A stretch of 64,000 nt of DNA from positions 139,809 through 203,808 of the forward strand of contig JAHJTE010000002.1 of assembly GCA_018830005.1 (NCBI GenBank). Direction: 5' to 3'. Each line of letters begins with the position of its first letter. The first letter of the stretch is position 1. The position numbers and the translations under genes are program-made. The notes under the pieces are model-generated. The model was not told the DNA's origin. It worked only from the letters and a program-made list of their open reading frames with translations, and made no database searches. The stretch comes from Candidatus Omnitrophota bacterium (GTDB lineage: Bacteria; Omnitrophota; Gorgyraeia; JAHJTE01). This document shows, one piece after another, positions 1 through 64,000 of the stretch.

Positions 1-2052
1 AGAACCATTTTTCTTTTCAGGATATACTACTCGGCTATGATATATACCAGTCAGGATATGGGTAAACACCTTGGCTATCTTTTCTAAATCCTTAAGTGTT
101 AAATCGCATTCATCGAGCTGACCGTCAATAAATTTATTATTGATAACCTTATGTACAGCATCCTCTATCTTAGGAGAGGTCGGCTCTTCGATAGAGCGTG
201 TTGCCGCCTCCACTGAATCAGCCAAAAGACATATCGCAGTCTCCTTATTCTGAGGCTTGGGTCCGGGGTAACGAAATACATCTTCTTTTATATCGTCTTC
301 TTTCTTGAGATCCTCTAAGGCCCTACGATAAAAATAATAGACCAAACTCGTGCCATGGTGCTGGGCAATAAAATTTATTATCGGTTTCTTTAATTTATAT
401 TTGCGTGCTATCTCCTGACCTTCTTTTACATGGTTTATGATTACCAATTTACTCATAGAAGGATTGAGTACATCATGCTTACTTTCCGGCTGACTCTGGT
501 TTTCGCTAAAATATTCTGCCTTATCAATCTTGCCGACATCATGGAAATAGGCACCAACGCGGGCAAGGAGTGAATTCGCCCCTATTGCCTCAGCAGCAGT
601 TTCGCTTAAGTTTCCTACCAGTAGACTATGATGATACGTACCAGGAGCCTTTAATACCATATCTTTAAGTAAGGGCTGATTAAAATCAGAAAGCTCCAAA
701 AGCGTGATGTTTGTAATCAGGCTGAAGAGACCTTCTAAGAGCGGTAAAATAACCATCAAGATAACTGCACTTAAGATACCGCCTATAACACCCCAGCCTG
801 CCTGTTCTAAAATTACCGCATATTCTAAATTATTAAATAATCCCCAGGCCAAAATACTGATAAACTGTACACTGCCGACCAAAAGTCCGGCCTGTAATAT
901 TTGATTGCGTCTACGCACCTTTGAAACCGCAGTAACGCCTGCGATACTACCTATAAAGAATATAATAAGCAGGCCGATATTATTACTAAAACTTATACCC
1001 AGAACCATAGAAAGCAAGGCGGCTAGCACAAAGGACATCGCAGCATCATTGGTAAGCATAAAATAGGCCATAGAAAAAGCTGCGACCGGAACTATAAAAC
1101 TACTATAAGGAGAAAGTTCAACAAATTTTCCTAAAATTATAGCTGATAAGAATAATACGGCCAGTAACGTCAATTCCTTATTTGAAGAGTAAACCTTGGG
1201 GTAATAAATTTTTAAGAAGGCAGCACTTATAATAATAAACATAATCATCAAAATACTCATGCCTAGATTAAAGGAAATCAATTCTTGCTGCGGCCGAGAG
1301 GTGTGGGAGGCATTCAGTTTTTTAAGGATACCTTGGGTTAAGATCTGACCTTTACTAATGATCAGTTCGTTATCTTTCACGTTTACCTGTTTATAAATAG
1401 GCGCTACTGCGTCCTTGGCCTCAGCTTTTTTCTTTGCAGTCTGCTCGGCATCAAAGATAATATTAGGAACTAATGAAGCTGTTATAAGGTCTAAAACAAT
1501 ATCCTTGTCTTTTTTGCTTTTAAACTCCTTACCTAATTCTTTCTCAATTTGTTTGCGGGCATCTTTAACGGTCTTAATTTCTGTTATGGGTATATTTTTA
1601 GAAGTTTTCTTGCGGGAATCAAATACAGTTATCTCCTCTGCCTCAGCTTCTGAAAACCGCTTCTTATCCTCTGCCTTAAGAAAATAATTGTTGTTAAAAG
1701 TGCGAGAATAAATCTGGCTTATATTTGGCGCCTTTAATCTTATCCTTTTTGCTAAATTTCTAAATAGGCCTTCGTCCAAGGCAAGCTGCTTAAGGTTATA
1801 AATTTCCGATATCTTTCTTGTTGCATTAACCCTTGCCTTTTGAGTTTCCTCCTCATCAATAGGCCCTTGGTAGGTAAAATCTAGCGGGGCATAGATGTCT
1901 TTTAGGGCAACATCACCTTCAGAAAGTTGACCGACAAGACCTGTCTTGCTCATTATAATCATAACAATCGGCAGAGAACAAAGAATAATAAGCAATAGAC
2001 CTCTAGACAACCAATGTATGAGTTTTTCTTTATTTAAAGTTGGGGCGTGCAT
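1..2052 (-). CDS. 7TM receptor with intracellular HD hydrolase (YqfF/PgpH-like membrane HD-domain protein); partial, C-terminus runs off the window edge
   Basis: Reverse-strand frame with ATG at 2052..2050 stays open to position 1. The N-terminal translation MHAPTLNKEKLIHW... is followed by hydrophobic segments. The C-terminal part decoded from bases 1-700 contains an HD-domain signature (..AYFHDVGKI.., ..HILTGIYHSRVVYPEKKNGS). Sits in the conserved phoH-yqfF arrangement. Confidence 0.7.
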   Translation of the reverse strand, partial: MHAPTLNKEKLIHWLSRGLLLIILCSLPIVMIIMSKTGLVGQLSEGDVALKDIYAPLDFTYQGPIDEEETQKARVNATRKISEIYNLKQLALDEGLFRNLAKRIRLKAPNISQIYSRTFNNNYFLKAEDKKRFSEAEAEEITVFDSRKKTSKNIPITEIKTVKDARKQIEKELGKEFKSKKDKDIVLDLITASLVPNIIFDAEQTAKKKAEAKDAVAPIYKQVNVKDNELIISKGQILTQGILKKLNASHTSRPQQELISFNLGMSILMIMFIIISAAFLKIYYPKVYSSNKELTLLAVLFLSAIILGKFVELSPYSSFIVPVAAFSMAYFMLTNDAAMSFVLAALLSMVLGISFSNNIGLLIIFFIGSIAGVTAVSKVRRRNQILQAGLLVGSVQFISILAWGLFNNLEYAVILEQAGWGVIGGILSAVILMVILPLLEGLFSLITNITLLELSDFNQPLLKDMVLKAPGTYHHSLLVGNLSETAAEAIGANSLLARVGAYFHDVGKIDKAEYFSENQSQPESKHDVLNPSMSKLVIINHVKEGQEIARKYKLKKPIINFIAQHHGTSLVYYFYRRALEDLKKEDDIKEDVFRYPGPKPQNKETAICLLADSVEAATRSIEEPTSPKIEDAVHKVINNKFIDGQLDECDLTLKDLEKIAKVFTHILTGIYHSRVVYPEKKNGS

Positions 2053-2971
2053 TTTCATAAGCCTTTATTATCTCAAGCACTAATTCATGTCGCACAACAT
2101 CTTCGCCAGTAAAATTTACGAATTTTATTCCTTTGATATCAGCCAATAAATCCTTGGCCTGCAGGAGACCTGTAGGCCTACCTTCCGGAAGATCGCTCTG
2201 GGTAATATCACCTGTAATAACCGTCTTTGAATCAAAACCCAAACGCGTCAGGAACATCTTCATCTGCTCAGTAGTACAATTCTGCGCTTCATCAAGTATA
2301 ATAAAGGCGTCGTTGAATGTACGGCCGCGCATATAAGCTAAAGGTGCTACTTCGATAATTCCCATCTCTATTAATTTTTCAATACGCTCAGCATCCATCA
2401 TATCATAAAGCGCATCATAAAGCGGTCGCAGGTAAGGTGAAACCTTCTGATTCATATCCCCCGGCAAAAAGCCTAAACTCTCGCCTGCCTCTATAGCCGG
2501 TCTAGTAAGAATAATCCTGCGCACTATACCTTTCTTGAGGGCATTTACTGCCATGGCCATTGCTAGATAGGTCTTTCCTGTTCCTGCTGGACCTATACCA
2601 AAAACAATATCATATTCTTTTATTGTCTTAACATAAGCATACTGACCACTGGTCTTGGGTCCGATATGCTTGCCCTTTAAAGAAACCTCAATTCCCTCCT
2701 CTTGACGTATATCATTCTTAGCGCCATTCTTTAAAACAGTATTTACCTCAAGCTTACTGATAACGCCTCTTTTCTCAATGATTGAAAGTAAGTAAGTAAT
2801 TACCTCTGTTGCCTTCTTTACAGCAACAGCTGCACCTATGACTTTAAGGCCTTCTTTTCGAGTTAAGAGATTGACCTCAAGTTCTTTCTCAATAAGCTTT
2901 AAGTTAACGTCACAAGAACCAAATAACTGACGCAAGTCATCTTGATTTTTTAATTTAATTACATATTCCAT
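2030..2971 (-). CDS. phoH: PhoH-like ATPase (PhoH/YbeZ family)
   Basis: Walker A GPAGTGKTYLAMAMAV, family-typical length, linked to the 7TM-HD gene. Confidence 0.85.
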   Translation of the reverse strand: MEYVIKLKNQDDLRQLFGSCDVNLKLIEKELEVNLLTRKEGLKVIGAAVAVKKATEVITYLLSIIEKRGVISKLEVNTVLKNGAKNDIRQEEGIEVSLKGKHIGPKTSGQYAYVKTIKEYDIVFGIGPAGTGKTYLAMAMAVNALKKGIVRRIILTRPAIEAGESLGFLPGDMNQKVSPYLRPLYDALYDMMDAERIEKLIEMGIIEVAPLAYMRGRTFNDAFIILDEAQNCTTEQMKMFLTRLGFDSKTVITGDITQSDLPEGRPTGLLQAKDLLADIKGIKFVNFTGEDVVRHELVLEIIKAYENARPNFK

Positions 2972-2996
2972 CTAGACGATCTTTCTTAACATCGCT

Positions 2997-3536
2997 CTAT
3001 TTAATAATCTTGATGACCTGTCCAGGATAAATCTTCTCACAGCTCTTTAATTTATCTTTATTATCTTGGCAGATCTTTTGGAATTTCTTGGTGGTATTAA
3101 AAAAGCGCATTGAGATCTTCTGCAGCGTATCCCCTTTCTCTATCATATATAAAACAACTTCCCCAACCTCCTTAACGCGTTGCCTAATGCGGGTTGTCTC
3201 TTCTGATCCCTCGGAACCGCTCACATATCCCTGATTTCCCCATAATTCTTCATCTTGTGTAGTTTCAGTCTTTGGCTTAGGCAGACCTCTCTCAAATTTT
3301 ATTGGTGACTGCAATTCAATCTCCACGACATTGACTTTACGCGTTTTCTTTATGTCTTTACTTACATCTTTTGCTGGAATATTACCCTGAATATAACCTT
3401 CGTTTCCAGCTACTTCCTGGTCTACTCTCTCCTTAGTCACTGTGTAGGTGCGCACAATACAACCTGAAAGCAGACTAGCAAGAAACAAGAAGCAAAAAGT
3501 AAGAACAACAGCTAAAACTGCATCATTCCTTTTCAT
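2997..3536 (-). CDS. LysM-domain lipoprotein
   Basis: Signal peptide with lipobox LLSGC; C-terminal LysM-like segment (YMIEKGDTLQKIS...YPGQVIKI). Confidence 0.55.
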   Translation of the reverse strand: MKRNDAVLAVVLTFCFLFLASLLSGCIVRTYTVTKERVDQEVAGNEGYIQGNIPAKDVSKDIKKTRKVNVVEIELQSPIKFERGLPKPKTETTQDEELWGNQGYVSGSEGSEETTRIRQRVKEVGEVVLYMIEKGDTLQKISMRFFNTTKKFQKICQDNKDKLKSCEKIYPGQVIKIIK

Positions 3537-3571
3537 CTTAACACCCTCCTTTGATATTTTTAGAGAATTGT

Positions 3572-4960
3572 TTATCTCTTATCTTGCGGATTCCTTAAAT
3601 CTATACCTAATTCCTTCAACTGTCTTTGGTCCACATCAGTGGGGGCTCCTGTTAAAGGACAAAAACCACTCTGCGTCTTAGGAAATGCAATCACATCTCT
3701 TATGGAATCTTTTCCTAAAATTATCGCTATTAATCTATCTAAACCAAAGGCAATACCAGCATGGGCTGGTGCGCCAAAATTAAAGGCCTCCAGCAAGAAA
3801 CCAAAGCGTTCTTTCGCCTGTTTATCCGAAATGCCGATAAGCTTAAAAATCCTTTCCTGGAGTTGGCGCTTATGGATTCTGATAGAACCACTGGCAATCT
3901 CTGCGCCATTTAGAACCAAATCATAGGATTGTGCCCTTACCTTTTTAGGTTCAGTCTCCAAAAACTGAATATCTTCTTCTACTGGTGCGGTAAAAGGATG
4001 ATGTTCGCTTTCCCACCTTTTTTCCTCTTCATTATACTTGAACAAAGGAAAATCAATTACCCAGATAAAATTAAACTTATCTTCACCAATCTTAGGTTTA
4101 TCAGTTGCATATTTATCCTGGGCCTGCTTATAACTAATACGCGCAAAAGGAATCTTCAGCTCTAGATTCAGGCAATCCTTAAAGATTTTCTGCAGGAGAC
4201 TCTCGCAAATATTGAATATATCCTCCTGCCCTAGAAAAGACATCTCCATATCAAGTTGAGTAAATTCGGGTTGGCGGTCTGCACGCAAGTCCTCGTCACG
4301 AAAACATTTGGCAATCTGAAAGTATCTTTCAACGCCAGCTACCATTAACAACTGTTTGAAAAGTTGAGGTGATTGCGGAAGTGCAAAAAATTTAGAGGGC
4401 AATAATCTTGAAGGGACCAGGTAGTCTCTGGCTCCCTCAGGGGTAGACTTGGTTAAAATCGGTGTCTCAAATTCTAAAAATCCAGACTCATCAAGAAAAC
4501 AGCGAATCGAATGATTTATACGATGCCGCAGCTTAAAAACATGCAGAACTTCAGGCCGCCTTAAATCAAGATAGCGATATTTCAAGCGCAGCTCCTCAGA
4601 GACAGGAGTTTCAGAATCAACCTCAAAAGGCAAACCTGCCGAGACATTTAAGATCTGCATTTCTTTAGCATAAAGTTCGACTTCACCAGTAGGAATCTTG
4701 GGGTTTATCATGCCCTTTGGCCTGGCATTTACCAATCCCCTTACGCAGATTAAGAATTCGCTACGTACTTTACTAGCCTGGGCGTGTGCTTCGGGAAAAT
4801 CCTTAGGATGGAACACGACTTGAGTCCAGCCTTCGCGGTCACGGATATCTAAAAAGATTAATTTTCCGTGGTCACGCCGGCGATAGACCCAGCCAATCAA
4901 AGTAGCCTCTTTATCAACGTCTTGCTTTCTTAACTGCCCGCATGTATGAGTTCTTTTCAT
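3572..4960 (-). CDS. aspS: Aspartyl-tRNA synthetase (short form without the bacterial GAD insertion)
   Basis: N-terminal OB anticodon-binding domain; class II motif 2 FRDEDLRADRQPEFTQLDMEMSF; HHPFTAP; motif 3 GLDRLIAIILG. At 462 aa it is shorter than typical bacterial AspRS. Confidence 0.85.
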   Translation of the reverse strand: MKRTHTCGQLRKQDVDKEATLIGWVYRRRDHGKLIFLDIRDREGWTQVVFHPKDFPEAHAQASKVRSEFLICVRGLVNARPKGMINPKIPTGEVELYAKEMQILNVSAGLPFEVDSETPVSEELRLKYRYLDLRRPEVLHVFKLRHRINHSIRCFLDESGFLEFETPILTKSTPEGARDYLVPSRLLPSKFFALPQSPQLFKQLLMVAGVERYFQIAKCFRDEDLRADRQPEFTQLDMEMSFLGQEDIFNICESLLQKIFKDCLNLELKIPFARISYKQAQDKYATDKPKIGEDKFNFIWVIDFPLFKYNEEEKRWESEHHPFTAPVEEDIQFLETEPKKVRAQSYDLVLNGAEIASGSIRIHKRQLQERIFKLIGISDKQAKERFGFLLEAFNFGAPAHAGIAFGLDRLIAIILGKDSIRDVIAFPKTQSGFCPLTGAPTDVDQRQLKELGIDLRNPQDKR

Positions 4961-4974
4961 AACCTATCTTTGGC

Positions 4975-6246
4975 TTAATCCTTTTTAAGCAACTCTCCCA
5001 ACTTAGATATAACCTCATCCTTAGGATATGTATTCTGGCTTCCTGTTTCCATGTCCTTCAGAGTAATCTTATTAGTTTTAATTTCTTCCTCACCCAACAT
5101 AAGTACGATTCTTGCCTTGATGTTATTGGCTCTGCGCATTTGAGCTTTAAGCGATTTATTGCAATAGTCTATATCTGCACTTATTCCAGCAGCACGTAAA
5201 TCATTCAGAAGCGACAGCCCCGCAGGTAAAAATGTCTCTTTGGTCAAGGCCAGAAAAACATCCGGCCCCCTCTTGCCTACTCCTGGCGAAGTCTTTGCTT
5301 GGCTATTAAGGCAAAGGGCAATTCGTTCAAAACCAAGAGCAAAACCAACTGCACCCATATCCGAACCACCCAGCTGTGCCACCAAATTATCATATCTACC
5401 TCCAGCACCTAAGGCATCCTGACTGCCTAGATTAGAATTAGTAACTTCAAAAACAGTGCCGGTATAATAATCAAGGCCACGCACAAGAGTCGCTACCTCG
5501 TTAAACTTCACTTTAAGCTGATTAAGAAAACCTTTCACCATCTTAAAATGACGAGCACAATCCGAACAGCGAAAGTCACTATCCAATGTAATCTCAGAAA
5601 CGATTTGTTTACAAGTTTCCTTTTTGCAATCAAGAATCCGCAATATATTCTTTTTTAGCCTCGCCTGGCAATCTTTGCAAAGCCTAGAGGCCTTGGATTG
5701 CAGTTTTTTATTCAAGATGGCTTTTAGCTTTTCTTTGTCTTTTGCACAGCCAACGCTATTTAGATTAAGGACATAATCACAAACACCAAAGCTGTTTAAG
5801 AGTCTTGTCATTAAAACTATGATCTCTGCATCAAGCGCAGGACTATAAGAACCAATAGCCTCAGCACCAATATGGGTGAATTGCCGCAAGCGTCCCTTTT
5901 GAGGCCGTTCTCCCCGAAACATTGGCCCAATATAAAAAATCTTCTTAAATCCTTCTTTTCTGTCCAGGTGATGCTCCAGATATGCACGGATAATCGATGC
6001 CGTACCCTCTGGCCTTAATGTTAGAGGCCTTTGGCTAGTTTTAATATTTAGCATCTGTTTTGTTACGATATCACTTGCCTCACCCAAGGAACGGACAAAA
6101 AGACCTGAATCTTCAAAGGCAGGGGTAATGATTTCCTCAAAAGCAAAAAGAGAGAATATTTCACGACTTTTCTCATAAATATTATATAAAAACTGAATAT
6201 CTGAACCTAAGATATCATTTGTGCCACGCGGGGCTTTATAAATCAT
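4975..6246 (-). CDS. hisS: Histidyl-tRNA synthetase
   Basis: KAPRGTNDIL signature, class II motifs, C-terminal anticodon-binding domain. A Cys-rich insertion (CxxC..C..C..CxxC) occupies aa 190-230. Confidence 0.9.
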   Translation of the reverse strand: MIYKAPRGTNDILGSDIQFLYNIYEKSREIFSLFAFEEIITPAFEDSGLFVRSLGEASDIVTKQMLNIKTSQRPLTLRPEGTASIIRAYLEHHLDRKEGFKKIFYIGPMFRGERPQKGRLRQFTHIGAEAIGSYSPALDAEIIVLMTRLLNSFGVCDYVLNLNSVGCAKDKEKLKAILNKKLQSKASRLCKDCQARLKKNILRILDCKKETCKQIVSEITLDSDFRCSDCARHFKMVKGFLNQLKVKFNEVATLVRGLDYYTGTVFEVTNSNLGSQDALGAGGRYDNLVAQLGGSDMGAVGFALGFERIALCLNSQAKTSPGVGKRGPDVFLALTKETFLPAGLSLLNDLRAAGISADIDYCNKSLKAQMRRANNIKARIVLMLGEEEIKTNKITLKDMETGSQNTYPKDEVISKLGELLKKD

Positions 6247-6382
6247 AGCTAATTAGAAAGATTTGGGGCTACAAATTAAGCTGGAATTTGTGATTAAGAA
6301 TTGAACATGAGGTTAAGTTTGGAAGTAGTCTTATCCACAAAGGATAGACCTTCCCATTCCTTTTAAGGAAGGGTCTTATCAA

Positions 6383-6655
6383 TTATCTAACTTTCTTTTT
6401 CATCTCTAATCCCGGCTTGAAGACTACTACTTTGCGCGGGGGAACTGGCACAACCTCACCAGTGCGGGGATTTCTTCCTGTCCTACTTTTTCTTTCTTTT
6501 ATTTTAAAGACACCGAAATTGCGCAGTTCTACCTTCTCGCCTCTGACCAAGGCATCCACAATTGAATCAAATGTCTTCTGGACTATCTTTTTTACTACCA
6601 CCTGTCTTACATTAGTCTGATCTGCAATCTTCAGCACTATGTCTTTCTTGGTCAT
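6383..6655 (-). CDS. hup: HU/IHF family nucleoid DNA-binding protein
   Basis: 90 aa; FGVFKIKERKSRTGRNPRTGEVVPVP arm motif; GGAGG RBS 8 nt upstream. Confidence 0.85.
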   Translation of the reverse strand: MTKKDIVLKIADQTNVRQVVVKKIVQKTFDSIVDALVRGEKVELRNFGVFKIKERKSRTGRNPRTGEVVPVPPRKVVVFKPGLEMKKKVR

Positions 6656-6804
6656 ACTCGCACCTCCAAGGTCATTTGCACGAACAAGAACATCTAATCC
6701 TAAATTATGTCCTTATTTAACATAAATACAGTACCACCAAAATGTTACGATGTCAAGTTAAATCTACTTTCTAGCAGATCTAACTTGGAATCAATATGAG
6801 AATT

Positions 6805-9800
6805 CTAGGCGTGATGATGCTCTAAGGACAGACTGAGATTAAGATTGTTACTCAACCCTTCTAATTCTGCTATAAGTTCTTTGGCAGGACGCACATACAA
6901 CTCCTTACCTACTCGTATCTGTACATGCTGCTTATGAGCATCGGTTATATCCAAGTCAACAGGCGTATTTCCTGGAAATTGCGCTAATTTTTCTTTCAAA
7001 CTCCTGATAATATTGGCATTTGAGTGTTCTATCCTTATTTTAACGTTTGCAACCAGCTTATAAACCTCTTCAAGCGGAAAGACGTAATTAGCAATTATCT
7101 TGGGGCTCTCTTCCTTTAGATTAAGCCGACCTGAAACAAAAACCACAGAGTGACCCTGCAAATAACGTTCATATTCTTTAAACACTCTAGGAAAGACTAT
7201 AACCTCTACAGAGCCCTCCAGGTCTTCAATCTTTAAAACTGCCATCTTTTCTTGTTTCTTACGAGTCGTTAAATGGCGGATCTTATTTATTAGTCCAACA
7301 ATGACAACATCTTCGGAGTCAGCGCGGCTAGCTAGCTTAGCTATAGAACAAATGGCTAGCCTGGATATATCCCTCTCGTACTTTGCTAAAGGGTGCCCTG
7401 TAACATAAAATCCTAAAACCTCCTTTTCAAAAGTCAAGACTTGAGTCTTAGGCCATTCATTAATCTTTGGTAATTCCTGGCTGTCTTTAAGAATTATATC
7501 AAAAGAGCTCTTGTCAGTTTCAAAGAAAGATAGCTGGGGGCAATTGCGTTCCTTCTGAACCCTTGAACCAATCTCGATAGCCTTTAGCAAGACCGTCATC
7601 AGCTGCGCCCGATGTGCCCCAAAACAATCTAATGCCCCACACTTAATTAAGCTCTCCAGCACCTTCTTATTCACTAATCTCGAATCAACGCGCTGACAAA
7701 GGTCAAACAAAGACATAAACTTACCGTCTTTTTTTCTTGCCTCTAATACGGAATCTATGGCACCTCTTCCTACATTTTTTACGGCCAGAAGTCCAAAGCG
7801 TATAGTTCTATCATCTTCTACAGTAAAATCAGCAAAACTTTCATTAATATTAGGCGTAGAAATCTTTATCTTGAGTACCTGCGCTTGTTTGACATACTCC
7901 ACGATTTTATCAGTATTGTCTTTTTCGCTTGAAAGAAGCGCACACATGAATTCAACAGGATAGTTGGCCTTTAGATATGCGGTGCGATATGAAATAAGGG
8001 CATAGGCGGCAGAATGACTCCGGTTAAATCCGTAACCAGAAAAATAATCAATCAAATCAAATATCCTGCGTGCAATTGCTTTATCAATCTTGTTCTTAGC
8101 ACAGCCATCGGCAAATACTCTACGTTGTTCCTCCATAACCTCAGGTATCTTCTTACTCATTGCCCGACGCAACATATCAGCTTGAGAGAGTGAAAAACCT
8201 GCTAATTCACTTGCTATGCGCATAACCTGTTCTTGATATACTATTATTCCATAGGTCTCTTCTAATATCGGCTCCAATTTAGAATGCTCATAGTGAATAT
8301 GCAGCTTGCTACGTTTTCGGGTGATATAATCATCAAGCATACCACTACCTATAGGACCAGGACGATATAGGGCAAGCAAGGCAATCAAATCTTCAAAACG
8401 AGTAGGCTGCGAACGCCTTAAGAGATCACGCATGCCTGAACTTTCAAGCTGGAAAATTCCAATACTCTTTGCAGCCGAAAGCAAATCAAAAGTCCTTTTA
8501 TCATCCAAGGGTATCTCATGGATTTTAATATCTATATTATGACGCTTCTTTATAATCTTTACGGCCTGTTCAATTACAGTAAGGGTCCTTAAACCCAAAA
8601 AATCCATTTTAAGCAGACCGATTTTTGCTACGGCATTCATTGAATAACCTGTAGTCAGCTGGCCCTCTGCCTGAAAAAGAGGTACATATTCATTTAATGG
8701 CTTATCTGAGATAACAACTCCGGCAGCATGTGTCGAGGCATGCCGCGTCAGGCCTTCTAAAACCCTGGCAGTGTCAATAAGTCTCCTGATCTGTGCATCA
8801 GTCTTATAGAGATTGGCCAATTCTGATTCTGATTTAACTGCTTCTGCGAGATGGATATTAGGATCATGGGGGATTAATTTTGCAATTCTATCTACATCTG
8901 CATAAGGTATACCCATAACCCTGCCTACATCACGAATAACTGCGCGTGCCTGCATTGTTCCAAAGGTAATGATCTGGGCGACATTTTGACTGCTGTATTT
9001 GGCTGTGACGTAGTCAATTACCTCGCCTCTTCTTTCATAACAAAAATCTATGTCAATATCCGGCAGGCTTAAACGCTGCGGATTCAAAAAGCGCTCAAAA
9101 ATCAAGCTGTACTTTAAAGGATCAATATCCGTTATACTCAGAAGAAAACTCACCAAGCTTCCCGCAGCAGAACCCCTGCCCGGCCCTACGGGGATATCAT
9201 GTTCTTTCGCATAATGGATAAAATCCCAGACAATAAGGAAATAACTCGTAAATCCGGTCTCCTTTATAATATCCAATTCATGCTCAAGCCTTGCTTTTAT
9301 TGCAGGCGTGACCTCCTGATATCTCTTTTTTAGGCCTTCCTTGCATAGATTGCGTAAGTAATCTTCTTTAGAAATTCCTCCCGGCACATTAAAATTAGGC
9401 AAATGCGTCTTGGAAAAATCTAGTTCTAGATTGCATTTTTCAGTTATGGCAATAGTATTTGAAATAGCCTCGGGCGCATAACTAAAACGCTCTTTCATCT
9501 CCTGGGGGCTTTTAAAATAAAACTCATCTGTCTGAAATCTCATTCGATTCGGGTCTGAAAGCATTGACTGTGTTTGTATGCACAGTAGCGCCTCATGCGC
9601 TGCGGCATGTTCTTTTAGAAGATAATGCACATCATTTGTAGCTACCAAGGGGATATTTAGCTCTTTGGAGATCTTTAATAATCCTTCATTGACCTTGGTT
9701 TGCTCTGGGATTCCATTTTCTTGAATCTCTAAATAAAAATTGCCTTTTCCAAGAATCTGATAATATTCATCAGCAACCTTAAATGCATCATTCATTCTGG

Positions 9801-10257
9801 AGGCAGCAATCAAAGATGAGATCTCTCCCTTTAGGCAGGCACTTAAACCGATTAAACCTTCCTGATACTTACTCAATGACTCTTTGTCAATGCGTGGCCG
9901 ATAATAGAAACCTTCCAGATAGCCGATGGAAGTCAATTTCATAAGATTCTTATAGCCCATTTCATCCTTAGCTAATAGGATAAGATGGTAAGAGCTTTCA
10001 GAAATACCTGAGGAAGATTTCTCAAATCTACTTTTTGGGGCAACGTAGACCTCAGAACCAATTATTGGCTTTATACCTGCCTTCATTGCCGCAAGATAAA
10101 AATCAATTGCCCCAAACATATTACCGTGATCAGTAATAGTTAAGGCCGGCATCCTAAATTGTTGGGCAAGCTTTACTATCTCTTTAATTCGGCAGGCGCC
10201 GTCTAGAAGGCTGTATTGGGTATGCAAATGAAGATGGACAAAATCAGAATGCGGCAT
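6805..10257 (-). CDS. dnaE: DNA polymerase III alpha subunit
   Basis: N-terminal PHP domain (HLHLHTQYSLLDGA), 1150 aa, polymerase core and OB-fold regions. Confidence 0.95.
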   Translation of the reverse strand: MPHSDFVHLHLHTQYSLLDGACRIKEIVKLAQQFRMPALTITDHGNMFGAIDFYLAAMKAGIKPIIGSEVYVAPKSRFEKSSSGISESSYHLILLAKDEMGYKNLMKLTSIGYLEGFYYRPRIDKESLSKYQEGLIGLSACLKGEISSLIAASRMNDAFKVADEYYQILGKGNFYLEIQENGIPEQTKVNEGLLKISKELNIPLVATNDVHYLLKEHAAAHEALLCIQTQSMLSDPNRMRFQTDEFYFKSPQEMKERFSYAPEAISNTIAITEKCNLELDFSKTHLPNFNVPGGISKEDYLRNLCKEGLKKRYQEVTPAIKARLEHELDIIKETGFTSYFLIVWDFIHYAKEHDIPVGPGRGSAAGSLVSFLLSITDIDPLKYSLIFERFLNPQRLSLPDIDIDFCYERRGEVIDYVTAKYSSQNVAQIITFGTMQARAVIRDVGRVMGIPYADVDRIAKLIPHDPNIHLAEAVKSESELANLYKTDAQIRRLIDTARVLEGLTRHASTHAAGVVISDKPLNEYVPLFQAEGQLTTGYSMNAVAKIGLLKMDFLGLRTLTVIEQAVKIIKKRHNIDIKIHEIPLDDKRTFDLLSAAKSIGIFQLESSGMRDLLRRSQPTRFEDLIALLALYRPGPIGSGMLDDYITRKRSKLHIHYEHSKLEPILEETYGIIVYQEQVMRIASELAGFSLSQADMLRRAMSKKIPEVMEEQRRVFADGCAKNKIDKAIARRIFDLIDYFSGYGFNRSHSAAYALISYRTAYLKANYPVEFMCALLSSEKDNTDKIVEYVKQAQVLKIKISTPNINESFADFTVEDDRTIRFGLLAVKNVGRGAIDSVLEARKKDGKFMSLFDLCQRVDSRLVNKKVLESLIKCGALDCFGAHRAQLMTVLLKAIEIGSRVQKERNCPQLSFFETDKSSFDIILKDSQELPKINEWPKTQVLTFEKEVLGFYVTGHPLAKYERDISRLAICSIAKLASRADSEDVVIVGLINKIRHLTTRKKQEKMAVLKIEDLEGSVEVIVFPRVFKEYERYLQGHSVVFVSGRLNLKEESPKIIANYVFPLEEVYKLVANVKIRIEHSNANIIRSLKEKLAQFPGNTPVDLDITDAHKQHVQIRVGKELYVRPAKELIAELEGLSNNLNLSLSLEHHHA

Positions 10258-10402
10258 GATACCTTGAATAAAAATGGATTAAGGAAATTTGGATGTGCTC
10301 TTATTATACCAGATTTAAAACTAGGTAGGTATTAATTTTTAAACCCTGAGATTAAATCTATTATTCGCGCATTGCAGTCGGCGCAAAAATCTTTAAATAC
10401 TA

Positions 10403-11944
10403 TTATTCCCATTCAATAGTTGCCGGCGGCTTTGAACTTATGTCATAGACTACACGATTGACGCCTCTTATTTCATTGATAACTCGATTAGAGATTATTT
10501 CTAAAAGGCCTCTAGGTAGCCTTGCCCAGTCAGCTGTCATACCATCTCGGCTCGTAACAGCCCGGATTGCAACCACATTCTCATAAGAGCGTTTATCACC
10601 CATGACTCCCACTGTTTTTATCGGTAACAAAACTGCAAATGCCTGCCAGATAGCATCGTATTTACCAGCCTTTTTTATCTCTTCAATAACAATCGCATCA
10701 ACCTCTCTTAGAATCTCCAAGCGCGCCTCAGTTACCTCTCCGATTATACGCACAGCAAGCCCTGGTCCAGGAAACGGATGTCGATTAGCTATCGAGCCAG
10801 GTAATTCTAATACGTGTGCAATCTGCCTCACCTCATCCTTGAATAATTCTCTTAAAGGCTCTATAAGTTTTAGCTTTAAATTCTTAGGCAGGCCTCCCAC
10901 ATTGTGATGGCTTTTTATTTTGGCACTGGGAGATCCAGTGCTTGAGACTGACTCTATAACGTCTGGATAAAGCGTGCCTTGTGCGAGAAATTTTGCATCC
11001 TTAAATTTACGCGCCTCTTCTTTAAATACGTTTATAAATTCGCGTCCGATAATTATGCGTTTCTTCTCTGGGTCAGTAACCCTCCTCAGCTTGCTTAAGA
11101 AACGTTTTCTGGCGTCTACAAAATCAATGTCCAGATTAAGGTTATCCGCGAATGTCTCTTTTAGCCTTTTTGCTTCATCTTTTCTCAGGAGACCATTATC
11201 AACAAAAATACACTTTGACTGTCTAGAACAGGCCTTATGTAAAAGTATAGCCAATACAGAAGAATCAACCCCGCCTGAGAGCCCACAGATAACCTCACCC
11301 TTACCAACCTTGTTTCTGATATTGGAAATTGTCTCTTTAACAAACGACTCTATCTGCCAAGTGCCTTTACATTTACAAATTTTAAATAAAAAATTAGCTA
11401 ATATATTATTACCCAAAGGAGTATGGACAACCTCAGGATGAAACTGAACGCCATAAATCCTTTTTTTAGCATTGGCAATACTGGCAAAAGTACTATTCCT
11501 ACTATGGGCAATCGCACTAAAGTTTACAGGCGCTTTCTTTAGACAATCTCCGTGGCTCATCCAGCAGGAAATCTTCTTTGGCAAAGACTTAAATAAATCA
11601 CCCCTGCTTTTTATAAGAAGATTTGCCTTCCCGTATTCGCGCCTCCCACTACGCCCTACCTCTCCACCCAATAAATAAGCCATTAATTGCATTCCGTAAC
11701 AAATCCCTAAGATAGGAATGCCAAGATTAAAGATGCCTTTATGAGGTAAGGGGGCATTGCGATCATAAACGCTTGCCGGACCACCAGAGAGAATTATGCC
11801 TTTGGGTTTGAGTGCGCGAATGCGACTTGGACTAATGGAAAATGGAACAATCTGACTGTAGGCCTTTAGTTCACGGATGCGCCTTGCTATCAACTGAGTA
11901 TACTGAGAACCAAAGTCTAATATTAGGATAGTTTCGCGAGACAT
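10403..11944 (-). CDS. guaA: GMP synthase (glutamine-hydrolysing)
   Basis: GATase-1 N-terminal domain plus ATP-pyrophosphatase SGGVDSSV motif; C-terminal ...ATIEWE. Confidence 0.95.
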
Positions 11945-11956
11945 TAAGGAAGTGAA

Positions 11957-13117
11957 TTATTTGCCCATTCCTACTCGTTGTACAGCCTGAAAGATTTTTC
12001 CCTCGGTCTGAATAGAAGGGGCAATAATTATTTCTACATCGTGCATCTGGCGAATTGTTGACACGCCAAGAGAGCCCATTGAAGTTGCTAAGGCACCCAT
12101 CAAATTCTGTGAGCCGTCATCGACTTTAGCCGGCCCGAAAAGAATCTCTTCTAAGGTTCCTACTGTCTTGACATTAATACGCGTACCGCGAGGAAGGTTA
12201 ACATGACTGGTTGCCATACCCCAATGAAAACCGCCTCCGGGAGCCTCTTTTGCCCTGGCAAAGGAAGAACCAATCATTACTGCATCCGAACCAGAGGCAA
12301 ACGCCTTGCATATATCCCCACCCGTATGCATACCACCGTCACATATTATAGGAACGTATCTGCCTGAACGTTTATAATAGTAATCCCTGGCAGCAGCTGC
12401 ATCAATTGTAGCTGTAACCTGAGGCACGCCAATACCAAGAACGCCGCGCGTAGTACAGGCTGCTCCAGGACCAATGCCAACAAGTACACCAGCAACACCA
12501 GTAGAAAGTAAATCTAACGTAACCTCATGGGTAACACAGTTGCCGACTAAAACCGGCACCTTCATGCCTTCTACAAACTTCTTTATATCTAAAGACTTGT
12601 ATGCCTTCGAAATATGTTTCGCTGTGGTAACCGTAGACTGAATTACAAAAAAATCAACTCCGGCTGAGGAGGCAATCTCTCCAAAACGCTTAGCATTCTG
12701 GGGAGTACAACTTACAATCACAGAAACCTTCTCTTCTTTTATCTGACCTATTCTTTTGGCAACCAACTTTTCTTTAATCGGCTCTTTATAAATTGACTGT
12801 ACTAATCTAGTTGCCTCTTCGTTTCCAGCCTTGGCTATTTTTCTTAAAACAAGGGCTGGCTTCTCGTAGCGAGTCTGTATGCCTTCGAGGTTTAAGACTG
12901 CAAGACCTCCTAATTTTCCCATTGTTACAGCAAAACGGACATCAACCACCCCATCCATTGCTGCAGCAATTATCGGTACCTTGAATGATTTATCTCCCAA
13001 CTTAAAACTGGTATCTACCTCAAGAGGATTCACAGTCACATTTCCCGGGACAAGCGCAACCTCATCAAAACCATAACAACGTCTTGCTCGCCTTCCTATG
13101 CCAACCCATTCTGCCAT
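11957..13117 (-). CDS. IMP dehydrogenase family protein lacking CBS subdomain (GuaB-related)
   Basis: TIM-barrel IMPDH motifs GIGPGAACTTRGVLGIGVPQ with the catalytic Cys. Only 386 aa, so no CBS pair. Adjacent to guaA. Confidence 0.7.
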   Translation of the reverse strand: MAEWVGIGRRARRCYGFDEVALVPGNVTVNPLEVDTSFKLGDKSFKVPIIAAAMDGVVDVRFAVTMGKLGGLAVLNLEGIQTRYEKPALVLRKIAKAGNEEATRLVQSIYKEPIKEKLVAKRIGQIKEEKVSVIVSCTPQNAKRFGEIASSAGVDFFVIQSTVTTAKHISKAYKSLDIKKFVEGMKVPVLVGNCVTHEVTLDLLSTGVAGVLVGIGPGAACTTRGVLGIGVPQVTATIDAAAARDYYYKRSGRYVPIICDGGMHTGGDICKAFASGSDAVMIGSSFARAKEAPGGGFHWGMATSHVNLPRGTRINVKTVGTLEEILFGPAKVDDGSQNLMGALATSMGSLGVSTIRQMHDVEIIIAPSIQTEGKIFQAVQRVGMGK

Positions 13118-13265
13118 GTTAAAAGCTCCATTTTTAACACAGGTAATCAGCTGTGTTTTTAGTTATAAATATAGGCTTTCTTGATGAATTAACATTCTAT
13201 CTAATCTTAATAACAATGTCAATTTAAAAAATAGATTTGATTAGGGTGCTAGAGTCATAAAATTT

Positions 13266-13312
13266 AAAAAAATAGGCAGGACAAACCACTCTATCCTGCC
13301 TATCTGTTTTTT
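13266..13312 (-). terminator. Rho-independent (bidirectional) terminator downstream of groEL
   Basis: Perfect 10-bp stem ATAGGCAGGA / TCCTGCCTAT with a 12-nt loop, flanked by an A-run on one side and a T-run on the other. Confidence 0.6.
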
Positions 13313-13340
13313 CTTGTGAGAGAATGCGCAAATTAGCTTA

Positions 13341-15017
<1,677 letters not shown>

Positions 15018-15308
15018 TTATTTTAGAATCGCAAATATATCCTCTTCTCGCATGATAAGAAGCTCTTGGCCATCTTTGGTAGTAACTTCTGTTCCGGAAT
15101 ATTTTCCATAAAGGACCTTATCGCCAACTTTAACCTCTAATTTTTGAAGAGTCCCTTCTTTGCCAATCTTTCCTTTTCCTACTGCAACTACTTTACCTTC
15201 TTGAGGCTTCTCTTTTGCGGTATCTGGTAGAACAATGCCGCCTTTTGTTTTAGTTTCAGCCTCTAATGATTTAACAACTACACGATCTCCTAATGGCTGA
15301 ATATTCAT
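15018..15308 (-). CDS. groS: Co-chaperonin GroES
   Basis: 96 aa; [13 protein letters not shown]... classic GroES. Confidence 0.95.
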
Positions 15309-15392
15309 ACAACAACCTCCTTCCTTTAAGTTAAATTATGTAACTTCTTCTGATACGTTAAGTTTCGTGCCTCTTGGAATCTATTTGTTTTT

Positions 15393-15419
15393 TTAGCACT
15401 CGATTTTTAAGAGTGCTAA
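15393..15419. promoter_or_regulatory. CIRCE operator (HrcA binding site) upstream of groES
   Basis: TTAGCACTC-gatttttaa-GAGTGCTAA is a perfect match to the CIRCE consensus inverted repeat. Confidence 0.85.
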
Positions 15420-15426
15420 GAAAGGT

Positions 15427-15454
15427 ATTCTACATTAAAGTAAAATTTTGTCAA
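15427..15454 (-). promoter_or_regulatory. Sigma-70-type promoter for groESL (TTGACA-16nt-TAGAAT on the minus strand)
   Basis: The reverse complement reads cTTGACAaaattttactttaatgTAGAATacc immediately upstream of CIRCE. Confidence 0.6.
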
Positions 15455-15488
15455 GAGTTTTTTTAAAAACCAAGGGTTAAGCGCAAGA

Positions 15489-16259
15489 TTATATCTGAGC
15501 TAACAAATTAAGGGCTTTCAAGGTTAGGTCTTCATCTACAATATCTATGCTTCCAGCCAGGAATCTACGAATGATCTTTATGTCACCGCCAGTTGCAGCT
15601 ACCTTAGCATTTTTGCCGATTTTTTTCTTCACCTCTTTAATCAGCTCCTTAATCATGCATGAAAAACCAAAGAACAATCCGCTATATATACTCTGGCTCG
15701 TTGTTCTTCCTATCAAAGGCAGTTTAGCTGGCTTTTTGCTTAAGCTTAAACTTGGAAGTAATGCTGTTTTTTGCGAAAGTGCCTCAAGACTTATCTTTAG
15801 ACCGGGTGTGATTATGCCGCCAAGATAGGCGCGGCCTTTAGAAACAGCTTCAATAGTAACAGCTGTTCCAAAGTCCAAGATTATGAGTGGCTGACCATAG
15901 AACCTTGCGGCAGCATAAGCAGTAACTAATCTATCCTGACCAACAGACTCGGGGTGTTTATATAAATTTTTTATTGGGACAATTAAATCTTCGCCGCAAA
16001 ATACAGGTTTAACTTTAAGGATTTTCCTTAACTCGAAGCTCAACACCTTATTCATATCCGGCACAACGCTACATATTATTATTGCATCTGGATGCGCCCC
16101 TAAATGCTTAAGACGCATAAGATGTCTTCTTAAAACAGGCCGGCTTGATCTGGTTGCAATACTAATTTTAGATTTTAATACAGATTTTCTAAATAGACCA
16201 ATACTAATATTGGTATTGCCTACGTCTATAGCTATTATCAGAGATTTTCTATTTTTCAA
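15489..16259 (-). CDS. coaX: Type III pantothenate kinase
   Basis: IAIDVGNTNISIGLF N-terminal ASKHA motif; about 256 aa. Confidence 0.85.
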   Translation of the reverse strand: MKNRKSLIIAIDVGNTNISIGLFRKSVLKSKISIATRSSRPVLRRHLMRLKHLGAHPDAIIICSVVPDMNKVLSFELRKILKVKPVFCGEDLIVPIKNLYKHPESVGQDRLVTAYAAARFYGQPLIILDFGTAVTIEAVSKGRAYLGGIITPGLKISLEALSQKTALLPSLSLSKKPAKLPLIGRTTSQSIYSGLFFGFSCMIKELIKEVKKKIGKNAKVAATGGDIKIIRRFLAGSIDIVDEDLTLKALNLLAQI

Positions 16260-18231
16260 TTTTAACCTTCTCCTTTCTTAAGCTAAGAAGTTTATCGCGA
16301 ATCTGAGCAGCACTTTCAAACTGCAAATTACGTGCTGCCAGTTCCATATCATGTTCAAGTTCAGCTATTATTATCTCCCTTTCAAATTCATGCGGAGTTA
16401 GATCTGTCTGCTCTCTGACCAATTCCCCTGCTTCATATTCCTTCTCAATGCCCTCTGAAATCGCCTTTTTTATTCCGCGCGGCGTTATCTTATTGCGACG
16501 ATTAAATTCTATCTGTTTTTTCCTTCTGCGATTGCATTCTGAAATTGCGGCCTTCATTGACCCGGTAATTCTATCTGCATACATAATAACAGTTCCGTTG
16601 ATATTACGCGCTGCCCTGCCTGCAGTCTGAATCAAAGAAGTCTCAGAACGCAGGAAACCTTCCTTGTCTGCATCAAGTATTGCTACTAAGGATACCTCTG
16701 GTAAATCCAGGCCTTCACGCAGGAGATTTATTCCCACAAGGCAATCAAACTTTTTCTTTCTTAAGTCCCTTAAAATCTGGCTACGACTAATTGTGTTGAT
16801 TTCAGAATGTAAATAAGTAACATTTATGCCTTCTTCTTTAAGATAGGTTGAAAGATCTTCTGCCATTCGTTTCGTAAGTGTTGTAATCAATACACGCTCT
16901 GATCTTTTGGCCCTTAAACCTATCTCCTTTATCAAATCATCCACCTGACCCCTAGTCTCTCTCAGGATAATCTCCGGATCAACGAGCCCGGTGGGCCTTA
17001 TAATCTGCTCAACTATTTTAGACTTACTTCTTTCAATCTCAAAGTTAGATGGCGTTGCCGATACATAAACTGTCTGATTGATTAAGGATAAAAATTCTTC
17101 AAACTTCAAAGGTCGGTTATCCAAACAGGAAGGCAAACGAAATCCATATTCAACAAGGGTTTGTTTTCTTGCTTTATCGCCTTCATACATACCTCTAATC
17201 TGAGGAACGGCAACATGTGATTCATCAATAATAAGAAGAAAATCCTTAGGAAAATAATCCACCAGACAATATGGTCTGCTGCCAGCAGGCCTTCCCGATA
17301 AATGCCGGGAGTAATTTTCAATTCCATGACAATACCCAACTTCCTTTAACATCTCCATATCATATTTAGTGCGGGTTGCCAACCGATGTGCCTCTAGAAT
17401 CCTGCCTTCTTTTTTTAAACCTTTGAGTCTTTCCTCTAATTCTTTATCTATAGAAATCAAGGCAGACTCTATTTGGTTTTCACCTACCATAAAATGTTTT
17501 GCAGGGTATAGTGATATCTTATCCAGTGTAGAAATCACCTTGGAATTAAGCACTTGGAATGTTGAAATAGAAAGAATCTCATCTGTGCCTAATTCTAATC
17601 TGTAGGCATCCTGCAAATAAGGCGCAAATATATCCAAATGCTGGCCTCTAATCCTGAATTTTCCTGGTCTAAAATCAAAATCACTACGTTCATATTGCAA
17701 ACTTACTAAATCCTGCATAATTTGCGTTCTATCCAGGTTCTGACCGACTTTAAACATCAAAGTTGAATCCTGATATTCCCTGGGTGAGCCTATATTATAA
17801 ATACATGAAACCGATGCTACTATCAAGCAATCGCGTCTGGCCATTAGAGAGCTCGTAGCTGAAAGACGCAGGCGATCTAAGCGCTCATTGATTGAGGCAT
17901 CCTTCTCTATATAGGTATCAGTAGCTGGAATATAGGCCTCTGGTTGATAGTAATCATAGTAACTGACAAAATACCCTACTGAATTTTGCGGAAAAAACCC
18001 CTTGAATTCAGTATAAAGCTGAGCAGCCAATGTCTTATTATGAGAAATAACCAATGCTGGTCGATTGATCTTCTCAATCAGATTGGCTAAGGTAAATGTT
18101 TTACCGCTTCCGGTTACTCCTAATAAAACCAAGGAATCAGCGCCTGCGGATATTTCTTTAAACAGAGAGTTAATAGCCTGGGGTTGGTCACCACAAGGCT
18201 TAAAATCAGAAACTAATTTGAATTTATCCAT
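16249..18231 (-). CDS. uvrB: Excinuclease ABC subunit B
   Basis: LGVTGSGKTFTLANLI Walker A, helicase motifs, C-terminal UVR domain (LEHDMELAARNLQFESAAQIRDKL). Confidence 0.95.
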   Translation of the reverse strand: MDKFKLVSDFKPCGDQPQAINSLFKEISAGADSLVLLGVTGSGKTFTLANLIEKINRPALVISHNKTLAAQLYTEFKGFFPQNSVGYFVSYYDYYQPEAYIPATDTYIEKDASINERLDRLRLSATSSLMARRDCLIVASVSCIYNIGSPREYQDSTLMFKVGQNLDRTQIMQDLVSLQYERSDFDFRPGKFRIRGQHLDIFAPYLQDAYRLELGTDEILSISTFQVLNSKVISTLDKISLYPAKHFMVGENQIESALISIDKELEERLKGLKKEGRILEAHRLATRTKYDMEMLKEVGYCHGIENYSRHLSGRPAGSRPYCLVDYFPKDFLLIIDESHVAVPQIRGMYEGDKARKQTLVEYGFRLPSCLDNRPLKFEEFLSLINQTVYVSATPSNFEIERSKSKIVEQIIRPTGLVDPEIILRETRGQVDDLIKEIGLRAKRSERVLITTLTKRMAEDLSTYLKEEGINVTYLHSEINTISRSQILRDLRKKKFDCLVGINLLREGLDLPEVSLVAILDADKEGFLRSETSLIQTAGRAARNINGTVIMYADRITGSMKAAISECNRRRKKQIEFNRRNKITPRGIKKAISEGIEKEYEAGELVREQTDLTPHEFEREIIIAELEHDMELAARNLQFESAAQIRDKLLSLRKEKVKIEK

Positions 18232-18239
18232 GGGTTAGA

Positions 18240-19091
18240 TTAAGCGATATCTAAACTAAAATCTATAGCTTTAGGCGAATGGGTAAGGCAACCAACGGAA
18301 ATGAAATCCACCCCAGTCTTTGCAATGGCATGCACATTCTGCAGAGAAACTCCACCCGAGGCCTCAAGTTTTGTTTTAGGGCTGAATCTTCTTTTCAAAA
18401 TCAGGCATGTTTTTAATTGCGCAAGGCTCATATTATCAAGCATTATAATATCTGGAGCAAAATGAATGATTTGAGAAAATTCCTTTATGTTCTCGATTTC
18501 TATCTCAATCTTGGTATTACTGGAGGTTTTAAGTTTAGCCTTCTTGATTATATCTTTAAGATTATGGCCTCTTAGGATCTTTTTATGATTATCCTTAATA
18601 ATAACTGAATCTGCAAGCGACATCCTATTTTTAATTCCGCCACCACAGCTAAAGGCATATTTCTCAAGCTGCCTCATAAGCGGAATTGTCTTTCGCGTAT
18701 CCATAATCTTTACTTTTGTGCCTCTGACCTTGTTTAGGAATTTAGCTGTTAAGGTTGCAATGCCACTCATGTGAGAGAGAAAATTAAGAGCTACTCTCTC
18801 TCCGGAAAGAATTGCCCTGGCATTGCCGCTTATCTTAGCTACGATACTGCCTTTGCCTATTGCAGCCCCATCCTTAAATCTACTAACAAATTTTAAATGA
18901 GGGTGAATCGCCTTAAAGACTGCCTTTGCTACTGCCAGGCCTGAAAGGATACAATCCTCTCGCGCAATAATCTGTGCATTGGCTTTCCTCTTGCGTCCGA
19001 TTAAGGCCTTTGTAGTAATATCAAAAGAGGCCTTATCCTCTCTTAATGCCTTAAGGACTATATCTTTAATCTTTGAATTATTTAAGTACAC
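18240..19091 (-). CDS. nadC: Nicotinate-nucleotide pyrophosphorylase (quinolinate phosphoribosyltransferase)
   Basis: QPRTase N- and C-domain pattern; 283 aa. Confidence 0.8.
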   Translation of the reverse strand: MYLNNSKIKDIVLKALREDKASFDITTKALIGRKRKANAQIIAREDCILSGLAVAKAVFKAIHPHLKFVSRFKDGAAIGKGSIVAKISGNARAILSGERVALNFLSHMSGIATLTAKFLNKVRGTKVKIMDTRKTIPLMRQLEKYAFSCGGGIKNRMSLADSVIIKDNHKKILRGHNLKDIIKKAKLKTSSNTKIEIEIENIKEFSQIIHFAPDIIMLDNMSLAQLKTCLILKRRFSPKTKLEASGGVSLQNVHAIAKTGVDFISVGCLTHSPKAIDFSLDIA

Positions 19092-21726
19092 GATGAATTT
19101 CTTTTAGCTTTTTTAGGCTATGTTGATAAACCTGCAGTTTATCTCTCTGGCGAGTTAGGACATCTTTGGGGGCCTTTGCTAAGAACTGTTTATTTTTTAA
19201 TTGGGAGGCGATATTCTCGCTATTTTTGGTTAATAGAGCAATGCGTTTTTCTATAGTTTTTAATCGGATTGCAGTATCACTAGCAGCAAAGGGTATATAA
19301 ATACTCAAGCCCCCCTCTACATCCGCTATTGCCTTTGGCGGCTTCTTGGCAGAAACTGCAAACTCACAAGACTTAGACTTTGTTAACTCCTTAAATCTAT
19401 GCTTCAGGCTTTCTAAAAAGGCAATATCCTTCTTAGAATCAGAGCTTACCAACACATCAATTAGGTCTGACTTATCAAGACCTAAGTCAGCACGTAAATC
19501 CCTTACCCTCTTGACCAAAGACATGAAAACAGCCATCTCGCTCTCCAGTCTAGAATCTATAAATTTAGTATTAACCTCAGGGTATGGTCCATACATTATT
19601 GAGACGTTATCAGCCTCAGCCTTGATCAGGGATGAAATCTCTTCAGTAATAAAAGGCATGAAAGGATGTAATAATTTTAAAAAGTCACTCATACAGTAAA
19701 TTAATACAGCCTTGGTTTGAAGACGACCCTTAGCTACATCATCCTTAGCAATTTCAATAAACCAATCACAAAATTCGTGCCAGAAAAATTCGTACAAAGA
19801 TTTAGCGCTCTCACTAAAATTATATTTTCCTAAATTGCTCCTGAGTCTAGCTATTGTGTGCTGCAATCTGCTCAAAATCCAGCGCTCAGCTAAATTTAAG
19901 TCTTTTAATTCAACTGCAGGCAGTTTGGATTCACCCATATTCATAAGGATGAATCTTGAGGCATTCCAGATTTTATTCGCAAAGTTCCTGCCCATTTGAA
20001 ACTTCTCTTTTGATAAAAATATGTCCTGGCCTGTAGCAGTAAAAGATGCCAAGCTGAAACGTAAAACATCAGCCCCGTATTCATTAATTACCTCTAAGGG
20101 GTCAATAATATTGCCTAAAGACTTGGACATCTTTTTTCCCTCGATATCACGCACTGTACCGTGGATATAGACGTCATTAAACGGGATATCCTTCATAAAT
20201 TCAAGCCCGGCCATAATCATCCTGGCAACCCAGAAGAATATTATCTCAGGTGCTGTAACCAAGCAATCTGTGGGATAAAAATATTTCAGATCTCTCAAGA
20301 CCTTTTTGCTTTGACTTGGCCAGCCAAAAGTAGCAAAAGACCAAAGCCAGGAAGAAAACCAGGTATCAAGGACATCTTCATCCTGTTTAAGATTTGTCGA
20401 CTTGCAAGAAAGGCAGGCCTTAGGATGCTCAATACTTGCCATTGGCTTACCCTTGCAATCCAGACAATACCATATCGGCAGTCTATGCCCCCACCAGATC
20501 TGGCGAGATATACACCAATCTCTGATATTCTCCATCCAGTTAAGATAGACCTTAGTCCAACGCTGGGGATAAAACTTTATCTTGCCTTTTTTCACCGCAA
20601 GAATAGCAGGTTTGGCCAGGGCCTTCATCTTAACAAACCATTGACGCGACAAATATGGTTCAATTATCGTATGACAACGATAACAATGACCAGCAGAAAG
20701 CTGATAATCCTCTATTTTTTCTAAAAGGCCTTCTGTTTTCAAATCTTCTAGAATCATCTGGCGCGCCTTAAATCTATCCAGGCCCTTGTATTTACCAGCG
20801 CGTTCATTCATTGATGCATCCGGATGCATGACATTTACAAACTCCAAGTTATGCCTCTTGCCTAATGACTCATCATTAGGATCATGGGCTGGAGTAACCT
20901 TTACTGCGCCTGTTCCAAATTCTTTATCTACAATACTGTCTGCAATAATCTTTATCTCTCTGTTGATCAGAGGCAGAATTAAAGTCTTGCCAATAAATTT
21001 GTTATAACGCTTATCTTTAGGATTCACTGCTACTGCCGTATCTCCCAACATCGTTTCAGGTCTAGTTGTGGCAACAATAATGAATTCATCAGGCCTATCC
21101 TGAAATGGATACTTTAAATAATAAAGATTGCCTTTTAATTCACTGTAGGGAGCCTCTTCATCTGAAAGGGCAGTAAGACAGCGCGGACACCAATTAATAA
21201 CCTTATCATCCTGATAGATTAAACCTTTATTCCAAAGTTTAATAAAGACCTCTTTCACAGCATAAGAATAATCTTCATCCATAGTAAAGCGCGTACGTGA
21301 CCAGTCACAGGAGGCGCCTATTTTTTTAAGTTGGTGTATTATCATCAAACCGTATTCCTCTTTCCACTTCCAGACCTCTCTTAAAAACTTTTCCCTGCCT
21401 AAATCCTGCCTTCTAAGCCCTTGCTTGGCTATTGCCTTTTCAACGACATTCTGGGTGGCAATTCCAGCATGATCTGTTCCTGGCATCCACAATGTTTCAT
21501 AGCCAGCCATTCTGGCAAATCTAATAAGGACATCTTGGTAGGTATTGTTTAAGGCATGGCCCATATGCAAGATGCCAGTAACATTAGGCGGTGGTATCAT
21601 AATAGTATAGGGACTCTTCCTGGAATTAATCTCAGCATGAAACAAACCTTGCCTCTGCCAGAAATCATACCATTTTTCTTCGATTTTTTCCGGATTATAG
21701 CGGGTAGGAATATCGGGGTTCATCAT
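19078..21726 (-). CDS. valS: Valyl-tRNA synthetase
   Basis: PPPNVTGILHMGHALN (HIGH) and KMSKSLGN motifs; 882 aa with C-terminal coiled coil. Confidence 0.95.
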   Translation of the reverse strand: MMNPDIPTRYNPEKIEEKWYDFWQRQGLFHAEINSRKSPYTIMIPPPNVTGILHMGHALNNTYQDVLIRFARMAGYETLWMPGTDHAGIATQNVVEKAIAKQGLRRQDLGREKFLREVWKWKEEYGLMIIHQLKKIGASCDWSRTRFTMDEDYSYAVKEVFIKLWNKGLIYQDDKVINWCPRCLTALSDEEAPYSELKGNLYYLKYPFQDRPDEFIIVATTRPETMLGDTAVAVNPKDKRYNKFIGKTLILPLINREIKIIADSIVDKEFGTGAVKVTPAHDPNDESLGKRHNLEFVNVMHPDASMNERAGKYKGLDRFKARQMILEDLKTEGLLEKIEDYQLSAGHCYRCHTIIEPYLSRQWFVKMKALAKPAILAVKKGKIKFYPQRWTKVYLNWMENIRDWCISRQIWWGHRLPIWYCLDCKGKPMASIEHPKACLSCKSTNLKQDEDVLDTWFSSWLWSFATFGWPSQSKKVLRDLKYFYPTDCLVTAPEIIFFWVARMIMAGLEFMKDIPFNDVYIHGTVRDIEGKKMSKSLGNIIDPLEVINEYGADVLRFSLASFTATGQDIFLSKEKFQMGRNFANKIWNASRFILMNMGESKLPAVELKDLNLAERWILSRLQHTIARLRSNLGKYNFSESAKSLYEFFWHEFCDWFIEIAKDDVAKGRLQTKAVLIYCMSDFLKLLHPFMPFITEEISSLIKAEADNVSIMYGPYPEVNTKFIDSRLESEMAVFMSLVKRVRDLRADLGLDKSDLIDVLVSSDSKKDIAFLESLKHRFKELTKSKSCEFAVSAKKPPKAIADVEGGLSIYIPFAASDTAIRLKTIEKRIALLTKNSENIASQLKNKQFLAKAPKDVLTRQRDKLQVYQHSLKKLKEIHRVLK

Positions 21727-23300
21727 TGATTAGACTTTGCATCTTTAGATAATTTATATTCAACTGAATCCATTAATGCCTGCCAACTGGCTTCGATAAT
21801 GTTTTCAGAAACGCCTACAGTTCCCCAGGAAGCCTCTTCATCTTGAGATTGAATCAACACCCTTACCTTAGCTGCTGTTCCGGATTTTGCATCCAGAACT
21901 CGAACCTTAAAATCAGATAGGCGCATCTTAGAAAGGGTTGGATAAAAACCTTTTAAAGATTTACGCAAGGCATTATCCAAGGCGTTTATAGGACCATCAC
22001 CTTCAGCAGTAGTATGCTCAATTGCCTTATTGACTTTTAACTTGATAGTTGCCTCACTCACTAGTTTTCCGCTTTGTTTTTTCTCGATAATAACGCGAAA
22101 ACTTTCAAGCTCGAAAAATTTGGAGTGCCTTTTAAATGCCTTTTGTAATAACAAGGCAAAGGATCCATCCGCAGCCTCAAATTGATATCCTTTATGCTCT
22201 AGGTCTTGCAAGAGTTTAAGCAACTTTTCAGCCTCAGGCGACTTTTTCTCCAAATCAAATTCCAGTTCTTTGGCCTTTATAACTAAAGGAGTCTTGCCTG
22301 CTAACTCCGAGACAAGAATCTTCCTGCTATTCCCCACTGCCTCTGGATCAATATGTTCGTAGGTCTTGGGGTTTTTTGTCATTGCATCAATATGCACGCC
22401 TCCTTTGTGAGCAAATGCAGAATGGCCCACAAAGGGGAGATTATTGGGTTGTATGATATTTGCTACTTCACAAATATAACGTGAAACCTCTGTAAGCTTT
22501 TTTAATTGAGCCTCAGATATGCAATTAATCCTAAGTTTTAATTTAGCTATGGCTATAACACTGCATAAGTCAGCATTGCCACAGCGCTCTCCTAATCCAT
22601 TGATCGTTCCCTGTGCCTGAGAACAGCCATTCTCAATTGCAACAATCGAATTTGCAACTGCCAGCCCTAAATCATTATGCGTATGAATTCCCAAGGGAGC
22701 ATTTATCTTAGAGCTAACTTCTTTTATTATCTCTCTAAGTTGGGAAGTAACTGTGCCGCCGTTAGTATCACAAAGCACAAGTAATTTTGCTCCGCTTGCT
22801 GCTGCGACCTCTAAGGTCTTTAGCGCATAATCCCTGTTGGACTTGTAGGCATCGAAGAAATGCTCGGCATCAAAAAATACCTCTCTTTTATTAGAAACCA
22901 GATATTTGATACTCGCCTCGATTATCCTAAGGTTCTCATCAAGACTCACCTTAAGCACATCCTTAACATGTAAATCCCAGGATTTACCAAAAATAGTAAT
23001 TACCTTTGTTTGGGCCTGAAGCAATCTCTTTATGTTCTCATCTGTTAGGACAGTTTTATTTACCCGATGAGTCGAGCCAAAAGCAACTAGTTGACTAAAG
23101 CTTAATGGGTTCTTCTTCAAGATTTCAAATACCTTTCTGTCTTTGGTATTAGACGGCCAACCAGCCTCGATGAAATGGACACCCAGTTCGTCCAAAACCC
23201 TGGCAATCCTGATTTTATCCTCTAGGGAGAAAGAAATACCTTCTGTCTGAGCCCCATCGCGCAATGTGGTATCATATAAGAAAAGTGTTTTAGGTAACAT
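21723..23300 (-). CDS. cimA: (R)-citramalate synthase / 2-isopropylmalate synthase family (CimA-like)
   Basis: LYDTTLRDGAQ, HTHNDLG and LeuA-dimer C-terminal regulatory domain. The overall pattern resembles Geobacter/Leptospira-type CimA. Adjacent to lysC. Confidence 0.7.
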   Translation of the reverse strand: MLPKTLFLYDTTLRDGAQTEGISFSLEDKIRIARVLDELGVHFIEAGWPSNTKDRKVFEILKKNPLSFSQLVAFGSTHRVNKTVLTDENIKRLLQAQTKVITIFGKSWDLHVKDVLKVSLDENLRIIEASIKYLVSNKREVFFDAEHFFDAYKSNRDYALKTLEVAAASGAKLLVLCDTNGGTVTSQLREIIKEVSSKINAPLGIHTHNDLGLAVANSIVAIENGCSQAQGTINGLGERCGNADLCSVIAIAKLKLRINCISEAQLKKLTEVSRYICEVANIIQPNNLPFVGHSAFAHKGGVHIDAMTKNPKTYEHIDPEAVGNSRKILVSELAGKTPLVIKAKELEFDLEKKSPEAEKLLKLLQDLEHKGYQFEAADGSFALLLQKAFKRHSKFFELESFRVIIEKKQSGKLVSEATIKLKVNKAIEHTTAEGDGPINALDNALRKSLKGFYPTLSKMRLSDFKVRVLDAKSGTAAKVRVLIQSQDEEASWGTVGVSENIIEASWQALMDSVEYKLSKDAKSNQ

Positions 23301-23305
23301 TTAAC

Positions 23306-24583
23306 TTACCTCTTTAATAACTTATGGCTGCCTGATTTATTCAGTTTAAATTTAGAATGGAGCGTCCTTACTGCCCTTGTAGCAAATTTTTTATTAATAA
23401 TACAGCATATGCTTATTTCGCTGGTAGAGATCATCTCAATATTTATCTTTTCCTTTGCAAGTGCCTCAAACATCTTTGCAGCTACTCCTGGATGGGACTT
23501 CATCCCTACGCCCACAATCGAGACCCTTGCGATATCCTCATCGCTTAAAACCTCGCTTGCTCCGATTGAACCGGCAACCTTACGCGCTATCTTTAATGCC
23601 TTAGATAAGGCCCCTTTGGGAACAGTAAATGAGATATCTGTTTGTCTAGTGTGGGAAACATTCTGGACTATCATATCAACATTTATATCCGCACTTGATA
23701 GATGTGTAAATATCCTGGCTGCCACACCAGGTCTATCAGGAACATTACAAACAGTAATCTTTGCCTCTGTTTTATTTAAAGTGATACCTCTTATGAGGAC
23801 ATCTTCCATCTTACCTACCTCCTTAATCTTTAAACGCCTCAAGTCGCTAAAAGCCCTTGTAATAAAAGTGCCGTTCTTTTTCTTAAAGGATGAACGTACA
23901 TGAATAGGAACGTGAAATTTTTTAGCAACCTCAATAGAACGTACCTGCAAAACCTGAGCACCTAATGAAGCCATCTCTAGCATTTCGTCATAATTAATAA
24001 ATTTTAATTTTCTGGCATCTTTTACAATTCTAGGATCAGCAGTAAAAACTCCATCCACGTCAGTATAGATTTCGCAAAGCTGGGCATTCAAGGCCTTAGC
24101 CAAGGCCACGGCAGTTAAATCAGAACCGCCCCTGCCTAAGGTCGTAATTTCATCTTGGGCTGTAACTCCCTGAAAGCCAGCTACTATAACTATAGAGCCT
24201 CTTTCTAAATGGCGATTAATTCTACGGCAGTCAATTCTTAAAATTCTTGCATTTGTGTGACGCTTATCAGTAACAATACCAACCTGAGCACCAGTCAAGG
24301 ATACTGCCTCAGAACCTAACTTATGTAGTGCCATTGCCAATAATGATACAGAGATTTGCTCTCCCGTAGAAAGAAGCATATCCATCTCCCGCTCCGATGG
24401 ATTGAGATTAATCTCACCTGCCAAGGAAACTAATTCGTCCGTAGTATCTCCTAAGGCTGAGACGACAACGACTACATCGAAATTCTTACTTCTATATTCA
24501 AATACTCTTTTGGCAACGCGTTTAATCTTGCCAGGATTAGCTACAGAGGAACCGCCAAATTTTAAGATAATCAATTTACGCAT
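23306..24583 (-). CDS. lysC: Aspartate kinase
   Basis: IILKFGGSSVAN N-terminus, amino-acid kinase fold, two C-terminal ACT domains. Confidence 0.9.
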   Translation of the reverse strand: MRKLIILKFGGSSVANPGKIKRVAKRVFEYRSKNFDVVVVVSALGDTTDELVSLAGEINLNPSEREMDMLLSTGEQISVSLLAMALHKLGSEAVSLTGAQVGIVTDKRHTNARILRIDCRRINRHLERGSIVIVAGFQGVTAQDEITTLGRGGSDLTAVALAKALNAQLCEIYTDVDGVFTADPRIVKDARKLKFINYDEMLEMASLGAQVLQVRSIEVAKKFHVPIHVRSSFKKKNGTFITRAFSDLRRLKIKEVGKMEDVLIRGITLNKTEAKITVCNVPDRPGVAARIFTHLSSADINVDMIVQNVSHTRQTDISFTVPKGALSKALKIARKVAGSIGASEVLSDEDIARVSIVGVGMKSHPGVAAKMFEALAKEKINIEMISTSEISICCIINKKFATRAVRTLHSKFKLNKSGSHKLLKR

Positions 24584-26181
24584 TTTATCCTTTTTCTTTT
24601 CATTATCACCTTATAAGATTCAAAAGATAGAATTAAGGCCAAGGCAATCAAGAAAACAGAAATAACCAACAATAGATAATCTGCACTGCGAATATAATTT
24701 ATAATGCCCAGAATAAGCGCTGCAATTGTCGTAACAAGCATAAGGCATGCAGGAATCAAGACATAACGTGCAGGTTTACCTTTAGCCAACAACCAACAAC
24801 TAATAACCAGAAGTGTTAAGGCTGCGACCAGCTGATTACTTGCTCCAAACGCCGGCCATAATTTAGACCATTTACCGCTTAAAGCAAGAAACGAAGCAGG
24901 CAGCAAAATTATTGCTGTGCTAAGATATTTATTTTTGATAGAGGTCAACTCCTCTAGTATATAACGTGCAATCCTGGTTCCAGTATCCAATGTTGTTAGA
25001 ATGAAGGCATTCAAAGTAGTAATGGCAATAAATATGCCGAATCTACCAACAACTACCTCCGAAACTGCCCCAAAACCTTTACCAAAAAGCCCTACTGGCC
25101 CGATATCTTTTATAAGGGCTGCTAAGTTTATTGTCTTGTCAAAACCTGTAAGTGAACCGACTACAATAACTGCCATTAGAGCGACTACGCCTTCAACAAC
25201 CATCGCCCCGTAGCCGATTGCTTTGGCATGTGCTTCGCTTGATAATTGCTTGCTGCTAGTACCACCGGCAATCAAAGAATGAAAACCTGAAATTGCCCCA
25301 CAGGCAACTACGACAAACAACATCGGCCACATTGGACCGGATGAGGTATTATAAGCAATAACTGCACTTTGAGCAATTACAGGCTGAGAAATAACAATAC
25401 TTGAAACTCCCACCAGAATAGTAAAAAACAAAAGAAAACTACTTAAGTAATCCCGCGGCTGAAGCAAGATGTTTACCGGCATTATTGAAGCAAAGAAACA
25501 ATAGACAATTAGGATCAAAGACCACTTTAACATTGCATTTGCACCTATCATAATCGGCGCAAACTCTCCTAAGAGCATCAAACAAAAAAGGCAGACTAGT
25601 CCTAATCCCGTAGCATAGACTATATTCAGATTGCGTTTATAGATTAAAAAACCTATAAGCATCGCAACTGGAATAAGGCCTAAAGAAGGCGAAACTACTT
25701 TAGGCTCATCTACGAATGTCTTGGCACAAAAATAAATAAATACTGCAACAACCAAGATTAAAGCAAGCAGTACAAATATACTAAAAATTATCCTTGCCCT
25801 TTTAGATATTATCTCCTCTGAAACATCAGCTATGGAACGTCCCTCATGCCGAACTGAAACCATAAGCGCAGAGAAATCATGTACGCCACCTATGAATATC
25901 GTACCTAATACTACCCACAATACTGCTGGTAGCCATCCCCATAACGTCAGGGCAATAACCGGCCCGATTATCGGTCCTGCGCCAGCAATAGAAGCAAAAT
26001 GGTGCCCAAAAAGAACAAGTGAATTTTTTGCGGGAACATAATCAATACCATCATTTAATCTTTTAGCAGGTGTAGGACGATTCTTATCAATTCCAAAAAG
26101 CCGCTCTATGACCCCCCCGTAGAATCTATAACCTAAGGCAAACAAAAATAAGGCCGGTATTATAATAAATATCGAATTCAT
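24571..26181 (-). CDS. cstA: Carbon starvation protein CstA family transporter
   Basis: Polytopic membrane protein with the CstA N-terminal signature (FGHHFASIAGAGPIIGPV). Confidence 0.8.
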   Translation of the reverse strand: MNSIFIIIPALFLFALGYRFYGGVIERLFGIDKNRPTPAKRLNDGIDYVPAKNSLVLFGHHFASIAGAGPIIGPVIALTLWGWLPAVLWVVLGTIFIGGVHDFSALMVSVRHEGRSIADVSEEIISKRARIIFSIFVLLALILVVAVFIYFCAKTFVDEPKVVSPSLGLIPVAMLIGFLIYKRNLNIVYATGLGLVCLFCLMLLGEFAPIMIGANAMLKWSLILIVYCFFASIMPVNILLQPRDYLSSFLLFFTILVGVSSIVISQPVIAQSAVIAYNTSSGPMWPMLFVVVACGAISGFHSLIAGGTSSKQLSSEAHAKAIGYGAMVVEGVVALMAVIVVGSLTGFDKTINLAALIKDIGPVGLFGKGFGAVSEVVVGRFGIFIAITTLNAFILTTLDTGTRIARYILEELTSIKNKYLSTAIILLPASFLALSGKWSKLWPAFGASNQLVAALTLLVISCWLLAKGKPARYVLIPACLMLVTTIAALILGIINYIRSADYLLLVISVFLIALALILSFESYKVIMKRKRIKCVN

Positions 26182-27377
26182 TATTTAATAAGATACTTTA
26201 TTAATTCAAATCCTTTATCAAAAACTAATTCTGATTGCCTGGCTATTCTTTCGCTGAACGCCATTGCCTTATCCGCCTCTATACCAGCACCGAATATCAC
26301 AAAGGGAACAGGCTTATTAGTATGCGTACGCAGGCTGATTGGCGTGGGATGATCAGGGGAAACTAAAATACGCACACCAGACATATGCTTTGCTGCCTCT
26401 AGCAGGGGACCAACAATCAAATTGTCAAAACGTTCAATCATAGTAATCTTTTGACGCAGATCTCCGTTATGACCGGCTTCATCAGTTGCCTCGACATGAA
26501 CAAAGACAAAATCACAAGATTGCAGTGCGTCAATCGCATACTGGGCCTTTCCTGAAAAGTTCGTATCGTAATATCCAGTCGCACCTGGCACATCAATAAC
26601 CTTAAGCCCGATTATCTTACCAATACCTTTAATCAGATCAACAGCTGAAATTACAGCTCCCTTAATACCAAAAAGAGATTCAAAACTTGGCATCTTAGGC
26701 AATTGACCCTCACCCCATAGCCAAATCATATTAGCTGGATTCTCTCCTAAGTCAATTCTCACATGATTTACCTTATGATCTTTCAAACAAGAACAAGAAT
26801 CATTCATTAATTTTATCAAAACCTGAGAGCCCTTGCCTTTTGGCAGATTAGTTTTTATGGGCTTGGTCATTATATCATGGGGCGGTTGACATATAATTTT
26901 ACCCTTATCATGAAAGACGGATTTATTGATTACAACCAAATTACGATAACTCGTGCCTGAAAAAAACCTTATGGCATCAGAGCCAATCTTCTTATTCAAG
27001 AATTTAATTAATACCTGGGCCTCTTTTGTACTGATGTGTCCGGCGCTGTAATCAAGTAGCTTATCATCATTACTTGCAGTAATGAGGTTACAACGAAACG
27101 CGACTTCATCCGCGCTCAAATTAATACCAAGATGCGCTGCCTCTAAAGCAGCCCTGCCTGTATAATATTCTAGCGGATCATAACCAAGAAGAGAAAGATT
27201 GGCCACATCAGAAGCTGGCAATAAACCCTTAGGCACAGTTTGAACCATGCCTACCTTCCCAGAACTAGCTAGAAAATCCATATTAGGGGTCTTGGCAACC
27301 TCAAGTGGGGTACGTCCCTTTAATTGGCGTATCTCAACATCCGCCATCCCATCTGGAACAAGAAATATGTATTTCAT
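26181..27377 (-). CDS. ApgM-family metalloenzyme (cofactor-independent phosphoglycerate mutase-like; 'proposed homoserine kinase' subfamily)
   Basis: MKYIFLVPDGMAD... archaeal-type iPGM family N-terminus, about 400 aa. Embedded between thrC and lysC/hom in a cluster that lacks a canonical thrB. Confidence 0.7.
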   Translation of the reverse strand: MKYIFLVPDGMADVEIRQLKGRTPLEVAKTPNMDFLASSGKVGMVQTVPKGLLPASDVANLSLLGYDPLEYYTGRAALEAAHLGINLSADEVAFRCNLITASNDDKLLDYSAGHISTKEAQVLIKFLNKKIGSDAIRFFSGTSYRNLVVINKSVFHDKGKIICQPPHDIMTKPIKTNLPKGKGSQVLIKLMNDSCSCLKDHKVNHVRIDLGENPANMIWLWGEGQLPKMPSFESLFGIKGAVISAVDLIKGIGKIIGLKVIDVPGATGYYDTNFSGKAQYAIDALQSCDFVFVHVEATDEAGHNGDLRQKITMIERFDNLIVGPLLEAAKHMSGVRILVSPDHPTPISLRTHTNKPVPFVIFGAGIEADKAMAFSERIARQSELVFDKGFELIKYLIK

Positions 27378-28027
27378 TTTACTTTACTCACTGTTGTTTC
27401 CAAAATAGAAACCAGTCTTTTAGCTAACATTTGTCGCGAATCTGCCTTTGTAAGCATGCCTTTATGATTAAATACAAAGGATTTCAAGGTATCTTTCTTA
27501 AATGTATTAGCAACTACAATATCAGCACCAGCTGCTTTTTGGGCTAGCCTTGCCTTCTTGATCAATTGTTTTAGGGAACTATTAACCTCTAGCTTAAACA
27601 TTACCAATAGAGATCGCGGACATCTTCTTCTAATCTCTTTTATAATCTTTGGTGCTCTAACTAATTCGATTCTTAGCTTCTTTAGGCTTGAATCTATTTT
27701 TTGCCTAGATTGTCTCTTAACAAGAAAATCAGAGACAGCCGCATTATGGATTATGAAATCAAAGTTATTTTTCTTAATCTCCTCTTGAATCAAAGAACGT
27801 AATTGATTGAAAAAACGAAAATGCCTGATCTTAATGCCCTTGATTCTTTCCTGTTTTAAATCTCTGCTTAATAAAAGATGGACATCTGCACCGCATCTTG
27901 CAGCCTGTCTGGCAATCAATTGGCCTGTCTTTCCAGTGGAAATATTTGTGATTACCCTAACAGGATCAATTGCCACCTGCGTCGGACCAGCTGTAATAAG
28001 AATCTTCTTATCCTTTAGGCCTTTCAC
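27374..28027 (-). CDS. coaB: Phosphopantothenate--cysteine ligase (stand-alone CoaB domain)
   Basis: ILITAGPTQVAIDPVRVITNISTGKTG matches the CoaB (DFP) signature. At 217 aa it has no CoaC flavoprotein domain. Confidence 0.75.
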   Translation of the reverse strand: MKGLKDKKILITAGPTQVAIDPVRVITNISTGKTGQLIARQAARCGADVHLLLSRDLKQERIKGIKIRHFRFFNQLRSLIQEEIKKNNFDFIIHNAAVSDFLVKRQSRQKIDSSLKKLRIELVRAPKIIKEIRRRCPRSLLVMFKLEVNSSLKQLIKKARLAQKAAGADIVVANTFKKDTLKSFVFNHKGMLTKADSRQMLAKRLVSILETTVSKVK

Positions 28028-28031
28028 TTTC

Positions 28032-29102
28032 TTAATATCCGATTTCTTTTAAGACTGCCTTTATCTTGGCTGGAACAGTCTTTGGCTGACTTATTGTCTT
28101 TATTGCCCTGTCAGGGTCTTTCAAACCATGGCCGGTTAAGATACATACAATTTTTGTCTCTCTGCTTGCTGCCCGTTTGAAATAGCCTTGCTTCTTTAAT
28201 TTCAACAGACCAGCAACAGAAGCAGATGATGCAGGTTCAGCAAATATCCCATCATATCCAGCTAAGATTTTGTATGCCTCAATTATCTCTTTATCGCTTA
28301 CAGAATCAATTAAACCACCTGATTCATCCCGCGCTGCCTCTGCCTGAGCCCAGCTAACAGGATTTCCAATCCGAATCGCCGTAGCAATGGTTTCTGGATT
28401 TTTAATAGGCTCACCCTTAACTATGGGTGCTGCTCCCTCTGCCTGAAAACCAAGCATCTTGGGCAGTTGTTTTATCTTTTTGATATCATAAAATTCCTTA
28501 TAACCCTTCCAGCAGGCAGTAATGTTACCAGCATTGCCAACAGGCATCACTTGATAATCCGGAGCCTCCTCAAGAAAATCACAAATTTCAAATGCAGCTG
28601 TTTTCTGTCCTTGGATGCGATAGGGATTTAAGGAATTTACCAGTTGTACGGGGTATTGTGAACTAATTTTACGCACCAATTGCATACAATCATCAAAATT
28701 ACCATCTATTGCTAAAACTGTCGCTCCATGAATTAAGGCCTGGGATAATTTTCCTAAGGCAATTGCACCTTTGGGTATTAAGACAAGGCTGCGCATACCA
28801 GCCTTAGCAGCATAAGCAGAGGCAGAGGCTGAGGTGTTACCAGTAGAGGCGCATATAACTGTTGTCTTGCCTTCTTCTTTTGCCTTAGATATGGCAAGCG
28901 TCATTCCCCTGTCTTTAAATGAAGCTGTGGGATTAAGGCCTTCGAATTTTAAATAAACACTAAAGCCCTCACCAATACAACTACTTAAGTGAGGAGAAAG
29001 AATCAAAGGCGTATTACCTTCACAAAGTGTAATTATGGGTGTTTCTTTGCTTACAGGCAGAAACTCCCTGTAACGTTGGATAACTCCAGCATATTTAATC
29101 AT
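28032..29102 (-). CDS. thrC: Threonine synthase
   Basis: PLP-lysine motif FKDRGMTLAIS; about 356 aa fold-type II PLP enzyme. Confidence 0.9.
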   Translation of the reverse strand: MIKYAGVIQRYREFLPVSKETPIITLCEGNTPLILSPHLSSCIGEGFSVYLKFEGLNPTASFKDRGMTLAISKAKEEGKTTVICASTGNTSASASAYAAKAGMRSLVLIPKGAIALGKLSQALIHGATVLAIDGNFDDCMQLVRKISSQYPVQLVNSLNPYRIQGQKTAAFEICDFLEEAPDYQVMPVGNAGNITACWKGYKEFYDIKKIKQLPKMLGFQAEGAAPIVKGEPIKNPETIATAIRIGNPVSWAQAEAARDESGGLIDSVSDKEIIEAYKILAGYDGIFAEPASSASVAGLLKLKKQGYFKRAASRETKIVCILTGHGLKDPDRAIKTISQPKTVPAKIKAVLKEIGY

Positions 29103-30484
29103 ATCAAATTAATAAATCTATCTACTACCTCCTTATCAAAATGTTTGCCAGCATATTTTAAGAGTTCTTCCTTGGCTTCCTTGCTAGACATAGCCTTACG
29201 GTAAGGTCTATTGCTGACCATGGCATCAAATGCATCAACCACTGTTAAGATCTTTGTCATTAATGATATCTCATCGCCTTTAAGGCCATCTGGATATCCA
29301 GTTCCGTCTATCCATTCGTGATGATGACGTACTATATTACATAAGGGTCGTAGCGAAGCTATTGGTTTTAATATATTTTCGCCAATTCTTGGATGTTCTC
29401 TGATCATATCTAATTCTGGCTTACTTAATCGATTTGCCTTTCTTAAGATCTCATCACTCGTTCCGATTTTTCCTACATCATGCAAGACACAGGCATCGCT
29501 AAGTAGCTTCTTTGATTTTTCATCCAAAGAAAATGCATCTGCAAGACACAAGGAATATTCAGCCATGCGCTTAGAATGGCCGCGAGTATAAGGATCACGT
29601 GCCTCAACCGCCATAGCCAAAGCAGATATTGTCTGAATATAAGTACTCTCAGCATCCTTGTGCAGACGATGATTTTCAATCGCTGAAGCTGTCTGGTTCG
29701 CAAGCTCTGAAAGCAATATAAGATCATCTTTATTGAATGCCTTATTCTCATCCTTTTCTTGTACAGTAAAAACCCCAATTACGCGATTGCCATATTTTAA
29801 GGGCACGGCCATAAATGAAGCCTCATCCTCTATAACAGGCACAAGCAATGCCTTTCCACTCTTGGCAACAGAACCAATAAGGCCCTCACCTACAATAATC
29901 TTCTTATCCGCAATAGCCTGGCCATAGGAGACCTTCACAGACAACTGCTTGCCACCAGGCTCGATAAGAAAAAGACTAGCCTTCCTAGCACGCAAGGAAT
30001 TAGTCATTGTCTCAACGATTAAATGTAAGAATTTATCTATGTCTTCAAAAGACATTATTGCCTCGCCTACCTTTAGTACGATATCCTGCAACAATGCTTT
30101 TGATTTTTCTAATTCCTTTATGTTCGTTTGAAGCTGCTTGGTAATGCGATTAAAGGAAAGCGCAAGTTCCTTGATCTCATTCTCCTCATCAACTTCTATC
30201 TTTTCAGATGCGGTATTACCTTCGACGATTGCCTTTGCCCCTCGATTAATCAATAAAACAGATTTTATGATGCGGCGGATAATTTCAAGGCCTGCTAAAG
30301 CACTTGTGACTAATAAGGGAATTGTCACTTTCATAAATGCTTCTGTCTGAAAATCAATACCAGAAGAAGAGTATACAAAATAAATAATAGCTAAAATAGG
30401 TAAAATCGAGGTCAAAATAAAAGAAAGGGCGATTTTACGCAATAAGCTGTCACTCTTAATTGAGCGCATCTTCAATCTAGCCAT
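29099..30484 (-). CDS. Membrane-anchored HAMP-GAF-HD-GYP c-di-GMP phosphodiesterase
   Basis: Two N-terminal TM segments, HAMP, a GAF-like middle domain, and a C-terminal HD-GYP domain (HDVGKI ... IDGTGYPDGL). Confidence 0.8.
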   Translation of the reverse strand: MARLKMRSIKSDSLLRKIALSFILTSILPILAIIYFVYSSSGIDFQTEAFMKVTIPLLVTSALAGLEIIRRIIKSVLLINRGAKAIVEGNTASEKIEVDEENEIKELALSFNRITKQLQTNIKELEKSKALLQDIVLKVGEAIMSFEDIDKFLHLIVETMTNSLRARKASLFLIEPGGKQLSVKVSYGQAIADKKIIVGEGLIGSVAKSGKALLVPVIEDEASFMAVPLKYGNRVIGVFTVQEKDENKAFNKDDLILLSELANQTASAIENHRLHKDAESTYIQTISALAMAVEARDPYTRGHSKRMAEYSLCLADAFSLDEKSKKLLSDACVLHDVGKIGTSDEILRKANRLSKPELDMIREHPRIGENILKPIASLRPLCNIVRHHHEWIDGTGYPDGLKGDEISLMTKILTVVDAFDAMVSNRPYRKAMSSKEAKEELLKYAGKHFDKEVVDRFINLI

Positions 30485-31794
30485 TACTTTCCTTCAATTC
30501 TAAATGCCACAGGAAATCTTTTTATTACTACAAATCTATGCATCTCTTTCAACGCCTCTTGTACATCCTTCTCCTTTGCTTCATGCGTAAGGATAACTAC
30601 TGGCACGACCTTAGCTCGACGTCTCTCTTTTTGACTTACCGAGGCAATGCTGATGTGGTGTTTTCCCAAGATTCCTGAAATCTTTGCAAGTACACCTGGC
30701 TTATCAATTGCCATGAACCTTAAATAATAACGGCTCATTAATTCTTGCATCTTAGCCAACCTGGCCTTTAAGACAAACCTCGATACTGGTAATCTCTGAC
30801 CAGTATTTGACTTAATATTTAAGGCTACATCTACAACATCACTTACCACTGCTGAAGCTGCTGGCAATTGCCCGGCACCGCGACCATAAAGCAAGACATC
30901 ACCTACTAAATCAGCTGAAATAAATACTGCATTAAATACTCCGGAAACAGATGCAAGCGGATGTCTTTTTGGTAAAAGCGTAGGATGAACGCGTATCTGA
31001 AGCCTTCCCTGTTCAAGTTTAGATATCCCCAATAACTTCACTACATATCCCAACTCTTTTGCATATTGGATATCAATAGGAGAAATTCCCTTAATGCCTT
31101 CTACATAGATATTCTCAAGTCTTACTGCCTTACCAAAAGACAGATAAGTAATTAAGGCCAATTTGTGGGCACAATCTAAGCCGCCGATATCTAAGGCAGG
31201 ATTTCTCTCGGCATAGCCCTTCTTCTTTGCTAGCTTTAGAGCCTGATTAAAATCTATTGCCTCATCAGTCATCTTAGAAAGAATATAATTGGAGGTACCA
31301 TTAATTATGCCATAGATAGCATTAATCTTGTTAGCGACAAATCCCTCCCGGATTACTTTAATGATTGGAACACCAGCCATCACCGAGGCCTCAAAATATA
31401 TATCACAGTTAAACCTCTTTGCTAATTTAAACAGGTCCTCTCCACATTCTGACAATAATGCCTTGTTAGCAGTAACAACAAATTTACCAGAAGATAAGGC
31501 CTTCTTGATGTATTCTTTTGCTGGATGGATTCCACCGATAAGTTCAATTACAATATCAATCTCAGGATCGCCAACTAAATCACGCGCACTAGAGGCAATT
31601 AACTGTTTGGGCACAGAAAATTTCCTTAGAGTGCGTCTATTTATTTCATATACCTTTCTTAAGCGTATATCAATACCGAGTTTAGATTTAAAGAAAGAGT
31701 TGCGACCGCGTAATAGCCTGTATACACCTCTGCCTACGGTGCCAAATCCTATTAATCCTACGTTTATTTTTTTCATAACCACCTCTTTACACAT
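30484..31794 (-). CDS. hom: Homoserine dehydrogenase
   Basis: NAD-binding VGLIGFGTVG, homoserine-dehydrogenase catalytic domain, C-terminal ACT domain. Confidence 0.9.
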   Translation of the reverse strand: MCKEVVMKKINVGLIGFGTVGRGVYRLLRGRNSFFKSKLGIDIRLRKVYEINRRTLRKFSVPKQLIASSARDLVGDPEIDIVIELIGGIHPAKEYIKKALSSGKFVVTANKALLSECGEDLFKLAKRFNCDIYFEASVMAGVPIIKVIREGFVANKINAIYGIINGTSNYILSKMTDEAIDFNQALKLAKKKGYAERNPALDIGGLDCAHKLALITYLSFGKAVRLENIYVEGIKGISPIDIQYAKELGYVVKLLGISKLEQGRLQIRVHPTLLPKRHPLASVSGVFNAVFISADLVGDVLLYGRGAGQLPAASAVVSDVVDVALNIKSNTGQRLPVSRFVLKARLAKMQELMSRYYLRFMAIDKPGVLAKISGILGKHHISIASVSQKERRRAKVVPVVILTHEAKEKDVQEALKEMHRFVVIKRFPVAFRIEGK

Positions 31795-31818
31795 CCGATC
31801 ACAGATTGAACAATTTCA

Positions 31819-32532
31819 CTATTGGGGAATGCTTACTTGCCCCCGATCTCCTTTACTTTGCGCTTTCTCATCTTCTGTTTTTTCTGCCTGAGCTGCTTCT
31901 GAATCCTCCAGTAGCTTTCTATAAACAAAGCCTGCGGCAAGCATTGTAGTCGGTACTGAAATAAGTAGACCGATCAGAAAAAACAGCGCTCCCAGTATAT
32001 TTATTCCGATAAAAACAATAGCAAAGATAACTAAATTCCACTTCACGCCTTTAGTCAATACTGAACTTTTCTTTAAAGCAGCCACAGGCCTCATTTCTCT
32101 ATCAACAACCAGATATCCATAAAAAGAGAATTGGATAGCCCAGATAATACCGGGAATAATCAACAAAAGCGTACCGGCAAAACAAATTAACCCATAGAGA
32201 AATGAAGCAGCGAGATATTTAAAAAACAAAGGGGCAGGAGAAAATAAATCGCTAAATTTAGGCAGTTCATTATCATAAGATTTTAAAACAATTCTTATTA
32301 GCCCCATCGAAACAATAAATGAAAGGGTTGAACCTATTAAACTTATTCCCAGCGGCAATAAGAGAAAGTCCTCTTTAAGTGCATCACTAATAAGCTTTGG
32401 CGCGAAATTAATCATTACGACAATAAATGTTATCGTTACAAAAAATCCGCCATTCTTCTTAACAGTGATCCATCCAAATTTAAATGCTTCATTGATTGAG
32501 AATTTTTTTGCCATATCTGTCCTCTCCCTCAC
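31819..32532 (-). CDS. Hypothetical polytopic membrane protein
   Basis: 4-5 predicted TM helices and an acidic/K-rich C-terminal tail. No family confidently recognised. Confidence 0.45.
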   Translation of the reverse strand: MRERTDMAKKFSINEAFKFGWITVKKNGGFFVTITFIVVMINFAPKLISDALKEDFLLLPLGISLIGSTLSFIVSMGLIRIVLKSYDNELPKFSDLFSPAPLFFKYLAASFLYGLICFAGTLLLIIPGIIWAIQFSFYGYLVVDREMRPVAALKKSSVLTKGVKWNLVIFAIVFIGINILGALFFLIGLLISVPTTMLAAGFVYRKLLEDSEAAQAEKTEDEKAQSKGDRGQVSIPQ

Positions 32533-32582
32533 AAGAAAGAGTTAAAAAGTTAGGATCTTGCGATTATACCTATTATGTTTTA

Positions 32583-32657
32583 TCGGGAAGGCGGGACTTG
32601 AACCCGCGACCTCTTGAACCCCATTCAAGCGCGCTAGCCAAACTGCGCCACTTCCCG
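32583..32657 (-). tRNA. tRNA-Pro (anticodon GGG)
   Basis: Hand-folded cloverleaf: acceptor CGGGAAG/CTTCCCG, D-stem GCGC/GCGC, anticodon stem CTTGA/TCAAG with loop AUGGGGU, T-stem GCGGG/CCCGC with loop TTCAAGT. 75 nt. Confidence 0.85.
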
Positions 32658-32692
32658 CGATTCCTCGCTTAGACTAACCTATTATAACTTCT

Positions 32693-33694
32693 CTATTCTG
32701 TCTTCATCCTCCTTGACATCAAGACATCAACTGCCTCTGGTGCTTTCTTTCCTTTATAAACAACATTGTAAATCTCTTTTGTAATCGGCATTTCTATCTT
32801 GTATCTATGACTCAATTTATATGCAGCCTTAACAGTTGTAATGCCTTCAGCAACCATACGCATTCTTTCTTTAATTGTCTTTATGCTCTTGCCTTTTGCT
32901 AATTGCTCTCCAACAAAGCGATTACGGCTAAATTTACTAACACAGGTAGTAACTAAATCCCCTAAGCCGCTGATTCCGTTTAAGGTCTCACGCCTGGCTC
33001 CCATAGCGTGCGCCAAATTGCGCATTTCATTTAAGCCGCGTGCCAGGATAGCTGCCTTGGCATTAGCACCAAAACCCAAACCATCAGAAATCCCACAGGC
33101 AATAGCGATTATATTCTTAAGGCTTCCTCCCAGCTCAACGCCAATAACATCAGTATTCCTATATACTCGAAAACGCCGGCTGCTTAATAACTCTTGCAAG
33201 CGCTTCAAATCTAGCGTATTTCTGCCTGCAATTACTGCGGTTGCTGGATGATTTCGCGCTACCTCCAGAGCAATAGTCGGACCAGAAAGCACATATATCT
33301 TCTCTGCAGCCAGTTCCTTTTTAATAACTTGGCTCATGCGCATGGATGTCTCTGGCTCTATGCCCTTAGTTACGCTTAAGATCAATTTTTTCTTAATCCC
33401 CTGAATATTTTTAAGCCTTCTAATTACCTTACGCAGATAAATAGAAGGGACTGCAACTATAAGCAAATCTGCACCGATAACAGCACGCTTTATATTAGAG
33501 GTAATCTTAATCCCAGAAGGAATCCTTATCCCCTTTAAAAACTTGGGATTCTTTCTATATCTATCCAAATACGTTGCATATTCTCTTGAGAAGCTCCACA
33601 ATGAGACTGAAAAGTTCTTTCTATGCAGGATAATTGCCAGAGTCATACCCCAGCCTCCGTCACCTAAAATTGTAATATTCTTAATCTTAGACAT
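32693..33694 (-). CDS. gpsA: NAD(P)H-dependent glycerol-3-phosphate dehydrogenase
   Basis: ITILGDGGWGMTLA Rossmann motif; GpsA length and pattern. Confidence 0.9.
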   Translation of the reverse strand: MSKIKNITILGDGGWGMTLAIILHRKNFSVSLWSFSREYATYLDRYRKNPKFLKGIRIPSGIKITSNIKRAVIGADLLIVAVPSIYLRKVIRRLKNIQGIKKKLILSVTKGIEPETSMRMSQVIKKELAAEKIYVLSGPTIALEVARNHPATAVIAGRNTLDLKRLQELLSSRRFRVYRNTDVIGVELGGSLKNIIAIACGISDGLGFGANAKAAILARGLNEMRNLAHAMGARRETLNGISGLGDLVTTCVSKFSRNRFVGEQLAKGKSIKTIKERMRMVAEGITTVKAAYKLSHRYKIEMPITKEIYNVVYKGKKAPEAVDVLMSRRMKTE

Positions 33695-33699
33695 ATTAC

Positions 33700-34110
33700 T
33701 TATTCTTTAAAAGATCCCCCTTCTTTATTCAATCTATTACAAAGAGCAATAAAACCTTCATCTTTTTCCTGGCGCGTTAAGAAACACAGACCTACATCAA
33801 AATATCCATCAGCTCGAGGACTAACTCTAACAACCTTTCCCAGTATTCCCCTTTGAACAATAAATGTGTTTGCTTCTATCTGTCGACAAAGATCTAAGGT
33901 GCCCATATCAAAAGAAAGCCAAAGGATTACCTCTTCTGGAATTCTATCCTTTAATTTACATAATAGGCCGGATTGACTGATATTCTGAGTATAGCCTGAG
34001 AATAATTTAGATATAGTTTCTTGCTTGCAGACCTTATAGCCTAATGGCTCTGTATAATCAAGGCGCACAAATCTCCTGCGCTCTGGCCTAGAATTAGCGT
34101 GATTTTCCAT
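33700..34110 (-). CDS. PilZ-domain protein (c-di-GMP receptor); start placed at the internal ATG
   Basis: RRRFVRLDY (RxxxR) and NISQSGLL (D/NxSxGG) PilZ signatures. The tabulated ORF start at 34197 is a TTG, and the ATG at 34110 is more plausible. Confidence 0.6.
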   Translation of the reverse strand: MENHANSRPERRRFVRLDYTEPLGYKVCKQETISKLFSGYTQNISQSGLLCKLKDRIPEEVILWLSFDMGTLDLCRQIEANTFIVQRGILGKVVRVSPRADGYFDVGLCFLTRQEKDEGFIALCNRLNKEGGSFKE

Positions 34111-34371
34111 AACTCTATAATTATAGATAAGATAGGTGTGATTTGCAACTAAAATTTGATAATGCAGGTAGGTGCAAGATGATAAGAAAAATAACAAGTA
34201 GGACTTAAGCTAATCAACGAGATTCTCTTAGATGCTGCCTTGTTGACTTGGATAATCTTGAAGAGTATTTAGCGAAGAATTCATTCATCTGACGCAGCCA
34301 TTCTAATTTCTTTTTAGGAGATATTTTCATAAACCTCAAAAGCCGCATCTTTTCACTTTCCCATTTAAAAA

Positions 34372-34869
34372 TCATTTTCCCTTCCTTAATTTCTTGATCT
34401 TTTTAAGTTCAGCTATATCAAATTTATCTACTATTCGAGATGTGTTTTTCTTCATCCTTAGAAGGTCATCTATAGAGATCACAGGGATCCTAATGTCATC
34501 AATCTTCATATTTATCGTCCTTTTTCTAGCTACCTCATAGGAGACGGGTGAATCTATGATTATATCAACCTCCTTTATTCCGTCCTTACCATAGAAATTA
34601 AATGCCTTCATATGTTTATTTTTAATCCAATCTGCTCTTATTTTCCTATCTGCAATTCCCATAGGGTCTACTGGTTGTTTTACCTTAAAACCGCGCTTTT
34701 TTAAAATCTTAACAATTTTTGAAAGATTGTCATCACTCATTTCTACGAGTATGTCTAAATCAGCAGTACTTCTCAGTGAACCGAGGAGATTAACAGCAAT
34801 TCCACCTACGATCATATATTTTACTTTCTTTTTCTGAAAGGCCCGTAATAACTCTTCGTAAATAAGCAT
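34372..34869 (-). CDS. Putative minimal nucleotidyltransferase (Pol-beta superfamily)
   Basis: GGIAVNLLGSLRSTADLDILVE matches the G[SG]x(9-13)DxD NTase motif. Confidence 0.45.
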   Translation of the reverse strand: MLIYEELLRAFQKKKVKYMIVGGIAVNLLGSLRSTADLDILVEMSDDNLSKIVKILKKRGFKVKQPVDPMGIADRKIRADWIKNKHMKAFNFYGKDGIKEVDIIIDSPVSYEVARKRTINMKIDDIRIPVISIDDLLRMKKNTSRIVDKFDIAELKKIKKLRKGK

Positions 34870-34915
34870 CTCTTCAACCTATATACTACATTCTGTCTTC
34901 AATATCCTTAAATCT

Positions 34916-35659
34916 TTATTTTATTTCCAGATTATATTTATTGGTACGCATCTTGGCAAGCTCCCAGGAATATTCGTAAAGATGCAGTCCTTTACTTACA
35001 GCAATAATCTCACCGTTTTCAACGCCGATTTCATCAGCCATATATTGCTTTACTAGCTCTAATCCACCCAGATTAGAAGGAAACCCTCCCCATAAATCCC
35101 AGGAGCGAAAATAAAGGATGAAATGTAATTTGCCGTAACGAATTCGCGTATCGATAAGACGCAGACAGGGCGGATCAACGAGCTTTATATCAGAAGGCAT
35201 GCCGATTTCCATAATTGCCTGATTAGTTCCATGCCCTTGCCTCTTGTATATGTTAATAACCTCCTGAACCTGATTAACATTTAAGGCCAATTCCTCAGCC
35301 ATCTTGTTTTCGGATTGAGTAGCTACTTTAACCTTGGGATCAACAAGTCTCTCTCCATAAGTGTACTCTTCGGTCTCTGTCTTAGTCCCTGTCAAAAGAT
35401 AGGAAAGATATCCTTGAATATAGTCCATATCCGTTGGCGAAGGAATACTCATCCCCTCGGGAATAATGGGAATAATCTGATGGGCTGGATTCTTAACGCG
35501 CACAACAACAAAATCAAACTCCAGACGACGCTGCCCCTGATAACTGCCACGCGTAATAGTATAGACGTGACCCTTCTCTAAAATAGCGTTTAGGCACTGA
35601 AACCAGGCATCATCTAAATCAAAGCTTTCAATACTTACAGGATTTAAAAATTGGCTCAT
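34916..35659 (-). CDS. Thymidylate synthase-fold protein (divergent / archaeal-like ThyA or pyrimidine hydroxymethylase superfamily)
   Basis: C-terminal half aligns by pattern with the TS catalytic core: PPCLRL (PCH-Cys), GKLHFILYFRSWDLWGGFPSNLGG (compare [24 protein letters not shown]), and ..GEIIAVSKGLHLYE (compare GDFVWTGGDTHLYS). Confidence 0.6.
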   Translation of the reverse strand: MSQFLNPVSIESFDLDDAWFQCLNAILEKGHVYTITRGSYQGQRRLEFDFVVVRVKNPAHQIIPIIPEGMSIPSPTDMDYIQGYLSYLLTGTKTETEEYTYGERLVDPKVKVATQSENKMAEELALNVNQVQEVINIYKRQGHGTNQAIMEIGMPSDIKLVDPPCLRLIDTRIRYGKLHFILYFRSWDLWGGFPSNLGGLELVKQYMADEIGVENGEIIAVSKGLHLYEYSWELAKMRTNKYNLEIK

Positions 35660-35662
35660 ATC

Positions 35663-36088
35663 TTAAGCGACAACAATGCACTTTGCCTGTGCAGAGGCTA
35701 TCATCTGGCCATTAGAATTTTTTGCCTGCGCAGAGGTCTTTATGATTTTGCCTTTCTTTTCGTCTATAGTAGATGAAAAAAACAATTTTTCTCCGACCTT
35801 ACTGCTCTTTCTGAAACGAACCCCTAATTCAGCAGTTAAGGCATAAATATTTTTTCTGTATAGGAGGTTAAGCATTACTTCATCTAATACAGTAGCAATA
35901 ATACCTCCATGGGTAATATTCGCAAAACCCTGGTGTACTTTCTTAGGGGTAAACTCTGTCTTCATTGTATTGCCATCTAACTGGAAAGTCAAACCTAATC
36001 CAGAGCTGTTATGCTTGCCGCAAACAAAACACATGAAGTCATCTTCCAACTTTATCTTATCAACCTTATTACTATCGGTCTTGGACAT
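35663..36088 (-). CDS. Hotdog-fold thioesterase (PaaI family)
   Basis: 141 aa; ITHGGIIATVLDEVM (HGG motif). Confidence 0.7.
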   Translation of the reverse strand: MSKTDSNKVDKIKLEDDFMCFVCGKHNSSGLGLTFQLDGNTMKTEFTPKKVHQGFANITHGGIIATVLDEVMLNLLYRKNIYALTAELGVRFRKSSKVGEKLFFSSTIDEKKGKIIKTSAQAKNSNGQMIASAQAKCIVVA

Positions 36089-36845
36089 GAGTACCTTCCT
36101 GATAATTAGTCATCACCAATTCTGCCGGCGCTAAAGATACTGCCCCTACGATCTTTAAAGGAATTCTTTTTTCATCAACGCTAAGCCAAAGCCTAAATTT
36201 CTTAGGCACACTTTCAATATAAAAGGCCTGAAATTTTCCAGCTGGAACACTTATCTCCTCAATGCGCTTTACCTCAAGCTCAAGTTTATCTAACGGCAAA
36301 TTTAAGTAAAACTTTCTTCCGATTTTAATATTTTTAAACTGACGATAATAATAAATACTTGAGATGGCATGCTGCAAGGGCCTATCTGATGTTATAACCT
36401 TGCTGCTTTCATTTCCCTTTTTATTTTTCGTAATAGTTACTGCCTTGGGATTGCTCTTATAGTCCTCCTCGATAACCTCTTCTTTTCCAAAAAAGAGGAT
36501 GCTTCTCTCAACCCTAAGAGGATAAAATGATTTTGGCACTGCATATATTTTATCCAGATCATGGAAGTTAGCCACGTCAGTTAAAAAAGTAATCAGTATG
36601 GCTTGCACATCCTTTTTAGCCTCAAGGCCTTCGTAGGAGAGTTGCGCCTTACCTATCCTAAAATTATACAATTTTACATCATAGTTTATTATTTCGCCTT
36701 TTTTAAAGGGGGATTCATCCATTGTCCTGCTGATTGTTTTAGAAGTAAAAACAAAAGAGGCCAACTTCTTGCCATACAAAAAAACAACAATAAGAAGAAC
36801 AATAGCTAGAATCAGAAGAATCTTTGTGCACCTTCTCTGAAACAT
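36072..36845 (-). CDS. Hypothetical membrane-anchored protein (possibly DUF3108-like)
   Basis: Single N-terminal TM segment and a beta-rich body. Family assignment is tentative. Confidence 0.4.
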   Translation of the reverse strand: MFQRRCTKILLILAIVLLIVVFLYGKKLASFVFTSKTISRTMDESPFKKGEIINYDVKLYNFRIGKAQLSYEGLEAKKDVQAILITFLTDVANFHDLDKIYAVPKSFYPLRVERSILFFGKEEVIEEDYKSNPKAVTITKNKKGNESSKVITSDRPLQHAISSIYYYRQFKNIKIGRKFYLNLPLDKLELEVKRIEEISVPAGKFQAFYIESVPKKFRLWLSVDEKRIPLKIVGAVSLAPAELVMTNYQEGTHVQDR

Positions 36846-36849
36846 AATA

Positions 36850-37236
36850 TTAGTCTATCCTTAATCGTTCTGAGATCTTATTTGTTATATCGTGGGCCAA
36901 CTCTACCTTTGGTAATAAATTTTTGCGGGCCTTCACAGTAAGCTTTACAGTTTTATCAGTAACCTCTTCTACCCTAACTCTCACCAGGCTACCTGAAACC
37001 TTTGCCTGAATGCTGGCAGAGGCCTTACTACTCTTCAAGATATCTCCGGATTCTTCCAACACATTAAATGCCACTTGCCACAGGCCAGATACGTCAGTAT
37101 CAAAATAACTAGTGACACCATCCGCACTTACGACTAAGGTACCAGCAGCACCCGCACCTACCAAGGCAACGCTACAGCCAGTTAAGAGTAGTGGTAAAAA
37201 CAAAAAAACTAATAATCTTATTTTTAAATTTCGCAT
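36850..37236 (-). CDS. Hypothetical lipoprotein
   Basis: Signal peptide with lipobox LLTGC. Confidence 0.5.
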   Translation of the reverse strand: MRNLKIRLLVFLFLPLLLTGCSVALVGAGAAGTLVVSADGVTSYFDTDVSGLWQVAFNVLEESGDILKSSKASASIQAKVSGSLVRVRVEEVTDKTVKLTVKARKNLLPKVELAHDITNKISERLRID

Positions 37237-37245
37237 CCAGCACTC

Positions 37246-37845
37246 CTAAAGTTCTAAAGCAGCCTCGGCAATATCCTTTGCCTGTTTTTCTATGCCGGGA
37301 AAATCCAGGATTTCGCCTTTTTTATCTATCTTTGCATAAAATAACTGACCGCAATACTGAGTATTAACTACATCAAAGAAATTCTTGATAATCTGCTTGG
37401 CATTTTCAAAAAAGTATTCTCTGCTTGAACCAGATACCAAAACCAAAAAACCTTTTTTTCTTTTTATATTTAATGTTGCCTCCTTTGTTAAAGAAGGCTC
37501 CTCTAGGCGCTTTTGCTTTGCTACCCAAAAAGGCTGCATGCGATCAATCAACATCTTGGCCTGGGAACTTAAGCTGCCAAAATAAATAGGCGAGCCAAAA
37601 ATAATAACATCAGAATCAGCAATTTTTTTGTAAATGCCTCCTAGGTCGTCATCTAGAATGCAAACTGCGCCTTCTGCGCATTCCTCACAACCCTGACAAG
37701 GACGAAAATTTAAATCATTGATAATAATGGTTTCGGATTGTGCGCGTTTGCCAATAGAATTACTGATTTTGCTAAGTACAATATCAGTGTTGCCGCCTTT
37801 TCTCGGGCTAGCGTTTATAAACAGGATCTTCTTGACCTTAGACAT
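37246..37845 (-). CDS. NAD(P)H-dependent FMN reductase / iron-sulfur flavoprotein family
   Basis: KILFINASPRKGGNT flavodoxin-like N-terminus plus Cys cluster CQGCEECAEGAVC. Confidence 0.75.
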   Translation of the reverse strand: MSKVKKILFINASPRKGGNTDIVLSKISNSIGKRAQSETIIINDLNFRPCQGCEECAEGAVCILDDDLGGIYKKIADSDVIIFGSPIYFGSLSSQAKMLIDRMQPFWVAKQKRLEEPSLTKEATLNIKRKKGFLVLVSGSSREYFFENAKQIIKNFFDVVNTQYCGQLFYAKIDKKGEILDFPGIEKQAKDIAEAALEL

Positions 37846-37873
37846 ATTATTAATCTGGATAGGGTTTGGCTGA

Positions 37874-37947
37874 TGGAGCGGGCAACGGGGCTCGAACCCG
37901 TGTAGGCGGCTTGGAAGGCCGCTGCACTACCACTGTGCTATGCCCGC
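37874..37947 (-). tRNA. tRNA-Gly (anticodon TCC), CCA encoded
   Basis: Acceptor GCGGGCA/TGCCCGC, D-stem GCAC/GTGC, anticodon stem GCGGC/GCCGC with loop CUUCCAA, T-stem ACGGG/CCCGT with loop TTCGAGC. 74 nt. Confidence 0.9.
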
Positions 37948-38007
37948 GTTGCTGGTTTGAGGTTATTACAAGACCCACCACCTCAAAACTTACTTAAGTT
38001 TACTTAA

Positions 38008-38092
38008 TGGTGGGCAGGGCAGGATTTGAACCTGCGAAGCTATGCGCAACAGATTTACAGTCTGTCCCCTTTGACCACTTGGGTACCTGCCC
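38008..38092 (-). tRNA. tRNA-Tyr (anticodon GTA), long variable arm, CCA encoded
   Basis: Acceptor GGGCAGG/CCTGCCC, anticodon stem ACAGA/TCTGT with loop CUGUAAA, long variable arm, T-stem GCAGG/CCTGC. 85 nt. Confidence 0.85.
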
Positions 38093-38101
38093 ATAAAGTT
38101 A

Positions 38102-38174
38102 AGCTGGCGAGAGGAATCGAACCCCCGACGTCCTCATTACAAGTGAGGTGCTCTACCAACTGAGCTACGCCAGC
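38102..38174 (-). tRNA. tRNA-Thr (anticodon TGT); integration target, 5' half shared with the attR repeat
   Basis: Acceptor GCTGGCG/CGCCAGC, D-stem GCTC/GAGC, anticodon stem CCTCA/TGAGG with loop CUUGUAA, T-loop TTCGATT. 73 nt. Confidence 0.85.
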
Positions 38175-38175
38175 A
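38137..38175. repeat. attL: 39-bp direct repeat covering the anticodon loop through the 5' end of tRNA-Thr
   Basis: ttacaagtgaggtgctctaccaactgagctacgccagca is identical to 46381..46419. Confidence 0.85.
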
Positions 38176-38197
38176 AAATATCATAACTTATTTTCTT

Positions 38198-39259
38198 TCA
38201 ATGAACTACAACAACAGACTTTTCTTCCGATTTCTTAACAATAGCCTCTGGTGACCAAATAGTGTCCATTCGCTTGCTTAAAACGTCCACTGCACGCTTC
38301 TTATGGTCAGGCGAAAGGTGACTATATCTAAGGGTCATTTTAAGGGATTTGTGTCCTAGAAGCTCTCTAACAGTATTTAAATCGACTCCTGACATAACAA
38401 GATGTGAGGCAAAGCTATGCCGTAAATCGTGGAAACGGAAGTTAATTATACCTGCTTTCCTCATTGCTGTAAAGAATGATTTTCTTACATTACCATAAGG
38501 TTCACCCTTATCATTACAAAAGACATATGGACTCTCAGAATGTTTCTTTGTTCTAATAAGAGCGGTCTTAACTTTTTCATTCATAGGTATTTCTCTCTTA
38601 TCTCCATTCTTAGTATTAAGTAGGTGAATTATCCCTCGCCTAAAATCGCAGTCCTGCCATTTAAGATTAAGTATCTCACCCCTACGCATCCCAGTGTTTA
38701 AAGCTACGATAACAATCGGTTTTAGATGTTTACTACATTTTGCCAGCAATTTAATTATTTCCTCTTTCTCAAGATAGCGAAGTCTCTTGTTATTCTCCTT
38801 AAAAAGTTTTACTTTAAGCACAGGATTATCTCTTGCCTTTCCCCACTCAATAGCACGATTATACATAGACTTAAAACAAGCAAGAGCTCTATTAACTGTT
38901 GCTGGTGAAACTTCCTTTATTCTTTTTGCCTTGTATCTCTCAACATCTTGGGGCGTTACCTCATAAAGATATTTGCCTGCAAAATACTTTTTTAGATTCT
39001 GGATAATGATAAGGTCTGATTTCTGCCAAGACCTGTTGTTTGGTTTACTATGAAGCTCTAAATATTCATTAGCAAAATCCTCAAACTTAATCTTTAATTC
39101 TTTTCGGACATCTAGATGTTTATTCTCAGCTACCTCTACTAGTCTTTTCTTGAGGACTTGCTCTGCTAAGACTTTACTAGAAGATATCTTCTGTCTAATA
39201 CGCTTACCGTTAGCGTAGTAATCAATCCACCAATTACCTTTTTTAAGATAGACAGCCAT
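38198..39259 (-). CDS. int: Tyrosine-type site-specific recombinase (phage integrase family)
   Basis: C-terminal catalytic box HDLRHSFASHLVMSGVDLNTVRELLGHKSLKMTLRYSHL with the R..H..R..Y residues; N-terminal SAM-like domain. Confidence 0.9.
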   Translation of the reverse strand: MAVYLKKGNWWIDYYANGKRIRQKISSSKVLAEQVLKKRLVEVAENKHLDVRKELKIKFEDFANEYLELHSKPNNRSWQKSDLIIIQNLKKYFAGKYLYEVTPQDVERYKAKRIKEVSPATVNRALACFKSMYNRAIEWGKARDNPVLKVKLFKENNKRLRYLEKEEIIKLLAKCSKHLKPIVIVALNTGMRRGEILNLKWQDCDFRRGIIHLLNTKNGDKREIPMNEKVKTALIRTKKHSESPYVFCNDKGEPYGNVRKSFFTAMRKAGIINFRFHDLRHSFASHLVMSGVDLNTVRELLGHKSLKMTLRYSHLSPDHKKRAVDVLSKRMDTIWSPEAIVKKSEEKSVVVVH

Positions 39260-39281
39260 TACTCCCCCCTAAACTGCTATG

Positions 39282-40487
39282 TTACTCCAAAAGTTTTTCT
39301 GATAGACCTTTCATTACTACATAAGGTTGTAATAAAGGATTTTTAAATCTATACCTGTATCTTCTCTTTCCTCCAGTTTTGACTAAAGTAAACCCTCTTT
39401 TTTCTGAACAAAAATCTGATAGATGGCGATTAAAGGTGGCAATGTTCACTTTATGCTTTACGATTCTTTCCAAAGGTTCACGTACATCAGCAGGAGCAAA
39501 ATAACCTAACTCATCTACTTGACATAACGCACAAGCAAACAATACTTGTTTAAATAAAGTATCTTTCCTTGGACTTGTAGTAGCTTTGGTATAAGCATTT
39601 ATAATAATTTGTTGAGCATCATTTATGGCATCATTTATACCTTCAAATAAATCTGTATCAGTGATATTCAAGCGTTGAGATTGCAAAGCTTTCCTTGTAG
39701 CTGCCAAACCAACTAAATGCGTATAATGTGGGAGCCCTTGAGATAAACGTACTATCTCCTGCTTTACTTTAGGATCAATCGACATTTTAAGTTCTTGAAC
39801 TGCTGAATTAATTATTCCACTTAGTTCATCTGACTTCATTCTGGGCATCAAAATTTGTACCAATGACCTATCAATAGATGCGTGTTCCTTCACTAATTCT
39901 TCGATGCTATCAGCTACACCGATTAAAATAATCGTAACATCTATTGAGTAATCAGAAAGCATCTTAATTGTGTCTGCAAGCAACGCCGTTACTTTACCCT
40001 TTTTGATTCTATCAAACTCATCAAATATAAAGACAAAACTTATGTCTTTTATTTGTTGGAGCTTACGAATATCTTCAATTTTTATTCCGTTTTCTTTTAC
40101 CACCAAATCTTTTAAAGAAACAAGCGTTTCTTTGCTTTGCTGACTAAAGCCAATACTTGGCTCCTCCATTATAAGAGATACATTATTTAAGGTTTTGCTC
40201 CATAAAGACGAAAAACTATCAGAAATATCACAATTGACTCTTGAGCAAAGTATCTTATGTTTAGCTAAAGGTTCAAGAACTTCCTGTAGAATATTTGCCA
40301 ATGAAGTTTTCCCAACTCCTCTTTCTCCATAAATGACGCTATGTTGACCTCTGGCAAAGATTAAATCAATAACACGATCCAATTGATAATCTCTTCCAGA
40401 GAATAGACTCCTTTTATCTATTGGGGTTGAAGGACTAAAGAAGCGACCAGCATAAAAAGATTTTTGTTTATAATCAATTCCTTCCAT
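39282..40487 (-). CDS. AAA+ / P-loop ATPase (Arch_ATPase/AAA_16-like; possible Orc1/Cdc6-like initiator or defence NTPase)
   Basis: FSGRDYQLDRV ... Walker A GERGVGKTSLA, Walker B FIFDEFDRI. 401 aa, and the C-terminal part is possibly a winged helix. Confidence 0.6.
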   Translation of the reverse strand: MEGIDYKQKSFYAGRFFSPSTPIDKRSLFSGRDYQLDRVIDLIFARGQHSVIYGERGVGKTSLANILQEVLEPLAKHKILCSRVNCDISDSFSSLWSKTLNNVSLIMEEPSIGFSQQSKETLVSLKDLVVKENGIKIEDIRKLQQIKDISFVFIFDEFDRIKKGKVTALLADTIKMLSDYSIDVTIILIGVADSIEELVKEHASIDRSLVQILMPRMKSDELSGIINSAVQELKMSIDPKVKQEIVRLSQGLPHYTHLVGLAATRKALQSQRLNITDTDLFEGINDAINDAQQIIINAYTKATTSPRKDTLFKQVLFACALCQVDELGYFAPADVREPLERIVKHKVNIATFNRHLSDFCSEKRGFTLVKTGGKRRYRYRFKNPLLQPYVVMKGLSEKLLE

Positions 40488-40584
40488 ATAAATACCTCAC
40501 TTTTAATACTAACAATGACTAATTACTATTTATTGTTACTGACTACAATTATACATGATTTTGCCGTTACGTCAAGTATTATTT

Positions 40585-40767
40585 TTAGGTTAATGGTTTT
40601 ATCCCTTTCTTATTTACCCAAGTATCTATTTCCCTAAGGTCAAATCTTAAGGCACCATGGAACTTATGGCAAGGGATTTTTCTATGGCAGACCCAGTTGT
40701 AAAGTGTCTTTACTGCTACACCCAAATACTGAGATAAGTCCTTAATTCCTACGAAACGTCTTTCCAT
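40585..40767 (-). CDS. xis: AlpA-family excisionase / phage transcriptional regulator (HTH)
   Basis: 60 aa; IKDLSQYLGVAVKTLYNWVCHRKIP..F is typical of AlpA/Xis DNA-binding proteins next to integrases. Confidence 0.75.
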   Translation of the reverse strand: MERRFVGIKDLSQYLGVAVKTLYNWVCHRKIPCHKFHGALRFDLREIDTWVNKKGIKPLT

Positions 40768-41000
40768 TCTAAATGCTCAAATTTCTATTTTGCCCCTAAA
40801 GTCTACTTATTAAGCTCCCTTTACTCCTAAAATTCACCTTTTTCCCGTATAATTGCTGCTAGTTTTTCCTCTTTTTCAAGGCTAAATATTAACCTTTTAA
40901 GTTCAAATGTCTCAAAAAAATTAACCTTTTTACACTTAAATCTCAGTATTTTTCAGTAAAATAACATACTTGAACACCCTTGAACAACCTTTTTCCTTAA

Positions 41001-41073
41001 CATTTCTTAGCATTTCTTAGTATTTCTTAGTAATATGTCAACATTTGTCAATAATATGTTAGCATTTGTTAGC
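41001..41073. repeat. Iteron-like array: about 7 imperfect 10-11-bp direct repeats in an AT-rich intergenic region (putative origin)
   Basis: catttcttag / catttcttag / tatttcttag / taatatgtcaa / catttgtcaa / taatatgttag / catttgttagc. Confidence 0.65.
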
Positions 41074-41171
41074 TTAAATGCTTACTTTTGCTCACTCAAC
41101 TCTACTTTAGGGCTGTAATATTGTATAAGCAATGTCCCTAATCTTCATATGTTCCATAGAAAAACCATTTC

Positions 41172-41363
41172 TCAACTATCTCTTTTTTGCGTAGGAATTG
41201 AAAATTTCCCACCAATGCCTGATCTCTTTGGATTTTTCCCAAAACGATACATAAACAAAGCACAATCTGTAATCTCGCAGCTTCTGACCTCTGAAGGCTG
41301 CCCTGCTGAACAATCAAGACATTTTGCTCTTATGGCCTTTATTGGAGTTAAGCGCTTCATCAT
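41172..41363 (-). CDS. Small Zn-ribbon protein (C4-type)
   Basis: 63 aa with CLDC-x13-C-x4-C spacing. Overlaps the upstream ORF by 50 bp. Confidence 0.45.
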   Translation of the reverse strand: MMKRLTPIKAIRAKCLDCSAGQPSEVRSCEITDCALFMYRFGKNPKRSGIGGKFSIPTQKRDS

Positions 41364-41889
41364 CTATTTCCTCCAAAATTTTATCTATCAACTTCCCGTC
41401 ATAGCCTCTATCCACATAGAAACTCCTTGCTTTTTTACTGCCACTAACCTTAATAATACCTCTCACCCCTTCCTTAATCTCCTTTTCTGAGGAAAATTGA
41501 TTATCAATATACTTTATTTCTTTATTTATTTCTTTATTTGGGGTAACATTTTGTTGCCCTATACTTGACATTTTGTTATCCTTAGAAGAATTTTTGTTAG
41601 CCTTTCTTTGCTGAATAAAGGATAACAATTTATTAGGCTGTACTAATATCCAATATTTTGTAGCCTCGGTCTTCCATCTCCCCCTAGTACATTTAATAAG
41701 ACCTATCTCCAGCAAATCCGCCACCTGTCTACCTATTGTTGCTTCACAAGCAAACTCTTCCTCAGCTAGCCTTTTATCATCATAGTAAAATGAGCCGTCA
41801 GACTCTAGCATCCTTTTTCTACAAAAGTATTTATATTTGCTAGCTAAATTATAAAATAATGATTTAAGGGGCTGTCTCATTCTTTTCAT
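41314..41889 (-). CDS. Hypothetical winged-helix protein, possible replication initiator of the element
   Basis: The N-terminal region has wH/HTH character (EATIGRQVADLLEIGLIKCTRGRW) and the C-terminus is K/E-rich. Lies beside the iterons. Confidence 0.4.
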   Translation of the reverse strand: MKRMRQPLKSLFYNLASKYKYFCRKRMLESDGSFYYDDKRLAEEEFACEATIGRQVADLLEIGLIKCTRGRWKTEATKYWILVQPNKLLSFIQQRKANKNSSKDNKMSSIGQQNVTPNKEINKEIKYIDNQFSSEKEIKEGVRGIIKVSGSKKARSFYVDRGYDGKLIDKILEEIDDEALNSNKGHKSKMS

Positions 41890-42181
41890 TTTCTTTCACC
41901 ACTTTTTCCATCAATTCTTCGTATTTCTGAAATATAGCTTTGTTAATTATTTCTGCGGTTTCTCGGTTAATAGGATAAAAAATGTTGATCTCTTTGCCAT
42001 TGGGCAATACTTTAATGGGATATAGCAAACGGTAGCCTTCGCCATTTGGACGTGAGTAAATTGCGATTGAATTTAGAGAGATAGAATCATTGATTACACA
42101 GGAAGCAAAGCCCAAAAGGCCTTTCTCGGTAGGTTTAACTGGTATGACGACTGATTCGGTAATTACGATTTCGCTCATCAT
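41864..42181 (-). CDS. spoVG: SpoVG-family nucleic-acid-binding protein
   Basis: Pattern match across the SpoVG core: GLLGFASCVINDSISLNSIAIYSRPNGEGYRLLYPIKVLPNGKEINIFYPINRETAEIINKAIFQKYEE versus B. subtilis ..[65 protein letters not shown]. Confidence 0.7.
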   Translation of the reverse strand: MMSEIVITESVVIPVKPTEKGLLGFASCVINDSISLNSIAIYSRPNGEGYRLLYPIKVLPNGKEINIFYPINRETAEIINKAIFQKYEELMEKVVKENEKNETAP

Positions 42182-42325
42182 CTCCTATCCTCAATAAACA
42201 AGAAGCTGTTGCAGACCTATTCAATCTGAACAGCTATAGTATACATTATTATCTATTTAACGTCAGTGGACGTGCTAAAAGAGCTTATTTTTCTATGGAG
42301 ATGCTATAGAGTTGGCTAGATTTCT

Positions 42326-43306
42326 TCAGCCAATTTTAAGGGGAGGCAAACCAAAAAGAACACCTTTATCAGGGGGAGGCATATTCAATTGAGCTATCTG
42401 CTCACTCATTCTTTTTATAGCTTTCTTGATTACATCTTGGAGGGGAGAAATACCTGTAGAAATCAATTTACCTTTTCTTCCTTCTTGCTTACCAGTTAGA
42501 TAATGCTGTTTTGCCTCTGTAAAATCTGCTTTATATTTGTCAGAAAGAAAACCATTTACTATCTCTTCATGTAATTGATGATCATCCAAAACCTTTCCTT
42601 GTAAATCCTCTTTTTTAATCGTGTCTTTGATTCTTCTGGTAATCAGAATATCAATATCCCGCATATGAAATCTCTTTTCTATTTCAGCAATCTTTTTTAT
42701 TGAAAATCCTTTTTTCTCCACATCATACCATCTCAAATCTCGTTCAAAATTGCCCTTACCTTCTATTTTGGATAAATAATACTTCTGCAATCTTTCGACA
42801 TCCTTCCATTTTTTTCTAATATCTTCTAAAGTAGCCCATTTTGTAATTGTAATTGAAATGCTATCCCTGCCTTTTCTAGGGTCTTGATCGAGATGTATTT
42901 CTACTGGTTCTCTTATAAACTTCCACAAATTGCTAAGATTGCATTCCCATCCTTCTCCTATACACCATCTATCACAAAATTCAAACCAAGAATCCCTAAA
43001 GCGCTCAAAGACTGACTGTAATTCATATAAATCATTACTGTTCCTTAAAGGCTTAAGGGCTTTTTTTCTAAGGTCATTACACTTATTGCAATAATCTTTC
43101 GCTTCTTTAACTAATTCTGGATATTTATTAACTTTGAAAAAACGAAGCACCTGCCTAGAAGGATCATGTCTGTTCCCAATTTTATCTAGTTTTTTGGCTA
43201 GCGGAAAATACTTCCTGCCTATTCTTTTCATAATTGCATTAAGTTCTTTATTAAACATCTCATTTCTTATAAGCAATTGAATTCTTTGAGTTTTCTTTTT
43301 CTCCAC
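42326..43306 (-). CDS. Hypothetical protein (326 aa, K/E/R-rich, no recognisable domain)
   Basis: Long ORF with codon usage like its neighbours. No motif recognised. Confidence 0.5.
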   Translation of the reverse strand: MEKKKTQRIQLLIRNEMFNKELNAIMKRIGRKYFPLAKKLDKIGNRHDPSRQVLRFFKVNKYPELVKEAKDYCNKCNDLRKKALKPLRNSNDLYELQSVFERFRDSWFEFCDRWCIGEGWECNLSNLWKFIREPVEIHLDQDPRKGRDSISITITKWATLEDIRKKWKDVERLQKYYLSKIEGKGNFERDLRWYDVEKKGFSIKKIAEIEKRFHMRDIDILITRRIKDTIKKEDLQGKVLDDHQLHEEIVNGFLSDKYKADFTEAKQHYLTGKQEGRKGKLISTGISPLQDVIKKAIKRMSEQIAQLNMPPPDKGVLFGLPPLKIG

Positions 43307-43329
43307 TTCTTCCTCACATCTTTAAAATT

Positions 43330-43911
43330 TCAAGTATCGCTGTCAGATGATTCCTTAGTATGTTGTGGTATTTTATTCAGATTAGCTAATTCTCTTAATG
43401 CTTTTAACATATCTTTTGCAGTTCGTCTAACCGCAGCTACCGCAGCCTGATGTTCACTCCATCCCATCAATAGCCCGCTTGGCTTATGACTTACGGAAAC
43501 TATCTGTCCAGTTTTTGTATCAATCATTTTTACTGTAGCAAAAGCATTCAGAGTTAACCCGTTATTATATGAAGTTATGTTACCTAACAGTACCACTTCA
43601 GCATTAACCGATTCTCCAATTTTTTGTGCTTCAAGAATAGTAATAGCGTTATTGACATCGTTTTTTACGCCTATTTTAGTAATTGCAAACTGAATTGTTG
43701 AAGGCTCAACAAGTACGAAATCATCTTGCTCTAAAAGGTGGAGATTTAGTGTGTCTGTGGCTACTTGAGTAAATCGCATGTCTCCTGAAAAAGGTAAAAC
43801 CGCAATTTTTGACCAATTATTCGGAATAAACTTACTATTTCTTCTAAAATAAGAAGGATTAGCGCATCCAACCAAACCCAAACATAACAAGACAACAAGA
43901 ATCTTCTTCAT
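43330..43911 (-). CDS. Lipoprotein (possibly CsgG/LpoB-like fold)
   Basis: Signal peptide MKKILVVLLCLGLVGCA with lipobox; IAVLPFSGD ... segment resembles the (V/I)AVLPF motif of CsgG/LpoB-like lipoproteins. Confidence 0.5.
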   Translation of the reverse strand: MKKILVVLLCLGLVGCANPSYFRRNSKFIPNNWSKIAVLPFSGDMRFTQVATDTLNLHLLEQDDFVLVEPSTIQFAITKIGVKNDVNNAITILEAQKIGESVNAEVVLLGNITSYNNGLTLNAFATVKMIDTKTGQIVSVSHKPSGLLMGWSEHQAAVAAVRRTAKDMLKALRELANLNKIPQHTKESSDSDT

Positions 43912-43948
43912 CTCTCACCTCATCCTTATTTCATATTTTCTGATATTC

Positions 43949-44299
43949 TCATCTGCGTATCTCTATCACAGTATCCGCTTCTTTTTTTAATCTTGGCCGC
44001 TTCAGCTCTAGGTCATCTGCATCAAGACACATAAAATGAACTTCTGCTTTTGGAAAATTAGTTAGTATATACGGTGGCTTGGCCTCGCTGATATGAATTA
44101 CCTGAAAGTGCTTTCCTTGATTTTCACAAAATTCGTTAGCCTCTTGTAATGCTTTAGCCTTGAGTTTCCCCGAACCAGAAAAACCCGTAGCCGCTTGACG
44201 AGAGACCATAAAAGTGTCTTGCCCCATTGGAACCACGCCTGAATTTATCGCACACCCAACCAATCCTAAACACAATAAGACAATTAAAATCTTTTTCAT
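43949..44299 (-). CDS. Small lipoprotein
   Basis: Signal peptide MKKILIVLLCLGLVGCA is almost identical to that of the upstream lipoprotein. The mature part is unrelated. Confidence 0.5.
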   Translation of the reverse strand: MKKILIVLLCLGLVGCAINSGVVPMGQDTFMVSRQAATGFSGSGKLKAKALQEANEFCENQGKHFQVIHISEAKPPYILTNFPKAEVHFMCLDADDLELKRPRLKKEADTVIEIRR

Positions 44300-44334
44300 A
44301 TCTTACCCCCAAGCAACTATTAATTGTTTTTTAT

Positions 44335-44751
44335 TCATTTTCTATTAGCATTTGGCTTAACAAAAAACTTTGAACGATGCATAGCCCAAATAACAAGCGG
44401 GAACGCAGCTAAAAGAGAAGTTGTCCTTTCTGCAAGGTAAGGTTTAGATATTAAAACTGCAATTAAACTCGCAGGAATCATTAAAAAGGCGTGTATAATC
44501 CAAATTCCAATTATCCAAAATATGCGTTTGGGAATACTCCAACCTCGGTCAGTGCAAGCAGCCAAAATAGCAAAAATCAACATTATCAATATGGTAAATC
44601 CAGACTCGTGACTGTAAGAACCTCCACTTCGTGCAATTATCCCAGCGCCAACAGTGCTTATCAACCAAAAGACAATTAAACCTAACCACCAGCGTTTTGG
44701 TTTCCATTTCCAATTTGTTTTATTACTTTTTTCCATCGCCCCGCCAACCAT
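44335..44751 (-). CDS. Hypothetical membrane protein (3-4 TM)
   Basis: Hydrophobic segments; basic N-terminus. Confidence 0.45.
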   Translation of the reverse strand: MVGGAMEKSNKTNWKWKPKRWWLGLIVFWLISTVGAGIIARSGGSYSHESGFTILIMLIFAILAACTDRGWSIPKRIFWIIGIWIIHAFLMIPASLIAVLISKPYLAERTTSLLAAFPLVIWAMHRSKFFVKPNANRK

Positions 44752-44814
44752 TAATTGCTTTCTATGTAACGCTTCTCCTTAAAATCAACTTCGCTTTTGG
44801 TATATACTACAAAG

Positions 44815-45090
44815 TTACCCCTTAAGTTCCCTAATACATCTCTTTAGATTTGCAGTCATCAATTTAATGATGGGGAAATACAATGGGATAAGTAAAGGCA
44901 AAGCAATAATACAAGCTCCATTCAATACAATGTCTGAATAAGGATTAGGCATCAAGGGATATATAACAAAATATAAGATTGTTACCAAAAGCCACGCAAT
45001 TAATAATGGCACTCCTAACAATAATATATTGATAATAATTTTTAATCCGATAAGGTAAGTTTTAAAAAATTGCCTTTGTTTTTCATCCAT
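44815..45090 (-). CDS. Small hypothetical membrane protein (2-3 TM)
   Basis: 91 aa and highly hydrophobic. Confidence 0.4.
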   Translation of the reverse strand: MDEKQRQFFKTYLIGLKIIINILLLGVPLLIAWLLVTILYFVIYPLMPNPYSDIVLNGACIIALPLLIPLYFPIIKLMTANLKRCIRELKG

Positions 45091-45237
45091 AATAACCTCG
45101 CATCCTCTAAAATAAGAAAAAACTAACAGCTTAACATTGGCCTAAGATTAGTATACTTTGCCCCATAACCACTCCTTTGTGGTGGGTATGCTATTACACA
45201 CTGGAAGGTTATTTTAGCTCTGTTCAATTATTGTGTC

Positions 45238-45264
45238 AAACAAAAACCCCAGCTCATCACTGGG
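45238..45264 (-). terminator. Putative rho-independent terminator downstream of the PIN gene
   Basis: On the minus strand, stem CCCAG/CTGGG with a 7-nt loop is followed by TTTTTGTTT. Confidence 0.4.
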
Positions 45265-45296
45265 TGTTCTTTAGTTAAAATAATGGGGGGTCTTTT

Positions 45297-45854
45297 TTAG
45301 CTAGGCTTGAGTCTGTCTGGAAAAGTTTGGTAATTATTCGGATCTAATACAGCTATACTCAATCTCTCGGCAACTTTAGCCATTGCCAAATCGCATGTTA
45401 CAAGAAAAAAATCTTTATGTCTCTTCTTAAAATTTGCTGCCATTCCTACTATCAAAACATCTATACAACTAAGGAAGTCTCTTTCTTCATTATATTCTAA
45501 ATATATATCTCTTGCATGATCAAATATTTCATACGTTTTTATAATATCCTTACGTGTTATAGAACATATATTATATTTTCGTTTTTCAAGATCATATGTA
45601 AAATTGGTTTTCATCGTTAAAAATTTATCATCATTTATACGTTTACTTTTATCTGTATATCTCTTAGTGTAAAATACCAAAAACGTTTCAGTAATACAGA
45701 TGTCTGGCAAAAATAAAGAGAGCCTATTAGCTCTCTTTTTATCTTTTTTGTGGCTCTCTATCCAAAATGTAACTGCTTTTGTTCCAGTCGGCTCCTTATT
45801 GTAATACTTTACAAAGGCACTCGTATCAAAGAATAATTCATCATTTCTTTTCAT
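45297..45854 (-). CDS. PIN-domain protein (VapC-like toxin)
   Basis: N-terminal FFDTSAFVKYY PIN motif with the conserved Asp, and a further acidic residue near the C-terminus (TCDLAMA). Confidence 0.6.
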   Translation of the reverse strand: MKRNDELFFDTSAFVKYYNKEPTGTKAVTFWIESHKKDKKRANRLSLFLPDICITETFLVFYTKRYTDKSKRINDDKFLTMKTNFTYDLEKRKYNICSITRKDIIKTYEIFDHARDIYLEYNEERDFLSCIDVLIVGMAANFKKRHKDFFLVTCDLAMAKVAERLSIAVLDPNNYQTFPDRLKPS

Positions 45855-46044
45855 CCCCGTTCCTTCGTAACTTAATTACAGTGCCTGATAAATTAAGATT
45901 GCCTGTTTTCTTCAGCAATTCATCGTGCGCACAAACATATTTCTTTAAGTCCTTGGGAACGCAAAAACCTTTCTCGTCAACAAAGATGCTTTTAATAGTC
46001 TGAAATAATTTAACCATAATTTTCTTCTCCCTCATTATACCCAC
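45841..46044 (-). CDS. Putative antitoxin partner of the PIN toxin (small upstream ORF overlapping by 14 bp)
   Basis: 67 aa. Has the classic overlapping antitoxin-toxin arrangement, with an inverted repeat in its promoter region. Confidence 0.45.
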   Translation of the reverse strand: MGIMREKKIMVKLFQTIKSIFVDEKGFCVPKDLKKYVCAHDELLKKTGNLNLSGTVIKLRRNGDEKK

Positions 46045-46045
46045 T

Positions 46046-46074
46046 TATAGAGTATAGCATATTTTACCTCTATA
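46046..46074. promoter_or_regulatory. Inverted repeat TATAGAG-N15-CTCTATA upstream of the putative TA operon (candidate operator/promoter)
   Basis: Seen directly in sequence; overlaps -10-like TATA-rich sequence. Confidence 0.4.
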
Positions 46075-46380
46075 TACCAATCACTGTCAAGCTTTTCAAA
46101 TTTTGCTATTCGCACCAAAGATACCCCCTATTTATTATATCTATATCAAAAGCGATAAGGTGTACTCCTCAATTTGATTTTACCCATAAGACTCAATATA
46201 TACATACCCAAGGGGGTGCCTTTGGGACGCCTAGGGGGTTGGTGTCCAAATAGTGTCCATCTGATGGGGAAAAATGGGGTAATTCGGGGAAGAGCAGAGA
46301 CTAAAATATTTTATGTAAGTGGTTGGGAGTTAATATATTTAATTGAATTTCAAGAGGTTAGGAAAAATACTTCTATCGCT

Positions 46381-46419
46381 TTACAAGTGAGGTGCTCTAC
46401 CAACTGAGCTACGCCAGCA
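46381..46419. repeat. attR: displaced 5' half of tRNA-Thr (39-bp direct repeat, pseudo-tRNA fragment)
   Basis: Identical to 38137..38175. The flanking sequence is not tRNA-like on the element side. Confidence 0.85.
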
Positions 46420-46425
46420 TTTAAA

Positions 46426-47325
46426 TTATTGACTACTTTTTTTTATTGCCTCAGGGATTCTTTCAATTAAATCCGAGGCGATTAAACTCAACTCGCCACT
46501 TTCCCTTGCTGCTAAATCGCCTGCTAGGCCATGGATATATGTCGCATACTTAGCCGCAGAATAAACATCCAAACCTTGGGCTAGGAAAGAAGCAACAATG
46601 CCTGTAAGTACGTCTCCACATCCAGCTGTTGCCATACCTGGATTTCCTGTAGTATTAATATAAACCTTGCCGGAGAAATCAGCAACAATACTTCGATAAC
46701 CTTTCAAGATAAGCGTCAGACCAAATTCTTTTGAGAATTTAGAAGCAACTTCTTTTCTGTGGCCCTGGACATAAGAGGTGGACTTGGCAATAAGTCTGGC
46801 CATCTCTCCTGGATGGGGTGTTAAGACTAAATTCCTATTGAGTCTTTTTTTTGCCCTTAGTTTTAATACCTTTAAATTTGCAGCCAAGGCATTTATTGCA
46901 TCAGCATCAATAACCATCTTCAGTTTACAATGAGCAATAATACTGCGAACTAATTTTTGTGTCGATAGATTTAATGATAATCCGGGACCTATTGCCAGAA
47001 CGTCTACCTTCTTTAGAAAATTATTTATTTTTGGTAAGGCCTTAATACTGGCTGACTGAGAGCTTGTCTGGGCCAAAGGCAGGGTCATTACTTCAACTAA
47101 TTGCTTCTGGAATATATTATTAAGGCTTTTTGGTATGCCTAGCGTAACTAATCCAGCTCCTGTTCTCAGACTTGAGCGCGCTGTGAGTATTGCAGCTCCC
47201 GTCAATCCGGCTGAACCACATAAGGCAAATATGTGTCCGTAATTTCCCTTATGTGAATTGGGCTTTCTTTTCGATAACTGCGCTGGCAACTGCATAATTT
47301 TCCGTATGGGAAATAGAGATTGCAA
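46426..47325 (-). CDS. nnrD: ADP-dependent NAD(P)H-hydrate dehydratase (YjeF C-terminal domain)
   Basis: GNPGMATAGCGDVLTG motif of the carbohydrate-kinase-like YjeF_C family. The true start is probably downstream of 47325, since it overlaps acpS. Confidence 0.8.
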   Translation of the reverse strand: MQSLFPIRKIMQLPAQLSKRKPNSHKGNYGHIFALCGSAGLTGAAILTARSSLRTGAGLVTLGIPKSLNNIFQKQLVEVMTLPLAQTSSQSASIKALPKINNFLKKVDVLAIGPGLSLNLSTQKLVRSIIAHCKLKMVIDADAINALAANLKVLKLRAKKRLNRNLVLTPHPGEMARLIAKSTSYVQGHRKEVASKFSKEFGLTLILKGYRSIVADFSGKVYINTTGNPGMATAGCGDVLTGIVASFLAQGLDVYSAAKYATYIHGLAGDLAARESGELSLIASDLIERIPEAIKKSSQ

Positions 47326-47605
47326 TATTAAATCCGTCTCTACTAAGCCGGCAAAATGGCCTGCCTACATCATCATTTAGTATCTCTATATCCTTAAAAT
47401 TGAATTGACCGCGGCTAAAGCCCTTAAGCACTGCCTCTTTTGCGGCAAATCTGCCTGCAAGATGCATTGAAGATAATTTTTTACTTTTGGCGTATCCGAT
47501 TTCTCGCACCGTAAAAATTCGTTTCAAGAAATTATCGCCACCGCGCTCAATTGCCTTTTCAATACGCTCTACTTCAATTATATCTATACCTGTACCAATA
47601 ATCAT
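47249..47605 (-). CDS. acpS: Holo-[acyl-carrier-protein] synthase
   Basis: MIIGTGIDIIEVERI is a classic AcpS N-terminus; 118 aa. Confidence 0.85.
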   Translation of the reverse strand: MIIGTGIDIIEVERIEKAIERGGDNFLKRIFTVREIGYAKSKKLSSMHLAGRFAAKEAVLKGFSRGQFNFKDIEILNDDVGRPFCRLSRDGFNIAISISHTENYAVASAVIEKKAQFT

Positions 47606-48321
47606 TACGCTCTATCCATTAATTTACGCATTTGCCTAACAGCGGTTCCCAGCCCGAAGAAAACTGCTCTACAAATAATAGAATAACCGATATTAAGCTC
47701 TTCTATTCCCTTTATTGCTACAACATCTGCTGTATTGGAATAATCAAGGCCATGACCTGCTGCCACGCAAAGACCAAGTTGCCTGGCAAAATTGGTCTTG
47801 AGTTTTAAGTCTTTAAGTAGTTGGCGGCGCAATTTATGATTCTTAGCCTCGGCGTATTTTCCAGTATGTAACTCTATTGTATCTGCGCCTACTCTTTTTG
47901 CCGCCTTGATTTGTTTTTTTACAGGATCAATGAACAAGCTGACATTAATACCGCAAGATTTAAGACGTTTAACAACATTTTTAATTTTAGATTCATTGGA
48001 TGCAACGTCTAGGCCGCCTTCGGTAGTTAATTCTTGACGTCTCTCAGGAACTAATGTTGAAACATCCGGCCTAAGGCGCGTGGCAATATCAACTATATCC
48101 TTATTGATTGACATCTCCAAATTTAGATGCGAACGAATAACCTTCCTTAATCTAAATACATCCTTGTCCTGGATATGTCTTCTGTCCTCGCGCAGATGAA
48201 CCACAATGCCGTCAGCGCCATTTAAGAGGCATATCTTTGCCGCCTCTATAGGAGAAATAAGCGTGCTTTTACGAGCCTGTCGCAATGTTGCAACATGATC
48301 AACATTTACACCTAACCTCAT
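47605..48321 (-). CDS. pdxJ: Pyridoxine 5'-phosphate synthase
   Basis: MRLGVNVDHVATLRQAR N-terminus; 238 aa. Confidence 0.9.
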   Translation of the reverse strand: MRLGVNVDHVATLRQARKSTLISPIEAAKICLLNGADGIVVHLREDRRHIQDKDVFRLRKVIRSHLNLEMSINKDIVDIATRLRPDVSTLVPERRQELTTEGGLDVASNESKIKNVVKRLKSCGINVSLFIDPVKKQIKAAKRVGADTIELHTGKYAEAKNHKLRRQLLKDLKLKTNFARQLGLCVAAGHGLDYSNTADVVAIKGIEELNIGYSIICRAVFFGLGTAVRQMRKLMDRA

Positions 48322-48459
48322 AATAATTATTCTTTACCAATTGGAAGCTCTCTCAAAAATAGACTCCCCGAGAAACTTCACTGCTTACGTAAAACCAGGT
48401 AATAATAGCAAGGACGAGAGAAACTGCCTTAAGCCACAAATTATTGTTTATCCAGCTTT

Positions 48460-49224
48460 TCATATTTTATTTCTCTTTATTAATAAATTCTTTAGTGTCT
48501 TATCTAATTTCTCAACATCAAGATTCTGCTCCAATCTGCCGTTAAGCGCTGAAGATACAACTCCTTTATTTTCAGAGACAACAATTACGACAGCATCGGT
48601 CTCTTCGGTTAAACCAATGGCAGCACGATGTCTTGTGCCTAGTGTAGGAGAAAGTCCTGGCTGTTGCGTTAAGGGAAAAAGACAAGAAGCAGCAATAATC
48701 CTGTTACCACTGATAACCACACCGCCATCGTGAAGTGGGGCGCCAGGAACAAAAATACTATTAAGTAATTCAGCGCTAATCATACTATCTAGGCGAATCC
48801 CGCTTTCTACAAATGTTTTTAATTTATGGTGTCTCTCTAAAGCAATGATTGCTCCAACATTCTCATAAGAAAACCTACGAATAGCCTTAATCAGCTCTTT
48901 AATCATCTCCTCTACCTCTTCTTCTTTTGGCGGCAAATGAAAGAGATGATGTTGTCCTAAGTGAGCAAGGCCTTGACGTAATTCTGGCTGAAACAAAATG
49001 ATCGTACCTATCAACCAAAATGCAAATAACTTAGTAAGCAACCATTCGATAGTAAGCAATCCAAGTCTTTGAGAAACAAAAAAGGCAATAATAAGAATAA
49101 TTATTCCTCTCAAGACATGGACAGCTCGCGTACCCTCAAAGAAAATAAGCATCCTGTAGAATATGAACCAAAGAATGCTGATTTCCAATATCGGGCGCCA
49201 CAATAAATTAACGTATTCTAACAT
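48460..49224 (-). CDS. cdaA: Diadenylate cyclase (membrane-anchored CdaA/DacA)
   Basis: Three N-terminal TM helices; DAC domain motifs DGGVVI and RHRAAIG. Confidence 0.85.
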   Translation of the reverse strand: MLEYVNLLWRPILEISILWFIFYRMLIFFEGTRAVHVLRGIIILIIAFFVSQRLGLLTIEWLLTKLFAFWLIGTIILFQPELRQGLAHLGQHHLFHLPPKEEEVEEMIKELIKAIRRFSYENVGAIIALERHHKLKTFVESGIRLDSMISAELLNSIFVPGAPLHDGGVVISGNRIIAASCLFPLTQQPGLSPTLGTRHRAAIGLTEETDAVVIVVSENKGVVSSALNGRLEQNLDVEKLDKTLKNLLIKRNKI

Positions 49225-49231
49225 AATCTGA

Positions 49232-50125
49232 CTAATTTAAAATTTTTGAATTCAAGATAGAATCACTCAAGCGCGCAACCTGCGCCATTTCTCTCACATC
49301 GTGCACCCGCACTATGTGTGCACCAGCACTTATTGCTAAGGCAACTGAAGCAGCTGTGCCAAAAATACGCTCTGTCTCGGCAACGTCTAGCACCTTGCCG
49401 ATAAATGATTTACGGGACGTGCCAATAAGAATAGGTCTTTTTAAAACTCTAAATTCTCCTAAGCAATTTAAGATCTCTAAATTCTGCTGGGTTGTCTTTG
49501 CAAAACCAATTCCCGGATCAATAATAAGACGCTTAAATCCTAGGCCTGCCTCTTGAGCACACTCAATAGCTTTCTTTAAATATCTTATAATATCGGGAAT
49601 TAATGACCTATATTTTGTAAATCTCTGCATGTCATTAGGAGTTCCTCTTATATGCATCAGGACTAAACTTGCAGCTTTCTTTGCACAAATCTTGGCTATT
49701 CTTTTATTGTAATCCGGATTTGCCCCCATGATATTATTTATAATTACAGCTCCAGAGTCAAGTGCAGCTTCTGCAACCTCACTTTTGTATGTATCTACGG
49801 ATACTGGAATTTTCAAAGATGCGCTGATCCTTTTTACCACCGGAACAATTCTTGCCAACTCTTCCTTAACTGATACTGGCCTTGCTCCTGGACGCGTTGA
49901 TTCTGCGCCAATATCAATTATATCTGCGCCATCATTAACCATTTTCCTGGCAAGCCGCAAGGCTCTATCAATTACCAAAGAACGTTTAAGTCCAGATTTA
50001 AACAAACCATCCTGGCTAAAGGAATCCCTAGTTAGATTGATAATGCCCATCACCAGGGTGCGCGAGCCAAGCGCTAGCTTAAATTTCCCAGCCGGCAGAG
50101 AAAAATGTCTTCTTGCAACTGACAT
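49232..50125 (-). CDS. folP: Dihydropteroate synthase
   Basis: Pterin-binding TIM-barrel motifs (GIINLTRDSFSQDG, GADIIDIG). Confidence 0.85.
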   Translation of the reverse strand: MSVARRHFSLPAGKFKLALGSRTLVMGIINLTRDSFSQDGLFKSGLKRSLVIDRALRLARKMVNDGADIIDIGAESTRPGARPVSVKEELARIVPVVKRISASLKIPVSVDTYKSEVAEAALDSGAVIINNIMGANPDYNKRIAKICAKKAASLVLMHIRGTPNDMQRFTKYRSLIPDIIRYLKKAIECAQEAGLGFKRLIIDPGIGFAKTTQQNLEILNCLGEFRVLKRPILIGTSRKSFIGKVLDVAETERIFGTAASVALAISAGAHIVRVHDVREMAQVARLSDSILNSKILN

Positions 50126-52054
50126 CTAATTCTTTTTACTAGAAGATTCTTCCTTAGTATCCTTCGCAAAGATTCCGAGCAACTTCTTAACCTCCTCAAC
50201 TTCCAAGACTTCCTTCTCAAGCAATGTCGAGGCTAGAAGCTTTAACTTATCTTTATTTTTTTCTAATGTCTCCTTTGCAACATTATATCTATCTTCTACA
50301 AACTTTTTTATCTCTTTATCAATTTCTTTTGCAGTATCCTCAGAATAATTACGTTCCTCAGTCAAATCCTTGCCTAAAAATAGCAATCCTTTTCTGCGTC
50401 CAAATGTAATATGGCCAAGTTTATCACTCATACCGAATTCACAAACCATGCGCCTGGCAAGTGCTGTGGCAACCTCTAAATCATTTTCCGCACCAGTGGT
50501 GATTTCACCAAATGCCATCTCTTCGCTACAGCGACCTCCCAAAAGAACAGTCATCCTCGCCAAAAGTTCAGATTTTGTCATGATATATCTATCCTGCAGG
50601 GGAAGCTGCATCGTATATCCTAAGGCTGCTGTGCCGCGCGGAATAATCGAAACCTTGTGCAAGGGGTCAACATCAGGAGTCAAAAGCGATAAAAGGGCAT
50701 GCCCAGCCTCATGATAAGCAACAATCTCCTTTTCCTTCTTTGAAATCACACGGCTCTTTCTCTGCGGCCCGGCAATAACCCTCTCTATGGACTCCTGCAG
50801 CTCTGGCATATTCACCTTATCTTTATTCCTGCGCGCTGCCAATAAAGCTGCCTCATTACATAGATTAGCTAAATCTGCGCCTGAAAAACCCGGCGTCTGA
50901 CGCGCTATAGAATCTAAATTAACACTTTCATCTAGTTTAATGTTACGAACATGAATCTTGAGAATCGCGTTTCTTCCTTTTATATCAGGCCGATCAATTA
51001 CAATCTGTCGATCAAATCTTCCTGGTCTAAGCAAGGCCGGATCTAAGGTATCAGGACGATTAGTTGCTGCAACAAGAATCAAACCTTCCTGGGGAGAAAA
51101 TCCATCCATTTCTACAAGTAAGGCATTAAGTGTTTGCTCGCGTTCGTCATGGCCACCGCCAATACCTGAAAAACGTAAACGTCCCACAGCATCAATCTCG
51201 TCAATAAAAATAATACATCCTTTTCCACCCATCTTTGCTGCAGCTCTTCCTTGTTCAAAGAGGTCCCTGACCCTGCTAGCCCCCACACCAACAAACATCT
51301 CAACAAAATCAGAACCGCTTATTGAAAAGAAAGGAGCACTAGCTTCCCCCGCTACAGCCTTGGCCAAAAGTGTTTTTCCGCATCCCGGAGGACCAACAAG
51401 CAAAACTCCTTTAGGAATCTTACCGCCTAACTTCTGAAATTTCTTAGGGTCTTTAAGGAATTCAATAATCTCTGTCAGTTCCTCTTCAGCCTCATCAACG
51501 CCAGCAACATCATTAAACGTAGTCTTATTATTTTTTAAATCCGGGGCTGGCTTTGCCTTAACCTTTCCAAAAGACCAAAGACGACTACCCATCTGATTCC
51601 CGCGATAAGCAAAATACCACAAGAAAAGTATAAAAAGAATCATTGGCCCCAAGGAATAAAAAATATTTGCTAATAATGTCCGGGACGGTTTTACTTCAAA
51701 ATCACTTACATTCTCACGAATAAGAGGGATAAGGCTTTCATCCTGTTCTGGAATAAATAGAGAAAACTGTAAGCCATCTGAAAATTGACCTTGAATCCTG
51801 CTCTCCTCAAGCGTTAAGACTAAACTTTTAATCTTACGCGTTTGTGCATTATCCTTTAGAGTTTCATAAAACTGGCTGTAGGTTAAAGCCTGGGGAGCAT
51901 TAGTTATAGCAAGCGGGATCTTTGCTGAAATATAAAAGAGTAATAGGAAAAACATAATCCAGAAAAAAACCGGATTAAAAAATGGACTCTTTTTTTCTGG
52001 CTTTCCTTCTTTCTTCATCTGTCTCTTTAATTTTTTCTGTGGTAAAATGTCCAT
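50126..52054 (-). CDS. ftsH: ATP-dependent zinc metalloprotease FtsH
   Basis: AAA Walker A GPPGCGKT, second region of homology, HEAGH zinc site, N-terminal TM. Confidence 0.95.
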
Positions 52055-52096
52055 AACTGCCTCAAATTAATAATTATATACCATTAAGAATAAAAA

Positions 52097-53092
52097 TCAA
52101 TACTTTCTTGTATATAGCCTTAGTCTGTCTTTGTCTTTTCTGACTGAAAGACTCTTTGGTAAATCCACAATTGAGCCTTCTATTCTATTAAGAAGCAAAT
52201 CCTCAATCTCGCGCCAATGCCGATAATCAAACTTACGAGTTGTGCCTAGAATTCTCTCTATGCATAAACGCAGTACCATTCTCTGCATAGAGATATGTAA
52301 TTTAGATAACTTTTTTAAATCCAAAGAAAGTCTCTTTCCTCTGTTAGAAATAAGAACCCGCTTCATCTGTCTTCTGGCAACATCAGTTAGATATTCATAA
52401 TCAAAAGAGATAACCTCAGAAAGATTTGCCAAAGACAAACGAGTACTTTTATTAAAATCAGATTCCAAAAACGGAATAAGTCTATTGCGAATTCTATTTC
52501 TAAAGAATTTAGGGTCTAGATTAGAGGCATCAAGGCAGGCCTTAACTTTTATACGCTTAAGATAAGAATCTATATCCTTCCTTAAAATCTCAATTAACGG
52601 CCTGACAAAGAACAATTCCCCAATCAATCTAACAGGACGGATTGCCCCCAGCCCATAAAGTCCGCTACCGCGGATAATGCGCATCAGCACCGTCTCTGCC
52701 TGATCATCTCTATTATGACCCAGGGCAATCTTATTAAGAGAATATTTCCTAGCAATATCTCTGAAAAATTTATGACGCGTATTACGGCTAACCTCCTCCA
52801 AAGAACCTTTTTTCCTAAAAGAGACGACATTAACACTTTTACAATAACAGGGAATATTTAATTTTTTTGCGATTTGTTTTACAAATTCCATATCGCGCTC
52901 AGCCTCACTCCTGCGCAACATATGATTTAGATGGGCAATATACAAAGTTATTTTGAGTTCTTTTTTTAAAGAATTCAATACGTAAATAAGAGCAACAGAA
53001 TCCGGACCGCCCGATACCCCAACCAGGACCTTATCCTGCTTTTTAAACATTTTAAATCTCTTTATTGTTGTCCTGACTTTATTTAACATCAT
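52097..53092 (-). CDS. tilS: tRNA(Ile)-lysidine synthetase
   Basis: PP-loop SGGPDS (VLVGVSGGPDSVAL); 331 aa. Confidence 0.85.
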   Translation of the reverse strand: MMLNKVRTTIKRFKMFKKQDKVLVGVSGGPDSVALIYVLNSLKKELKITLYIAHLNHMLRRSEAERDMEFVKQIAKKLNIPCYCKSVNVVSFRKKGSLEEVSRNTRHKFFRDIARKYSLNKIALGHNRDDQAETVLMRIIRGSGLYGLGAIRPVRLIGELFFVRPLIEILRKDIDSYLKRIKVKACLDASNLDPKFFRNRIRNRLIPFLESDFNKSTRLSLANLSEVISFDYEYLTDVARRQMKRVLISNRGKRLSLDLKKLSKLHISMQRMVLRLCIERILGTTRKFDYRHWREIEDLLLNRIEGSIVDLPKSLSVRKDKDRLRLYTRKY

Positions 53093-53987
53093 ATCTTAAG
53101 AAATTATAACCTTTGATTATACTATCACAAATCATCTGGACTAAATTGGAGAATTCTCCCATATCGCCTCTGCCCAAAGCAAAGTAGTATTTATAACGAT
53201 CTTCTATCTTTATAATCGCAGGTGGATAACCCTTGGATAATAACTGCGTAATAAGAATCAACCTTCCCACCCTTCCATTACCATCAAAAAAAGGATGGAT
53301 ACTTTCAAATTCGTAATGGTCACTTGCTACCTTACCAATAACATCCTTGCCATATTTATTGACCTTGGACACAAACTTTTTCATCCTCACAGGAACCATT
53401 TGCGCGGATGGAAGCGCTTTTTCTGTATTAATAAGATTAACAAATCCTGTTCTGTATTTTCCGGGAAGTTTATCGTTAAAATTATACATAACTATTGAAT
53501 GAAGCTTTAATATGTAGTCTTCATTAATCTTAAAGCTTGGCTTTATTGCATCCAGCAGAAAATTTAAAGCGTTATTATGATTTACTGCCTCTAAGACCTC
53601 AAAAAGCTCTTTTCCCCTTACCTTTCCTCCCTTAATCGCGGTTTCTGTCTCTTTAAGGCTCATGCGACTTCCCTCAATTGCATTGGAATGATAGGTCATC
53701 TCCAGAAAAAACCTTTCCTTCAAGGCCTTATTATTCCTTAGAATTTTTATAGGCTGGCTTAAATCATGCTTTAATTTTACAACCAACTCCCTTAAATCAA
53801 TGTGTTCCTTAAATAATTCATCGATTCTTCGGGATTGGCCAGGATGTGGGTTAATACCCTTATCCAGCCAGCGATAAACTGTCTTATAGCTGACTTCAAC
53901 AAGCTTAGCCAATTGAGACCGAGACATCCTGGTCTCTTCTAAGATTCGCCTTAATTTCTGCCTATCTTCAATAATAACCTTTTTCAT
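53079..53987 (-). CDS. fic: Fic-family protein (AMPylation/Fido domain) with N-terminal HTH
   Basis: Canonical Fic motif HPFFDGNGRVGR; N-terminal HTH (MSRSQLAKLVEVSYKTVYRWL). Confidence 0.85.
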   Translation of the reverse strand: MKKVIIEDRQKLRRILEETRMSRSQLAKLVEVSYKTVYRWLDKGINPHPGQSRRIDELFKEHIDLRELVVKLKHDLSQPIKILRNNKALKERFFLEMTYHSNAIEGSRMSLKETETAIKGGKVRGKELFEVLEAVNHNNALNFLLDAIKPSFKINEDYILKLHSIVMYNFNDKLPGKYRTGFVNLINTEKALPSAQMVPVRMKKFVSKVNKYGKDVIGKVASDHYEFESIHPFFDGNGRVGRLILITQLLSKGYPPAIIKIEDRYKYYFALGRGDMGEFSNLVQMICDSIIKGYNFLRYDVK

Positions 53988-54000
53988 CTTTATTTAAAAT

Positions 54001-54026
54001 AATAATAGGACATATGTCCTATTATT
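54001..54026. promoter_or_regulatory. Perfect 26-bp palindrome AATAATAGGACATATGTCCTATTATT upstream of fic (candidate operator), with a related half-site at 54045..54060
   Basis: Seen directly; lies 14 bp upstream of the fic start codon. Confidence 0.6.
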
Positions 54027-54073
54027 ATACCTAACAAAATTATACCATATGTCCTAATGGAATACAAGCCCTG

Positions 54074-54150
54074 TTTTTTATTTTGGTGGCGGGGGAGAGA
54101 TTTAAACTCTCGGCCAATCGGGTATGAGCCGACTGCTCTATCAGGCTGAG
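54074..54150 (-). tRNA. tRNA with anticodon CAT (elongator Met or Ile2/lysidine type), CCA encoded; non-canonical A19:U56
   Basis: Acceptor GGCGGGG/CCCCGCC, D-stem GCTC/GAGC with D-loop AGCCTGATA, anticodon stem GTCGG/CCGAT with loop CUCAUAC, T-stem GAGAG/CTCTC with loop TTTAAAT. 77 nt. Confidence 0.75.
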
Positions 54151-54174
54151 CTACCCCGCCATTGTTGGCTATAT

Positions 54175-54993
54175 TTACTTCTTCCGGTATGCGCTCAAGA
54201 AGGAATCGCAGTATATATGTTTATTGAGCAGTAGATCAGAGGTTATTACTGCATCCATGAGTTCCTTATCTAAAGGATCAACGATAGCTGCATCCAGGCC
54301 GTAACCAATTGCCATAGTTAGAAAAACCCTGTTTATAATATTCCTCTGGCAGCTACCCTGGCTAACATTACTTAAACCCACAACTGTCTTGGGAGCAGGA
54401 TCGGAAATCACCTTAAATTCATGCAAAACCTCTAAAATCATTTTAAGCTGGGGTTGAGCAACATTGACCGGTAAAACTATTGGATCTAGATATATGTTAT
54501 TAATATTAAAATCTTTCTCTTGTGCAAAGGCTAGTATCTGTGCTGCCAATTCTAAACGCCTGTCCTTATCTTGCGGTACTCCTTTTTTGTCCATTGTAAG
54601 GGCAATTAAAGAGGCATTGTACTTCTTGGCCATGTTTACATAAATTTCAAGACGCTCTGGGTCTGCGCTTGTGGAATTAATAATCGCCTTACCCTTTATG
54701 AGCTCAAGACCTGCCTGAATAACATTTGGCTTAGTACTATCAATGGCAAGCGGCAAATTAGAGCCCTTCTGAATAGCGCTCACTAACCACTTCATATCAC
54801 TAACCGGATCCTTGGATAACGGTCCGCAGTTAACATCAAGGGCATTAGCGCCTTCTGCCTCTTGCTGTTTAGCCAAATTAATAATAGCCTGCTCATCCTT
54901 TTTCGAAAGTGCCTCTTGCACGTTTTTATACATTCCGTTGATTAATTCACCAATTATAAACATAGCCCTATTTCTCCATAAGTTTGTCAACAA
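54175..54993 (-). CDS. acsE: Methyltetrahydrofolate:corrinoid/iron-sulfur protein methyltransferase (MeTr)
   Basis: Pterin-binding domain matching the Moorella AcsE pattern (IIGELINGM..., DPAPKTVVGLSNVSQG, YCDSFL). Confidence 0.8.
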   Translation of the reverse strand: MLTNLWRNRAMFIIGELINGMYKNVQEALSKKDEQAIINLAKQQEAEGANALDVNCGPLSKDPVSDMKWLVSAIQKGSNLPLAIDSTKPNVIQAGLELIKGKAIINSTSADPERLEIYVNMAKKYNASLIALTMDKKGVPQDKDRRLELAAQILAFAQEKDFNINNIYLDPIVLPVNVAQPQLKMILEVLHEFKVISDPAPKTVVGLSNVSQGSCQRNIINRVFLTMAIGYGLDAAIVDPLDKELMDAVITSDLLLNKHIYCDSFLSAYRKK

Positions 54994-55933
54994 ATTCTTG
55001 AACTGATTTAACTGCCTGAGGATGGCGCATAACCAAAAGGTCTGCTCCAGCCTGTAAAAAAGTAGAGGCAGTCAATGCCTCCCAGAGCAGGCCGCGTTCT
55101 GTTTGAGATCCCCATTCAGGAACCTCATCGCTGGTTGCCTTTGCCTCTTTTGCCCTCCAGGCCTCCTGACCAACTAAACAAACAAAAGGCATGGCAAGCA
55201 TTGTATCGCCGGCTAAAGCAGCTAATCTTGCACGCTCCATAATCGAATAAGCATATTCTAAGCCATATCCAAGGGCGCCTACAGTTGGATTAATTACAAT
55301 ACGCTCAGCCGGGAATCCCATATCCGAAATCAAGATATTAAGCTGTTTAGCAATATTGATATCAATGGGTGATTGGGCAATAATGCTGTGACCGTCAGCC
55401 AAAAGCGAAACAACTAAGGTCTTATAATTATCCTGGACTGCCTCGCCAAATAATAACCGCTCTCCCTTTGTAGCCTCAGAGATCTTTGGCAAGACCTCGT
55501 TATCTTTAACCTCATCGTTACAACCTAAGATAATTAATGGTAAGTCCACGGTCTTTAATAAATCCTGAACTAATTTTACAATGCTATCAGCTGGTTTGTT
55601 TCCATTATCAGGATGAATGCCAGCTAAACGCAAGGCCAAGCCCTTAGCCTGAAACTTTTCTTTGCAGACCTTAGCCCATTCTAGTGTGTTTTTCAGGATA
55701 CCTGCATCATACTGGGCCTTTAAACTATCTGGCCAGTCTGGTTCAATATCCCAGATCTCAAAAACCAGCTGGGGCTGATGCGGCATCTTTGTCTCCTGAT
55801 GCAGAAAGGACAGGCCGGTTTCGCCTCCCACTGTAATCGTAGAACCCCGGCTGCCTCCTTCTTGTTTTGTGGCTCCGATAGTAACCGTATTAATGCTGCT
55901 TGACCAAGTTTCTTTAATTAGCTCTAAAGCCAT
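54968..55933 (-). CDS. acsD: Corrinoid iron-sulfur protein small subunit (CFeSP delta)
   Basis: 321 aa TIM-barrel subunit located between cooC and acsE, as in acetogen acs clusters. Confidence 0.7.
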   Translation of the reverse strand: MALELIKETWSSSINTVTIGATKQEGGSRGSTITVGGETGLSFLHQETKMPHQPQLVFEIWDIEPDWPDSLKAQYDAGILKNTLEWAKVCKEKFQAKGLALRLAGIHPDNGNKPADSIVKLVQDLLKTVDLPLIILGCNDEVKDNEVLPKISEATKGERLLFGEAVQDNYKTLVVSLLADGHSIIAQSPIDINIAKQLNILISDMGFPAERIVINPTVGALGYGLEYAYSIMERARLAALAGDTMLAMPFVCLVGQEAWRAKEAKATSDEVPEWGSQTERGLLWEALTASTFLQAGADLLVMRHPQAVKSVQEFVDKLMEK

Positions 55934-56672
55934 GATCTCTCTTAAACGCCTCCATTTTTTTTAAAAGCCTTGATTCCTTACTAAGCTTAAAAACAGATTC
56001 ACCTTTAATACTTAAATCAAGCACTTCATCATCAAAGGGTAATTGATAAATCTTATCAAAATGAACTTGAGTCAGCTCCTCAGACAAAACTAGGTTATCC
56101 CTTGCCCTGTTAATTAAAAGAAATGTCTTATCAAACTTAAATTCCAACTCATCAGCCAATTTTTTAATCCTGGCAGCTGAATGCATGCCAACTACTGTTG
56201 CATCACTTACTAAAATAAAATAATCAGCTGCCCTTGTAGTTCGGCGGGATAAATGTTCCATGCCTGCCTCATTATCAATAACGCAGAAATTATACTGATT
56301 TATAATTCTTCCAATTGTATCCCTGAGGAGATTATTAGCATAGCAGTAACACCCGGGCCCCTCAGGTCTTCCCATGCTCAATAAATCAAAACCGCTATTT
56401 TCAACAAGCGAATGTTCGATCTCTAGTTCCAGGAAATCCTTTTTGGTCATACCGGGGGGTACTGATTGAGGATTTTTAGCTACAGAATCAATCAATTCGC
56501 CTATAGAAGTGCCTGCAGTTATACCTAATACTTCACCCAGATTACTGTTCGGATCAGCATCAATTGCCAAGGCTGAACCTAATTTATCGGCAATAATTAT
56601 TTTTAATATAACTGCCGCTATAGTAGTTTTTCCTGTGCCGCCTTTTCCAGCAACAGCAATGGTAAACGCCAT
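55914..56672 (-). CDS. cooC: CooC/AcsF-type P-loop ATPase (Ni-insertion maturation factor)
   Basis: MAFTIAVAGKGGTGKTT deviant Walker A of the MinD/CooC family. Confidence 0.75.
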   Translation of the reverse strand: MAFTIAVAGKGGTGKTTIAAVILKIIIADKLGSALAIDADPNSNLGEVLGITAGTSIGELIDSVAKNPQSVPPGMTKKDFLELEIEHSLVENSGFDLLSMGRPEGPGCYCYANNLLRDTIGRIINQYNFCVIDNEAGMEHLSRRTTRAADYFILVSDATVVGMHSAARIKKLADELEFKFDKTFLLINRARDNLVLSEELTQVHFDKIYQLPFDDEVLDLSIKGESVFKLSKESRLLKKMEAFKRDHGFRAN

Positions 56673-56692
56673 AAGCCCTTTATCAATCTTGT

Positions 56693-58627
56693 TTATAATT
56701 TAAAACTGGGAAACTTACTCCTATCTGTATGAGGAAAAAACAAAGCTGCCATATATTCATCCATATATGTATCTTCAACAGAAAGTTCAAAATAGGTTAC
56801 TTTTCTGGCAAGTTCCTCAGCCTGATTCAAGGCCTGGCTCGATAGTAAAATCGCCCTTGCCCCGGCTAAAGAACTGTTTCCTACAAATTCAAATCTTTCT
56901 AGTTTAAGGTCTGGCAACAAACCTATGGTAATTGCCTTTTTTATATCCAGATACGTACCAAAACCTCCTGCAATAAATATTTTCTTTATTGCGCTCATTT
57001 CAAAGCCCATATGTCTGACTAAGGTGCTTGAAGCAGCAAATATGGCTGCCTTTGAGCGCTTTAAATTATCTATATCTCCTTCCGTAATTATAATATCATT
57101 ACCTGTAGCAGATTTTTTCTTGTCCACAACGATAAAAGACTTCCCTGTCTGGGTTGACTTTATTAAACCTGGGGCCTTTTTTTCGATTATACTGCCTGAA
57201 CTATCAATGATGCCGCTAGATAGCATTTCTGCAAGTAAATCAATGTAGCCTGAGCCGCAGATACCGAGAGGCTTACCGCCAAGTATGGTAGAACATTTCA
57301 CATTATGAGTCTTTTTGTTGATGGATACTCTCTCGATAGCACCTTTGGTTGCCCTCATACCGCAAGATACACCACTACCTTCAAATGCCGGACCAGCGCT
57401 GGCTGCACAAGCAACCAACCAATCTTTATTACCTAAAACAATCTCGCCGTTAGTGCCAACATCAATCAAAAGTGACAGATCTTTACTTTTATCTATGCCG
57501 CAAGCTAAAATCCCAGAAACTATATCTCCACCCACATAGCTTGCGATCGAAGGTACAGTGGCTAATAAGCCACGCGGGTTTATCTTTATGCCTGCCTCAG
57601 AAGCCCTAATTACAGGCACAAAATTTGCAGTAGGAATATAAGGCTCCCGCCTTATGTATGTGGGATCAATCCTTAAAAGCAAATGCATCATTGTTGGATT
57701 ACCAGCACAGAGACAACAGGTAACGTTGTTTAAATCAATATCATTTTCAAAAGTTAGCTGGCGTATCATATCATTCATTACATCAATGACAGCATGATGA
57801 AGCCTTTCTAGGCCTTCAGACTTTTGGGCAAAGATTATGCGCGAAATTATATCTGTACCAAAACTGGCCTGCCGGTTATAAGAGGCCTTTGTGCCTAAGA
57901 TCTTTTTTGTGTTAAGATCAACTAATTGGCCGGATACAGTTGTTGTGCCGATGTCAAAAGCAAAACCATAGTTTTTATCAGAAGTGTCTCCGGGTTGGAT
58001 GAGAACCACCTCTGTCGTGCCTCCCCGCTTACCCAGTGTTACTGTAACATGCCAGTTTGCCGAACGTAATATCATACCTAATCTTCTGATATTGGTAAGG
58101 CCTGCCTGCATAATCTTTAAATCTTCTCGTTTTCTTATTTCTCTGTACAACCTCTCTAAATCACTTACCTTATCTTGCAGATCTGGTGGCTCTAACTTAA
58201 GCGATAATTTTGTGGCCAAAGGTGAATGAGCAAAAATATCCTCTCTAACAAATAAATGGGCCTTGTCAATATCCTCGGCCTTGCTGTAAACCCCTTTTAA
58301 TCGCTGGGCATAGGCCTCTTCTTCGGAAACCAACTCAGATTCAAGGCGAGACTCAACAGGTATCTCTACCGTAATATCACTTTTAATGACTGAAAGGCAT
58401 GCCAGGCAATAACCTTTTTGCCTTTCTTCTTTTTTAATCCTTCCGGAAGCTGCAGACTGAACATTGCCTTTTTTTACGATAACCTTACAGCGGCCACAAA
58501 CGCCTTCTCCACCGCAGCTTGAATGCAGATAGACACCTGCAGAAACCGCAGCATCAAGGATAGTCTTACCCTTGGGCACGTTTATCGTTATTTTATCTGG
58601 CAAAAATCTAACCTTAACTTCTTCCAT
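56693..58627 (-). CDS. Reductive activator of corrinoid Fe-S protein (RACo): 2Fe-2S ferredoxin plus ASKHA ATPase
   Basis: N-terminal plant-type ferredoxin Cys motif (SSCGGEGVCGRCKV ... CLAC) and a C-terminal ASKHA-fold domain; 644 aa. Confidence 0.75.
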   Translation of the reverse strand: MEEVKVRFLPDKITINVPKGKTILDAAVSAGVYLHSSCGGEGVCGRCKVIVKKGNVQSAASGRIKKEERQKGYCLACLSVIKSDITVEIPVESRLESELVSEEEAYAQRLKGVYSKAEDIDKAHLFVREDIFAHSPLATKLSLKLEPPDLQDKVSDLERLYREIRKREDLKIMQAGLTNIRRLGMILRSANWHVTVTLGKRGGTTEVVLIQPGDTSDKNYGFAFDIGTTTVSGQLVDLNTKKILGTKASYNRQASFGTDIISRIIFAQKSEGLERLHHAVIDVMNDMIRQLTFENDIDLNNVTCCLCAGNPTMMHLLLRIDPTYIRREPYIPTANFVPVIRASEAGIKINPRGLLATVPSIASYVGGDIVSGILACGIDKSKDLSLLIDVGTNGEIVLGNKDWLVACAASAGPAFEGSGVSCGMRATKGAIERVSINKKTHNVKCSTILGGKPLGICGSGYIDLLAEMLSSGIIDSSGSIIEKKAPGLIKSTQTGKSFIVVDKKKSATGNDIIITEGDIDNLKRSKAAIFAASSTLVRHMGFEMSAIKKIFIAGGFGTYLDIKKAITIGLLPDLKLERFEFVGNSSLAGARAILLSSQALNQAEELARKVTYFELSVEDTYMDEYMAALFFPHTDRSKFPSFKL

Positions 58628-58643
58628 TTCCTTGTGCCTATAC

Positions 58644-59981
58644 TTAGTTATTAAAATTCTTCAAAAATGCGCTAATCCCGGATGCCTCTCGCGGACCAAC
58701 CATAACCTTCCAGCCGCTCTGTTCTTCTAAATCTCCGCTCATAACAGCAACATAACCGGGTATAATAACTATCTTGTGATTCACCAATTGCTCTGTAGAG
58801 GCCTTTTGCATAGACTGTGTTATTTTCTCAGGAGTAAACTTCTCCGCTGCCCAGGCAGTTAGAACTGACATGCCTTCTGTATCCACGCTTAGTATGTAAG
58901 AGGAAATCTTGCTCGATTCCACTTCTGAAAGAACTGTATAATAAGTAAGTGAAAAATTAGTAGTTACCAGTAGTGGAGACTCATTTGTTGGCGAACCAAT
59001 CGGATATATCTTTGGTTCAACCTGCAAAGGTCTCTGCGGATCAGAATAAATATTCTGGCGCAACGTAAGCAATGAAAGTATTGCAGGCACTGATGCCTTT
59101 TCCAATAAAATGATTGATGCATACTTAGCCATAAGCGCACCAGCATTCAAAACATCAAACACAGACTCTCCGGCTTTAATAACGCTAATTGTAGGAAAAC
59201 CAAAAGGGCGAAATGTCTTCTTTAAAGCAAGACGGCGGATTTGAGTAAGGCCTTCAATCTGGGCTGCTAGGCTATTATTTTCCACATGCAATACTAAATC
59301 CTCACAAGTCCTCTGCTTGAGCTTTTTAACAAGTTCATGGAGATCGTCAAGGCTAGAAGCAGAGACAACTAAAGGTGCTTTAGCATTATTTGCAATCTCA
59401 GCGAATTGAGCATGATTATTTTCATCTGCCCCAAAAATTAGCGGTTGTTCATCCTTACAAATCTCAATTGCAGCTTTGATAATTTCAGGATTCTTGGAAA
59501 TAAATACAAGATTTAGCTTACTATTTTCCTTAACAAACTTCACGCAATTTGAAAAGGTCTGTATATCTCCTGAAGTATCCTTTATTGCAATTAAATCCAG
59601 CTTTAACTCCTGGCCTACCCTTTCAAACTCTAGACCTTTCAAAAATTTAACGAATTCAGACAGCTCTGCTTGGGGAGTATTATCTTCTATTATGAGTCCA
59701 ATCCCCGTGGGATGATGAAACTTTTCTTCATGGCGGAACAGCACAGTCTCATTACCAACACTTAAGGCATCCTCTTCCTTGCCGATAGTAATTAATTTTA
59801 CTGGCGGTTGAGAAGACGACTCCAGGGCAGCCTTAGCCTCGTCAGTCAAAAAGGGACACTTGGTGATGTCTGTGGTTTTCTTAGCCAGCGCCAATGCAAA
59901 AGCAAGGCAAGTGGGAAAATTACACTTCCTGCAATTTGTCTTTGGTAGTAACTTATAAATCTCTAATCCTGCTAACCCCAT
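58644..59981 (-). CDS. acsC: Corrinoid iron-sulfur protein large subunit (CFeSP gamma)
   Basis: N-terminal [4Fe-4S] motif CRKCNFPTCLAFA...CPF; 445 aa. Confidence 0.8.
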   Translation of the reverse strand: MGLAGLEIYKLLPKTNCRKCNFPTCLAFALALAKKTTDITKCPFLTDEAKAALESSSQPPVKLITIGKEEDALSVGNETVLFRHEEKFHHPTGIGLIIEDNTPQAELSEFVKFLKGLEFERVGQELKLDLIAIKDTSGDIQTFSNCVKFVKENSKLNLVFISKNPEIIKAAIEICKDEQPLIFGADENNHAQFAEIANNAKAPLVVSASSLDDLHELVKKLKQRTCEDLVLHVENNSLAAQIEGLTQIRRLALKKTFRPFGFPTISVIKAGESVFDVLNAGALMAKYASIILLEKASVPAILSLLTLRQNIYSDPQRPLQVEPKIYPIGSPTNESPLLVTTNFSLTYYTVLSEVESSKISSYILSVDTEGMSVLTAWAAEKFTPEKITQSMQKASTEQLVNHKIVIIPGYVAVMSGDLEEQSGWKVMVGPREASGISAFLKNFNN

Positions 59982-60084
59982 AACGCAGACTCCTTTTTTA
60001 GAATTTACTTATTTTAAGAAGGGGAAAAACGATTCTCACTTGGGAATATAAAAAGAAATTTATCAAAAGATTCAGGAAAGTATT

Positions 60085-60411
60085 TCAGCTAAAAACAACC
60101 AAAAGAAGCGTAAGGCAAATAAAGAAACAAAGAAAATAAAAATCATTGAAATAAAGGAAGTCGTTAATCCTCTCGATTAGATTACGGTAACCCAAAGAAG
60201 CATCAACGTCAACGCTGCTTTTGCGAATATGCGTTAAGACACGCGGCGTGATCTTAACCTGCTTCAGCTGATCTTCCTTAAATCGCAAATATACTCCACC
60301 GATCTTATAAGCCGGAATTGTCCCTTGTTCAGACAAATCAACAACCGCCTTCTCAGAGATACCAAAATAGGCTGCCGCTTCACGCACAGTTAATAATTTT
60401 TCTTTCGCCAT
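60085..60411 (-). CDS. Excisionase-family HTH DNA-binding protein with C-terminal transmembrane anchor
   Basis: LTVREAAAYFGISEKAVVDLSEQGTIPAYKIGGVYLRFKEDQL matches the excisionase-type HTH (TIGR01764-like); C-terminal hydrophobic tail FYFLCFFICLTLLLVVFS. Confidence 0.6.
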   Translation of the reverse strand: MAKEKLLTVREAAAYFGISEKAVVDLSEQGTIPAYKIGGVYLRFKEDQLKQVKITPRVLTHIRKSSVDVDASLGYRNLIERINDFLYFNDFYFLCFFICLTLLLVVFS

Positions 60412-60429
60412 CGTTAAATTTTCCTGATC

Positions 60430-60939
60430 TTACTGCTTTAGTTTCCCTGATGCTATCCATTTATCAATCTTCTTTCTTTCAAAGCGCCAATTATCTCCAT
60501 CCTTGAAAGCAGGCACCTTTCCAGAATTGGCCCACTCCATAACAGAATTCAAATCAATCTCTAGGTATCTTGCCAAATCATCTGGTCCGAATATGTCTTC
60601 TAACATGCGGCATTCGCCTTCAAAGATTGCCCCTTCCATAACAATAAGTTTGGCTGTTTTGATCTCGCCTTTGACCTCTGCTGTTGACTCTAAAACTAAT
60701 CTCTCCTTAGAGACAATATCTCCTTTTACCCTGCCAGCAACAGCAATGTTTTCTCCGATAATATGGGCATCTACATCTGCCTTTGGCCCGATTTGGAGAT
60801 AGCCTTTTGTCTCCAGCGTGCCTTCAAACTTACCGTTTATACGTAAATTAACTGGATCTTTGAATGTTAATGTCCCACTCATTGCTGCATCTACATCAAG
60901 AAACTTTTCTGGTTCCTCCCTTCTTGATCTCATGGCCAT
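60430..60939 (-). CDS. Bactofilin-domain protein fused to a C-terminal excisionase-family HTH
   Basis: Bactofilin beta-helix repeats (LQIGPKADVDAHIIGENIAVAGRVKGDIVSKERLVLESTAEVKGEI) followed by LARYLEIDLNSVMEWANSGKVPAFKDGDNWRFERKKIDKWI. Confidence 0.65.
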   Translation of the reverse strand: MAMRSRREEPEKFLDVDAAMSGTLTFKDPVNLRINGKFEGTLETKGYLQIGPKADVDAHIIGENIAVAGRVKGDIVSKERLVLESTAEVKGEIKTAKLIVMEGAIFEGECRMLEDIFGPDDLARYLEIDLNSVMEWANSGKVPAFKDGDNWRFERKKIDKWIASGKLKQ

Positions 60940-61000
60940 GTATCAGCCCTCCTTTAATGAGACAATAATTTAGACTCGTTAAATTATATCCTCGCTTTAT

Positions 61001-61441
61001 CTATTTATTTTGATGCTTACTAAGATGAACCTCAACGCCTCTTATTGCCCATAAGACAATAAGAACTAATAATGTAGTAACAAGTGCCGCCAGATAAAAA
61101 CCACAGCCTACGGCTATGCCAATAGCAGCCACAATCCACAAGGTCGCAGCAGTGGTAAGACCATGCACAGTATCTCCGCCGCGAATAATTGCACCTGCGC
61201 CTAAAAAGCCAATTCCAGTGACAACGCCGGCTACAATGCGCGAAGGATCTACATTAGCTATATCTTTATATATATCAAAAACATACGCGGATGTCAACAT
61301 TATCAAACTAGCACCCACACAAACAAGAATATGAGTCCTAAGTCCTGCACTCCTTTTTTTGATCTCACGTTCAAGACCAATGAACCCCCCCAAAACTGCA
61401 GCCAAAATAAGACGCAATATTACCTGCTCTGTCAAAAGCAT
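61001..61441 (-). CDS. mgtC: MgtC/SapB family membrane protein
   Basis: LILAAVLGGFIGLEREIKKRSAGLRTHILVCVGASL MgtC signature. Confidence 0.8.
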   Translation of the reverse strand: MLLTEQVILRLILAAVLGGFIGLEREIKKRSAGLRTHILVCVGASLIMLTSAYVFDIYKDIANVDPSRIVAGVVTGIGFLGAGAIIRGGDTVHGLTTAATLWIVAAIGIAVGCGFYLAALVTTLLVLIVLWAIRGVEVHLSKHQNK

Positions 61442-61476
61442 GATTACCTCTCTTGTTTTATTAAAGATAAGCTCAT

Positions 61477-62451
61477 TTACTTCCTCAGATGATATGCCAA
61501 CCCTGCAATCATTGCCGCATTATCCTGACAAAACTCTAAATCAGAAAAACTCACTCTGATCTTTTCCTTAAGAGAAGATTGTAAGATATTTTCTCGCAGT
61601 AGAGAGTTTGCTGCTACGCCTCCTCCAATTATTAAATCTTTCACATTTCTAGCCTTACAGGCCGCAATTGTTTTATCTACCAAGACATTAACTACTGCCT
61701 CCTGAAACGCTGCGGCAATCTCTGCCTTAAGAGAAAATGGCAACTTGCAAGAAGGGTTTTTTCTTTGCCAGTCCTGTACGAAATAAAGAACTGCTGTTTT
61801 GATTCCACTGAAACTAAAATCAAAACTATTAGGTAGCCGGGCGCAATTAAAATGCAATCTTGGCCTTGAAACAGCCTTAGCTAACTTATCGATTTCAGGA
61901 CCGCCCGGAAAAGAAAGTCCTAGAATTTTAGCAACCTTATCAAATGCCTCACCCGCAGCATCATCGCGAGTTTGACCTAACAATTGAATCTTCCTAAAGC
62001 CCTTACAATAAAATATACGCGTATGACCGCCTGAAACCACCAAGGCCACTAAGGGAAATTTAGGTTTTTTTCTATTAAGCCTTGCATCCAAAAAAGGAGA
62101 ATAAAGATGTGCCTGAGTATGGTCTACTTCTATTAAATCCTTTCCTAGAGAAAAACTTAAGGCACGCGCAAAACTTAAACCAACCAGTAATGCCCCTGGT
62201 AGACCCGGCTGCTTTGTTACGGCAATAAGACCTATATCTTCAAGGTCTACTTTTGCCTCTTTTATAGCTTCCTGAGAAACAAATGCTATTGCCTCTAGAT
62301 GTCCCCTTGCTGCAATCTCAGGTACTACGCCTCCATACTTCTTATGTAAAAAAAGTGTAGAGGATATAACATTGGATAAAACCTTCTTGCCATCTCTGAC
62401 AACAGAAGCCGCAGTCTCATCACAGGAGGTCTCAATACCTAAGACATTCAT
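61477..62451 (-). CDS. tsaD: tRNA N6-adenosine threonylcarbamoyltransferase
   Basis: MNVLGIETSCDETAASVV and GGVAAN Kae1/TsaD motifs. Confidence 0.9.
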   Translation of the reverse strand: MNVLGIETSCDETAASVVRDGKKVLSNVISSTLFLHKKYGGVVPEIAARGHLEAIAFVSQEAIKEAKVDLEDIGLIAVTKQPGLPGALLVGLSFARALSFSLGKDLIEVDHTQAHLYSPFLDARLNRKKPKFPLVALVVSGGHTRIFYCKGFRKIQLLGQTRDDAAGEAFDKVAKILGLSFPGGPEIDKLAKAVSRPRLHFNCARLPNSFDFSFSGIKTAVLYFVQDWQRKNPSCKLPFSLKAEIAAAFQEAVVNVLVDKTIAACKARNVKDLIIGGGVAANSLLRENILQSSLKEKIRVSFSDLEFCQDNAAMIAGLAYHLRK

Positions 62452-62457
62452 ATCGAC

Positions 62458-63309
62458 TTATTCCACTAACTCAGAAAGCAAGACAAATTCTATTTGCTGT
62501 TTTCCAGAATCTAATTGAGATATTTTATCATCCAGAACCCTTAAAGTAAGTTTACGATCATGACCAATGCCGACTGCCTTACCTTTTTTCTTAGCCAATC
62601 TAATCAATTTTTCAAATTGATTAGAAATATATTCATAATCTTGCTCATTGTCAAGAAAGATATCACGTGTAATATAGCCTACGCCTAAATCCTTTGCGAT
62701 TTTTCTACTTACAGGGCGAGAAATAACCAAGCTGTCTAGAAAAAACAGATTTCTTCTGGCTAATTCTTCAAATATTATTCTCATAAGCGGCTCAGAGGCA
62801 GTCGCCTTAGATCCCATGTGATTTGAGACGCCAACAACCATAGGCAGGGACTTTAAATCTTTATTGAGAATCTTAAATATCTCATCTTTGCCCATTGTAG
62901 TAAGTATAGTATCGGGTTCAAGTTCGGCACCTTCTGGAAGGGAACGAGGCTCAAGCGGTAAATGCAAGATTGCCTCACGCATATGTCCTTTAGCAAAACT
63001 TGCGATTTCCTTACTATAGATAAGAGAAGGCAATATTGACAAGGTCAATGGGACATCTAGCTTTTCTAAATAGGGAATATTTCTCCTGTTATAGCCCCAA
63101 TCATCAATCACCAAGGCCACTTTAGCCAAGACCTCTTTTTCTATCTCGATTTCAGGATAAGACTCCTCAACTAACTCTAAAGGCTCAATCGGTATAGCCT
63201 CTTTCTTTTGCTTAACTAGCAAAGAGATTATTATGCCAAACTGAACCAGGACAATACAGAGAAGAACTATTACTAATGGATTTGAGTTGCCTGTTGACTT
63301 TTTAGCCAA
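62458..63309 (-). CDS. Divergent polysaccharide deacetylase (YibQ/DUF610 family)
   Basis: N-terminal TM; VALVIDDWGYN ... GVSNHMGS motifs. Confidence 0.7.
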   Translation of the reverse strand: MAKKSTGNSNPLVIVLLCIVLVQFGIIISLLVKQKKEAIPIEPLELVEESYPEIEIEKEVLAKVALVIDDWGYNRRNIPYLEKLDVPLTLSILPSLIYSKEIASFAKGHMREAILHLPLEPRSLPEGAELEPDTILTTMGKDEIFKILNKDLKSLPMVVGVSNHMGSKATASEPLMRIIFEELARRNLFFLDSLVISRPVSRKIAKDLGVGYITRDIFLDNEQDYEYISNQFEKLIRLAKKKGKAVGIGHDRKLTLRVLDDKISQLDSGKQQIEFVLLSELVE

Positions 63310-64000
63310 TTTTTTGAACCTTATTATAGACCTTTATTGCCTTTAAAAGATCTAACGCCCTTAATAGCTGTGAATCTCTCAAATAAAAATCATCATCTTT
63401 GTTAATATTCTCTTCCTTGCTGTCTTTTTCTGGTTTCTTTTTCTCATTCTCTAATTTCTTAAAGACGTCTTCTGTATCCTCTTCGGCCGCTGCCTCAGAA
63501 ATAAACTGAGCCTTAACTTCAATATCTGGCTCGATTCCAACATTGTGTATTGAACGCTCAGATGGCGTAAAATACTTACTTGTCGTAAGCCGCAAGGCAG
63601 AACCATCATTCATAGGCAACACGGTCTGTACAGAACCCTTTCCAAAACTTTTTGTTCCCAATATCAGGGCACGATTATAATCCTGTAAGGCACCCGCAAG
63701 AATTTCTGAACCTGATGCGCTTCCTTCATTAATCAAAACCACCATTGGTATATCCAAGAGTGGATCTTTAACTCGTGATTTAAATTCAAATCTGGATGCA
63801 GGGTTTCTGCCTTGAGTTGAAACGACTAATGTATCATTGGGAAGAAAGGAAGAGGTAATATCAATAGCGACATTTAAAAGTCCACCCGGATTAAATCTCA
63901 CATCTAAAATCAGAGCCTGCATACCCTCATCCTGCAGGCGCTTCAGGGCAGCCTTAAATTCCTTTGCGCTATTTTCTCGAAATTCTATTAAACGAATATA
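63302..64000 (-). CDS. ctpA: C-terminal processing peptidase (S41 family), partial; N-terminus beyond the window end
   Basis: LINEGSASGSEILAGALQDYNRALILGTKSFGKGSVQ catalytic region; the frame is open to the window edge. Confidence 0.75.
   Translation of the reverse strand, partial: YIRLIEFRENSAKEFKAALKRLQDEGMQALILDVRFNPGGLLNVAIDITSSFLPNDTLVVSTQGRNPASRFEFKSRVKDPLLDIPMVVLINEGSASGSEILAGALQDYNRALILGTKSFGKGSVQTVLPMNDGSALRLTTSKYFTPSERSIHNVGIEPDIEVKAQFISEAAAEEDTEDVFKKLENEKKKPEKDSKEENINKDDDFYLRDSQLLRALDLLKAIKVYNKVQKIG

What the first reader, a model, noticed from the sequence alone, without database searches (positions are those of the whole stretch)
60085..60939. Tandem excisionase-type HTH genes: one fused to bactofilin, one to a membrane anchor
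Gene 60430..60939 joins a bactofilin polymerising beta-helix domain to a C-terminal excisionase-family HTH. The next gene carries the same HTH type at its N-terminus and a C-terminal tail-anchor TM helix. A DNA-binding bactofilin plus a membrane-anchored paralogous DNA binder suggests a cytoskeleton-membrane-DNA tethering or positioning device. Bactofilin is known to recruit ParB via PadC in Myxococcus, but a direct bactofilin-HTH fusion is unusual.
Basis: partly seen in the sequence, partly recalled or inferred. Interest (0 to 1): 0.6.

Follow-up and report, generated by a model that had tools for sequence, protein, structure and literature searches.

The report
Bactofilin–HTH fusion with membrane-anchored HTH partner
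Two adjacent genes conserved across the uncultured phylum Omnitrophota encode a filament-forming bactofilin with a small winged-helix domain at its end and a membrane-anchored protein with the same kind of domain; together they probably form a membrane-attached scaffold, but whether they bind DNA is doubtful.

Summary
Both genes lie on the minus strand.

- **Gene A** (60430..60939, 169 aa) has a Bactofilin domain (85 bits) followed by an HTH_17 domain (40 bits).
- **Gene B** (60085..60411, 108 aa) has an HTH_17 domain (40.5 bits), a variable linker, an invariant DFxYFNDFY motif and a C-terminal hydrophobic tail of about 17 aa.

The pair is not a one-off:
- A has about 1,700 relatives (90% identity clusters) and is present in at least 455 species-level genomes. 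Nearly every named source is Omnitrophota or PVC.
- B follows A on the same strand in 79 of 80 loci, and in four further lineages whose flanking genes differ.

At the positions that contact DNA in BldC, the closest solved fold, both families carry acidic or neutral residues. Arg30 becomes E/D in 120/120 A sequences and D/E in 115/120 B sequences. Helix 2 has a net charge of −2, against +2 in BldC, Pukovnik Xis and a genuine excisionase elsewhere in this window.

My best reading (about 0.4) is a membrane-associated bactofilin scaffold. In it, the winged-helix modules act as docking domains, and B serves as a dedicated membrane receptor, comparable to RodZ or PbpC. A DNA tether remains a live rival (about 0.3).

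This is a new variant of a known kind. No paper in the searched library describes it.

The parts
60430..60939 (-). Gene A: bactofilin with a C-terminal winged HTH (169 aa)
   Evidence: ORF; Bactofilin 85.1 bits, HTH_17 40.3 bits; AF2 model; 6rib TM 0.86; BldC rmsd about 1.5 A
60901..60939 (-). A residues 1-13: disordered basic N-terminal tail (MAMRSRREEPEKF; family consensus MA[FL][RK]D[RK]KK), a possible membrane-targeting sequence
   Evidence: pLDDT <50 for residues 1-10; family composition; mean charge +1.6; published MTS consensus MFSKKKK
60604..60900 (-). A residues 14-112: bactofilin beta-helix. It includes F106, which aligns with the polymerisation residues BacA F130 and TtBac F105
   Evidence: F106: F87/L25/I5/M3 of 120; invariant in 10 divergent fusions
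60445..60585 (-). A residues 119-165: MerR/excisionase-like winged HTH (HTH_17). Helix 2 is acidic (DLNSVMEWANSG)
60948..60954 (-). Shine-Dalgarno AAGGAGG, about 8 nt upstream of the gene A ATG
   Evidence: Read directly from the sequence
60412..60429 (-). 18-nt A-B spacer containing AGGAAA. There is no terminator, so the genes are probably co-transcribed
60085..60411 (-). Gene B: tail-anchored winged-HTH protein (108 aa)
60259..60396 (-). B residues 6-51: winged HTH (HTH_17/TIGR01764). Helix 2 is acidic (SEKAVVDLSEQG). The wing PAYK.GGVYLRFK is invariant or nearly so
60181..60258 (-). B residues 52-77: variable, partly disordered linker (29-47 aa in the family, counted from the end of LRFK to the start of FNDFY)
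60088..60180 (-). B residues 78-108: juxtamembrane helix with the invariant DFxYFNDFY motif, then the hydrophobic C-terminal anchor
   Evidence: (pLDDT 94)
61001..61441 (-). MgtC-family membrane protein (146 aa, membrane domain only). It is a frequent upstream neighbour of A-B and a possible third component
   Evidence: MgtC 143 bits; position -1 in 63 loci; also kept in the otherwise different context of L081; absent in L084, L087 and L090

Best explanation
A and B form a two-component, membrane-associated cytoskeletal module specific to Omnitrophota.

[quoted passage not shown] Each subunit displays one winged-helix domain on a short linker.
- B is a tail-anchored membrane protein made from the same transcript. 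Its cytoplasmic winged-helix domain sits on a flexible linker of roughly 30-45 residues.
- In this clade the winged-helix domains have lost the basic DNA-reading surface. I propose they act as protein-docking modules.
- B would be the dedicated membrane receptor or organiser of the A polymer. Docking would occur through the A winged-helix domain or the A beta-helix. This resembles RodZ using an HTH to hold MreB, and the way bitopic membrane clients such as PbpC, encoded beside bactofilin genes, dock onto bactofilins.

Shown here: the domain content, predicted folds, conservation, gene linkage, the conserved polymerisation residue, and the loss of BldC-type DNA-contact residues.

Inferred: polymerisation, membrane location, direct A-B contact, and the cellular process served (cell shape, division or envelope organisation in very small cells).
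For: - The domains and folds are confirmed.
- F106 aligns with BacA F130 and TtBac F105. Mutation of these residues to Arg blocks polymerisation (for BacA F130R; 6ria is the F105R mutant). F106 is hydrophobic in 120/120 relatives and invariant in 10 divergent fusions.
- The N-terminus of A resembles the published MTS.
- A-B linkage holds in 79/80 loci, plus four lineages with unrelated flanks.
- A-B spacers are mostly 1-30 nt and sometimes overlap. This fits a stoichiometric complex.
- B has only 0-3 residues beyond its anchor, so it can do nothing outside the membrane except anchor.
- DNA-contact positions:
  - BldC Arg30 (R30A abolishes binding) becomes E/D in 120/120 A sequences and D/E in 115/120 B sequences.
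  - BldC Lys33 becomes N/S/T in most A sequences and E in 112/120 B sequences.
  - Helix 2 has a net charge of about -2 to -3, against +2 in BldC, Pukovnik Xis and the window's own excisionase.
  - Whole-domain net charge is -1 (A) and 0 (B), against +4 to +6 in the comparators.
- The MerR-like fold is known to serve protein binding. CbpM bound to the CbpA J-domain appears among the fold matches.
- The HTH of A is the most conserved part of the protein (69.6% median identity against 65% for the beta-helix). A as a whole is more conserved than TsaD in the same genomes (61.5% against 53.1%), although the loci were chosen by similarity to A.
- Bactofilins binding an HTH protein and holding it at the membrane has a precedent in B. 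subtilis BacR.
Against: - No direct test of A-B contact was possible.
- B keeps invariant basic residues near the wing (R10, K36, R43, K45), which could still hold a DNA backbone.
- In one divergent lineage (L090) the B partner is strongly basic (helix 2 +5, domain +6). The ancestral function may therefore have been DNA binding.
- Helix 2 has a like charge in A and B, not an opposite one. This fits a shared third ligand better than helix-2-to-helix-2 contact.
- A BldC-style head-to-tail salt bridge (A E127 with B R10) looks attractive in the main clade. L090 contradicts it, having D at the R10 position.
- Rate covariation did not single out A-B. The partial r was 0.28, lower than for either protein with MgtC.
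- If the N-terminal MTS of A works, a separate anchor is not strictly needed.
Confidence: 0.4

Rival explanations
1. This is the first reader's model: a DNA-cytoskeleton-membrane tether. Both winged-helix domains bind chromosomal DNA. The A polymer presents an array of DNA-binding domains, and B pins DNA to the membrane. Together they attach or position the nucleoid, or a specific locus, at the envelope. Functionally this resembles RacA-DivIVA, Noc, or BacNOP-PadC-ParB.
For: - Both domains pass the HTH_17 threshold. Their best structural matches are DNA-bound BldC, Xis, RdfS, RacA and MerR proteins.
- W136 in A is invariant and matches BldC W31, which contacts DNA.
- B keeps K21 (= BldC K26), R43 (= R48), K36 and K45.
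- In the L090 lineage the B partner is strongly basic, and helix 2 of A reads DPKTLNQW, close to BldC DPKTVTRW.
- Like charge on the two helix-2 surfaces fits a common ligand.
- A second Omnitrophota bactofilin-HTH family sits beside a ParA/MipZ-like ATPase. ParA-type ATPases are widely known as positioning systems that use the nucleoid (my own knowledge).
Against: - The residues equivalent to BldC Arg30 and Lys33 are acidic or neutral in nearly all main-clade sequences. Helix 2 is net negative and the domains are not basic. Four DNA-binding comparators, including a genuine excisionase in the same window, are +4 to +6.
- No repeated or palindromic DNA motif was found around the operon.
- No ParB, parS or other DNA-handling gene is linked in the main clade.
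Confidence: 0.3
2. A regulatory switch in the manner of B. subtilis BacR-BacEF. One or both HTH domains act as transcription factors. Their access to DNA is controlled by sequestration in the polymer (A) or at the membrane (B), for example with release of B by proteolysis.
For: - BacR is an HTH protein encoded with bactofilins. It is held at the membrane by them and released to the nucleoid on bactofilin depletion or vancomycin stress.
- HTH_17/MerR-like domains are commonly regulators.
Against: - The charge and contact-residue argument is the same as for the DNA tether.
- No DUF4004 match was found.
- No promoter-like site or operator-like repeat lies upstream of A. A lies 61 nt after mgtC in a long co-directional gene string.
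- B has no sensing domain.
- Very high sequence conservation across the phylum is more typical of a structural component than of a regulator.
Confidence: 0.1
3. The module serves the neighbouring MgtC-family membrane protein. B would bind it through its transmembrane tail, as the small peptide MgtR binds MgtC in Salmonella (my own knowledge). A would cluster or regulate it.
For: - The MgtC gene lies directly upstream of A in 63 of the 80 closest loci, and also in L081 where all other flanks differ.
- Residual distance correlations of MgtC with A (0.44) and with B (0.51) exceed the A-B value.
Against: - MgtC is absent next to A-B in L084, L087 and L090.
- The covariation test does not remove shared phylogeny.
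- The 80 loci are closely syntenic over more than 10 genes, so adjacency there says little.
Confidence: 0.1
4. The HTH genes are excisionase, mobile-element or phage-defence components that happen to be fused or adjacent to a bactofilin.
For: - The source annotations read 'excisionase family DNA binding protein'.
- There are weak sub-threshold hits to MADS MAD1 (48 bits against a cut-off of 80; PADLOC mad1 31 bits).
Against: - The chromosomal position is stable and syntenic among housekeeping genes (gatAB, tsaD, acetyl-CoA synthase genes) in at least 80 species.
- No integrase is linked.
- The genuine integrase-excisionase pair of this window lies elsewhere (38198..40767).
- The MAD1 scores are below cut-off and reflect only the shared HTH.
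Confidence: 0.02

Closest known systems
Canonical bactofilins (C. crescentus BacA, T. thermophilus TtBac; PF04519)
   Same: - The beta-helix domain aligns over its full length and matches 6rib/2n3d structurally.
- The polymerisation Phe is conserved.
- There is a short basic N-terminal tail resembling the MTS.
   Different: - The usual disordered C-terminal tail is replaced by a folded winged-HTH domain, 5-25 residues after the beta-helix.
- The N-terminal motif is MA[FL][RK].. instead of MFSKKKK.
- The family is confined to Omnitrophota/PVC as far as source names show.
Bactofilin plus an adjacent bitopic membrane client (BacA-PbpC in Caulobacter; BacA with the M23 endopeptidase of Hyphomonas)
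   Same: A bactofilin gene lies next to a gene for a single-pass membrane protein whose cytoplasmic part could dock on the polymer (PbpC; M23 endopeptidase paper listed, not read).
   Different: - PbpC and the M23 endopeptidase carry periplasmic enzymatic domains (M23 case: from the paper's title and my own knowledge).
- PbpC binds through a short N-terminal peptide.
- B has a folded cytoplasmic winged HTH, a C-terminal anchor and essentially nothing outside the membrane.
RodZ-MreB (my own knowledge: van den Ent et al. 2010)
   Same: A membrane-anchored protein whose N-terminal cytoplasmic HTH binds a cytoskeletal polymer rather than DNA. This is the functional analogy I favour for B.
   Different: - RodZ has an Xre-type HTH, a periplasmic domain, and partners actin-like MreB.
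- B has an HTH_17 domain, no periplasmic domain, and is paired with a bactofilin.
- No RodZ-type family hit was found.
BacR (YhbD, DUF4004) with BacE/BacF in Bacillus subtilis (PMC13649987)
   Same: An HTH protein is encoded with bactofilins. It physically binds them and is held at the membrane by them.
   Different: - BacR is a separate soluble protein of about 210 aa in the DUF4004 family. It binds DNA and regulates the operon.
- Here one HTH is fused to the bactofilin and the other is membrane-anchored. Both lack a basic reading helix.
BldC, Xis and RacA: monomeric MerR-like winged-HTH DNA binders
   Same: The fold is the same, alpha1-alpha2-beta-hairpin-alpha3 (rmsd 1.1-1.7 A). Like BldC, there is no coiled-coil dimerisation helix.
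   Different: The BldC DNA-contact residues Arg30, Lys33 and Arg47 are not conserved. The surface is acidic instead of basic.
BacNOP-PadC-ParB scaffold of Myxococcus xanthus (PMC5703909, listed; content from my own knowledge)
   Same: A bactofilin scaffold linked to chromosome organisation.
   Different: The link there is indirect, through the ParB-like adaptor PadC and ParB-parS. No ParB-like domain or par genes accompany A-B.

Membership tests
Bactofilin (PF04519) | Profile match above the curated threshold | tested here: met
   85.1 bits against 27.9, residues 14-110. phmmer to 6ria gives E 5.5e-9, and to 2n3d E 3.5e-6.
Bactofilin (PF04519) | Right-handed beta-helix fold | tested here: met
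   AF2 pLDDT is about 85-96 over residues 21-110. Foldseek gives 6rib TM 0.86 and rmsd 1.7 A, and 2n3d TM 0.82. This is a prediction, not an experiment.
Bactofilin (PF04519) | Hydrophobic residue at the C-terminal polymerisation interface (BacA F130, TtBac F105) | tested here: met
   F106 aligns to both. The family composition is F87/L25/I5/M3 of 120. It is invariant F in 10 divergent fusions.
Bactofilin (PF04519) | N-terminal membrane-targeting sequence (consensus MFSKKKK) | tested here: inconclusive
   The family N-terminus is MA[FL][RK]D[RK]KK, and the window has MAMRSRRE. Distant fusions have MFKRKPKQ and MKFFPQKKR. It is similar in character, with one hydrophobic residue followed by basic ones, but not identical to the published motif.
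Bactofilin (PF04519) | Nucleotide-independent polymer formation | not testable with these tools
   This needs purified protein with EM, or in vivo imaging.
Excisionase / HTH_17 (PF12728, TIGR01764) | Profile match above threshold | tested here: met
   HTH_17 scores 40.3 (A) and 40.5 (B) against 27. TIGR01764 scores 38.1 for B, which passes, and 27.3 for A against 28.8, just below.
Excisionase / HTH_17 (PF12728, TIGR01764) | MerR-like winged-HTH fold | tested here: met
   AF2 secondary structure. BldC, Xis and RdfS match at rmsd 1.1-1.8 A.
Excisionase / HTH_17 (PF12728, TIGR01764) | Basic DNA-reading surface (equivalents of BldC K26, R30, K33, R47, R48) | tested here: not met
   The R30 equivalent is E/D in 120/120 A sequences and D/E in 115/120 B sequences. 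The K33 equivalent is N/S/T (105/120) in A and E (112/120) in B. Helix 2 is net -2.1 (A) and -2.7 (B), against +2. K26 and R48 are kept in B only.
Excisionase / HTH_17 (PF12728, TIGR01764) | Acts as a recombination directionality factor: linked to an integrase or mobile element | tested here: not met
   No integrase lies in any of the A-B neighbourhoods. The genuine integrase and Xis pair of the window lies at 38198..40767.
Excisionase / HTH_17 (PF12728, TIGR01764) | DNA binding | not testable with these tools
   This needs EMSA or fluorescence polarisation with purified domains.
Tail-anchored membrane protein (gene B) | A single hydrophobic segment at the extreme C-terminus, no N-terminal signal or transmembrane segment, and very few residues beyond it | tested here: met
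   A 15-residue uncharged run (median KD 3.5) follows FNDFY in 105/120 relatives, with 0-3 residues after it. AF2 predicts a helix at 90-107 with pLDDT 94. The N-terminus is the soluble HTH. Membrane insertion itself was not tested.
RodZ | Xre-type HTH, a transmembrane segment, a periplasmic C-terminal domain, and an MreB partner | tested here: not met
   Only HTH_17-type hits were found, there is no periplasmic domain, and the partner gene is a bactofilin. The analogy is functional only.
BacR / DUF4004 (PF13171) | DUF4004 profile match; soluble protein of about 210 aa | tested here: not met
   There is no DUF4004 hit for A or B at E <= 0.1.
MADS MAD1 (NF047737) defence HTH | Score above the equivalog cut-off, and a MADS gene neighbourhood | tested here: not met
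   48.4 and 33.6 bits against a cut-off of 80. PADLOC mad1 scores 31 bits for B only. No MADS genes are nearby.

The most novel reading that the evidence does not exclude
Omnitrophota would use a previously unrecognised kind of bactofilin system. In it, a degenerate, non-DNA-binding winged-helix domain fused to every polymer subunit is the docking site for a dedicated tail-anchored receptor with the same fold. This would be a new mode of membrane attachment and client recruitment for bactofilins. It would form a phylum-specific, probably essential, envelope or cell-division scaffold in ultra-small cells. The alternative novel reading is that the polymer itself binds the chromosome directly, which would make it the first bactofilin to do so without a ParB-like adaptor.
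Probability: 0.35. Interest if true: 0.7.

Novelty: new variant of a known kind. Interest (0 to 1): 0.55.

Why it matters
Bactofilins are widespread scaffolds, but few clients are known and how those clients dock is understood in only a few cases. Here the bactofilin carries a folded adaptor domain in cis and has an obligate membrane partner in trans. The pair is conserved more strongly than TsaD across a whole uncultured phylum.

That gives three things:
- a defined, testable bactofilin-partner pair that could be reconstituted in E. coli or in vitro;
- a candidate core cell-biology module for Omnitrophota, whose cell organisation is essentially unknown;
- a cautionary example that 'excisionase family DNA binding protein' annotations can hide winged-helix domains that have probably been re-purposed.

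If DNA binding were nevertheless shown, it would be the first bactofilin that binds DNA directly.

Tried and rejected
1. **Mobile-element or excisionase origin.** Rejected on the conserved housekeeping synteny and the absence of integrases. The real excisionase of the window is elsewhere.
2. **Defence system (MADS).** Rejected, because the scores are sub-threshold.
3. **Operator or centromere-like repeats near the operon.** Nothing beyond chance-level short repeats was found. No sigma-70-like promoter lies upstream of A and no terminator follows B.
4. **Evolutionary-rate covariation of A, B and MgtC, controlling for TsaD and the deacetylase.** All partial correlations were positive and A-B was the lowest, so the test does not discriminate.
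5. **A BldC-like head-to-tail A-B heterodimer with a charge-swapped salt bridge (A E127 with B R10).** It is consistent in the main clade but contradicted by L090, where B has D at that position. I do not rely on it.
6. **Search for a natural A+B single-chain fusion.** None appeared among the listed hits. P0292 has an N-terminal hydrophobic segment, a partial bactofilin and an HTH, but it is a single listed hit whose origin was not checked.
7. **Foldseek against afdb50, to map the architecture by organism.** The library was unavailable.
8. **Literature.** No paper in the held library mentions bactofilin together with Omnitrophota. None of the papers returned for the HTH, HTH_17 or excisionase searches concerns this fusion.
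Full report
**1. What is there**

The stretch 60085..60939 holds two co-directional ORFs on the minus strand.

Gene A (60430..60939, 169 aa):
- It is preceded by a strong Shine-Dalgarno sequence, AAGGAGG (sequence).
- It matches Pfam Bactofilin over residues 14-110 (85.1 bits, cut-off 27.9).
- It matches HTH_17 over residues 119-165 (40.3 bits, cut-off 27).

Gene B (60085..60411, 108 aa):
- It starts 18 nt after the stop codon of A.
- It matches HTH_17 over residues 6-50 (40.5 bits) and TIGR01764 'excise' (38.1 bits, cut-off 28.8).

An alignment of 20 B homologues shows four parts. These are a conserved N-terminal domain, a variable linker, an invariant DFxYFNDFY motif, and a hydrophobic C-terminus. 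In 105 of 120 homologues the stretch after the motif is a 15-residue uncharged run with median hydropathy 3.5. Only 0-3 residues follow it.

AlphaFold2 models agree with this layout:
- A is a beta-helix over residues 14-112 (block pLDDT about 85-96). A winged HTH follows (helices 119-126 and 130-139, hairpin 145-154, helix 155-163). The first 10 residues are disordered.
- B is a winged HTH at 6-51, a disordered segment at 64-75, and two helices at 78-88 and 90-107 with pLDDT about 94.

Foldseek superposes the beta-helix on Thermus bactofilin 6rib (TM 0.86, rmsd 1.7 A). It superposes both winged HTH domains on BldC, Pukovnik Xis, RdfS, RacA and MerR proteins (rmsd 1.1-1.8 A).

The two HTH domains are only 23% identical. 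"Paralogous" holds only at the level of the family.

**2. It is a conserved two-gene module of one phylum**

Gene A is widespread in Omnitrophota:
- It has 1,719 relatives at E <= 1e-3 among 90% identity clusters. All 120 listed carry both Pfam domains, and the source names say Candidatus Omnitrophota or Omnitrophica.
- A scan of one genome per GTDB species found 455 genomes with a relative. Most of the 80 retrieved are labelled Omnitrophota. The rest carry vague or pipeline-assigned labels ('bacterium', 'uncultured Planctomycetales').

Gene B is linked to it:
- In 79 of the 80 loci a B homologue follows A on the same strand. The one exception is a contig that ends 83 nt after A.
- A-B spacers are mostly 1-30 nt, and a few overlap. 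This indicates co-transcription and probably translational coupling.
- A few genomes have 100-250 nt spacers that contain hairpins.

The fusion is rare among bactofilins in general. In a library of 1.84 billion representatives at 50% identity, about two dozen clusters in the top 150 carry the full fusion. The remaining hits, of 10,523 in total, are plain bactofilins or fragments. Named members of the divergent fusion clusters are 'PVC group bacterium' or Omnitrophica.

The A-B pair survives where the flanking genes differ:

| Locus | Gene order |
|---|---|
| L081 | BatD - TPR - MgtC - A - B - PDZ protein |
| L084 | TsaD - A - B - SNase - TilS |
| L087 | SPOR protein - TPR/PDZ - A - B |
| L090 | response regulator/HATPase - A - B - chorismate-binding enzyme |

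The 80 closest loci share a long syntenic block: gatA, gatB, an S41 protease, a polysaccharide deacetylase, tsaD, mgtC, A, B, an AIRC-family gene, an FmdE-family gene, then the acetyl-CoA synthase genes. Adjacency to those genes therefore says little. The exception may be MgtC, which recurs in the otherwise different L081 context.

Against the window's proteins, across 46-49 loci, median identities are:
- A: 61.5% overall (HTH domain 69.6%, beta-helix 65%)
- TsaD: 53.1%
- B: 46.7% overall (HTH 61.2%)

The loci were selected by similarity to A, which inflates the value for A somewhat.

**3. Is A a working bactofilin?**

The alignments to TtBac and BacA place A F106 opposite TtBac F105 and BacA F130. 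BacA F130R is polymerisation-deficient. 6ria is the F105R mutant crystal form.

Position 106 is F, L, I or M in all 120 relatives. It is invariant F in ten divergent fusions.

The N-terminus reads MA[FL][RK]D[RK]KK in the family and MAMRSRRE in the window, with a mean charge of +1.6 over ten residues. Distant fusions start MFKRKPKQ, MKFFPQKKR or MRKKKQ. The published membrane-targeting consensus is MFSKKKK, and in BacA residues F2 and K4/K7 are critical. The resemblance is suggestive, not proof.

Closely related beta-helices occur with no extra domain, or with a C-terminal PilZ domain (P0273). In this sub-family the C-terminus seems to be a slot for adaptor domains.

**4. Do the winged-helix domains bind DNA?**

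The best structural match is BldC. Its DNA contacts are known:
- Lys26 and Arg30 read bases.
- Thr27, Thr29, Lys33 and Trp31 contact phosphates.
- His46, Arg47 and Arg48 in the wing enter the minor groove.
- The R30A and H46E mutations abolish binding.

Helix 2 aligns without gaps, anchored on the conserved Gly (for B; by inspection for A). The family compositions at the equivalent positions are:

| BldC residue | A family (n = 120) | B family (n = 120) |
|---|---|---|
| Arg30 | E86 / D34 | D103 / E12 |
| Lys33 | N / S / T (105 of 120) | E112 |
| Lys26 | N / S / D | K / R (kept) |
| Arg47 | W | L |
| Arg48 | K / R (kept) | R (kept) |
| Trp31 | W (119 of 120) | L |

Net charges of the window's own domains, against comparators:

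| Protein | Helix 2 | Whole HTH domain |
|---|---|---|
| Window A | −2 | −1 |
| Window B | −2 | 0 |
| BldC | +2 | +6 |
| Pukovnik Xis | +2 | +4 |
| Window excisionase (40585..40767) | +2 | +5 |

The window excisionase serves as an internal control. It is a 60-aa HTH_17 protein lying one gene away from a tyrosine integrase at a tRNA-Thr gene. The family means for the whole domain are −3.3 for A and −0.7 for B.

The acidic residue at the Arg30 position is old. It is present in 8 of 10 divergent fusions, including the 28% identical second family.

There are exceptions. In the L090 lineage, helix 2 of A reads DPKTLNQW, close to BldC. Its B partner is strongly basic (helix 2 +5, domain +6).

I conclude that canonical major-groove reading is unlikely for the window's proteins. 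DNA backbone binding through the conserved basic wing of B (R10, K36, R43, K45) cannot be excluded. The ancestral domain may well have bound DNA.

The MerR-like fold is also used for protein binding. CbpM in complex with the CbpA J-domain is among the matches.

**5. Most likely mechanism**

I commit to the following, at about 0.4.
- A polymerises on the inner face of the membrane.
- Each subunit exposes one winged-helix module. The linker is 5 residues in this clade and up to about 25 in others.
- B is made with A in roughly fixed proportion. It is a tail anchor whose only possible job is to hold its own winged-helix module near the membrane on a flexible tether.
- The two modules are docking domains that connect the polymer and the membrane. 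They may bind each other, or B may bind the beta-helix.

This resembles how RodZ uses an HTH to hold MreB (my own knowledge), and how PbpC docks on BacA. It is also consistent with bactofilins capturing the HTH protein BacR at the membrane in B. subtilis.

Steps shown here: architecture, folds, linkage, the conserved polymerisation residue, and the loss of DNA-contact residues. Steps inferred: polymerisation, membrane binding, A-B contact, and the cellular role.

Arguments against this model:
- Helix 2 carries like charge in A and B, which fits a shared third ligand better than mutual contact.
- The basic L090 variant points the other way.
- I have no direct interaction evidence.
- The rate-covariation test was uninformative.

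**6. Rivals**

- **DNA-polymer-membrane tether (about 0.3).** It is supported by the fold family, the retained wing residues, the L090 lineage and the like-charged surfaces. It is opposed by the charge and contact analysis and by the absence of par genes or DNA repeats.
- **BacR-like regulatory switch (about 0.1).**
- **MgtC-centred membrane complex (about 0.1).**
- **Mobile-element or defence origin (about 0.02).** This is excluded by synteny and sub-threshold scores.

**7. Comparison with what is known, and novelty**

A passes every bactofilin membership test that could be run. The N-terminal MTS test is inconclusive.

Both HTH domains are members of HTH_17 by sequence and by fold. They fail the tests for a functional excisionase, having no integrase link and no basic reading surface.

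B is not a RodZ, BacR or MAD1 family member.

A full-text search found no paper that mentions bactofilin together with Omnitrophota. No paper returned by the other searches concerns a bactofilin-HTH_17 fusion. The 2025 survey of 14,337 bactofilins concentrated on five other phyla.

I rate it a new variant of a known kind: a bactofilin scaffold with a fused adaptor domain and a dedicated tail-anchored partner. It is phylum-specific and uncharacterised. I score interest at 0.55. A bactofilin specialist would find the cis-fused folded domain and obligate partner notable and directly testable. However, the function is still inferred and the organisms are uncultured.

Noticed in passing
window 38102..43306 (minus strand): An integrated mobile element sits beside tRNA-Thr (38102..38174). 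It contains a tyrosine integrase (38198..39259), a STAND/AAA ATPase (39282..40487), a genuine 60-aa excisionase-type HTH_17 (40585..40767, net charge +5), a SpoVG-like gene (41864..42181) and several ORFs with no family. I used the excisionase as an internal control for a DNA-binding HTH_17.
   Followed up: partly
L089:290-5567, L094:866-4317, L095: A second bactofilin-HTH_17 family in Omnitrophota (P0419/P0420, about 28% identical to gene A) has no gene B partner. It sits in a 'cytoskeletal island' with a Volactin-type actin homologue (307 bits), a ParA/MipZ-like ATPase fused to a glycogen-binding AMPK1_CBM/CBM48 domain, and three proteins of unknown family. This may be a cargo-positioning system.
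   Followed up: partly
P0273 and P0305: P0273 is a bactofilin of the same sub-family fused to a C-terminal PilZ domain, which is associated with c-di-GMP binding. P0305 consists of three tandem HTH_17 repeats with basic reading helices.
   Followed up: no
window 54175..59981 (minus strand): A Wood-Ljungdahl (acetyl-CoA synthase) gene set lies directly downstream of gene B. It comprises CdhD (58644..59981), RACo (56693..58627), a CooC-like ATPase (55914..56672), a second CdhD-like gene (54968..55933) and a pterin-binding protein (54175..54993). Fic, TilS, FtsH, FolP, a DAC-domain protein and PdxJ follow.
   Followed up: no
window 59982..60084 compared with L049:6835-7503 and L002:7521-7940: In most relatives an AIRC-family gene (222 aa) and an FmdE-family gene (139 aa) lie between gene B and CdhD. 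Both are missing from this window, where B is followed after 103 nt by CdhD.
   Followed up: partly
window 61001..61441; L081:5318-5755: A short MgtC-family protein (membrane domain only) lies directly upstream of A in most loci, and also in a lineage where all other neighbours differ. It is absent in three other lineages. It may be a third component.
   Followed up: partly
L005:6511-6685, L021, L024, L039: A few genomes have 70-250 nt A-B spacers that contain GC-rich hairpins. These may be attenuators that set the A:B ratio.
   Followed up: no
window 1..64000: Every long ORF that is not nested inside another lies on the minus strand across the whole 64 kb, as do all five tRNA genes. This is an extreme co-orientation of genes.
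   Followed up: no
L090:5661-5960 with P0391: In this divergent lineage the B partner has a strongly basic HTH (domain +6). Helix 2 of the A protein reads DPKTLNQW, almost the BldC sequence. DNA binding may be ancestral and lost, or altered, in the main clade.
   Followed up: partly
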